DNA of 53,832 nt, filler included, from Dimargaris cristalligena (lineage: Eukaryota): the NCBI GenBank assembly GCA_003614675.1. It is 3 parts of 3 records of this genome, joined end to end, with 100 filler letters (N's around TTAATTAATTAA, not from the genome) between each part and the next. Parts side by side here need not be neighbours in the genome. Positions count along the whole stretch, not along the records: positions 36,040 to 53,832 come from ML002789.1; 2 more parts are not named here. One strand, given 5' to 3'. Position 1 is the stretch's first letter. The number at the start of each line of letters is the position of its first letter. Shown in pieces: positions 1 to 53,832 of the stretch. The notes below the pieces were generated by a model, which was given only the letters and a program-made list of their open reading frames with translations, ran no database searches and was not told the origin of the DNA. The translations under genes were made by a program, and so were the position numbers.

Positions 1-55
1 ATCTATCTTTTCAAATAAAGTTCAGTTTTCAAGGATTTGATTTCAGTTCTTTACA
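1..55 (+). mobile_element. 3' end of an LTR (U5-like), truncated by contig start
   Basis: 49/55 identical to the reverse complement of 53693-53747; contains AATAAA, ends ...TTCTTTACA (LTR-type CA end); similarity stops right after CA. Confidence 0.7.
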
Positions 56-676
56 ACAGGAATGTAATAATCATAATAAAATACAGTAGAATAATGGGGA
101 TATATTTCCATAATGCTAGATGCTAATTTACCAATCTATTGGTATGGGTTTTACTTATATGACTAGTCATTCTTATAATTCAAATTACTGAGTCATGACA
201 TTCTAATTAACTATTGTCCTATATTAAATAGTATCTATTTAATAAACCCCTTGTACAGAATGGTATGGTGGTTAATCATACCAATACCATATCTATGTCC
301 AGCCATACTAACTTCTTAATATTATTGAACTGTTAGCCATTATGATTAGATATTATTAATAGGGAGCAAAGGGGGGGTATTAATATAGGTGCAGCTAAAC
401 ATGAGGTACTGATTAGGGGGTGAATAAATTCAGAAATTTTGGGACAAAGTAGATTAATTGATGCTAAGTGGTTACAGGTTGAAAACTGGTGAAAAATTTT
501 TGTAGGAGCAACACCAGAGGGCCATCCAAGTATAGTTATAGTGGTATTGAAGAATATGCTAATATTCAGAAAAATATTGAAATTACCTGTGAAGTATCAG
601 CAGAGAACCCCTATAAGCACCACCCAGGCTGATTAATGATTGTCAAAAAATCTGGGCATTGCCATGGTTATAATAA
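56..676. mobile_element. CpG-free, AT-rich degenerate repeat relic
   Basis: No CG dinucleotide in 1-676 (first at 677); no ORF >=60 aa; abuts the LTR end. Family not identifiable. Confidence 0.5.
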
Positions 677-812
677 CGTAAATTATTACCTATTCTCAGC
701 AATATTAGTGATATTTTTCAAAAAAAATATTAGGCACTGACTTCATAGTTAATTTCAGAATTAATAAAAAATGGCGATACATATTACTAGAAGGGATCAA
801 AAAAAAGATATG

Positions 813-885
813 CGACCAGGCTTGGGGTCGAACCAAGGACTTTTCCCTCCGGAGGGGAACGCTCTTTCCACTGAGCTACGAGGCC
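813..885 (-). tRNA. tRNA-Arg(CCG)
   Basis: GGCCTCG-TA-GCTC AGTGGAAA GAGC-G-TTCCC CTCCGGA GGGAA-AAGTC-CTTGG TTCGACC CCAAG-CCTGGTC-G; anticodon CCG; T-run Pol III terminator just downstream; acceptor pairs 5:68 and 6:67 mismatched. Confidence 0.92.
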
Positions 886-1491
886 TACACGAAAGGTTTT
901 TTACTAGTATAATAATACCGAAATAAAAATATAATTAACAGAAAGCAGGTAAGCGTCGGTTTCTGTCACTCTTCTTTTTAACGTTGAAATTCAATCCTAA
1001 GACTTTTTTTACACCTCTTCGGAAATATATGATTGACAACTCTATTAAATGAGGTTCGTCAACTATGCCCTATTTTTATCAAAATATATATAACATTATG
1101 CATTTAGCAACACCATCCGAAGACTTTTGGGGTTAGTTTTACCAGCAAGACCATTTCACATTTGTTTTATGGGGAAAGGATTCAAAGAAGTTCCCCGGCA
1201 AGCCCCCCTTGTTTTGCGGTACTCGGCATCCGATGTCTCACTAGGTCATGCATAAGGATGTCGCTGGTCTTCTTCACTCACCCGGGAACGTTGTTGGCAA
1301 GTCATAGGACTGCTATTCCCAGGCCCATGGTATACAAAGCGTCGCTTGAGCCCCAAACCTTGGTGCTCCTCTTCTTAACCTTTCTTACACCTCTACCCAC
1401 CCCCATGCCCCTTATTACCAGACTACACCCAACTTATCTAGTGCCATTTCACCGCCTTCCTGCCATTCCAACGCATTCCCTCTACCTTACT

Positions 1492-3214
1492 ATGGAGGAG
1501 GCTATTAGGCTCCCGGCCCAGCACCTCACCCCGGCGGCTTATGCGCCCTTCGGCCGGGTTATTGACGCCAGTGCCTTAACGCAAACGCCGGAGGCCGGAA
1601 TTTCGGCCAACCAGAATACGGCCCGGCGACTCAATGCGGTTTCCCCGCTCACCAACCTCCGACCCGAAGGCAAAACCGAACGGGAGCCGGCGCAGCCTAA
1701 CCTGTGCCTCTTTCGCTGCAGCCCCCGCGCGGAAAGGCCGTTTCCGGTCCGACTCCTCGAACGCCACCCGTTCAGTACCCAAATGTTTATGCCCATTGCC
1801 GGACCTTCCCCGAAAGGAACACCGGGTACATCGCCATCGAAGAAGGGCTATGCACATCCAGCCCGAACTCCGGAAGATTACCTGGTAATAGTAGCAGAGA
1901 ACGGTACAGGTAAGTCAGACTGATAAGTTAGCCGGGTGATGTATTGGGAGGTCATAGACACACGGTCGGTGGTTTATTTGAAGGCTATTCGGACAAAGCT
2001 GCGCGGGCGCCATGAGCAGGTATCGGGGTCTGGTATATAATTTTAATGCCTGTATATGAACTCCTACGACGGCCAACCATGCCGCCAGTACGGGGAACGC
2101 ATACCTTCATGTTCGGCCCTCGGACTAATTCGACCCAATTAATTGGATTTAGCATCCTCTTGCTCTCGACTCTACCCTCCGAACAACCACCGCGTGTAGA
2201 TGACCGACCTAACCTGAACTCTCTAAAGGCCTTTGTGGCCCGACCTTGGCAGGGAATTACTTATCACCCAGGCATCTGGCACCACCCGATGGTGGCATTG
2301 CATCAGGTAAGCCGGTGGCCATTTCTGATGGACCTTTTGATATCACCACTCGGTCCATGACCATTCGCCTTATATTTTATCCAACCAGGCTTCTCCGGCT
2401 GCATCACCACGACATGTGGTGCTTGTTATGTTGGCCGTTGGCAAGCATGAGGCAGCCAAAAATGGGTGGGGGAGGGGGTGGTGCGGCCAAGTGGGGGGAG
2501 CTCCTTCGACAAGGATTGGGGAGGAAAGATGTCTGATAATTACACAGCCCAGAGGGCATGTCGGTGGCATCGCAGCCCTTCCTTTATATTGCACTTTCTC
2601 ATGGCAGTAATTAGTTGATCGGCCGCAGGAGTGGCAGGCGATAAGCAGCCGGGGATTCGTCCGACGGGTGGTGGTCCCCTATGGTGATCAGCTGCCATAT
2701 ATCCAACAACCCTTTCTCCGCCTATTCGGCTTATCTATTGGCCTAATCTTTCACCATCGGGCACACATGCCCACAACACCCCTGCCGTTCGTGGAAGAGC
2801 AAAGCGGGAGGGAGGGAGGGAATAGACAGGTGCATCAGCACTATCATCCCGAGTCCCCAAATTTATCTTCTGGAAATCACAATGGTATATCCGGCATAGT
2901 ACGAGTGAATGATGTATATACGAGGGACATTGGTGGATTAGAAATTAACTCTATATGGTTGGTGCTATTTTCGGTATAATTAAACGGCGTGTGTGGCGGG
3001 TACCCCATTCTTCGTTGAACGGGGTGTTGTTTTCCTGATATTTTTTCTTTTTAAAAAAATCATCCATACCACGGGTTACACGACTCTGTGGTTATAGACC
3101 ACCGACTTCTTATCGCTCGTCTGGGAGAACAGCCACGATAACGAAGATTGTAACGTTGTCCAGTTACCAGCTGATTTAATCATTCAGGTTGATCTATCCG
3201 ACTTCAGCCGGTGA
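1492..3214 (+). CDS. DAL3: Ureidoglycolate lyase/hydrolase (AllA/Dal3 family); exons 1492-1909, 2200-2306, 3098-3214 (~213 aa)
   Basis: Motifs LTPAAYAPFG, LLERHPFSTQMFMP, YLVIVA, LKAFVA..QGITYHPGIWHHPM, TDF...EDC; GTAAGT/GTAAGC donors and TAG acceptors keep frame to TGA. Confidence 0.9.
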
Positions 3215-5423
3215 ACGATAACGGGGGAAGGCTCATCACCGATGCCCAAATAGGTCACCATTCCGCCCTTCCGGGCCTGCGTTGTCCCGTTGCTCGTTGG
3301 CTTCCGTTGTTTTGCAAAAAAAAAAAAATCTTTACCTTATGAAGCACGATTTCTGGTGAAGATAAAGGTATCCATGAATGGAGCAGCCAAGCCAAGCCAT
3401 GTTCTGAATAATATTGTAATTGGTGGTAATACCAATGGGATTGGGTGGATAAGCCCTATCAGACGAATCAATAAGATATTATTATCCCTTTTTCGTAGTA
3501 TTAATCTAGTGCAACGCACGATTGTAAGGATTGTCGTTGGTATCTGAGGTTAGGAAGTGGAGGCGTAGTGTATAGCCCCATGGTCGCAGTACTTGTATAA
3601 CCAAATGCGACCGGGTAGGGTCAAGGGAGGGTTACCGTAGGTGGAATTCCGAATGGGGAGGGTGAGTAAACTAACTAGCAAAGTATAAATTGCGATTTTA
3701 TTGTAATATAATGAACCCGGTCTTCCGGTGGGTTTGACTGGTTTTATATGTCCTGGGTTTGTCTTTCCGGTCCGATCGAGTTGACTTTCGTCCGCGCTAC
3801 ATCGGGACTGGGATCCCAGGAGGAGGAGTCACGTGATTTGGTCAGGTCTCCGGGGGTCCTTGGCCTGTCTGTTGCACTTGGGTTAGTCTGTTTAAAATAA
3901 CACCGGTTAGCTAACCAGCCCCTGGGACTGGGGTATAATTGACCCGTCGCCAAGTCCATGCCCCAAATCGACGGACCAGTTATCGAGTGACAAGTTTAAT
4001 TGAAAAGTGGGTAATTCGGAGGTATAGTGTGTTAATTCGTATGGTAGTTTTGGTAAAGCAGCCATTTTCACGTGCTGAGTGGAAGAGGGACGTACATTGA
4101 TTGATTTCCACCCATCCCCCCTCCAATGGACTTGGGCGTTTTAACCGCAGATCTGCTTTAAAAGTGAAAAATAGTCGGATCGTGCGAATAAGGCACCTTA
4201 AGCCTACCCCACTATTCACCAAACATGTTGAAGCTTTATACGTAGGGCCCTGGCATAGATTTTTAGCAACGGGCCCGATATAGTAAGAGATTCAGGGGAT
4301 CATAAGTGACGCCTTTATCGTGGCAAATGGGCTAACCGGGATGCAGGTCATACCTCTACACTATATTGCACCCTATATATTGTCAACCGGAACTGATAGT
4401 AGACCCAACTGTAGAAAAGGCAGTATACACTCGATCAAATTACGGATGCGGGGGGGTTTCCAAGATACGGCGCAGACAACCCGATAATGAACAATAGGTG
4501 TGTACAAGGAGGCACCGCAATAGTGAGAGAAGTAATGGTTATACGTTCCACACCTCATCACCTCCAACCCCAACCGCTCTTTGCAGCTATACCTCAGAAG
4601 TGTGAATATTCTCCGGTTTTTTTTTTGATGAACTGATCAGAGCGTTTCAGGCATAAACTAAATAAGTCAAAGGGTAAACCTAGCGCACTAGTCGCCGCGG
4701 AAAGCACCGATACTGCTTGAACACCTTATCATGTAACCCATAAAAGGACAAATATACACCCGGTTAACTGTACGAGCGACCCATTAGCACCCTACCTTAA
4801 AGAAAAGTGCGGCCTCCACACTTCCAGGGCAACAGAGTCGGCTGATGACAGCACGCCAAGTCAAATTCCCCCATCGGAAGATTACCGATCCCCATGGTGG
4901 CTTGACTATTTTTTTTTGCAGTATTTGGTAGTTCTTAATTTGGCGAGCTATTTCTGGGCGAATTGGTCCAAATACCGATGGTAGTGGTGGTCTTGGGAAC
5001 ACATCGAACTGCCCCAACACCTGGTTTCAATTAGGGAGCTCTATATATTTCCGACTTCCATTCAATAAGCCCACCACTGGACTTGATCGGACCGATACGA
5101 CTGAAACTTGGCCAGAAGCGGCAGCCGTAAACGGAGCGACTATCAATCGAATCTATCATCAGGGGGTGGGTGCATTACTATTCAGTAATAGGGCAAACTT
5201 GTGTGTAACCACAGAGCTGAATAGTGCTGGCTGGGTAGCTCAAGAAGCCAGACGGGGTAACGTAATTACTAGACCCATTGATCTCGTGCAGCTTCATTAG
5301 AGTAGGGGAGGGTTAGATAGTTCGCCAGTTACGAGTCACGAATTTGCTAACTATCTACCCTCTACAGTAGATTAGCAACTGGACTATATATTACATGGAT
5401 TTCCGAATGGGGCATTATATCAG

Positions 5424-6157
5424 CCAATACACAGCCATGAAACCTTTCCGCGACAAGCCAACTGTTACGAACCAATTAGTGAATCCGGAGTAGATTTCTG
5501 ACAAAATCAGATAACTTTGTGCACCAAGCGCCGTTCTATTCACATGTCTGCCGCAGCTATTTGGACCAGATATATTGCACCTTCGATAATTTCCGGGGTC
5601 TAGTGCTTAGTGTATGAATATGTATATATTTGACCTTTTTTCTCCGGTTTTTCGCGAAAACAGACGGGTCCGACCAGTCATAACCATGGACGGTACTGGG
5701 GATGAAAATCGCCGTAGGTCAAACCTTGCCGATGAACTCATTGTATTGTGGCATAGATTTCCCTAATTAACCAATAATTTGTGGTTACTTGGGGGTCATA
5801 CTTCCGTCAGGCCATATTCCAGGCTTATCTGTTCCGAGTCCACCCACGCTCATCCCCGCCAATCCCTCCCAGCCCATAGCCTTAACTGGCAGTGGGGTCC
5901 GGGGAATGACTCACTTGAAACCAATTGGCTATGGGAAGTACGTGAAAGTTGGTCGGATCAGATAATTTGGCCTGATGGGCCGTAGGCTATGATTGGTGGC
6001 CATACCGCCACTGGTTCCGAACCCCAACGGTGGGAATGTATTATTAAAGTATTAGCTAGTGTATGGTTTCGTTGGGGCGACTCCACTTTACTTACTTATC
6101 AGATGTTAGAGGGCTTGGTTGCAATTGGACCGACATGGCCAAGTAAAATTATCTGAT
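5424..6157. promoter_or_regulatory. Cluster of 4 ATCWGATAA sites with interspersed CCAAT boxes (putative iron-responsive GATA element)
   Basis: ATCAGATAA at 5506-5514(+), 5957-5965(+), 6149-6157(-); ATCTGATAA at 6096-6104(-); CCAAT/ATTGG at 5424, 5472, 5771, 5859, 5921/5924, 5992, 6124. Confidence 0.5.
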
Positions 6158-7786
6158 CCGTTCACTCCTAAATCAGGCCACATGAATGGCCAAGGGGTTT
6201 CTACCAGTCAACTATAGATAACTAAAGCGGGGTGGGGTGTGTAGAGTAACCCCCTCCTGCTCTCCCTAATACCCGCTCATTCCCTACTACTCAACCTCCG
6301 CGACCCCATTTTTCTAGTCTTGGACCAGTAGCATGATAAGGAAGACTACGAATTTATGGGGGGGGGGTATATTGTCGCAGGACTCGGGTGTATCCGGGTT
6401 TTAATATCGTTTACTGAGGCGTGCCTAGCGGAAGACCTCGCCTAAAGTGGGGCGGATCGTCGCTATATAACCCTATAGTATGTTATGACTGCTGCGGGAC
6501 CGTTATTTAATCACCCTCCTATACGTGGGATGTGGGAGGGGACATAAAGTGGCCACTGTCCAATAGGGTGCTTACTCATCCGCTTACCTAGGAAGCCGAA
6601 CGCTGTCCCAGCAGGCCGGTGAAAATGAAAAAGGGGGAATGGCATATCTAAGTTATGGGGAGGTTTGGGCTTATCTATTTCCCTTTAAAGATCACCGCGA
6701 GTTGGTCAGAGAGAAGCCTTCCTTTATTAACTGAGATTTAGGCGTTTCCATAAATGGCAATGGCTCGTTTGCCAACCCTACTATAGCTTTACCTCCCCAA
6801 CCACCAGTTGCAATACCAATTAACATCGTGCCTATGGTATTGCGGGCTGATTGGTGGTTGCTGTGGATCCATTTTGCTAGAATAGGCCACCGCTACTGGG
6901 CTGGAACCTTGGTGTTGATCCGCTTACTATTGGGGCCTGAAGTTGACTATTTTTTAAAAGGGTATATCATAGCTATTTTTTGAACTTCCCATATCTATCA
7001 CCTGGTCACCACCAAACCCTTACAGTCTTTGGATCAGTTGCAGCCCAACATCACCCAATAGATACCGTGGCGACCGAAGATAGTAGGGCAAGCCAAAGTA
7101 AGGGGGAAGCGTTGACTAGGAAATAAACATCCGTATATTCGGACCCCTAAATTAATTTCCACCCAAGTTTGGCATAATTAGCACGCCATTCCCCAATCGC
7201 ACGACTATACCTAATCTATCCCTGAACCCTCCCCCCAACCACTCTAACCAATCTATACGTGCATTTAATATACAGTAGATAGCCCCATCACATGGACCAT
7301 TGTCTCCCGCTCGTCTCTCCCCCATCGGCCATCGCGTCATTATCGGTTGGGGTACTTAGTGCGGCTCGTCCAGGCTCGAGATAAGCAACCTGTTTCATCG
7401 CTTATTTCAACATTGCCAACCAAAGAAAAAAATATAAAGCCTTCGGAACCACGGGAATTGCCCACCCAATACATCAGGGACGAATAGTTTCAAGTAGTTG
7501 TGTCCCCGGGTTGGAGAATGATTTTGCTAAAGGACCCCAGGAAAATGAGCCACGTAACTCACCCGCCCTACCCCAGAACCGTGAAGCATTGCTGTCCACC
7601 CGGGAGTTTCGGAGGAATACTTAGTATAACACTATTGGACATACTACCAACGGGGGGTTACACCTTTGCACCACTCGAGATGAATTGATTGAGTTCCGAC
7701 TGGCCGGGTGGCCCTGGTGTGTCAGCTACCCAAAACAGTCGCCTTAGATAGTGAAGACGTGGCAAAGGAGGGGAAGACGGGGTCTT

Positions 7787-7810
7787 TACTACTACTACTA
7801 CTACTACTAC
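7787..7810. repeat. (TAC)8 microsatellite
   Basis: Direct reading. Confidence 0.9.
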
Positions 7811-10800
7811 GCCTTATTATGCCAATGAGTATTTTTGGGATATAAAAATTACCCGTCTGTCAAAAAAGGAAACCCATCCATTGGATTATCGTGATGACAA
7901 GGAGAAGAGAAAAGTACTGGGCACTACTAATGAGACACACTATTCTTCCCTACCTTTTTATATCAGGATGGGTAATCCAATCTACAAATGGGCGGTTTAA
8001 TGGCCCATTCCCTTATATGGGGGGGTCTGTGCAACCCACGATGGCCAGGTTATCGGCGGATAAGGCCTAGATGTCTATGAACAACATTGATGAAGTAGAT
8101 AAAGAGGGGAAAGGCATACCACAAACACGCTCGCGCGCCCATAATAATGTCAACAATAAGAGGGTATAATCATTTTTAGTGTATGTGTATATTATGGGGG
8201 AGAGTATAGTTCAGCTGGTTAGTTACTCAACCTATACTGACGCCATTTCACCTCCCGTTTAATCGCGCTTCATCTATAAACCCACGACAACGGGCGCGAT
8301 AAAACCGATGAAAACACTAGGGTCGGGCGTCAACAGACGGCTCGTTTATCGACTTATAATTGGTGCTTAATACTGGTGAAACCCGAATACGCGGTCGATG
8401 AGTGGTGCGATTTCGGAAGATAAGATGGATAGAATTATCGAAAGAAGAAGGGATTTTAGTAATAAAAAAATAAAACACACACACGCACACAACCGATACC
8501 ATCGACCTGGCTTGAGCTACAATAGCGGGGTTTGCCATTCATACCATATCTATATTCCGGTGTAACCTTGATGCCCCCTAATACTGCGCATCAAATGCCC
8601 GCAGTTTATTATACATGGTTATTGCCAAAGGCCTGCTATATAGAAATATAGGTAGGTCGATATATATGGGCATATGGGGATTTATACAGCGTGTAGGTAG
8701 CAATACTGATATGGGTCTATTTTAAGCAGGGCTCTTACATGGAGCCATTTACGGTGATTTCCACCGTCCCAATTTATCCACCCTCCGGTAAACACGCCAC
8801 ATCGGATAGAAGGGATTCATCACCCGAAGAATCCCGAAGCACGCCAACATCGATGACATTCTTCGCACCGGGAAGCTTGGAACAGGGAAGGATATATAGC
8901 GTAGGCGGGGGATAAGAGTATACCAAATTGGTAGGCTTAGTACGCCCACTGATAAGGACGTATAAACGAAGGAATAAGAGATATACACATCCCGCCACTG
9001 TGGTTACACCGTTTCATATTTGCCGTTACCTAAATTGGTCGCGATTAGAGGCCCGATACCAATAGATAGGGCAATGTGATATGAATCTTTTAATGTTGTT
9101 ATGGCTCCCCGGCCTATCAATATGGCCCCATGGCCTTAGGCATCATCAATCGGAGAGGAGTCATTGTGATTCCTACTTCGGTTTTGTTCCAATACCAATG
9201 AACCCCTTTATCCCCTCCCCTGTAAGACAAAAGGCGTGTCATTAAATAGTTGGAACGGCGTGGAATTTTATAAAATACAGCTGCAATGGAAATATTAGCC
9301 CACTACTAAATGGAGGCGACAACGTGATCTACAGTCACTATCGATTTTGATCAATTGATAATGATAGTGTAGATAGGTAGGCAAGTATGTAGGTTACATT
9401 CACCCCATAGTTTACTTACCCTACGCACCCACCCTTCATTTTTACGTAAGACTAAAGGAAAAACATTAAGGGGCATTAACAAACGGGGTAAACCATTAGT
9501 TCTCAAGAATCGAAAATAGCAAGGTAAACTACGGGAGGTCATTTGTAGCCCTTTGGTGGAAATGGCGACATGACCGGCATTCCTGTAACTCATGGCCCCC
9601 ATTGTCTCCACCCAAATCTTAGCTCCCACTCGTCTTCGCATTCGACGATGGTTAATTTGTTCGCCCCAATGAGCAACCAATTACGCCATTCTCCCCCCTT
9701 TCCCCTCTTTTATCTAGAAGTATTACTAATTCGGCCGTCCGCCTGCCTTATCCATTGACCCATTGTGCAGACCGCCAATGTATGCCCCTTCCTCCCTGCA
9801 TTGGGTCCAAACGCGGGACTGCCTAATTTAACTGGGTGATTTCGCTATTTAGTTTATTAACGGTATACCTAAGCGATAAAAAGGGAGAGTGAGTGGAGTG
9901 TGTGGGTATGTTTATTCAGTGAATAAAGCCGCAACAATCTACGTAGGTTTTGTCATTTTATAAACATACCCCGAGTAGCCAAGTGCAGAATAGGCAAAAG
10001 GGTGGGAAAGGGCCGTGGGGCGGATCTTGTTTGGTCTGGTTCATCATCAGTGGACCTAATCACGCTATCCATACACACACACACACATACCCCTTGACAT
10101 CCAAGCACCTTTTTGCAGTCCTCCAGCCACCCATATTTAGCCATTATTGTCGGGTTTCCTTTTGCAATAGCCGGACTGTTTAATAAAACGAGTTACATCT
10201 GTAGTGCATCCGCTTAAATAGCGAAAAGGCGTGATTAACATATATGTATATATATGGGGTATGGTTCTGTTGTAAAAAGTAGATAGAGAGAGAATGAGAA
10301 ACTGGGAAATAGGCCCATACAAAATCAAAAAATACTGCCACGAATAGCCGTTATGGAAATCCAGGGTTACATCCGAACTACCACCTGTTCACCTATTAGG
10401 TGCGTGGGTTTGTAGCCCCTAATTATTTATTTAAAAAAAATTGCGCCTTACGCTAAACCCGGTTCATGTCGGAAGTAGTAGGGGTGATTATTTAAATGTT
10501 GACCAATACCTGGGGCAAAGATGGACATGGTTGATTAAATAGCCTACGGCGTAGGATGAGGGTAGGGGGGGGGGTATGTACGGGTGGAAGTATTGCCGAG
10601 ATTAGTTCACCTGCCATTTTAGGGAGACTTTTCGGAAACTCCCGATATATAACAGTTCCTAATGGAAGAAACGTATCCCTAAAATATGTTTAAACGGCTA
10701 ATCGTATCCAGCCTGGCCCATACTGCTCAAAGAGTGCCCCCTCCCACCGCATCTCCCCCGTTTCACTGTAGTATTTTTGGGCTCACTCCCCCATAATCAT

Positions 10801-11610
10801 TAAACATTATAAGAATGCTTTCTCGTAGACGAGATCCTTATCAACGTCATTATGTTACTCATAGACCTGAGTGTGTAGCCTCGGGACAGGTTCCACGGTT
10901 CCTTATCGCTCAGGGTACTACACACTAGCCAATGGTTAGATACTGGCCGTTATTGCTTGTCCCTTTTGGGGAGTGGGTGACCGAAACAAAAAGGGGAAGA
11001 AAAAGAAGAGAGGCGTGGTGGTCAACATAGAGACTATCCCATCCAAAACCCCCACCCCGTTAATACGTTATCGGCACCCCATCCTAGTCATTCCAAACCT
11101 ATTGTTTTTTATGGCTCCACCCCTCCCCCATTTCACTGTACTACAGATATCATAATTAACGTGTAAAACAATGTGATGCCGAAATTAAGGATATTATTAA
11201 TATGTGATTGTATAGACATGCGGTCTTTTTTCCATGTAATGGCTTGGAGAAGTTAAAAGGAACAGCTTCATTAATGTACACTAAACTGCTCGTATAGGCA
11301 GCCCCAATTTGATTACAATCCCGCTCAGAAATAAGGGTGGGTTAGCACCTGACAAACATATTAACCTAAGTGATCACTCATCTAAACCACCACTGAGAGA
11401 CTTAAACCAATGTCCATGCATTTGAGAGGATAGTAAGTTTATCGGAGGAATCAGGAGAGGGGGGAGGGAAAATTAGATGAATCTATAGCAACTTGCTCTT
11501 CGGCCAAACAGAAGCTGCCTGGTCCCTGTGGCAATGTAGGGGGAGGCACATGGCTGAACTTGCAAGGGTTTAATGTTCACCTGTAGCTTTTTTGATATAT
11601 ATCTATATAT

Positions 11611-11754
11611 ATATGGGAGTAGTTCAACCAGGCGGTATAACGAAAAATCCATTAGATCGGGCCAACATTACTGGTTAAAAGGGTTACTCCCACATACTCT
11701 CCTATACACAAACCATATAAAACTTTATACAACTGGCTTGAATTTCACCCATAT
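11611..11754 (+). mobile_element. 144-bp MITE-like element, copy 1
   Basis: ~30-bp imperfect TIRs ATATGGGAGTAGTTCAACCAGGCGGTATAA ... TTATACAACTGGCTTGAATTTCACCCATAT; three homologues elsewhere in the window. Confidence 0.85.
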
Positions 11755-14700
11755 TTATTTCAATCTTGGGAGAATGCGAGGTGGTTTTATTTTTGGATCG
11801 ATTTTAAACAGTCGTCTGATCATTAAGTCCGTATCAGTTCATCAAGAGGACGAATACTTCAATAATCGGCGCGTGCTTCGTCCAACCCCCTACCTCACCG
11901 AGCACACCTGGTCGCTAATCGGCGCGATAAAAAGATCCGACGGATGAAGAAGGGTGGCACGAGTAGTATGGCCAGCGCAATCATCGGTAGTATCTCTACG
12001 CTGACTGAATGATCCGTTGGTGATAAGGGCACAGTGTAGTTTTAATACCCACCCCTCTTCTCCTCCCGTTTGATATGGTCGATGCTGTATAGTCTCGTAT
12101 TGTAGTTTTTTTTTCTTACACTGGCCGGCAAAACGTTTCTACGGAATGGGGTAGTAATTGCCGGTTAGCGGTGGTGATCGGATATGAACCAATTTATTCA
12201 CCATTGGGAGAATATGCCGCGCGATGCCTGGATACGGGGGGGATAGAGTCACATGTCCGTAAAAACAAAATTGAGTCAATCAACCCCGAAGCCCAACGTC
12301 GCCCGATTATTCGACGATGCGGGACGGTGCACTTAGTATTGGTGATGAAGGGGGTTTTCCCTCTCGCACGGGTTGATTTCTCTGAACTGCGCCCACTCCG
12401 CTAATTGGCATCATGTGCGTATCTTTCCTGCGTCCATAAGGCCCTGATAATTTTTAATTCTTAATAAAAAATGAATCATGGGGAGATATCTACATAGATT
12501 AGGGGCTAAAATTAAACAGGTAGGTCGGCTTGACTATCGGGACTGTAGAAACGAGCGTTATTCGGGTGGAATGGCCTTCTAAATTGGGCGATTGCCCATT
12601 ATCCACAGTGGAAGCAATAGCCCCAAAATGGGTGTCCACACAGCGCTTATCTATGCCAAACTAGGGGTGCCCATAGTTGGTAATAATTAAAGCCATGGGG
12701 CTAAAGTAAAAGAACACCCTGGATTAAAAACTGGGGTAACCGGGAATTTAATTGCGAGAATAATAAAGGAGAGATTCCCCATCTTCTCCGATATTAGCCA
12801 TGGCCGGACCAACGTGTTCCCCCCATCCGCCATTATAGGGTGTCAAGCGGCAATGGGGTATAATCTAATTGTCGAGTCACCCCTTATTGGATAACTCCGG
12901 CTGCTGAAGTATAATGTAAATTATTTAAGCGGATAGATGACGCTACGCTTGGTTTTTACTGGTAAATAGCATAAGGATAGAAACCCTCAGTTGGGTGGTC
13001 TATGGAACTGTATAATTGGATGCCTCCTAATAATTGATGGCTGGTTCACTTATATTTTACCCTGGGATAGGCCAATCAACTTACGTTCCGGGAGTTTCCG
13101 GGATGGCTGGTGAGCAGTAGTAGTAGGATGTGGCTTTGCGCCAAGTAGAGGCCAGCGATATTGCCCGATTGTTATGGCCAGGGTGGAAAATACATATAAG
13201 GTGGATCCACTTAATCCAGCATGCCGGAGGTATAGAGCGGTATAATAGGGTGGCGGGTCGGGTAATTGTATTAAAGTGCGGGGGGTTCAAGGAAGAAACC
13301 TGTGGTATCCAGAAAAACAAGCTACGATCAAGGTGAGGCCGACCATGACGGAACAAACACCGGCCTTTATCAGCCTTTATCGTAGGTAATATAGGCAAAG
13401 TTTCTGATATTAAACCGTATGTGGGGGACACAAAATAGGTTCCATCTTCCAGCGCAATTAATCATGATAAAGGATATAGGGGGGTTATATTCCAGTCGCT
13501 GAATCCAATTTCCCGAGTTTATCTTATGTAATGGTCGGTGGGGGTGATAGAGGCAATACACGCTCCTTGAATTACCGGTCTTGGTATATAGTTCTATCGG
13601 GGGCTGCTGGTCAGCAGCCCCACCCACTCTTTTACGACAACTACCAGCCGACTGTTCTAGCCTAAGCAGCGGGCCTGATCTCTAGTCCTTCTTACCCCAA
13701 ACAACCTACGTGGCAATATGTCGACGGTATTCATAGAGTGGCTGGGCTATTAGGGCCTTTTAATAATCCCCAATAAGTATTGCCGGGACTCTATTTCGAC
13801 CCAACTGGGGTTAATTTCTATTTTAGCTGCGCAACCTATACCACTTTATCTGAGTATGTCCATCCCAGTGTGGCCCTTCCAATAGATGCCCAGTGTACTT
13901 CCGAACCAACCCTGCCTAACCCTAGATATTCCGCCCATTATTGCTCAGCGAGAGATTGCATTACTATTCGACCACGTCGGCTATTCACATTGCTCCTTTC
14001 TTACGCCTTTTTTTCTCCATTAATATCCACCGGGGAAATCTTCAAACTAAGCCAAGCGGGCAGTTAAATTGGCCATAATCGGGGTGGTTCATGGTAGCGC
14101 CATGGTAATACCATTGGTTAGTAAGAGTAATACACACGGCACCCTTCGTCTTCCGCCCACTGATTTTGGTAGGATAGGAGGATATGTGGTGGTGGTAGGT
14201 GGGTCACCCTCCACCAACCGGCTCCTCAATGTGTTTCGGCCACTATCCCAGGTGCGTAGTTGGGGGAGAAAATCAGAGAGGAATGATTGACCCGAGCTGT
14301 CAAACCAGACAAGCTTGTTGGCCCACATTGTGGTAAGGCCAGACCTAAGCTAAGTGGCCCCCCACGTTTCCAATGTCTAGCGAACCTTTTTTTAAAATAA
14401 TATATATCTGAGTCCACCACGGGCCCTGCTGCGTTGGCGTCGGTTGTTGATATATCTTGAACCCAGGGATAGGCGGAAAGTTAAATTCGCTGGCTCAGTG
14501 TAATTTAACTAGGCAGTCGGTCTGGGAATCGTGCACGGCTTTTCCTTGGCTACCGCCGGGCTCACTAGGTATCTAATTCGATATATTGTCGAGTAGGGAG
14601 GGCTGTGGTTCGATGGACGCCGTTGGGTCGTTAACGGATTGTCACCCGAAAAAGAATCCAACCCGGGCATTCTATTTAAAAGATAAATATATATATATAT

Positions 14701-14778
14701 ATTAAAAAAGAAATGCCTCATTACACCCACAGAAGTCCCCCACGTGTGTCCTTAAAGTCGCAGATGGAACCTAAATAT

Positions 14779-14850
14779 ACCACCACCACCACCACCACCA
14801 CCACTACTACTACTACTACTACCACGAACAACCCAACCCAACCCAACCCA
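14779..14850. repeat. Compound microsatellite (CAC)n-(TAC)n-(CCAAC)n
   Basis: Direct reading, ~1.1 kb upstream of the homeobox ATG. Confidence 0.85.
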
Positions 14851-15720
14851 GCCAGCCATTTCCCCGTATGTTACGGTCGTGGATAGAAGTGGGTTTAGTT
14901 CGGCGGCGTGGCAGCGAAGCGAGGGTGGGAGGCGAGGGGATAAAATAGATTGTGTGGCGTCATCAGTTGAATCGGAGGATAAGTTTCCGACAATGTGATG
15001 GCGAGGCGGGGGCCGGCTGGTCGCTCTGATCGGGGGAGTCCCGAAATCACTGGCGTTGCCGGGGGGTGTAGAGGTGTCGGCGATGCTATTTTAAGCGAAA
15101 GCGCATGTATCGCGCCATCATCTCCCCCGGGTTATAATAAAACGTGCCCAGTTACAGGCCGATAGAGTGGAGGTGTGTTTAATTAACCTTTGGGTTAGTC
15201 AAAGCCAGGTTGATGAATGTAATTGGTTAAATTAAGGAATTGGCATTTGATTATTGCGAAATTTCAGCCGGCGGCAGTACAAGAGAGGGAACATATTCCC
15301 CCTTCTATAGGAAGAGCAATGGATGAATGATGTAGTAACAGCGGCTCTAGAGGGGAAGAAGGGTGCTGGTCAATAATGAACCAATGGTTAATTGCACTAA
15401 TAGATCTGGACCTGACCGCCTCTGGTAATTCGCCGATGATGGTGATATTGGTATGAGTGGCTAATATTCATCCCGAATATAGAGAGGGAGGGGGATAGTC
15501 CCTCTTTTTTCTCCTATACTAAACATATAGGGAGGGTGTGATAAGAAATAGGGGGGGGAGGTTCTACCCCGTCCAACCAAATCGGGTACACCCCCCCCCT
15601 TTCTCTCAAACTTGACTACCGTCATTGTGCAACCCCCAGTGGATATTTCTCACCTTTTCTATCACTGATTATACTTTGATAACGAAATTATCGCGCAATA
15701 CAGACCCAGCCGGTTTCGCA

Positions 15721-15728
15721 TATAAATA
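15721..15728 (+). promoter_or_regulatory. Candidate TATA box of the homeobox gene
   Basis: TATAAATA ~240 nt upstream of ATG 15962, followed by a C/A/T-rich leader. Confidence 0.55.
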
Positions 15729-15961
15729 GCAGCCGCTTTCCCCCCTGTCTAAACAACTCTACAACTATACTACCACACTACACTCCAACTTCCTTGCTAC
15801 CTACCTATATCTATAATACCCGCCTCACACTGGCCTAATTCTTATTTCGGCAACTTATTTTTTTTAATACACCCTCCTCCCTTTTGATATTCCCCGCGGC
15901 CTTTATACCTTTCTATTTTCACCCTAACCATCTAGTCCAACCATTTCTCTGGCCTACAACC

Positions 15962-16795
15962 ATGGACACCTCTCCCCAAATGTTCAAGCGCCGCTACCGC
16001 GCCACTCCCTCCCAGGTCCGCTTGTTGGAAACCTACTTTATCGAGGACGAAACCCCGGACGCCGGCCGCCGCGAGTTCATTGCGCAGCACGCCGACATGC
16101 CCGTTAAATCGGTCCATATCTGGTTCCAGAACCGCCGGGCCAAGAAGAACCTGGAGCTCCGCAAAGCCGGGCGCCCCATCCCGCCCCGCTACCCGTCACT
16201 GCACAACTTTAAACGGTTCCTGTCGTTGCCCAACACCTACATCTTTTGTACCGCGGCGGGCTCTAAGCTGATCACTGGTAACCGATCGGCTTCAGCTTCG
16301 ACTTCGCCTTTGGCTTCCCCATCGGTTAATAATAGTAATGATAATGCTACCAGTGCCATTATTACCCCGCCGCTCTCCCCTTCCCCGTTGGTGCTGGGTG
16401 GGGACAGCCGGTCGCAACACCATCTCCAACTCCCGCCTCGTCCCGCGCACCATTCGCACGGTCACCATCCCTATTACCGCCCTTCCGCCGGGCCAGCCAG
16501 TCCCCGATCGGAATACAGCGCCTCGGATCACACCATTTCATGCGAGTCTTCGCCCATCACCTCCCCACTCCAGTCCCCCCGCATGATGCCCCGCTGTCCC
16601 TCGACTGCGACCCTGCCGCGGTCTTCCTATGCGGGACCCGTGACAACTCCTACTTCTACTTCTCACCACCACCACCACCACCACCACCCTGAGGAACATA
16701 GCACACAGCAACATTTGAGCTGCGCTACTTTGGCTAGTTCTACCCCGACCACCACCACCAGCCACAAGATGAACGTCTCCTTCCTGCTTACCTAA
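15962..16795 (+). CDS. Homeodomain transcription factor (277 aa, no intron needed)
   Basis: KRRYRATPSQVRLLETYF...VHIWFQNRRAK homeodomain; S/P/T/His low-complexity tail ending KMNVSFLLT; first plausible ATG at 15962. Confidence 0.92.
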   Translation: MDTSPQMFKRRYRATPSQVRLLETYFIEDETPDAGRREFIAQHADMPVKSVHIWFQNRRAKKNLELRKAGRPIPPRYPSLHNFKRFLSLPNTYIFCTAAGSKLITGNRSASASTSPLASPSVNNSNDNATSAIITPPLSPSPLVLGGDSRSQHHLQLPPRPAHHSHGHHPYYRPSAGPASPRSEYSASDHTISCESSPITSPLQSPRMMPRCPSTATLPRSSYAGPVTTPTSTSHHHHHHHHPEEHSTQQHLSCATLASSTPTTTTSHKMNVSFLLT

Positions 16796-17768
16796 TTGTA
16801 ATAGCCTTATTCATCAGAAGGGATACCTCCTTTATACCCAACCCAGTCTCTCACTTCCCATCTTTGTGCATCATTGTCTATCTTGCATCTCGCATCCCTC
16901 CCCCTCTCACCTTGACATCTTTGGTTGCTGATGGCCTCCTTCTCTTATTCTACTCTCGGTGGTAGTTGTGTATTCTATGTAACAATATCTAATAGTTCCA
17001 GTAAACTTGGTTAAATGAAATAAATGAATATATTTTCTTGCGTTCGTTATATAATGTGCGGAGGACAGTCTCGATATGTACGGGTGGAGTGGTGGTGATT
17101 CCCAAGGACTTGATAGAAATCAAAAGAGCCTAAATGGCACCTGTAACATGTCAAAGTACTTGATGACGTTTTATTTTATATGGGTCCAATAGCGGGATCT
17201 ATCTAGTCGCTGGTTAAATACCGTGAGCCTACAACCGTCGGCTGCCGTTGAGGAGAGATGGAGAGGTTGTGTACAGCCGTCGTGACGTTTTAGCGAAGTC
17301 AGTTCCGAAGCACTTTGGGGGAGGTGGCTCCCGCCAACTATATTATTTCCCGTACATGGGTGGGAAAAGAGAAGAGTTGGACGAGCTTCGTCCAAACCTT
17401 CCTCCTGGTAGATTAATCTTACTTCCCGGTTCTTCATCGCCAAATGCTGTGGAAGAGCCCTCTCCTCCTCCCATAAACGGATGTATGTGTGTGTGTTCAG
17501 TGGTGGGGGAGGAGGAGACATCCACCACTGACTGACTGCTTTTCCCGTCCAGCCCACACATATCAAGGTCAAGGCTAGGTTACCTATTTCAGCGCACTCC
17601 ACTCGCCCCGTCAGTTTGCCTTTTTCCAGTTCTTTTCCCACATTTTATGGTCATCCTCTCTCTACTACTTCATCCCTTCCTCTCATCTCGCTCTTTCTCT
17701 CTCTGTTAATTTGCCCTCGTTTACTCTCTGTGTGTCACCTTCTATCTCTCCCGCTCTCACTTTTCGGC

Positions 17769-17849
17769 ATGACGAGCTCCCATAAGCTTAATTTCAAAGA
17801 CAACGAAAAAGTCCTGTGTTTTCATGGGCCTATGCTCTACGAAGCAAAG
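17769..17849 (+). CDS. EAF3: First coding exon of Eaf3/Alp13/MRG15 chromodomain protein; gene truncated by contig end
   Basis: MTSSHKLNFKDNEKVLCFHGPMLYEAK then GTAAAG donor; matches the MRG-family N-terminal motif VLCFHGPxxYEAK; pyrimidine-rich leader. Confidence 0.85.
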
Positions 17850-17938
17850 GTAAAGTAAAGAAAACAGAACCCCTTTCCCAACAACAATTGTGACCAGCCC
17901 TATCCGCGGTGTTTCACCCCTTAACGCGAGGAGATCCA

Positions 17939-18038
17939 NNNNNNNNNNNNNNNNNNNNNNNNNNNNNNNNNNNNNNNNNNNNTTAATTAATTAANNNNNN
18001 NNNNNNNNNNNNNNNNNNNNNNNNNNNNNNNNNNNNNN
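17939..18038. other. Artificial contig spacer N44-TTAATTAATTAA-N44
   Basis: Exactly 100 nt with a six-frame-stop core; identical to 35940-36039. Confidence 0.97.
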
Positions 18039-18181
18039 GCCTGCAGTTCTTTGACTATTTCAGATTATTGATTATTATTAACTAGTGTTTAGGCAATTTT
18101 CGCTATTTCTATAGCCGTCGGGACTTATTATTCATTCCGCTTTATTAAGTTTTTTCCATCGCTGCACAACAAAAGTAAGAT

Positions 18182-18252
18182 GCATCGATAGTTCAATGGT
18201 AGAATTTACGCTTCCCAAGCGTAAGGCCCGGGTTCGATTCCCGGTCGTTGCA
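18182..18252 (+). tRNA. tRNA-Gly(CCC)
   Basis: GCATCGA-TA-GTTC AATGGTA GAAT-T-TACGC TTCCCAA GCGTA-AGGC-CCGGG TTCGATT CCCGG-TCGTTGC-A, followed by a T6 terminator. Confidence 0.95.
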
Positions 18253-18797
18253 ATTTTTTGTTTATTCCCGGTTCGAATGTGATTTATTTTGCCTCTGTGA
18301 ATATCGAGCTGTTCGCCTGGGTCCTACATGCCTCTTAATTCTGGTGCTATTGATAGTGTTATAATAATGCGACAAATGTGCTTTCATTTGAAAGTAATGT
18401 TCTCTTTAAGCCCAATAGAACTATTTTTTAGCAAAAGTGGCCGTTTAATATATTTTAGTGTTAGCGTAACCTTTTATATAGTAAATTGACGGCCCATTGC
18501 CTCAACAAATATGTCGGACACTCTACTTGACGGACAGATTGTAATTTATGTGTTTTAATGGAGCACATTTTGGTACGTATGTGAATATTTTTGGAGTCAA
18601 GTAAGGTACATCCGTGCCCAAACAGTTTAGTGTACCTAGTTATTGGCAACTTTCCAAAAAATCCACGATTGGTTATACAAAAATGAAACTATTATTAAAA
18701 ATAAGCACAGTAGGTTGTCGTGGAAACGTGGCGCTATCTACACTCCGCGAATGAGCGAGGGTAAATGTGGATTTGAAGGTGGAGGTAGTGATAGATT

Positions 18798-21700
18798 TTA
18801 CCAAGTGTAATCGAAACGGTCGAGCGTATCCACCGCATCTTGCACATCCTTCTGGGCCTTCTTACGCATGTAGAAAATGGGACAGTCCCGGCTAGTACAA
18901 ATCACCTCCTGGTGCAAACTCCCCTGGCACCGCTGGCACTGGGTCCATAAGCGGGCATACCGCGTTTCGACCGTATTCACTACTTCTACTTGTTTACGGT
19001 ACAGATCCGGGGCGCGGTCCCGGCATTTCTCGCAAACGGCTACATTGCCCTGGGCCTTCTTAATGGGGGTCTTGCACGACAGGCAGGTCAGGGACTTGAC
19101 CGTGAATTTGGAGAGGCCCCCCGTGGTGGGAGCCGATATCTGGATCGTCCGGGTGTGCTCGCCCGACAAGAGCTGGTTGAATTTGTCCCCCAAAATGGGT
19201 TCGAACAGCCGTTTAAGCGGGTTAGCCAACTGCTGGTCTAGGTAATAGCGCGTATCAATGGGAATGTTGTGCTCTAGGACGTACATGGGGTCTTCTGACT
19301 TTTCGTACGCCGCCGCATTTTTGGTTCCTTTGATAATGACATAGGGCACTCGGTCACCGAGCTGGGGAGCCGATCCCGCGTCACGCTTCCGCATGCGTTC
19401 GGCCAGTTCGACGTGGGCCTGGCGCGCGGCATAATCAGTCTTACTCAGGGCTTTGGTGATGACAAGCTGGGACATATCAATCTTATTTTGCAGCAGGTCA
19501 CTGATGATCCGCTTGGTATAGCTCAGCGCCCCTTCCACATCACGCTCAATCAGAATTCTGCGGAGACAGGTTTCCATCACAATTTGAACCAGGCGGCAGT
19601 TGTCACGGCGGACCGTCTAATAGAGCAGGCAATTCGGAATTGACCATTGGGCGACCAGTGGATTGAATCGTGTGGTACAAAAATTATATCGGGTTAGTGA
19701 AAGTAGAGGGAATGGGTAGAATTGTTATGTCAAAGGTCGATTGGGCGGTAAAAGGGCAATGTGCAATTTGCCCAGGTAGTGTAATTAGTCAGGTGCAACG
19801 TACCTCAATACCCTTGGTGTCCATTTTATCGTATTTGTCGGGGTTGGTCCAGTATACACCAGCGTAGCGCTTCTTACTAATTAGCAAGTACGGGAAGTAC
19901 ACTTTTTCGAATTCCAGTTTAATCGGATTCACGAACTTGGTGGTCACAAATTCAGCAGCTTCTCTACCCAAGGCCATCGCATCGGGTAGGTTCTGGGTAC
20001 CGAATTTAACCATCACCGAATCGGTATCACCGTAAATGACCTCGGCGTCATGCTGGTACCCATTGGCGATGGTGTATTTCTTTTCTACCTCCTACATATA
20101 GTCAACCCGGTGTCATAATAAAATGTATAGGGGCAAACACCAAATATCAGTTGGCTAGTTAATGATCAAAATGATACCAATTAGTTAGGTGTAATAAAGG
20201 CCAGTGGTCTTATACCACCCAGATTAAGGTCACTCTCCCTTGACTTCCTTCCCGATTCCCAACGTATGGGGGATAGAATGTCCATTAACTTACCATTTTG
20301 GTACGATCAATCATTTCCCGCCCATATGACGTGACACTGGACGAAATCTGTAGACACGGCAGGCCTCCACGGGTAGCTCCAGTAAAACCATACACGGAGT
20401 TAGCGCTGATCTTCAAAGCCAATTGGCGACCGTCGAGCACGGCCCGCTTAAAGGGGTCCGTTTCGCGTTTAAGGTCTGCCTTGGCGCGTTTACGGGCGCT
20501 GAGTAGATTATCCAACACGGTGGGCAAGAGGCCCCGCCGCCGATGGGCCTTGACAAAGCAATCGTTGTTGGGGGTCACGACGTAATCGACATCCTTGACC
20601 AGTTTCATGGATTCGATGGTGGAGGTTTTGAGCAGCGAAGTGTAGCATAAGTTATGGGCCATCATAATCGAAGGGTACAGCGACGCAAAATCGAGGGTGG
20701 CGATAGGAATATCGTAGTAGCCGCTGCGGGGCTCTAGGACCGTGGCCCCTTCGTACTGCTCATCGCCGCCCTGATCAGTCAGAGTGGGAATCACAAGGCC
20801 TTCCTGGAGGGTACGCCGGTACAACTGGGTCATGACTTTGATCTGCTGACCCCGGGTGAGGATATAATTGAAGGGAACTCCCGTCACACGAGCCATTTCG
20901 ATGTAGTTGATGAAGGACATCAGTTTGTCCATCAGGCGAAGGGGCAGGTAAGCGTCCTTTAGGCAGTAGATGGCGAGGCGGCGACGCGTTTCGTCGTTGC
21001 CGTTCTGCAGGTCGGTAATAATCGAGTGGTGCACATCCTCCTTTTGCTCGTCCAGAAACTCCGCACAGACCGAATTGAGCGAATAGGACCGCAGTTTGTA
21101 ATCACGCTGCATGACCTGGAGCATGTCCAGTTGGAGGCGGCCGAAGAGGGAGGTCGTCATATTGTCCCGCGTTCCGTAGGCCTTGGACGAAAACCGGGAA
21201 CTGGTGACCGTGACCGGTACGCCGGCCAACCGACCGATATAGGGAAACCGGTCCACTTTGAGATGGGCCGCCCGGTCAAAGAGATAGGGGAAATCGAAGT
21301 TGGATGTATTGTAGCCAATGACCAAATCGGGGTCGACTTCCGCGAAGAATTTACTCCATTCCAGCAACATTTCCGCCTCCTTTTCAAAGGACAGGGTCTG
21401 GGCCCCCACAATCGGTGCACAGGTGTCCAGGGTAAAAATATTCCGGAAAAGGGGCTTGGCCTGGCCCTGCACTTTAACTACACTGGCAATCTGGATGACC
21501 GGGTCGATTTTGGCTTCGGGGAAAATACCCCGACGGCCCGCGCATTCAATATCGAAACTAAGAATACGGAGGGGGGCGATATGGGACCACTCGGGCTCGT
21601 CGGGCTGGTGGCTTACCAAATCCTGGTAATCGATGTCGACTTCGATTTGACAGGTACCCGTTTTCGCACCATCAGCCCGAAGCCGGTAACTGCCGGCCGG

Positions 21701-22554
21701 AAGTTCCACCCAACTGGCGCCTTGGACACGGCAATCCACCATAAAGCGCAGCAGGTACCGCAAATCGGCCTCGTAGCACGTCGCGGAGTAGGTATTGTAT
21801 TGGGGAATGTGGACCCCTCGCTCAATCGCTTTGCGGACCATGGTCATGAATTTAGGCATTCTGATGGTGATTTTTAAAAAAGGGGCCGTTACATTGCCGT
21901 GGTATCCCCAGACGCTCTCCCGCTCGCACAGCTCGGCCTGCTTAACGGGATCCGGGTTTTCAGGGTTTCCACAGTGGCTGTTTAGGGCTTGAGTGACACT
22001 GGGAAGGTGGGCCGCTTGAAACCCAACGGGGGCCGGAGCATAGAAGTACGGGTAGAACTTATGGACATGGCACAACACACTGTTCCCTTGGCCGGTGGAG
22101 CCGAAAAGCCTGATGGTGGGATGTTCGATGATCCGGTTTTCATCAGATAATGACTTGATATTCTCGTCGATTTCAATTTGTTGAAAGGCAATTGAGTCGC
22201 TAGCGGGGTTTAGCGGGGGGACGGGGTTGCGGGCCCAGAGCAGGCGGGGATTATGGGCCGCTGATAGAAATAAGGTTCGCACGTGGGGTGGTTCCATAGT
22301 AGAGGTTAGTTGATGCAGGGCAATAGAGGGGTTGCTTTGTTCGGTTTAGAGGCCACTGAGCACCCATTAGTAGGGCGGTATGTCCACCCATTTCGAGGTT
22401 GGAAAGTAAACGGCACGGGGGCCATAGTCGCCGCCTCTTTTCACGCATGGCAACCATGGGGAATAGAGGAATGTGACCTACCTTCCGCAGCCGATATGGT
22501 TGGATTAGCCTCGCCCGACGGGTCATTGCCTTGTTTATCAGTTGAGGTCACCAT
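18798..22554 (-). CDS. POL3: DNA polymerase delta catalytic subunit; exons 22554-22482, 22260-20294, 20091-19804, 19616-18798 (~1048 aa)
   Basis: Exo[40 protein letters not shown]-terminal CysA (CLSC..CEKC) and CysB (CQRC..C..DC); phase-consistent splice sites; the small first exon is the least certain part. Confidence 0.97.
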
Positions 22555-23889
22555 GGGAATGGGAAGTAGTGATAAATAGGGTGGATAGGGGTGTAATATA
22601 AGAAACGATATAACTAGGTAGTATAAAAGAACCAGTCAATGGGAGAGGGCTAACTGCGGGCTGTCGTTCTAAGGTAGGCTTTGAGCTATATGAATCTATT
22701 GAGTGAAGTAGCTGGTTTTTCCAGGGACAGTATATGGACGAGGTGTAAGCAACAGTTGGAAGCGAAAAATGGCTGAGCTTTTCCCCGTTTGTTTTGGTCC
22801 TAGTATTGGAGCCAATCACATCCTTGTCACTTGTTCAAAATGGGGAGCAGAAGTTGCTAGTAGTGGAACCGTCGATGTTGACACTACTGGCTGGCCCCAT
22901 ACAGTACACAATATATAACCCAACCCCCTCCTGCTGCAGTCTGGCATTAACTGCTATTGGCATATATCCATCGGATAGTAATATTCTGCGAGCATTCTTG
23001 CCAAAATCCTTCACCAAACTGTTTCGCGGAAGGCTGCAATAAGAAAGGGTGAATATAACTAAAAAAATGTTCATTGAATGGTTAAGTGCGAATAATTGGA
23101 AATACGATTCCATCAATAAGTCACCTTTGAAATACTATATAAACATACTTTAAGTGGATTTATATCATGGATGCCCTATTTATTCATTATTGGTGAATGG
23201 TGATTAGCAAGCACGGCATGCCAGACTACTTGGATACTTTATGAAGGACTATTTCTATGGCAAGGGACATCTCCGGCAAGATCCTCATTCCCGACTAGAC
23301 ATCCAATTTCATAAAGCATTCGGCGCGGAAGGGATGCGACTAATATGTACCGCAATTGACACCAGAGATTAGGCACTTTATCGAAGCAGACGCAAAATTA
23401 TACAAAGCCGAGTCTGGGCTGGTATAGGGTCATGTCATCGTGGAGTGCGTTCTATGAACAAACGTCCACCAAGCTGACTCAACGTAGTAATACCTGGTGA
23501 TTAAATAGGCAAAATAGTAATATATATAATGCAGGATCCACCCGACGATGGTCTGGGCCGATCTAGCACTGGCCGATATATCGCTTTTACAATATAAGAA
23601 GTCTTCAGTGGATATATTCCCTACATGGCAATTTACTGAGTAAACCAGGGAAAGTCTTCTTTTATTAAACGAGAAGTCAGTAGAGCGACTAGAGTAAACA
23701 GGCTGATCGACTGAAATATAGTAAGAAATGTAAAAAAATATAGTAAGGGTGTAACAGATAGTGATTGCAGAACCTTCCACCCTATTTTAAATGACCCAAC
23801 CGTTGGGCCCGTCACATTGTCGCCTTGATATAGAGCAGTCCGCGCAGGTCACCTATCATAGCGTAGGTCTACCGGGTGCACATTATGGC

Positions 23890-26800
23890 TCAGGTCATGC
23901 CATGAATATCAAAGTCACTCCGTTCTTTGGCCACCTTCATCTGGGCTTCCCACATTTTCTTGAAGATGCCGTTGGGGATTTTCTTCAATTCCGCGAACGT
24001 ACCCCGTTCGGCAATTTTGCCCTCCTTGATCACCAGAATCTGCCTGGCGTGGATGATAGTCGGCAAGCGATGGGCAATGACGATGCACGTTTTGCCCTTT
24101 GTGCCGTCGTTGATGGAATTCTGGACATTGCGCTCGGTGATCATATCCAGGGCGGACGTGGCCTCGTCCAACAACAGAATCTTGGACGGGCGGACCAACC
24201 CGCGGGCAATATTAAGCCGTTGGTTCTCCCCCCCGCTGAATCGCGTACCCCCCTGGTAAAGGAGGGTTTCATAACCCTTGGCCAAAGAGGAAATCTTTTC
24301 GTGGATCTGGGCCTTTTGGGCGGCGCCTTCGACTTCGTCCTGGGTTGCACTCATGTTGGTCGCGGCCGTACCGTACTGAATATTGAACTTGATGGACTTT
24401 GGCAGAAGGTGGTTTTGCTATACATCGGGTAGGGTAGATAGGTCCCGCAAAGTGACAGAATGTAAACAGAGAAAATCAGTACATATTGATAAATTAGAAT
24501 ACATGTACAGGATGTTATTTTGGCCGGGAAAACAATCAACTAAATAAGAATATTTGAGCTACAATCAAGCCAACTCTTCGTGGTTAGATCACGCGATGGG
24601 TGTCAACCAAATGTTAACGTCCGCTTACCTGAGGAATAATGGAGATGGACTTGCGCAAATCGGCCTGTTTTACATGTCGCACGTCAACGCCATCGATTAA
24701 AACGCTACCCTGGTCAACGTCGTAGAAGCGGGCAATGAGATCCATAATAGTCGTTTTACCACCGCCCGTTGCGCCCACGATGGCCGTGGTTGTCCCGGCT
24801 TCGACCGTAAAGCTGATCCCTTTGAGGACCGGTGTCTTCTTCTCATAGCTAAAATGCACGTCCTTGAATTCGATGGTACCTTCGGAAATATCCCAACTGT
24901 CGGGGGCATCTTCGGACTCGACCATGTCATTATCGTTGTCGATTAGGCGCAAAAGGGTCAGGCTGTTGGAATGCAGGTTGTACACGTCCTGGCCTAATCC
25001 GACCAGGTAGGTCAGGGGACGGTAGGTTACTTGGAAATGGCCCAGGAAGAACAGAACGTCACTCGACTTCATATGGCCCCGGGCCAACAATCGCAGACAC
25101 ATGATGGTACCGATCACATGGAGCAGCTGGTGAATGACCCGGGATCCCCGCTTGACCACTTCAACGACCCACTTATGGTGATCGGCGGTGCGTTCAGTTT
25201 CATCGAGCACCTCCCGGTACCTTTTGCTGTGGTACTCTTCGCCCGAAAATTGCTTGACGGTCTCGGATTGGCGGAGGGCGGTCATACACTGGTCCATCTC
25301 GTCATTGGTATTGTAGTTGGTGTACCGATAGCTAGCGCGTTCGGCCGGGGTGAGGATCGAGGATTGGATAATGGACCACATTGCCATGGCCAAAGCTAAG
25401 GGGATGAAATACGAGTCGTACACCCATTGGTACTGGTACACGGAAGCCAGCACGCCAAATAGTGAAGGGCCCAGTTTCATGACGAATAGGTCGACAAAGG
25501 AGCTAAGGGCGTGTTTAGACTGGAAAAAGACGTTGCTCATATTGCTGCCGTCCTTATCCACATGGTAGCGCATGGGTTTGGCCTGGATGACGGAGTAAAC
25601 GAATACCTCACACTTGGCGTCAATGTAGGCGGTCAAACTGTGGTTTTCGCTACCGCTGTCCTTGATCCAGGAGCTATTGGCCACCTGGTTGAACATGTTG
25701 GCCACACCATATTTGGCCAGGGCCGGAAAGACTAGGTCGCGATTGGTTAGCGAGTCGAGGAAGTTCTTGTAGAACCACGGCTCAAAGGAGCTAGTCCACT
25801 CGATGACGAACTGGAACACCCAATTGGTCACGAACCGATACACCATGGCCAAGTCGAGCGGGAACGCTACATCGTAGATAATCCGGCAGATACGGCTGAA
25901 GATTTCAACCAAGGAATACTGAAGAAGGTCATTTTCGTCTTCATCTTCATCTTCATCCTCCCCATCTCCCTCCTTTTTGTCCTTCTTTTCCTTCGCTCCA
26001 CCCTCCTTATCATTATTTTCACCCTTGACCTCTTCGTCCTTTTTGTCCTCCTCCTTTTCGACGGTTGTTTTCTCCTCCGCCTTGTTCTCACCGGGGGTTT
26101 CGCCACCTTCCGCCTTCTTCTCGCTCTCCTCCGACTTCTTCTCTTCTTTCAAGGCGGCCTTTTCTTTCTCGGTACTCTCCTCCGCCTTGTCCGCATCCTT
26201 CTTTTCTTTCGCGTTGGAGAGATCCTCGGTCTGGGTCCCTTTTTCTACTTTGGTGGGCGTCCTATCGGTGAAAATACCCGCGGCGTGATAACGTAGACCA
26301 AGCAGTGGAATGATCAGGTTGAGGGCGGAGAGGGAAAATTTGATGGCCGCGATACCAAGCGTGAGTCGGTGAGCGAACATACCAGTGGTGAACGCGTTGT
26401 CACTAGGGGACCAGTAGTTGAAAAGGCTCTGGCCAAGTTCCCAGGCGTGCATAACTAAGGCCACGGTCCAAACCTGTAGCCATTGGGGAAACGGCTCCGC
26501 TTCTTTGCTGACATAGGACAACAGGTCGGCGGCGTAAAATAAGTAATAGTAGCCCCCGAACATAACGGCGAGTCCAATTTGTTGGGTCATTGCCGAAACG
26601 AGCCAGGGGGACCAGTCTGCGGGCGTTTCTGGGTCAATGTAGGCGGCATATTGGATAACGCAGATTTCGATGTACATGAATCCGAACACCATCCACATGG
26701 TACGGTGGATGGCCGGGAGCCACACCTTTTCTGAAGTGGGCTTTTCCCCGGCACTGGACCGTTTCTTTTTGCTTTCTGAAGGGTTGGGATGATGGATAAG

Positions 26801-27194
26801 CAAATACGTAGAGAAGCCTCATGAGAATTCTATTTAACCAGAGTGTAAACCCAAGGATGGTCAACTCAGGGCTTACGGTCGATGAGGTGAATATTCCAAA
26901 TTATCTCTTCCGTATCCTGGTGGTGGGGGGAGTAAACTACCTACTTTTTTCCTTGGGAAGCTTGATCAAGTGGTGGCCTAGCCGGCAGCGCCGCATAATC
27001 AACGATGTAATTGCCGAGAGATAAACTAGCGTCTGTCCCGTGGGGTGCAGCCGAAATCCGGTATACAGGGGCGAAATCTGGAATAAGGCGGCCGCTCCAG
27101 CGATTAAGGCGGCGCCTTCCCACCAAACCTCAGCGGGCCTTAGATTCACTGCCATAGTTGGCAGGGAAATGCCAAATAAATCCTTCATATCCAT
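23890..27194 (-). CDS. ABCB half transporter, HMT1/ABCB6-like, with N-terminal hydrophobic extension; exons 27194-26945, 26775-24629, 24417-23890 (~974 aa)
   Basis: Walker A GATGGGKTT, signature FSGGENQR, Walker B ILLLDEATSALD, IAHRL; TM segments precede the NBD; extra N-terminal TM block then a K/E/D-rich linker. Confidence 0.88.
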
Positions 27195-29486
27195 GTGGAT
27201 TCTGGACTAGTTGGATGGGCGGGTGTTAATAAAAAAAAACGCGGATGGGCTTCGTTAGCGGGGTGCGTGTGTAAAATAGGATAGTTTAGTAAGATGAAAG
27301 GGATATCTCTTAGAAAACCAAGATGCCCAAGAGTGGAATATGGTTAGGACATGCAGCTGCCGTAGGGGCATGTATTTATGAACAGTCGAACGAGTGTTTA
27401 CAACAGAATGAATAGTTGGAAATGGAAATCTGGAATAGCGAGGCCTCGAAGGCTGAAAACAATAAATTAATGAATGCAAAGAAGTAAAGAGCGGAAGGTC
27501 CGGGCTTTATACAAGAACCCTTGTTTTCCGCCTCCGCGACCACTGGATTTACGAGAAGAGACTATTGCCACTAGTTGGAAGAACGGCGTTTCGTCAAGAG
27601 GAATAAAATAGAGGGAAATGCGGCAGTATGGCCGTCATCGTAGTGATTCTTAAACCCCTTTAAACAAATGTGGGAAGTAGTTATCGAAGCACGGAACACT
27701 GGTGGGCTACGCCATCACTTGGACCCTTCCGTTCCCATGAGTACCTCAATATGGCGGCAAAGGAAACTCCGGAATACAGAATCTAATGCTTAGAGCGGGG
27801 TAGCTCGAGCACTGCTATTCTATTACTGCTGTACGGTGCGAAGAAGACAGGCCCCCATCGTCCATTACCGCAGCCACAGGACATGGCAAACTACTGCAAA
27901 TAAAGGCAATTGCCCGCTATTAACTAGACCACTGCCACGTCAACACCATTCTTTCAATCATGTACCACATCCATTGGTATTTCCGAACCACATTACTTAT
28001 TAACAATACCAACCACCGGACTATACCAGAGAAACCGCCAACACAATGGATGCCCCGATGGATTTCTGCATGCATATTGCGTGGGAGGTTACTGCCAAGG
28101 AAAAGCGGAAAAGGGGTAATTTAAGGGGTCGCAGCTACCGCAAACTGCGGTACCCTCTGTAGGTAGTTGCCACACCCTGTCGAGGTTTAGTGTGAACACG
28201 TTAAATAAGCAGCGGTGCATATGCACAAACACTGCGGACGACGGGGTTCGGTTTCGGCTGATAAAGGGATGTTGCAATACACTCGTGGGGTTTACGAACG
28301 GGTGTGTGAGAAATACCCTAGCATCGCATGACCGTCGACTGTAACCTGGCCAAATAAAGGTGAGGCCATTAACAATCTGGAAAATCTGACTCTATACCCA
28401 GTAATTGAGGAGAGTAGCGTTGACCCATACGCCTTTGGGGGCTTATCAGAATGCGGATGGTGTCCATAATATTAACTGTAGAAGTTGCTGAAGACTTCAG
28501 ACACTGGCTCGGTCTAGTAGAAATAATCGGAGCATTCTGTAAAAACGAATGGTGCGCGGTAATCCAGACCGCTGAGTGGGCAATATTAATTGCTCTGTAC
28601 CATGATAGAGCTGGAAACCACGTCTGCGGCTGTTTCCCCAATGAATGGTCAGGCGATTCCCAGGTAATGTAGAGTACAGAGAAACCTTGCGAATAGGAGG
28701 AACTATCCCAGGTTGGCTGCAGCGACGACTACTAAATCTGCAGCACCTACCATACACTATTGTATCGCGAAAATCCCGCATTCTGTGTGAACCAACCGTA
28801 TACTCGGGTCTTGGCTGATGCCCATCCAAGTGGTATTACTGTTTTTAAGATCCCCCTTCCCTACACTATGCCTGGCCCGCCATCCCGTCCATCTTTCTCT
28901 TTCTTGCCAACTCGCCGCCAATCGAACCCACACCACACTAGACCTTTAATTGGGAGTGCCTTTTTTACAATATTATGGCGTTGTATTGATGGTGGCTGCC
29001 CTTCAATAATTTTTCTTGACTTTAGCATACCTATGTATCGCCTCACCTCCCGCCTTTCACTTTATGGCTGTATCCCCCTTTTCCCTTCCGCATCCCCCAC
29101 TACATTCCGAAATAATCGCACGAACACGTCTCATCTAAAGAATTATTATTGAAGCCATTATGAATGCTATTCCACATTGCGGGGGCTCAGGACCGACGGT
29201 TTATTGACAGTGAAACACCAGGGTAGTACTTTGATAAGTGTGCCAAGTGACTCAACGGGAACTATGGGTGGGTGGCTTATCGCGGGGCGGGTGCTGCACT
29301 GGGTTGGGTTAGGCTATCCATATCACCATCTGCATTGAAAGGTAATACAATAATCCGCCCCTGGCCTTCCAATTCCAGCTATTACTGACTATCTAGAAGT
29401 TGCACATGTCGATGGGCGACTCGCAATTGCATACCATACTGCCAAACCTGGTATATCTCAGGATTCCAATTTAATTCCCCACTTCA

Positions 29487-29630
29487 ATATGGGAGAAGTT
29501 CATCCAAGCTGTATAACGAAAAATCCATTAGATTCAGCCAATATTACTAGTGAAAAATACATTTCCCATATATTTTCCCATACACGTATAATGTAAACCC
29601 TTATATAGCTGGGCCGAATTTCACCCATAT
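29487..29630 (+). mobile_element. 144-bp MITE-like element, copy 2
   Basis: Aligns without gaps to copy 1 (111/144 identical by hand count); same TIRs. Confidence 0.85.
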
Positions 29631-29996
29631 CTTTCTTCACCAGCAAGCACTATTATAATTCCAGGCAATACTCTTCATATTTGCCACCATCGCGTACCCA
29701 GGTCTCGATAAGTGTACGCTACCTAGGGAGCAGCCATTCATTCGGCCAAATAAATACATATATATTAGTGATTTATTTTGAAACCAAAACAGACTATAAG
29801 AACACGCAGGCCCCCTCTAAGTTTTAACCGATATTCACGAGCTGCCGGTCACCTCTCGAGTGTTAAGAATGTGCAACTACTGGATGATGAATGACTTAGG
29901 CCCGACAGGTAAAGACAAGTCGAGCACGTTGCTTATAGAAAGGGGGTTAAGAGAACGGGGGGGGAGCAGTCTCGATGTACTTTTGAACCGGAAGAG

Positions 29997-30805
29997 TTAG
30001 GCGGCGGCTGGGGAACTAGTCTTGGTAGGTGCGTCCAGCTCGGCGTTTAACCTGGCTAACTCTTCCTCAGTCAGGCCATCCAGCCCCGACAGGTCATCCA
30101 AGTCGAGGGGTTCATCTTCCAAGCCAATAAGCTCCCGAAGCTCAAAGGCCTCGACAGCCTCAGCCACTTCTTTAAACATCTGTAGTGGGTGTGGTATCCG
30201 GCAATGGCGAGTCCGAAGGGATGGCAAATTGATATAATTAGTGAGAAGTAATTAACACAGGTATAAAATGGTAGGATAATCCAAAGTCGATTAACCTTCA
30301 CGGTCTAAATATAGTCCGATTGACTTTTCACCGACCCATCCTTGTCATGAAAGATGGGCTCGGCTTATATGAACGAGTCGATTACTCACCGCCTTAAACT
30401 CGCCGTCACAGTATACTTGCGGGGTAACCATGTTACCCTTGGATTTACGTTTCATATAGGATTTGGCTTCCTCGTTTGAGGCAATATCAACGAATTCAAA
30501 GGGAATTTCCTCAACCTGTAGGAACTGGATTAACTTGTTGAATTCGGTTTTGTACTGGAACGTGGAGGAGGGTCGGGGTATTAAGAAATACACTTTATGA
30601 ATAAGGTTACAAAACAAAGGACCGGCGTAGGAATATTGGAAGAGTCTTCACCCTCGAGAGCTGGAAGGCGAAGCAGATACCTGATAACTGACTATAGTGT
30701 AATACTATGAAAAGAGGGAGAAATACCTACTTTACGGTTTCCGGAGACACTGGAGCCGTAGACCTGTACTCGAGTACTACCGTCGGGCCGAATGTCGGAG
30801 GGCAT
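29997..30805 (-). CDS. SH3BGR-like thioredoxin/glutaredoxin-fold protein without CxxC; exons 30805-30731, 30554-30390, 30179-29997 (140 aa)
   Basis: VQVYGSSVSGNRK / FLQVEEIPFEFVDIASNEEAKSYMK / TPQVYCDGEF / EAVE..L.ELIGL follow the SH3BGR pattern; acidic tail; phase-0 GT-AG introns. Confidence 0.85.
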
Positions 30806-31317
30806 TGTGGGAGAGGGAGTAGGAGAATAATAGGAAATGCTAGTAAGATGAAGGCAAGATGGTCGGGTAAAATAGAGGAGTTGGAAGTAGAGGGCATAGG
30901 GAGGAAAAGCCCTTTCGTCTTGCCTTCGCCATCGGCAGGGGGGGGACCCATTCAAGTATACGCCCCGCGCCCCTCTACATCTTTGTACAAGCAAACTGCC
31001 CGGTCCACTGGTCAAGTGGGACGAAGCGCATGAGCAGGAGCCTTGCATTGTGACGGTGGGGATTACGGTACTGGCAAAGCCCACGGAACTGCTCCCACAT
31101 GGGTTTTCATAGCTACCAATATTTATGAGCCTGACCGCCTAATATTGAGTACCCTGTTGTCACGGTTAACTAAGTTGGACCTTGCCTGCGTTATATACTC
31201 TATTATATTTTATATATATATTTCATATTTACTCAGCAGCACGCCGTACTCTCCTCGCGCATTGAATTGCCCTACTTCTCCCCTCTCCCAAAGCTGCACT
31301 CTATTCACCCCCCCCTC

Positions 31318-33691
31318 ATGTCGAGCCCGCCGGCCGCTGCCGCTTCCAATCTTAACCTCCAGGCCATCCTGGACCACGACGATCCAGATGCTCTCAATCT
31401 GGTCTCCGACAGTGATGTCGACATTGAGGCCGAGTCTTCCGAATCGAATTCCACTGGTCCACCCAATGGAGCTGTGACCGGCAACGGCAATTCAGACTCC
31501 TCCTCCGCCGCTGGCTTCTGCGTCGAATGTCAGGATCAGGCAGCTAACGTTCACTGTAACCAGTGCAGCGAGTCCTTCTGTGAGGTCTGTTGCGCCATGT
31601 TGCATCGCACCGGTAAGCGGCGTGAGCATACTCTAGTGCCATTGGGAAAGCCCTCCGGAACTGAGGCGAACCCTGCTACAGGAAACCCCCCGCCGTCCTC
31701 GTCGACGGATTCAAATAATAGTGAGTCTGCCCTATCCGATGACCCTGCGCTTAAGGTAAGCTGTCGAATTTCCATTTTGGCCAAGTCTTGGCTATATATC
31801 CCTAACCAGCGAGCCCCTAACCACGCCCCATGCTAACAGTTTTCCACGGCCTTCTAACCCATCTTCCAATATTCCCACTCACTTTATGCAATACGATGTG
31901 CCTTCTTATTATGGCGGCGAATCTACCCTATGAACCCCTCACCAGACTTCCGCAGCCGAGGTCGACTTTGATGCCAACAGCGGCCAGGTCACCTTCATCC
32001 AAGACGGCCAGGACTTCGGCACGTGGATCACCGAGCGGGCCAAGTTTATTCCCCTGCGACTGACCCTATCCGAGCGTAAATTTCTGCGGCTGCTAGAGTC
32101 GGCCCTAAATGTATCCGAATATACGGACCGGGTCGATATTCTCAGCTACGGCAACAAATCCCGCCGCATGGTGACCCAAATCAAGGACCTCTGTGCTATT
32201 CTGTCCGGCCTTTTGTTGGCCAGTGACTACCGGATGGGCCAGAAACTCTTCGAGGACCGGGCCTTCGTCGAAAACGCCGAGTTTTTCCAGGACGTGTTTG
32301 AAATTGGCCGGCGGCACAAAATCATGAACCCCGAAAAAATGCGGGACGCCTACGGCAAACTGATGTACCTCCTGCAGGACTCCATGATTCCCGAAGTGCA
32401 GGATTTATTACAATTCAGCTGCGTCAAGCCCATTACGACTGTCTACAACTTTCTGGAGGAGGGCGGGGCTCCAGAACTACTCCAAGACCCCCTAGTCCGG
32501 TTCGCCACGAAGGAAATCATCTCCGAGGGCAAACCGCGCTCTAAAGTCCAAGCCGAAACCCGCCAGAAGGAGCAGGCCGTGGAGGCCCTGTGCCGTAAAT
32601 ACGCTAGCCCAGAACTCAAACCCGAATCCATTCGCCAGTGCCTCTACAGCATCGGCGATAACCACAGCTACCTGCGCACCAACCGAGACCCGTGTGACCG
32701 CATGCTTCGGTACCTGGCCCAGTACTTCAACCCCCAACGCACTGAAGCTCCCGAATTTTCCCTGTCCATCGCCAGCGGTCGGTCCGGGGCCCGACTCTCC
32801 CATGACCACGAAACCCAGTACTACTACGTCAACCAGACCCTCACACTCTGGCGCGAAATCGCCCACGAAATGTTTATGCTGTGGAGTTTAGCCGACCAGG
32901 ACCTGCTGGCTGCCCGGAACTACTACCGCCTCAAGGATACCGGCCAGGGCCTGAACCGGGTCCAGGGCTGTCCCCGCATTTCCCGGGCCATCCACAATAT
33001 TCTCCACCGGGCCCAAAAGGCGGCAGGCTACTGGGTCGGTTCCTCTGTGGTCCACCTCGGGGACCGGAATGTCCCCAATGCCCTCATGTTCATTGACAAG
33101 TACAACCAGGTGGCCAGTATTCTCAACCCCATTGTGAGCTGTCTGGTATACCTGGATACCCTACCCGCGGCCCTGGGGATCACCGAAAACGGTACCGCCG
33201 ACCAGGCCCGGGATTCGACCACTATCCCTACGGCGGCAGCAGCATCGTCTGCCACCGTCCCCCTCCTCAGTGCCATGGGGAACACCCCGTACACTTCGAG
33301 TTCGAATAATTCCTCCACGGGCTCGTTCTTTTCTACCCTGTCATCGACCCTCTCTAACACATTCTCGGCCCTCGGCGGCGGAGACCCGTTGGCCTACAAC
33401 GGAAACCTCCCCCTGCACGCCCAGCCGTACTACAAGGAACACGCCAAGGGACTGTACCAGTATATCTTGGCCACCTTTGGCAATGTCGAAACGTGCAAAA
33501 AACTCATCCTGGCCGACTTTTTCCGGTACGCCTTTGACGGATCTGGTGCGGATAATTTCTTCGACGCCGGGTCGTGTATCGACGGCCGTTTGACGTCAGC
33601 GTGGAATTGGTGTTCGAAAGTAGAGAAAAAACCATACTACCCCGTTTTCCTGCTATCGGGGTTTGTTGGGTTTAACGGCGAGGGATTCTAA
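31318..33691 (+). CDS. UPF0652/DUF2009 family protein with N-terminal B-box-type zinc finger; exons 31318-31755, 31946-33691 (~727 aa)
   Basis: CVECQDQ..CNQCSESFCEVC..LHRTGKRREH; ERAKFIPLRL, EIGRRHKIMNPEKMR, WVGSSVVHLGD.NVPNALMFIDKY, FDGSGADNFFDAGSCIDGRLTSAWNWC. Confidence 0.9.
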
Positions 33692-34079
33692 AGTTAAAGG
33701 GGAGAGAAGGACTAATCAAAAACATGCCTGTCTGTCTTGTGTTTTTTTTTCGTAAGGTATTTTATTTATTTATTTGCTTCACCGCTCATTTCTTCTACAC
33801 CATACCTCGGATTCTAATAGAGTGCTATACTAATTCAGTATTGGATTTTTTCATGCATACTTAATGTTTTGGGATTTTTATTTAACGACCAGGGCTAACG
33901 GCGGTCCAATTCCTATTTAATAAACAGACTCGGAAAAAGCAATTTGGATTTAGACTGTGTTATGTCAGTCTAGGAATATGGTGCGTACTTGTCAACACTT
34001 GGATATGGACTAAGTACATATAACCCCTTGTGAATTGATGTGAAAGCGGCTCGCTGATTCAGCGCGGGTCATTTAATGG

Positions 34080-34223
34080 ATATGGATGAAATTCAAACTA
34101 GCTGTATAAGGTTTGACATAATACGTGCACGGGCGAATATATGTGAGAATAGCTTTTAGCCAGTAATATTGGCCCCATCCAACGGATTTTTCATTATACA
34201 GCCTGAATGAACTTCTCCCATAT
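34080..34223 (-). mobile_element. 144-bp MITE-like element, copy 3 (inverted)
   Basis: Reverse complement begins ATATGGGAGAAGTTCATTCAGGCTGTATAATGAAAAATCC; same length and TIRs. Confidence 0.85.
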
Positions 34224-35870
34224 ACATTTTTGGGTGGATAGCTCGATTAGCTGGGTGAACTCACCCCCATTGGCCCAACTAATATTAGTGTTCCTCCAAC
34301 CATACTTAAATATGCTCGTAGATGTTTTTCTTGGTGACCATATACCCCACTGCAATATTGGCATTGGCAATTATATATTTATTTGTCCAATAGTGGCCGT
34401 TTCCTAATCCAAACTCCCACTATCCGAAAGTTTCCATGGTGGGGATTTCCGGGCGGAAGGGTGGGAAATGAACGGGTCATATATGCCAAACTATCATTTT
34501 GAATCATTGGTAAGGACATTATAATTAATACCTACTGGGTAGCATGCGGAATCAACTGTTGGAAGACAGCAGTTGAGCCATGGGACAGCTTGCCAGAAAT
34601 CCACATTTTCCTTCAGTACCAGTGCCTGGGGTGAATGGTTTACGAATCGTACCATCAATTTCAGTATCTTTAGTAGACTGGTAAATGAATATGAGGTCCG
34701 CTGAAATAAATAAAAAACACTGGTGTTAGTATGGTTGGTGCGTTGAGAATGCCCTTCTGAATATGCAAAATAAAGAAGCAATTTATAACCTAGCACTAGT
34801 GCACTGTCCGTTTTCATCTTCGGATAAAACCATTTAGGTGGACATTCACTAAACAAATTACACGGCCTCGGAGGAGCATGAATGTACCTCTGTAGATTTC
34901 CCGCATACCGAAGGGCCTGTACCTACGGGCCAGTGGCGCCGCATACTGAGTTTACATGTTAATGCACAATTGGTTTGGGCGATTTTACACTATTGAAATC
35001 TTTATTTATAAAGCGGCACGAGCGCCCTTCACAGCAGGGCCATGGATTAGTCAGGATATGCAAGGGCGCTGGAATTGGTTTACTTCTGAAACTGAGGTTC
35101 GGATTCAAAGGTACCTTACTTTCTCCAACTATTTTTTGGATTGTCAGGCCAGTAGCCCTTTGAGAGTGGATACACGGGCCAGCGTCCGACCCACGGACCA
35201 CGGCCCGAAACTCAGAGCCAGATGTGCCCTCTATTAATCAAGCCACGACTATATTAAACAAAATGGACCAAGTCAAAAGCAAAATAATAATAATAGCCTC
35301 CCTACACACCGCAAACATAATTTTTTAACATAAGGATAGTAGAAACGAGGGCGAAATAAGGTGTGGAGGTGTTACTATAATGCTGCCAAAAACATACAGA
35401 CTTTGACCGACTGCCTATTGGGGGGCGGGGAAAATTGATCCAGCATCGTTTAAATATATTCACATTGTCCTTTTCGCTCCGAAAGTTCCAACTCTCGCCG
35501 ATGCCCAAAAGCTGGATATCACCAACCTTAATGATACCTAGCCCTACCTGGCTATTTTTTATTATCATTTAACAGTCGGATCTATTTATTTACTCTTAAT
35601 TCTTCTGTGCTTATCACCATGACTGCAACAATAATTAATTAGTCACATAGCGTTTAGGGAATGCAATAGTCATTAAGAGTTGCCCAATTGGGTCCGAGTT
35701 GTATTGGGTGTATTTTATAAAAATACCAAAAACGCAATAAACCCTATAGTTCGATGCAACACAACTAAATCAAAAGCAATCTGCACTGATTCCTACTTGT
35801 ATCACCACAGAGATATAGCGGGCTAAAAAAGGATCAACTAAATACTCGAGATCTTCAACAAAAAATACAT

Positions 35871-35895
35871 TGCGCCCTTCGTGTATTGAACACGA

Positions 35896-35936
<41 letters not shown>

Positions 35937-35939
35937 AGG
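35871..35939 (-). tRNA. tRNA-Phe(GAA), first ~4 nt lost in the gap
   Basis: ...CCT-TA-GCTC AGTTGGGA GAGC-G-TCAGA CTGAAGA TCTGA-AGGTC-TCGTG TTCAATA CACGA-AGGGCGC-A; T-run downstream. Confidence 0.93.
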
Positions 35940-36039
35940 NNNNNNNNNNNNNNNNNNNNNNNNNNNNNNNNNNNNNNNNNNNNTTAATTAATTAANNNNN
36001 NNNNNNNNNNNNNNNNNNNNNNNNNNNNNNNNNNNNNNN
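35940..36039. other. Artificial contig spacer N44-TTAATTAATTAA-N44
   Basis: Same structure as 17939-18038. Confidence 0.97.
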
Positions 36040-36040
36040 G

Positions 36041-36211
36041 AATCAATTGCGGGGCTATTTTGAGTCTGAAATGGCGGAACTGCGTGAGGACATTGGCAGC
36101 CAACTTGAACACGAGCGCAAGAGTCGGATGTCCCTGAAGAAAGAAATCGCAACGCTTCAACAACAGGTTGCGATGCTCTGTGATATTATCGAGGAAAAGG
36201 ATGCTGCTTAA
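36041..36211 (+). CDS. 3' end of a gene encoding a C-terminal coiled coil; truncated by contig start
   Basis: Open frame NQLRGYFESEMAELREDIGSQLEHERKSRMSLKKEIATLQQQVAMLCDIIEEKDAA* with heptad pattern, followed by AT-rich 3'UTR-like sequence. Confidence 0.7.
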   Translation, partial: NQLRGYFESEMAELREDIGSQLEHERKSRMSLKKEIATLQQQVAMLCDIIEEKDAA

Positions 36212-36890
36212 TTACATTTGTATTACTGTCCCTTCCCACTGAATTTGGTGAGTGACTAATACTCCTCACCCCGCAGAGGTATTATTTTACCGTCACCTCG
36301 ACCGAGTGCGTCGCTATTTTTCGTTAGCCTTACATTTACCAGTAGTTTTTATTTTTATTTTATGTGTTGTGTTTGCCCCCGTAAGGAATACCAACAACAC
36401 TAGTATAAACGCATATCTTAAACTATTGAAATGTAACACAGAAGGAAGGTGTGAGAGAGGAGACTAGGGCCTTACCGATTGGTTAATTGCATCTGGTAGA
36501 ATTCCTACAGAGTATTGATCGGAGTTTTCTCCGTGAATGAGGCCCCTGGTGGTATATAGGTGTAATTTCACCAATAGGACAAGATGTACTCTAAAAGGGA
36601 TTACATCTATTTAAGATTCGGCAAATAAAACTCGGCAACAGAGAGGTTGGAAATTTATTGTAAGTGTCCTGTAATTTCAAAAAATAATCAGTTAAATTGG
36701 TGTCTGGTGGGCCAGTGAAGATTAAGTCAGACCAAAGGAAATGATGGAAGGGAAGTGGAAGTGGGCAGGTAGGGGTGTGTGTGTTAATTTTTTTAATAGC
36801 ATGTGTAGAGTGAAAAACCTCCTGAAATAATAACTCCAAACTAAACCATAAGAAGAGGGAGGGGGTTTACTATTTTTGAGTTTAGAGGAT

Positions 36891-38827
36891 TTAAGCGCGG
36901 AGAATGCGCATGGTGTTGGTGTTACCCAGACCACCCTTCCAGCCCTGAATGGCAATGATGACATCACCACGCTGCAGCAGACCCTGTTCGATGGCCTGGT
37001 CGATACCCCACCGGATACGGGAGTCGACATCCTCCTGCCAGACGATGTGTTCCTTTTGGGGATCGTCAGTGGTGAGACGGGCCTGGGTGTATAGGAAGGG
37101 GTAGCAGCCGCGGTAGAGATGGACCTGGCGGGCGACGAATTCGGACCGGGTGATGGTAAGAATGGGGACCTGGGGACGGTACTTGGAGACCAGGCGGGCG
37201 GAGGTTCCGCTAGTGGACAGGACGACGATGGCGGCGGCGTTCTGGTCCATGCTGGCGCTGACGGCGGAAATGGCGGCGGCTTCGGAAATGCCGCGGGGAC
37301 CGCTGGACAGGGAACGGAGCTCGGCGAAAAGCGGGGGGTAGCAGATGGTGGCTTCGGCCATGGCGGCAACGTGGCTCATCATGCTGACGGCCTCCAGGGG
37401 GTAGCATCCCTTGGCGGTTTCACCGGACAGCATCACACAGTCGGCACCGTCCAGGATGGCGTTGGCCACATCGCTCACTTCAGCACGGGTGGGACGGGGG
37501 TTGGTGGTCATGGACTCCAGCATCTGGGTGGCGCAAATGACGGGCTTGCCGGCGATGTTGCACTTGGCGATGATCATCTTCTGGGCCACGAAGACGCTTT
37601 CGGGGGGAATTTCGATACCCAGATCACCACGGGCGACCATGACGCCGTCGGTTTCGGCGAGGATTTCGTCGAAGTTGACGACACCCTGGTGATTTTCGAT
37701 CTTAACGATAATCTTGATCTGCTTGCCGTCCTCACCCAGCACCTCGCGGATATCGCGCACGTCCTGGCCGGTTCGGATGAAGGAGGCGAAGATCATGTCG
37801 ACACCCTGGGCGACACCGAAGCGCAGATCACTCTTGTCCTTCTCGGACAGGGCGGGTAGATCCACATCAGTCTTGGGCAGGTTCACGCCCTTGCGGCTGC
37901 TCAGCTTGCCGTTGTTGAGGGCCCGCACGCGGACGGAATCTTCCATAATGTCAACGACTTCGAAGGACATGATACCGTCATCGACGAAAATGATCTTGCC
38001 CTTGGAGATGACCTTGGGCAGGTTCTTGTAGTCGACGTAGATGACGTCGGCGGTACCGCACTCGGCGTAGGCCTCGTCCATGGAGAATATCATTTCATGG
38101 CCAGTCTGGAAGGGGACGTCATGACCGTCGGTCATCAAGCCGGTACGGATTTCGGGGCCCTTGGTGTCGAGAGCGATGGCCACGGGGCGGCCGGGCATGA
38201 CCTCCTGGGCCTTGCGGATGTTGGCGATGACGGAGCCGTGGTACTAGGGATATGGATATGGCGAGTGGGAGTAGGAGTAGGAGTAGGAGTAGGAGAGGAA
38301 GACGGTGAGTCCATGGCTAAAGGGGTAGAGGAGGGGTGGGTAAGATGAAAGGATGTGTGCTACCCAGGTACAGGAGGCACGTGGATTAAGGAGCAGGCTT
38401 TAGTTGTCTCTAGATCACGGCTGGGGTGGTTGGTAGATAAGATAGACAACATGATGATTATGATGTAAGGAGCCTTACCTCGTGGGAGCCGTGGGAGAAG
38501 TTCATGCGAACAATGTTCATACCAGCCTGACGGAGCTGGTTCATGACCTCGACATTGTTGGTTTTGGGACCTGAGTAGAAGAAGTAGTAATGGTATAGTA
38601 TAGTACTGCGAAGGTGGATTAGGACAACAGGCAGGCAACTTTAAATGGAATATCTATAAGAAGCAAAGGCGGCCCGCATAGAGAGCCTCTAGACTGAATG
38701 AGGTCAGGCGGATCCACTTACCAATGGTGCAGATAATGGAGCTCTTGCGGTGCTCAGTGGGCTTCATGTCAATGCTGAGCTTCGTAATCCACTCGAGGCT
38801 CGAGTTGATGGAGGCGATACCGGACAT
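36891..38827 (-). CDS. CDC19: Pyruvate kinase; exons 38827-38722, 38570-38479, 38243-36891 (516 aa)
   Basis: [75 protein letters not shown]; strong C-ending codon bias. Confidence 0.98.
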
Positions 38828-40755
38828 GGTGACTGGAGTATAAAGATAGATGGGGAGGCTAGGTAAAAAGGAATAAATGGTAGGAGTTGAACAATGCAGA
38901 AGGAACGGATTAACCAGAAGAGAGAGAGAAAGAGAGAGAGAGAGCTGGAGGGTTAGTTAAGGTGGGCAAGGAAGGGAAGGGAGGGGGGACGGCACACTCT
39001 TAGTGAAACTAGGGGGAGGGAAAGTTAGAGGGGAGGAAGGACACGCACCCATACACACTATATACTTGGAGTGGCGGCGGGGTTGTGAAGATCAAGGAAG
39101 GATCTATCTCATCGATGATCTAATTAGTTCGCTAGTAAAAAGCCAACCTACCGTGTGGAGCAGTGGGCCAATGGGAAGCAGTGGCTTAGGCACGTACAAA
39201 TTAATCAGGCGAGTTAGCTGCACTAGATGATATATTTTATATTACCCGTTGAGGTTATCAGGGTAATCAGTAGAGAGATGTCGGCGAATCGAAGTAAAGA
39301 GAGAGATGCTATATGATTCTAAAGTGTCAGCCAGCCCCGCCGTCTTTATATCTCCTATCCCCAGCCTCTATTATTGACTGTAGTAGTGGTGGTGGTATAC
39401 GCCCACCAATATAATACAGCAGCGCACACATCTGTTATAATAGTCGGCGCCATACACCCTGTAACAATAACCCACCCAGCCCATCGGCCCGGAACGGTTG
39501 GGGGAAACCTCAACCCTGTCCACTATCCGCCGAAACTAGCCGAATGACAACTACCCTCCTCCCCAATGGGGGCCACCACCACACCCCAGCTACTAGTATA
39601 AACTATAGAATATAAACTTAATCCATAATACACTCATCGATTGATCTTACCGCCTTTGCCCCGTTGTAATCTCTCTTTCCACACTGGGACCCCCCCCCCT
39701 AATGATAATAACATGTATGGTTTGATGGTAACTGAAGGGTTGGGGGGGTTACACGAAAAGGAGGGGGGAGAAAGGATAAAAACATCTCACAGCCGTTAAC
39801 CACGGTAGCGTGCTCCCCCCGCTCATTCCTAGCCTATGATGAACCCACCCTCCCCGATACCCTCGAGAGAGGTATTATCGGCGTTATTCGCTTGGGTCGC
39901 ATAAAGGCTAGTTCCGTTGGGAGGGAGGTGGTGTTGAACCCCCGTGACTCAGCTCAACCGGTGTTGCCTGGGCGGGTGGGTGAGTGGTGGTGGTGGTAGT
40001 ACCTGTGTACTTCCGCTCCCACTCCCCGCCCCTACTTCTCCAAACACCTAACTCCAGTGTGCGACCTGCTTTCTCGCCTTGTGATCTCTGTTCCCACTGC
40101 GGATCGAGCCATTCCCGTTGGTACGGTGTGGTTCAATAACGAGGGATATCTCCTGCTTAGAGATGGAGGAGGGAGACGACCACCCCATTCATTTTATCTT
40201 ACATCCCCCCCAACTTAATCAACCGCCCGATCTAGTGGTAATGGATGATTCCCGGCCCCCAATGTCTAATAGTAGATGTCCGCAATCCCCGTGAGTTTCC
40301 TAGGCCTAAAACAGGAGGGGGGACTTTATAGAACTTCTGTGGAAATAAATAAATGGGCATGGTCATCATCATTCCATTAGGGCTTAGGTGGTTGGCTTAT
40401 AAAATGCCCGATATACGACAACTATATTCGCGGGCGGATCACTCTACAGACTCCGAAAATCTACGTCATCACCTTAAATTCTGGGATGGCCAGTTGATAA
40501 CTCAAGAACCACATTGAGCCCGTAAATTATGGATTATCCGCTCTCCTCCACCATTGTCCATCCGCACCCTCCCCCTCAGCTAAACCAACCGGGATAAACT
40601 GGTTAATGCTATCCAATCTCTAGGTCATGGGCCAGGGGGACGCTTACCTACTATTACTAATACGACCGCTTACTGAACCAATTCCTTAAATATTTATTTC
40701 CCATGAATCACGCGTAATCCAACAACCCCCCACGGTGGTTATCCACTCACACTAC

Positions 40756-42269
40756 TCACAACTGCGATTCCTTGGCTTCTTCCCACAGCGTTTTACCCGA
40801 ACACTCGCAGACCTGTTTAGTGTTTTGGAAAGCACCGGCTGACCGGGCCACAATGCCGCATAAGACCCCTGGTCCGCTGTTCCCGTCAATGCCCGACTGC
40901 GGATCATCCGCCCCCCGACGACCCAAATCGTCGGCGGCCTGCGTAATGACCACGGAACGTCCGATAATATCGTCCACCCGAATCCGCCGGCTCTCCAACA
41001 GTAAGTCGCCCCAGCCATCGGCTCGCACCATGATATTGCCCAAGTCGCCAACGTGCCCCGTCTCGGAATCCCCGTGGGTCACCCCCGTGGGATTGAAGTG
41101 AGGGCCCGTGCTGGCCGCCCCGGCGGAAATATTCCCGAGGGCGTGGATATGGATCCCATGGGGTCCAGGAGTTAGCCCACTAACGGTGACGTCAATGGCG
41201 CAGACGTCGGGACTCACTTGGACGATCCGGGCGAGACCCTTACGGTGGCCGGGGTCGGCAAGTTGGGGGTTGGGCAGGTATTCGCTGTCATGGAAAATGC
41301 ACACGGCAGCGCCCAAGTGGTTACCTAAAAGAGGGTTGGGTTGGTGGTATATACAACCAATATCACCCCCGTGGTGGTGGTGGTCCCAAGGCAGACAGGG
41401 TGAATATGAAAAAAGCGAGGTCGGCCGCAGAGTAGACGCGTAATAAGTATAATCGGGGATGTAGAAAGACTTGACGGGATCCGCAGCCACCCCCTGATCG
41501 TTGGGACAAATAGGTTGTTTACGGGACACTGTAGGTTGATTGTGTACCAATTCGCCAAGTCGGGTCGTTTCGGGTCATCCCAACAACAACCTATACTTAC
41601 CATCGACGGCCGATTGGCCACGGACAATAACTGTTTTTCCGGTGTCGCGAAGAATCTGATGGATCTTGGAGGGCGGGGCTAGAGGCCACGCAATAATTCA
41701 CGAACGGTTTGGGTAAAATGGGGAATCCCGATGAGTTTGTCATTAGTAAAAATCGAAAAGGTTGTAGATTTCCCAGATTTCGGGCGCGTGTATAGCACAG
41801 CTATCACTTACCTGTTCCCTCCACGGTTACGATTTTATTAGCGACATCAATATCGAAACGACTAACGCCTAATTCAACGAATGGCATGAATATAGCAAGG
41901 GGCCAAGTTGAGCATGACATAGTGGCGCTACTACGGTTATTAAAGATCCAGAGTGAATAGACTGTTTAAAAACGCACCATTGGCTTTGATGACTAAGCCC
42001 GTTTGGTAATATTCATTCATGGACCATGCCACTTACCCTCGGCTTTAGCCAGCGCCTTTTCCACCGTGTTGGCACAACCCTGGCAGGTCATCTCTACGGC
42101 GAATTCCGTCTATGGTTAGGGTTAGTATTCGTAAGAGCTGGTGTAGGTGAGTGAGGTGCTGCGCTGAGGCTTACGACTTTGAACTGCACAGCTTTTGGCA
42201 ATTAGGGGGCAAGACCCGTTGAAAGCTAGAAAATGCCGCCTCATACTATCGGCCTACCTTGAACGTCAT
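40756..42269 (-). CDS. CCS1: Copper chaperone for SOD1; exons 42269-42258, 42109-42037, 41868-41812, 41678-41601, 41324-40756 (262 aa)
   Basis: HMA domain MTCQGC; SOD-like domain (HGIHIH, GPHFNP, HVGDLGNI); domain III ARSAG..NTKQVCECSGKTLWEE; all introns phase-consistent. Confidence 0.93.
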
Positions 42270-43088
42270 ATTGGAAAGTGGGGGTAGTAAGGGTATGTAT
42301 ATACGAAAAGGTAGTGGGCAATGCGGCCGGGAAAATATTTAACGGCTGTGAACAAAGAGTATCGTGAATCAAGACGGGTGAATGAGGGGGCTAATTGAAA
42401 CAACCAAGGTATTACGATTTACTCCTTGACCGTAAGTAAGTCAAAAAGTACTGAAAGGTATCTCTACCAATACCTAGGGTAAGCTAACTGGCCGTCGCTT
42501 CTATTCCTGCGAATTGTGCGGCTGACGGGAGCGGGGGACGTCTTTTTGGGAGGCACATTGAGGGCCGCTGGCCACCCACACCTCCCCTGACTAATACATG
42601 GACTTACTAATATACAGCCCACAGTATGAGACGACGACACCATAGTGGTCTTTGGATATTCTTGGTCAAAACCCAGCCTGCTCCCCTCCTGCTTTACCAC
42701 CACCGCCTGGGCAGTATTATTTTTACTGGAAATGTCGCTAATATTCCCAATTTCGGGTAAATAATTGGCCAATGGTAGGGATGCGCCGTGTTTACCACAC
42801 TTGTTCTCTACACTTCGACTCTTGGGGGTGTTATTCCCCCCGATAACTGTAAACAACCAGCCTGCCCAAGTTAAACTCCCCGCCCGACTACTTACCCTGA
42901 AAAAAGAATGGACACGGACATTGCTCTCTCTCCCCTTTATACCCAGTAGCCTACCGATTCATTCGCCTAGAATAATACCCCTTCCAAAGCCCACCAACCC
43001 CCCGACTCCTTGTCTATTCCCCCCACCTCATTCCATTGGCAGACCACAACCAGCAACCCGTCTACTTTATACAAACCCCTTTTTTGAA

Positions 43089-44474
43089 ATGGTAAGTCGC
43101 GGTTTTACTGCTCTTAAGTTGGCTCTCAGCCCGGGGTGTAGACCTACAATACACAGTCGACTCTATATTCCGCATAAATCCCCATTCACTCGAACCGAAC
43201 CGAATAACTCATTCACGACTACTAGTTTAAAAAACATTGGATTTTTCCAGGAAAACTTAGCACCCACAGCTATTCGTAAAATCATTAAAGAGCTTCAGGG
43301 CCTTGAGCAGAATCCCCATGAGGGAATCCATGTGGTTACTAATGAAGAGGATATCACTGATATCCAGGCTTGGGTGGCCGGACCAGGTACGTGAAAACCA
43401 CTAAAGAAGCTGGCCAGCTATATGTCGTTACTATATCCTATAACTCTTACGGCACCTTGTCGAGGATATCGTTCGTATTTCTGGTCTAATCGGATACATA
43501 TGGTACCCCCCATATGTATGTCGTTATTCGTATTGACCTCCTTCAACAACTGCATCTTATATAGAAGGGACACCCTACCAGAACGGCTTTTTCCGGATTA
43601 AATTACAGCTAGGCAGCGACTTCCCCAATATGCCCCCACAATGTAAGCCCATATCTATTCAAACCTAGTAGACAACCTAATAATTACGCCCCACAACTCC
43701 GTACCCTTGTCGTTGAAGCTAACCGAGTAACTAACGTATATAAGTACATATACCCACAACGGGGGTTTGATGATGGTGATTCTTATTTATATACTCTCTA
43801 TCTTAGGCTGGTTTTTAACCAAAATCTTCCACCCGAATGTATCAGGTAGTGGCGAAGTGTGTGTCAGCACTCTCAAGAAGGACTGGAAGAAGGAACTCGG
43901 AATCGGGCATATTCTACTGGTAAGCTAAACACGCCATTCATGAACATTTGTCCTTTTTTGGGGTAATTTACTAGAAAGAGGGTAGGTATATCAATGTACT
44001 CAAGTTGGGACAGCTTTATCAGAAGCCCTCTGAAACCCGAAACTAGGGGTTTATATATACAGCCCCGCATTCGAATACCTGACTGATACACCAATATTAA
44101 TGCTCCGCGTGACCTTTCTAAACCCGGGAAAATATTAACAGACTGTCAAGTGTCTGTTGATCGTGCCCAACCCCGAATCGGCCCTCAATGAAGAAGCCGG
44201 GCGATTGCTTTTGGAACAGTACGACGACTACGCCAAACACGCCCGTTTAATGACCGACATTCACGCCACCTCCGTACCCAGCGACATTAAGGCCAAACTA
44301 CTTTCCACTCGGGTGACGGAGGCGTCTCCGACGGGGATGGTCGATGGTGCTCTTCCCCCGACTGACTCGGCCATCGATTTGGGAGCGGCTTCGACGGCCG
44401 CCGGGACCACCAAATCGGCCGAGTCGAAAAAGAAGCAGGCGGATAAAAAAAAGAAGGCCTTAAAACGGCTCTAA
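43089..44474 (+). CDS. UBE2S: Ubiquitin-conjugating enzyme E2 S; exons 43089-43091, 43251-43386, 43565-43642, 43807-43919, 44142-44474 (220 aa)
   Basis: [66 protein letters not shown], basic tail [10 protein letters not shown]. Confidence 0.93.
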
Positions 44475-46043
44475 ACCTCCCTAGGGCTGAACGCCTCAAT
44501 CTCTATTATGTTCCACCGTTTCACCCTAACTCTGATCTTTTGGGCCTTTTTTCATGTTATCCATGCCAACGACAATCGTTTCAGTAACCTCCAATATATA
44601 TATACGGTTTTTCTTTTTTGAATAACCTAGGCCAATTGCCGTAAACGAAGACATTTGATGTCATGGTGGGAGTTGTCAATAGAGTGGCAATATCCAAATG
44701 ATTTAAGAATGCCCAAATTGAGTTGTAGGTAGTAGCAGCTGGTTTGGCAGTAGGATTGGATATAGTATGAGCTGACCAAGAGCCACTCCCTAGTTTCTAA
44801 ATGAAGAACAGAGAATATTGCTGCAGCTGCAACCTCCAATGGGGGAATGCAATAGCTGGACTTAACGATAGGGAAGAGTTTCAACTCAGTCGCATATCGA
44901 ACAAACCATTGAGTATGGATAAAATGAAAAAGACCAAACTTCTATACAGTCATGTTGGATATCACCCATACTAGTGAAAAAACAAAGAATCGAGCGGGGA
45001 ATGAATAGGAGATAGTTGGATTATCCATTATTTTTGTAGATTTTTTTTCATCAATAACCCACAATCATGTCCACATCCCTAATTCCTGTGAAGCTTGTCC
45101 TATAAGTACCGCCTTCTGCCGCCCTTTCATCTTATCCCTCACCACTGACTGTCAATCGACTTTTACTATACAGTTTACCGACTCTTTTCTTTGGGGACAC
45201 TGAGAAGAACCGCTATTGGAGCACCACTAACGGGAGGGAGGTATTTTAATAATACCGGCCCTCCAGTCACTTGTGTTCTAGGGAAAGTCCTCGGACATTC
45301 TGGCAGCAAGTGCCAAAGGTAAACTGTTGGTCAGGGCTGGCGGAGCCGCCTCTATTCACCATATAGGGGCTGTCGGAGATGGGTTTCCCTTGGGATTCCC
45401 GGAGGCATCGTGCTTTGGTCAGCCCCCGGACATCGTCATAGCACAGTTATGCGGTTGGGGAGTGCGGTTCATTATGAACCCATTCCTTCAACTCAACGAG
45501 GCTCATTCACTCAGTGTCCCCTTCCCCCTTTTTTTAGTCCATAACAAAAAATAGTAATAACCAGTAGAAATCACTATCATCGACCCGGATAGAGCTGATC
45601 GCAAAAATTATTGTGCAAGAGTGTAGTCAACCATCGTGCTTAGCAGGTGGCAACAGCCAGCCCCCGCTTAATGTCATTCAAAGTACACTAATGATCGGGA
45701 CTGGAGTTAACAACTATGCTGACCGCTTGGGATTACTACAATAGGTGTAATGCTTATGCGGACTCCTTTAAATTAGCGTATCAACTAAGCAGCAATAGAT
45801 TGAGCCTGCACCTCTAATGTAAGCTTCCGAGCAACAATATTACTGATCACACCTGCTTATTATTAGGCATTATGTGTATTACAGAAATCAGTGATTGAGA
45901 TTGGATGCTAATACGGGAAAGGGTAAACAGTAAATCATTAAGGCGGCAAAATCCCGCCTTCAAAGGGACAATTCAAGGATAAGTGGGGGGGGGGGCATGT
46001 CCACTGGCATGGGCTCAACGGAATATCCCCCAATCCCCAACGG

Positions 46044-46364
46044 TTAAAATATAAATGAGCCACTTCCACCACCGATAAATAAATTTCTGTAATTGGCGGG
46101 AAGTTTTATCACAACCCGGGGAACGAGATGGATACTCGAGGCATCGGTGCCCCGCTTTTGGAATCGCTGCTGGGCATTAGAGCGGCGGTGGGCACGGGTG
46201 GTCAGCGGGGCGGATGTCTCAGGCGGCGATACCGCTCTCCGTTTAGTTACCGGAAACGACAGTTCGGCTTCAGCGGGACCCGGGGCGGCCGTCGCCTGGG
46301 GTGCTACGAGGAGGACGGCCGTGGTGGCGAAAAGGGCCATGGCGTACACACTGGTGACCTTCAT
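46044..46364 (-). CDS. Small secreted prepro-peptide (106 aa), function unknown
   Basis: Signal peptide MKVTSVYAMALFATTAVLLVAPQATA|AP; basic sites TKRR, HRR, QKR, VPR; GC-rich coding-like composition against AT-richer flanks. Confidence 0.75.
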   Translation of the reverse strand: MKVTSVYAMALFATTAVLLVAPQATAAPGPAEAELSFPVTKRRAVSPPETSAPLTTRAHRRSNAQQRFQKRGTDASSIHLVPRVVIKLPANYRNLFIGGGSGSFIF

Positions 46365-47945
46365 GGAGAATGGGTCGGTGGGGGGGGAGGGTAGGTTAGG
46401 GTGGGTGAGAGTGTTAAAATAGTAATTAGGGTAGCCCGTATAACACTAAATGGAAGTCCAAGGTAGACTGCCGTTAAAAAAGCTGGTCGTATTATATAAA
46501 TAATTCAGGGTTCGAAAAAGTATAAATGATGGCTAAGCAGAATGCAATAGCTTAGGCGGGAGGAGGTGGTGGTGTTGGCGGTTTCAAGTGGGGTGAAAGT
46601 AGTGCTTAAATATCAAAAGCTGAGGTTCATCCCCCCCCCTTTGGATCAAGCCAACTGTGAATCGCAGGCTTTCCCTTATTTGGGTTAGACTCAAGGGTAC
46701 CAGTCTACTTCCCTTACTGGCTAAACGGTATGGTTTTCTCAAATGCTACTAACACACGGTGTAGCAAATGCGCGTGTGCGCTATTGAGTGATTAACCCCG
46801 AGAATCCGCCTGATTGATGCGGAAGTCGCGATTAACGTATGGCCCATTCGACATAGCCGACGAATACAGATTGAAGTGGAATATTATACTATAATACGTA
46901 TAATCTACATTGGTGTTGGCGAGGTAGCTAACTGAAAGAGCCCAGTCGACCAATTGGTGGGATAGTCTATGAATTGACCACGTCCATCGTCAATCATCCA
47001 GCCCTGAATATGCCGATCCCCCAAGCGATAAGGCGCCCATGGAGGAAATGGAGGACTGTTCAGCCCACCCTATTTGGTAAAATAGGGATATACTACACGG
47101 CTCTGTGGCGCCTGCTATGCACTAAAAATAAAACCGGTCGGTTTAGATAGCGAATATCCAAACGGACTGTCATTAGGATTATCACCAAGTGTGACCATCG
47201 GCTGGTTAATTTACCCGTTCGATGAACTACAATTGCTCCTATTCGCCCTAAAGGGCAGGGTAAATTATAATCGCTTCTGTACATTGGGAGTCTCTTCAAA
47301 TAGCGATTGGTATAGCCGGGCGCCTATGGATTTATCACATTATCGATGGCTGAGAAATATGGGTATTGGTCACCGATATGAACTAGGGGGGTCACACGGT
47401 AGGAGAGTCCTGTGGCTTTAGTGCACTGTCTACAGCGGACTCTGACATGATGTATACCCCCAGATTGATGTTGCGGAGAAACATTTACCCCGTAAACTAT
47501 ACCGCTACTCCAAACGGCAAATCGGTGAATGTTGAAGCCCACCCCGAAGGATGGGTCCTATTCACCTCCCTCCCAGCACACCCGCCTTAAATATCTCCCA
47601 AACACCGAGAATGCCCAACCGCGTTAGCAGAGAGTGGTATCAAACGGCTCAAGAAGAAGTTTCTACACATCGAACTTGGCGGGAGAGGGGTGGGCAATAT
47701 CCATATTTTTCGAAGGACAATAGGTATCCCTTTTGTGCATTATTGATCAACCTTGAGGGTCATTTACCAACATGGGCGCGTGCGTGTGTGCGAATTAGAG
47801 ACCCTTGGAAGCCAAACCAGCTTGGTATGAACATGCTGAAATGAGGGTGAAGGCCAGCAGCCTAATACGGCTATAGCTGAGCAATTTTATTTAGTTATCC
47901 GTATTACTATAAGTGTATTATTAGCCATCCAATCTGTTATTCTAT

Positions 47946-48089
47946 ATATGGGAGTAGTTCAACAAGGCTGTATAACGAAAAACCCATTTGATGAGGCAAC
48001 TACTACTGGTTGAAAATAAACATCCCACCAACTTTCCCATACACATATCGGTTAAACCCTTATACAACCAAGCTGAACTTTACCCATAT
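47946..48089 (+). mobile_element. 144-bp MITE-like element, copy 4
   Basis: ATATGGGAGTAGTTCAACAAGGCTGTATAACGAAAAA ... TTATACAACCAAGCTGAACTTTACCCATAT; same length as the other copies. Confidence 0.85.
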
Positions 48090-49047
48090 GCTTTTTGTAC
48101 TCTATGGTTTAGGTATCTGGTCTACTAGCCGGTATAGCTGTATATGGTCAAATCAGACTTACCATGTATGCTCCTAATGGCTTGGCCGGGGGTCAGATGC
48201 CTCTAGTCCTAGTGTCGAAGTAAACGGCGTAGCCAATTCGATTGCTCCGCTCAGATGCACATCAACATGGAGTTTCCAAACTACCTTTATGATCGCCCAC
48301 CGCCTATCCCCCTCCCCTTTAGACAGCCTAATAACTTTTATTTTGCCGTCATACGGTCTCCCATGTTCGCTACTTCCCGGACTATAACCATGTGGTTGTG
48401 AACTTGGGCCATCTGACAGGATTTGTTTGCCTTTGGTAACCAAAACCATACCCCTGTGCAGTCTCTCTGCCCCAAGATTGAATCGTAGTAATAAATCGAT
48501 GGTCAAAGGTGTTTGAGCCAGTTGTTATCTTATTTTTTCCGTCCGACTGGTTATATATTTTCAGGCAACCATTACTTATCCGAGACATTAGAATATCTTG
48601 GTTATCTATTATATCAGGGCCACTAAATCTGGCCGCGGACATTTGCCAATAGCACTTATCGTATATCCCCAAAATTGACCTTAAAAACTTTAGGGAAATC
48701 TTGCATTCACTATGCTTTTTATATTTCTCACAGGGTGCGCCTCTTTCATAGAATAGATTCCATTTATTTAGCTGATGAGATGTTTGGTAGATTCTATCAG
48801 GATGTTAACCTAATTTAAATTGGTGATAGCCACCTCTCTAAAACTGAAATATATAAAAAAATGAGAAAACAGCAAGCTCGGCGACACCAAATAAGCCAAC
48901 AATATGTGTTAATATACCTACACTGGTGGGGTTGAAATATATAGACCGGATATTGGAAAACCTCTATTTTCGGTTGCAGTATCGGGGGATACAGGCTAAA
49001 TATTGCCCCTTCTATTAGCGAGTATTGGCCGGGTTCTCTGCGGTGTT

Positions 49048-51037
49048 TCACGAAGGATTCAATATATTATAAATTCCAACGTAGTCTTCACTTCCAGTAT
49101 TGGATGTCACCGGTGTGTCCAGTACCACTTCAAGTTGCTCGAGGTATTCGGGCTTCAGGCTTTCGGAAAATAGGTCGAGACTTAAATAATTCGTTGCCCC
49201 GGGTCCCATATTCGATACCAAAGGTAATTCATCGCGGTCGAAGTTCGGCATATATGCCAGTAGGCCCATTTGGTTATCGTCGGTGAGGTGAATGTGCGTA
49301 ATGATCGGCAAATCATTAAATTCGTCGTAACTATCCGCATCTTCCGCGATTTCCTCATTGGCCAAAAAGTCGGGTGAAGCTCCGACATTAGAACCGGAAT
49401 CGGTCTTTTGAATTCCTTCACTAGGTTGGGCCAACTCCCATTGGGAAGCCAAGAACCCCGCCCCGTTGGGTAAATTGATCATTTTCATAATATTCACCAA
49501 TTCCCATTGGGCTTTACGCAGGTCATTGGCCGCAATACCTGAGCTGGGATCGATGTACACCTTGGTAAACTCGGTTAGCCATTCTGGTTGTTGAGCAACG
49601 GCAGCCAAAAGGACGGCGAATTGGTTGAACGAATGGTAAATTCTAAGGCCCTTGTCATGTTCCGGGTAAGTGCGTTCCAACCACAGTTTCAAGCCGGCCA
49701 TAAAGTCCAGTAGCTCCTTGAACCGAAGTTCAGTGGACAAACGGGTCATAATCATGGGTATGATGTTTAGAATCAGACCATCGAGCCACTTGGGTAGATC
49801 GGTAGTAAAGGCTACAGGGGCAATAGCAGGCTGGTTGGGGCTGTCGGTATCCAACAAAATTGGGTCGGGAAATATTTTTCGTCGAATCTGGTCCACCTTT
49901 TCCAGCTCCTTCGGAGGGCAACTTTCACGACTGGACAGGACCTTTAGTGAGGAAGTCCCCAAAATATTGAACATCTCCAACAATTCCTTCCCATCATTTT
50001 GTTGGTCCACCAGGGCCAGTAGGGGAAAGCGAGACGCCAGGATGGGTGGGGGCAGTGTCTTGGTATTGATATACTGCCAAGTAGCAGCGGCGGGCTGGAA
50101 AAAGGGATTGTTCTGGTTGGACAAAAGGTATTGGTAGAAGTCGGATACCACTTTCCGTGGAATGAAATGGTTGGGGTTACGGCTGGACCGTTTTATTAAC
50201 CCCACAGTTGGATCCCAGGAACTGACCGCATTGAGAAACAAATTGGCCGCGAGAGGTTGGGCCACTAGCTGGTTCCAGGCTTGAAATACTTTGTACGGCT
50301 CGGAAGATTGACTGTCCTCGGCCAAGGCAAGAGCCGTTTTTAGAGAATCGTATAATTCCTAAAAAGTTTCATAATTATATAGAGACAGTGAAGTGAGGTC
50401 AGTCAGGGATGTTGATAATTCGAAAAAAGGGTTGGAGTGCCGACCAACCAAAGGATCCGACTCCAATCCGAAGACCAAGAACACACACCAAGTATATAGG
50501 GCCCTGGAACAGCAAGGCGGGACTTGATTGTGGGGAAATATCATTTCAATTTCCTGGCTGGGCCATCAATTGCCAGGCTGGCACCATACAGCGGCAAAGC
50601 TGTAAGGAGGCCCAGTACCAGGGACATGGTCTACTTGAGGTAGGTGTGCACACGGGTGCTGATACAGCTAGTGTGATATTGAGGCACCAGTGTTACCCAT
50701 TGTTCCCGCCGAAATATACTATTACAATTGTGCTTACCTGTGTCAACTTGTAGTCAGCATTTAAGGCGTAGCTTTGATATTCTTTAGACAATTGGGACAG
50801 ATGGTGGCGCGTGAGCGGCGAAGAGTCTACAGCGATCTTTTGCATCAGCTCGCCAGGCAAGCGGCCCGAATGTTTAAGCCCTTTCACCTTGGGACTCTGT
50901 TCCACATCGAAGTCGTCGCGGTCGTGGGAGTGCATGGATATACTGGGGGCCGCGGATGCATATTGAATGGCTAAACTGAAAGCGAGGCCCATAAGAAGGG
51001 GCCACCCCATTCTGCGACCTACTCGTTGGTTCGACAT
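49048..51037 (-). CDS. Secreted hypothetical protein with N-terminal F-box-like motif; exons 51037-50738, 50358-49048 (~536 aa; alternative ATG at 51010)
   Basis: CAG|GTAAGC donor, CTGAC branch site and TTTTTAG acceptor join two ORFs in phase 0; signal peptide ..WPLLMGLAFSLAIQYASA|AP; LPGELMQKI...LSQLSKEY at 50860-50777. Confidence 0.8.
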
Positions 51038-52482
51038 AATTGGGAATTGCCTGTTAGGATCGCAGGGGGGGGGATACTGGGATTCGGAATGAAGAACGAG
51101 GAAAAACAAATTGTCACCGGTACGTAAAGTGAATTGAGTCAATTGACCTAATATATGTGTATAGATATTAATGTCCAAATATATCCTTGGCTCGGAGAGA
51201 GAAGAGAGGGAGAATCGGGAGGATGTTGACAGGAAAAATACGCTGGTGAAAGTGATATGTAATAATCAAGAACATAAGCAAAAACTGTGATCTATGTAAG
51301 TGAAAACAATATTGGGGAAGGGAACCATGTCCTTATTTAAGCATTTCTAAAGTGTTGGAAATGAGCCCGCATGGCCGAACTGACTGTCTGGTATACACAT
51401 AGCAGATTGAAACTAAACTAATATTAGTGGAATCATATTTTTTTATGTGCTTCTATGTCTCAATGTAAGGCCTTGACCATTGCACGGAGGGGAGAGGATA
51501 GTTTTAATGTCGAACCCCGTCATTTTAAAGACGCAGTGAATGCAACAATAGTGATATTTCCAACATGTTGGACGATGTGCTACTTGAAAGCACCACAGGC
51601 AGTTCGTCCGAATAGCTGTGGACCGGCTGAAGAGAAGGGTAATCTTCCACCAACGATATTTACTCTACACGTAATACCATAATGTTCTGCAGGTTGCTTC
51701 TCTATTACACCGTTATGATGGTTAACCAATCAATCGCACTACACCCAAGTTCGATGGAAAAATCTCTGCAAGACGAGAGATGTTCACCTAGTCTCCTTTA
51801 ATGGTAATGGGAGGCGAATGTTGATATGAGTGGTCCGCGCCTAAGTCTAATGCACTAACGGAAATGGGCGTACAAGGACTTGTGTAATAATGGTGGATAC
51901 GGGGTGTCAGTTTCAAGGGAAACTGAAGGGAGAGATATTTATATGGACCATGGATAATGGATAATGGATAAGGCTATCCAAACAGTACTCCCATCGGAGT
52001 ACCAGGAAACGAGATTACCTGCGCCAGTCCCAGCTATGAAGCACCTAGAAAAGTAGCCGTAGTCTTAGAAACTACTCTCCGTAGCCTAAGGCCTAATTGA
52101 TAGCTTGAGACACATGGTATTATTAGCGGACTTACAATAAACGGTGTTGCTACGTGCGGACGGGGGGATATGGGACGTAGTAGCTTGGATATATCGATCT
52201 AGGAATAATGAACAAAGGGAACATCCCGGGACTAGGGGGTGGTGGGAGGTGGTGCTTTCGATAACAGCCATTGGGTATAAATTCACCCGTCCTACCGGTG
52301 GTTACACCAGCTCTGCTATTAGTCGAGTGGGTAGTTACAAGGCAAAAATGGATGCTATAAAATGAATCTCTTGCATATTTTCCCTTATACATGGCATCTG
52401 GGGCCATTTACAACAAGTCTGGAATACACTTATCATGCCATGTATACTTATTGTAAATTTGAAAATTGGTATAATGGAGGCG

Positions 52483-53692
52483 AACTTTTCCCTCCCTATC
52501 TATGAGTGACCACCTCCCATAACACTGTCCAGATGAGTGGCTGAATAATTACCAATAGCAAGGGATTTCCACTGAACCTTTTGAGTTTAGGGACAAACAA
52601 TAGGGCTCCCATACAAACTATTTATTGCCAGGGTTTACAGTATAGCCCAATTTCTGTCACCAATTTCCATATTCACTATCCCCTATTGATAGACTATTTT
52701 ACATAGCTGGACTGTGGACTTCCCCATTTCATCATATTTAGGGTTTCAAAGGGATATATTGGCCCTCCTATTCTGACTTAATCCTGACTTAATAATTGTC
52801 TATCCTTATTAGGCCTTATAGTGCCATATTAACCCTCCTATAGTTACCACCAGTACTATAGGATCACCATCTATTATATAACCCTCCTTCTTCCACCCCC
52901 CCTAATACTTCACACCAAACACTCAGCTAGCTGATCCAATAACTCTTCTGGTTCTCATGAGAGTCTTCTAGATACAAGCCATCTAGTTAGACTTCTTATC
53001 TACCCATACCTAGTCTTAGTAACATTCCCCTCAGGACCTCCCATTGGATCTGTTCCTATATATATATAACTAGGCCCCACTGGGACTAGTTAGTTTCCTT
53101 AGCTTATTCTTACCCCCTAGTTTACCCCAATAAATACTATATATGCTCACTCCCCTATACTAACTAGTAAGTGTGCTACTGCATATCCCTTACATTAGTT
53201 GGTACTTATCCTTTATTAGTTAGTATTATACCCATCCTAATACTAGTAGCCACTTGGTCAAGTCTAAACCCCACCTACTGTTAGAAGCCTATCCTCAGGA
53301 CTCTTGATGGACTAAGAGTAGTAAACCCAAGCAACAGGATACTAATTATAATTTATAGGCTGGTATATTACTAGGGTTGGGATTGGAGAAGACTATATAC
53401 ATTATTGAAGTGATGAGTATATGTTGGCTATCCTTTTCCCTAGCTATAGTGAAGAGATGCCCTTCTAGTTTACCTCTTTAGACACAGCTGTGTGGTCACC
53501 TTTACTATTGAGGAATAGGTTGGAGGTACCTATTATTGTATTATTCAGAGTATTGTTTGAATTAGGCAGTAATTTATGTAGTCTTCTAGTAAAATATCAG
53601 TTAACTTACTTTCTGTAGAGCTAGTAATTAGAGGGGGAGCTATTAAAGGCCCTGCTACTATGCCCACCTTCAGAATGTTCTTTAATAGCCCT
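52483..53692. mobile_element. CpG-free degenerate repeat relic
   Basis: No CG from 52483 to the window end (1350 nt); TA/TAG-rich; no ORF >=60 aa; adjoins the LTR fragment. Confidence 0.55.
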
Positions 53693-53832
53693 TGTAAAGA
53701 ACTAAACTCAAATCCTTGAAAACTAAACTTTATTCAAAAAGATAGGTGATAAAAAGGGAAAGGTGATGATAGACTTACTGTTCCAAGAGGTGGCAGCAAG
53801 TGGGAGTATTTATACTCAAAAGAGGAAGCCTA
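53693..53832 (-). mobile_element. 3' part of an LTR (TATA, poly(A) signal, ...CA end), truncated by contig end
   Basis: Minus strand reads GAGTATAAATACTC...GAATAAAG...TTCTTTACA; last 55 nt match positions 1-55. Confidence 0.7.

Follow-up and report, generated by a model that had tools for sequence, protein, structure and literature searches.

F-box proteins (PF00646 / PF12937), which recruit substrates to SCF ubiquitin ligases, carry a helical motif of about 45 aa at the N-terminus, followed by a large variable domain. Agrobacterium VirF is a bacterial F-box effector that follows the logic of borrowing a host's ubiquitination machinery. In the available parts of the sources, Legionella AnkB and Ralstonia GALA/RipG are described in the same terms, as F-box proteins with which a parasite borrows the Skp1/SCF of its host (PMC2790608, PMC13243912). 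AnkB, GALA and VirF are injected by type III or type IV secretion, and in them ankyrin or LRR repeats accompany the F-box.

A related case has been predicted in a fungus. According to the available part of its report, NLS_30765 of Rhizophagus clarus is a predicted secreted protein of 542 aa with an F-box-like domain (PF12937 at 2.8e-07), proposed to disturb host signalling via SCF, and is a single in-silico candidate from a plant symbiont (PMC4746824). The view in the first-pass annotation of the present locus, that secreted F-boxes are found only in bacteria, is therefore too narrow.

The gene described here belongs to Dimargaris cristalligena. Dimargaritales parasitise fungi by means of an appressorium and a biotrophic haustorium, as the available part of the source describes (PMC9866270), and D. 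cristalligena is indeed the mycoparasite that the annotation had guessed, a haustorial one. The window that we analysed, 53,832 nucleotides of this genome with filler included, encodes a protein with a predicted signal peptide, an F-box-like motif and a helical domain, which can be compared with each of these systems.

Like F-box proteins, the Dimargaris protein has an N-terminal helical motif of the form LPxE(L/I)...I...(11)...L..(V/L/T)SK.(W/Y) and a large variable domain behind it. Unlike them, it scores below every Pfam F-box model, it would leave the Skp1-containing cytosol by way of its predicted signal peptide, and its C-terminal domain is not WD40, LRR or Kelch. It differs from the bacterial effectors in its eukaryotic maker, in a proposed export by ER signal peptide and haustorium, in its fungal host and in a new second domain; the likeness that we see lies in the F-box-like motif and the proposed logic. 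NLS_30765, likened here by its description in the available text, is also fungal, of similar size, and predicted to combine secretion with an F-box-like domain; on the same footing, Dimargaris differs in having an expanded family, in parasitising fungi, and in that the protein has no Pfam match of its own.

Cytoplasmic effectors of haustorial fungi and oomycetes typically consist of a signal peptide, a variable linker, a short conserved motif and a variable C-terminus, and form lineage-restricted families. The Dimargaris family has the same layout; it is multigene and lineage-restricted, and the gene lies beside a gene-poor stretch. Unlike typical haustorial effectors, its members have about 430-630 aa and are not small or cysteine-rich, and the motif looks like an F-box, not like a known uptake motif.

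Gene structure and paralog family

The whole coding region lies at 49048..51037 on the minus strand and comprises 536 codons from Met1 with one intron. From the start codon ATG at 51037, exon 1 (51037-50738, minus strand) covers 100 codons (1-100) and ends in ...YKLTQ. The intron (50737-50359, minus strand; 379 nt) is of the GT-AG type, GTAAGC...TTTTTAG, in phase 0, and exon 2 (50358-49051, minus strand) supplies 436 codons (101-536) that encode the alpha-helical domain. The stop codon TGA, as read from the sequence, is at 49050-49048 (minus strand), giving a product of 536 aa. All gene elements listed in the first-pass annotation are present on this strand at the coordinates given there, and its two-exon structure is corroborated by the two public models of the same gene, NCBI H4R33_001588 (P0003) and JGI BJ085DRAFT_33931 (P0168), which share the splice junction between YKLTQ and ELYDS. 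In the alignment, the paralog P0005 is collinear with the protein over this exon junction. The gene adjoins about 5.6 kb in which no gene is recognisable.

Of the 24 relatives that HMMER found at E ≤ 0.001 among 1.84 billion representatives, 21 also pass E ≤ 1e-10, and the source was D. cristalligena in 27 of the 27 clusters looked up. As far as the searched databases go, the family thus appears restricted to D. cristalligena, which poor sampling of Dimargaritales may explain. With terminal branches of about 1 substitution per site in the family tree, the sequences are best explained by an old and divergent family of probably at least about 25 paralogs. Most full-length members have the same order of parts: a signal peptide, a linker that varies and is often acidic, the motif and the helical domain. 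No further paralog was found inside the window by tblastn, and no Skp1 among the window ORFs scanned; P0037 is Skp1 by its Pfam Skp1 and Skp1_POZ matches. At the level of search listings, the literature contained no paper that pairs Dimargaris cristalligena with F-box, and nothing on a secreted family of this type under Dimargaris or mycoparasite effectors and F-box.

The helical domain

The domain encoded by exon 2, of about 420 aa, is mostly helical by prediction and contains an acidic disordered loop. Its conserved blocks in the family consensus are PLLALVD, M.RL(A/S)T..RF, N(R/Q).A(I/V).LAAV and LTDDNQMG. The AF2 model has a pLDDT of 81.8 and a pTM of 0.82. Exon 2 matched no Pfam family at E ≤ 10, and Foldseek gave 0 matches for the full model at E ≤ 0.001. 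With VIA-align, the full model scored highest against designed helical repeats (Z 7.6), and HAT/TPR-like rows were also listed; a Z of this size is below the level that is meaningful for helical proteins. These results agree with the annotation, which had called exon 2 helical and without recognisable family, and no specific fold match was obtained with the three tools. The model is best explained by a solenoid-like helical domain that belongs to no known family.

The F-box-like motif

The motif LPGELMQKIAVDSSPLTRHHLSQLSKEY (50777..50860, minus strand; residues 60-87) is delimited by conservation, predicted helices and the Pfam matches of paralogs. It stands out as the conserved island of the N-terminal half. 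Among 11 paralog clusters, identity reaches 0.33 in the motif block, against 0.16 and 0.14 on either side of it; the motif equals the best helical-domain blocks in conservation, and its flanks do not. An alignment of 18 full-length sequences has only 6 invariant columns, of which 3 are the P, E and L of the motif. In 14 family sequences the motif is ungapped, with P near-invariant and E and L invariant. A regular expression for F-box spacing, composed post hoc after the motif was seen, matched once in 107,660 six-frame residues of the window, at the motif itself, and gave 0 matches in 200 residue shuffles. The conserved block does not have the spacing of a PEXEL- or RxLR-type uptake motif, as judged by eye.

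The relation to F-boxes is most evident in the paralogs. P0008, which groups with our protein in a clade of 100/99 support, matches PF00646 with 22.0 bits (cut-off 20.5, E 1.4e-4) on the homologous residues, at profile positions 1-30. P0023, P0161, P0163 and P0167 have weak matches to PF12937, PF00646 or F-box_4 on the motif, below cut-off (E 0.0021-0.18), all of which begin at profile position 1-2. The motif keeps the Leu-Pro, Glu, Ile/Leu and Leu..(V)SK.W positions of the canonical F-box consensus in register, and the Pfam alignments on the family motif, which cover profile positions 1-30 and 1-38, support this register. In UniProt, 7 of 23 UniRef-named clusters are called 'F-box domain-containing protein', including P0168, the JGI model of this very gene; these names are automatic annotation. 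An ESM-Atlas feature search with residues 20-85 placed an F-box cluster at the top (0.91; PF00646 on 58% of its members), and as this cluster shares only 118 of 256 features, we regard it as a lead rather than proof. In the AF2 model, the motif region forms three predicted helices (P0003 residues 28-37, 40-49 and 51-81), the three-helix, ungapped arrangement of an F-box, with positions 13 and 18 polar in the window copy.

Among the other observations on the motif, several may point to a structural element that only looks like an F-box. The annotation had proposed a HMMER check against the F-box families, which P0008 passes, as the only one among the family proteins scanned, and in which our protein itself, searched as exon pieces, P0003 and P0168, has no F-box match at E ≤ 10 and stays below the curated cut-offs of PF00646, PF12937 and PF15966. 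Whole-family and motif-only HMM profiles run against 177,635 solved-structure sequences found no F-box chain at E ≤ 10 and gave chance-level matches only, and phmmer with the motif stretches of P0008 and P0023 returned 0 matches among solved structures. In a search of 5.8 billion proteins (longer lengths), all 10 proteins that the motif profile retrieved at E ≤ 10 belong to the family. For the isolated 46-aa motif model, a domain too small for either tool to judge, Foldseek gave 0 matches and VIA-align generic helical matches of Z ≤ 4.4, with no F-box among the 50 matches listed. Canonical F-boxes usually have hydrophobic residues at positions 13 and 18, which are occupied by S and R in our protein. 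The motif helices are very confident (pLDDT >90) even in the monomer model, suggesting that they may pack on the protein's own helical domain and not on a partner. Furthermore, P0009 and P0015 have the signal peptide and the helical domain and no recognisable motif.

On this reading, the proteins would be a secreted or secretory family in which LPxE...L..SK is a structural part, a degenerate or convergent look-alike without Skp1 binding. The family would act at the cell wall, at the haustorial interface or extracellularly, and so outside the host cytoplasm, or inside the host by another mechanism. We consider this rather unlikely, in that it has to accommodate a member above the Pfam F-box cut-off, four others that match F-box models at the identical place and in the identical register, an exact F-box spacing retained without gaps, a motif as conserved as the best helical-domain blocks between flanks that are not, and few Cys and sequons in the mature proteins, unusual for extracellular proteins. 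The F-box reading of the annotation stands in part: the paralog matches and the UniProt name speak for it, and the protein's own lack of a Pfam match and the lack of an F-box among solved-structure hits speak against it. On balance, the motif is probably homologous to the F-box.

The N-terminus

Residues 1-29 (50951..51037, minus strand), MSNQRVGRRMGWPLLMGLAFSLAIQYASA followed by AP, form a predicted signal peptide according to our n/h/c heuristic and paralog conservation. The n-region MSNQRVGRR (+3), the h-region GWPLLMGLAFSLAI and the c-region QYASA before AP, with small residues at -3 and -1, have the character and N-terminal position of a Sec-type signal peptide in this heuristic. The hydrophobic core is short, 13 residues, and the best 10-residue Kyte-Doolittle mean, also by our own heuristic, is 2.30. 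The acidic linker that follows (50861..50950, minus strand; residues 30-59), APSISMHSHDRDDFDVEQSPKVKGLKHSGR, is poorly conserved, with a mean pairwise identity of 0.16 over 11 paralog clusters and pLDDT <50 in the AF2 model.

Both public models begin downstream of Met1: P0003 starts at Met35 (502 aa) and P0168 at Met10 (527 aa), the latter retaining the hydrophobic core. Met1 is preceded by 238 nt free of any ATG (51275 to 51037), has A at -3, and lies in a better start context than Met35. The N-terminus is kept from Met1 in the two close paralogs P0005 (MPNHRVSRNLGW...) and P0028 (MTSQRVNRNIGR...), and this conservation supports the start at Met1. At the sequence level, the comparison shows that both public models are 5'-truncated. 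Hydrophobic signal-like N-termini recur in about 17 paralog clusters despite differing sequence (heuristic values, in part by eye), and in 17 of the 18 N-termini compared, the predicted cleavage site is followed by a small residue and then Pro. The signal peptide claimed in the annotation keeps its sequence in the closest paralogs and its character in the divergent ones. It is very probably functional, and we infer cleavage and secretion from these heuristics. The predicted mature protein contains a single Cys and no N-x-S/T sequon, and it lacks both an internal transmembrane segment and a KDEL-type end, which would fit a protein that acts in a reducing cytoplasm.

The N-terminus also bears on whether the protein leaves the cytosol at all. 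F-boxes are at work in the cytosol and the nucleus, eukaryotes often have lineage-specific F-box expansions, and in the NCBI model, starting at Met35, the F-box would be N-terminal in a standard architecture; the family could thus be a lineage-specific expansion of ordinary endogenous F-box receptors for the fungus's own SCF, with the N-terminus bypassed or not serving as a secretion signal. We judge this unlikely. At the protein level, P0005 and P0028 conserve the residues before Met35, the divergent clusters retain signal-like N-termini, the ATG position and context favour Met1 over Met35, and the charges, positive before the hydrophobic core and acidic after it, would put the F-box on the lumenal side. 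Least likely is an uncleaved signal anchor or organelle-targeting sequence that tethers the F-box to parasite endomembranes or mitochondria, as organelle-tethered F-box proteins of other eukaryotes and the single N-terminal hydrophobic segment without another transmembrane segment might suggest, since it sits poorly with the 13-residue core, the canonical small-x-small cleavage site, the conserved Ala/Ser-Pro and a charge distribution by which the F-box would face a lumen without Skp1.

Proposed mechanism and implications

The reading that we prefer, an effector that hijacks the SCF of the host, is put forward tentatively. The protein would enter the secretory pathway of the parasite, be released at the haustorium and then arrive in the cytoplasm of the fungal host. 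There, the F-box-like motif would bind the host's conserved Skp1, so that the protein becomes part of a host SCF ubiquitin ligase, and the helical domain, which is variable between paralogs, would pick the host proteins for ubiquitination. Host delivery, Skp1 binding and the hijack of the ligase are purely what we infer; the gene is a plausible candidate for a host-directed protein that redirects protein degradation.

To our knowledge, almost nothing is known of the molecular effectors of zygomycete mycoparasites, and hijack of the host SCF by imported F-box proteins has been demonstrated in bacteria and viruses but in no fungal parasite. With somewhat more reserve, we suppose that about 25 diversified F-box-like proteins could be exported by the secretory pathway into the cytoplasm of the fungal host, each bringing a different novel substrate-binding domain to the host SCF, possibly as the main arsenal of the Dimargaritales. 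Should the motif not bind Skp1, the genes would still represent a large, unannotated, apparently species-restricted family of putatively secreted proteins in an obligate mycoparasite.

If the proteins are exported and bind Skp1, a eukaryotic parasite would have reached the same strategy as bacteria, providing a fungus-on-fungus counterpart. Host and parasite Skp1 are nearly identical, and one may ask why the parasite is not harmed itself; one possible answer is the route through the secretory pathway. In that case, the family would also be a source of about 25 natural modules that target substrates and have a new fold, and it would be possible to map their targets in the host.

Gene structure and paralog family

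The gene lies on the minus strand at 49048..51037 and consists of exon 1 (51037-50738, 100 codons, with the ATG at 51037), a 379-nt intron in phase 0 (50737-50359, GTAAGC...TTTTTAG) and exon 2 (50358-49051, 436 codons), closed by a TGA stop codon at 49050-49048; the product has 536 aa when counted from Met1. With exon 2 as query, a word-indexed search returned one database protein at 100% identity, the hypothetical protein H4R33_001588 [Dimargaris cristalligena] (P0003, 502 aa), which has the same exon junction as our reading (YKLTQ|ELYDS) and starts at the third Met (Met35). Because it begins there, this NCBI model is without the predicted signal peptide described below. The model from the second assembly, BJ085DRAFT_33931 (P0168, 527 aa), represents the same gene, its identity to the window's exons having been checked; it starts at Met10 and retains the hydrophobic core. 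Several further members of the family are complete in one assembly but split or cut short in the other, as in P0012 (373 aa) with P0166 (221 aa) versus P0160 (629 aa), or P0013 (374 aa) versus P0161 (501 aa).

HMMER searches of 1.84 billion representatives yielded 25 proteins at E<=0.001, i.e. the query and 24 relatives; of these 25, 22 reach E<=1e-10 and 7 reach E<=1e-30. All 27 clusters looked up carry D. cristalligena names only, from two assemblies, and several short family matches are incomplete gene models with a full-length counterpart in the other assembly. In a maximum-likelihood tree of 25 rows, the protein clades with P0158, P0028/P0007, P0005 and P0008 (support 100/99), and the terminal branches reach about 1 substitution per site, so the family is old and divergent rather than a recent burst.

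No paralog was found elsewhere within the window, which carries housekeeping ORFs for ureidoglycolate lyase (1108-1920, +), the DNA polymerase delta catalytic subunit (18801-22345, -), an ABC transporter (24617-26818, -), pyruvate kinase (36894-38243, -) and Cu/Zn superoxide dismutase (40759-41574, -), and an ordinary ORF for a homeodomain protein (15839-16792, +). At 31174-33691 (+), an ANCHR-like B-box zinc-finger ORF (E 7e-07) immediately precedes an ORF for a DUF2009 non-canonical E2 ubiquitin-conjugating enzyme (E 2.7e-207); the pair may belong to a single gene as exons or be separate neighbouring genes. In the approximately 5.6 kb adjoining our gene (43400-49000), 10 ORFs of 90 codons or more were scanned and none had a Pfam match; the stretch is either gene-sparse or occupied by unrecognised or intron-rich genes.

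The F-box-like motif

Residues 60-87 hold the motif LPGELMQKIAVDSSPLTRHHLSQLSKEY, whose Pro, Glu and Leu make up three of only six invariant columns across 18 full-length sequences, which represent 11 clusters together with alleles from the second assembly. The motif is gap-free over 14 family sequences, and its mean pairwise identity is 0.33, against 0.16 and 0.14 in the flanks and 0.29-0.36 in the best blocks of the C-terminal domain. A regular expression devised post hoc for the motif's spacing matched once in the window's 107,660 six-frame residues and 0 times in 200 shuffles.

The first-pass annotation had read this motif as F-box-like and named PF00646 and PF12937 for a check; five paralogs match F-box models, one of them above the curated cut-off, but for the window's own protein every form scanned was without a Pfam match at E<=10. 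The clade-mate P0008 (motif LPNELIQIIIRNASPLSRHRLSRTSKCN) matches PF00646 over residues 50-79 and profile positions 1-30, with 22.0 bits against a curated cut-off of 20.5 and an E-value of 1.4e-4. Lower-ranking matches occur in the paralogs P0023 (PF12937, E 0.0068; F-box_4, 0.089; PF00646, 0.13), P0167 (PF12937, E 0.0021; PF00646, 0.042; F-box_4, 0.066), P0161 (PF12937, E 0.13) and P0163 (PF12937, E 0.18), and each of these starts on the motif itself, at position 1 or 2 of the profile. Weak matches to a single superfamily that fall on the homologous site of five paralogs in an identical register are not what would be expected by chance. The automatic UniProt name 'F-box domain-containing protein' is attached to 7 of the 23 UniRef-named clusters, including P0168, the window's gene; such names presumably derive from the PROSITE/InterPro F-box profile.

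In an ESM-Atlas feature search, the whole protein reached F-box clusters at no more than 0.83 and 0.81, and residues 20-85 alone placed an F-box cluster at the top (0.91; PF00646 on 58% of members) and a second at 0.86; since just 118/256 features are shared, we take the match as a lead, not as proof. AlphaFold2 predicts helices at P0003 residues 28-37, 40-49 and 51-81, with pLDDT above 90. Against solved-structure sequences, whole-family and motif profiles found no F-box chain at E<=10 and single-sequence searches with two paralog motifs gave 0 matches; the motif profile recovered only family members from a 5.8-billion-protein collection. Fold searches with the isolated 46-residue motif model, a size too small to be informative here, gave no Foldseek match and only generic helical VIA-align matches of Z<=4.4. 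The motif is degenerate in P0164 and not recognisable in P0009 and P0015/P0034, although all of these retain a signal peptide and helical domain; this could reflect motif loss or an exon missed by the gene models. We consider it probable that the motif is homologous to the F-box. A secreted family in which it only resembles an F-box structurally, with no binding to Skp1, compatible with the empty structure searches and set against the shared Pfam register, is less likely, though the strongest of the rival readings.

The predicted N-terminal signal peptide

The N-terminus runs from the n-region MSNQRVGRR (net +3) through GWPLLMGLAFSLAI to QYASA|AP, which is a textbook n/h/c layout of a predicted signal peptide, with Ala at -3 and -1; its best 10-residue Kyte-Doolittle mean is 2.30 by our own heuristic, not by SignalP. 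The open frame has Met1 as its first in-frame ATG, no ATG in any frame lies between 51275 and 51037, and A occupies position -3 of Met1 versus T at -3 of Met35. In the closest paralogs, P0005 (MPNHRVSRNLGWAILMGLILGLSIQKATAAPGLSM) and P0028 (MTSQRVNRNIGRTIFTSLALSLLITKVTTAPGLSM), conservation at the protein level extends upstream of Met35. More distant paralogs have N-termini unrelated in sequence yet equally signal-like, e.g. MKAQRISIVGLVVLGLAVQSVVS|AP and MNYLNWVVLALTLSIHLPS, and about 17 paralog clusters are of this kind by heuristic values, with longer gene models judged by eye and a weaker hydrophobic core in P0011. That this character persisted while the sequences turned over is good evidence for a functional signal; it also indicates 5' truncation of both public models (50935-51037, -), with Met1 at 51037 backed by paralog conservation. 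The signal peptide proposed on first pass is thus borne out, as a heuristic call, by its layout and its conservation among paralogs. An ordinary endogenous F-box receptor translated from a downstream start, such as Met35 of the NCBI model, would leave this conservation aside, and we regard it as improbable.

Of the 18 N-termini compared, 17 show a small residue followed by Pro directly behind the predicted cleavage site, carriers including P0001, P0005, P0028, P0008, P0009, P0011, P0020, P0023, P0162, P0163 and P0164. The pair is mostly Ala-Pro, but Ser-Pro, Thr-Pro and Ile-Pro also occur; it might be processed, e.g. by a dipeptidyl aminopeptidase, or belong to the cleavage context.

The C-terminal helical domain and the mature protein

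The AlphaFold2 model, built from the 25-sequence family alignment, has a mean pLDDT of 81.8 and a pTM of 0.82. It is mostly helical; the C-terminal domain has no Pfam match and Foldseek gave 0 matches against the PDB at E<=0.001, in agreement with the earlier description of exon 2 as probably helical and of no recognisable family. VIA-align (48,161 chains) ranked a designed helical repeat protein first (Z 7.6, rmsd 6.3 Å, 158 residues aligned), a score that by the tool's calibration is a common helical arrangement in the model and nothing more; the remaining rows are HAT, TPR or solenoid-like. Conserved blocks of the domain are PLLALVD, M.RL(A/S)T..RF, N(R/Q).A(I/V).LAAV and LTDDNQMG, and P0003 residues 379-410 form an acidic disordered loop.

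The mature protein contains 1 Cys and 0 N-x-S/T sequons, has no further transmembrane-strength hydrophobic segment and no ER-retention end, and Cys content is 0-1.5% over 17 family members, a profile that fits a reducing cytoplasm better than the extracellular space. A membrane- or organelle-anchored form, for which the hydrophobic N-terminus could serve, is very improbable.

Proposed mechanism and relation to known systems

To our knowledge, the secretory pathway contains no Skp1, so a conserved secretion signal combined with a conserved F-box-like motif would make no sense in a protein retained by the organism that makes it. According to the available text of PMC9866270, Dimargaritales, the order of D. 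cristalligena, parasitise other fungi by means of an appressorium and a biotrophic haustorium, and the earlier guess of a mycoparasite was right. Given such a haustorial parasite, export into the host, as proposed on first pass, is the simplest resolution of the contradiction. The family proteins would be exported by the parasite and enter the cytoplasm of the fungal host, where the motif would dock on the highly conserved host Skp1 and the variable helical domain would pick host proteins for ubiquitination. We put forward this full mechanism tentatively, as a possible reading somewhat short of an even chance, because all steps beyond the signal peptide and the F-box-like motif are inferred. 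Taken as a whole, the observation is confirmed and its interpretation is partly supported.

Separately, a short-motif DNA scan found a Skp1 on a giant-virus metagenome contig (Pfam Skp1 and Skp1_POZ), and the Skp1 alignment comprised 31 sequences. Skp1 genes are intact and intron-free in the IMG/VR giant-virus contigs L003, L008 and L014, and apparently broken by an intron-like insertion after '...TFNIK' in the 1.8-2.5 Mb records L006, L007, L012 and L013.

F-box mimicry of host SCF receptors is an already known kind of system. VirF is a bacterial F-box effector with a like working mode, and the proposed mode is also alike in AnkB and RipG, as far as the accessible part of the literature describes these bacterial F-box effectors. 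A fungal in-silico precedent for a secreted F-box-like protein is the Rhizophagus clarus candidate NLS_30765, predicted to be secreted and to carry PF12937 (PMC4746824, available portion). Literature searches found nothing published on such a family, although supplementary tables of the Dimargaris genome papers could list these proteins in a secretome; the terms 'F-box' and 'signal peptide' are absent from the available text of PMC9866270. If the proposed mechanism is true, the family would be a new form of it: eukaryotic, fungus-on-fungus, expanded, and equipped with a novel second domain.
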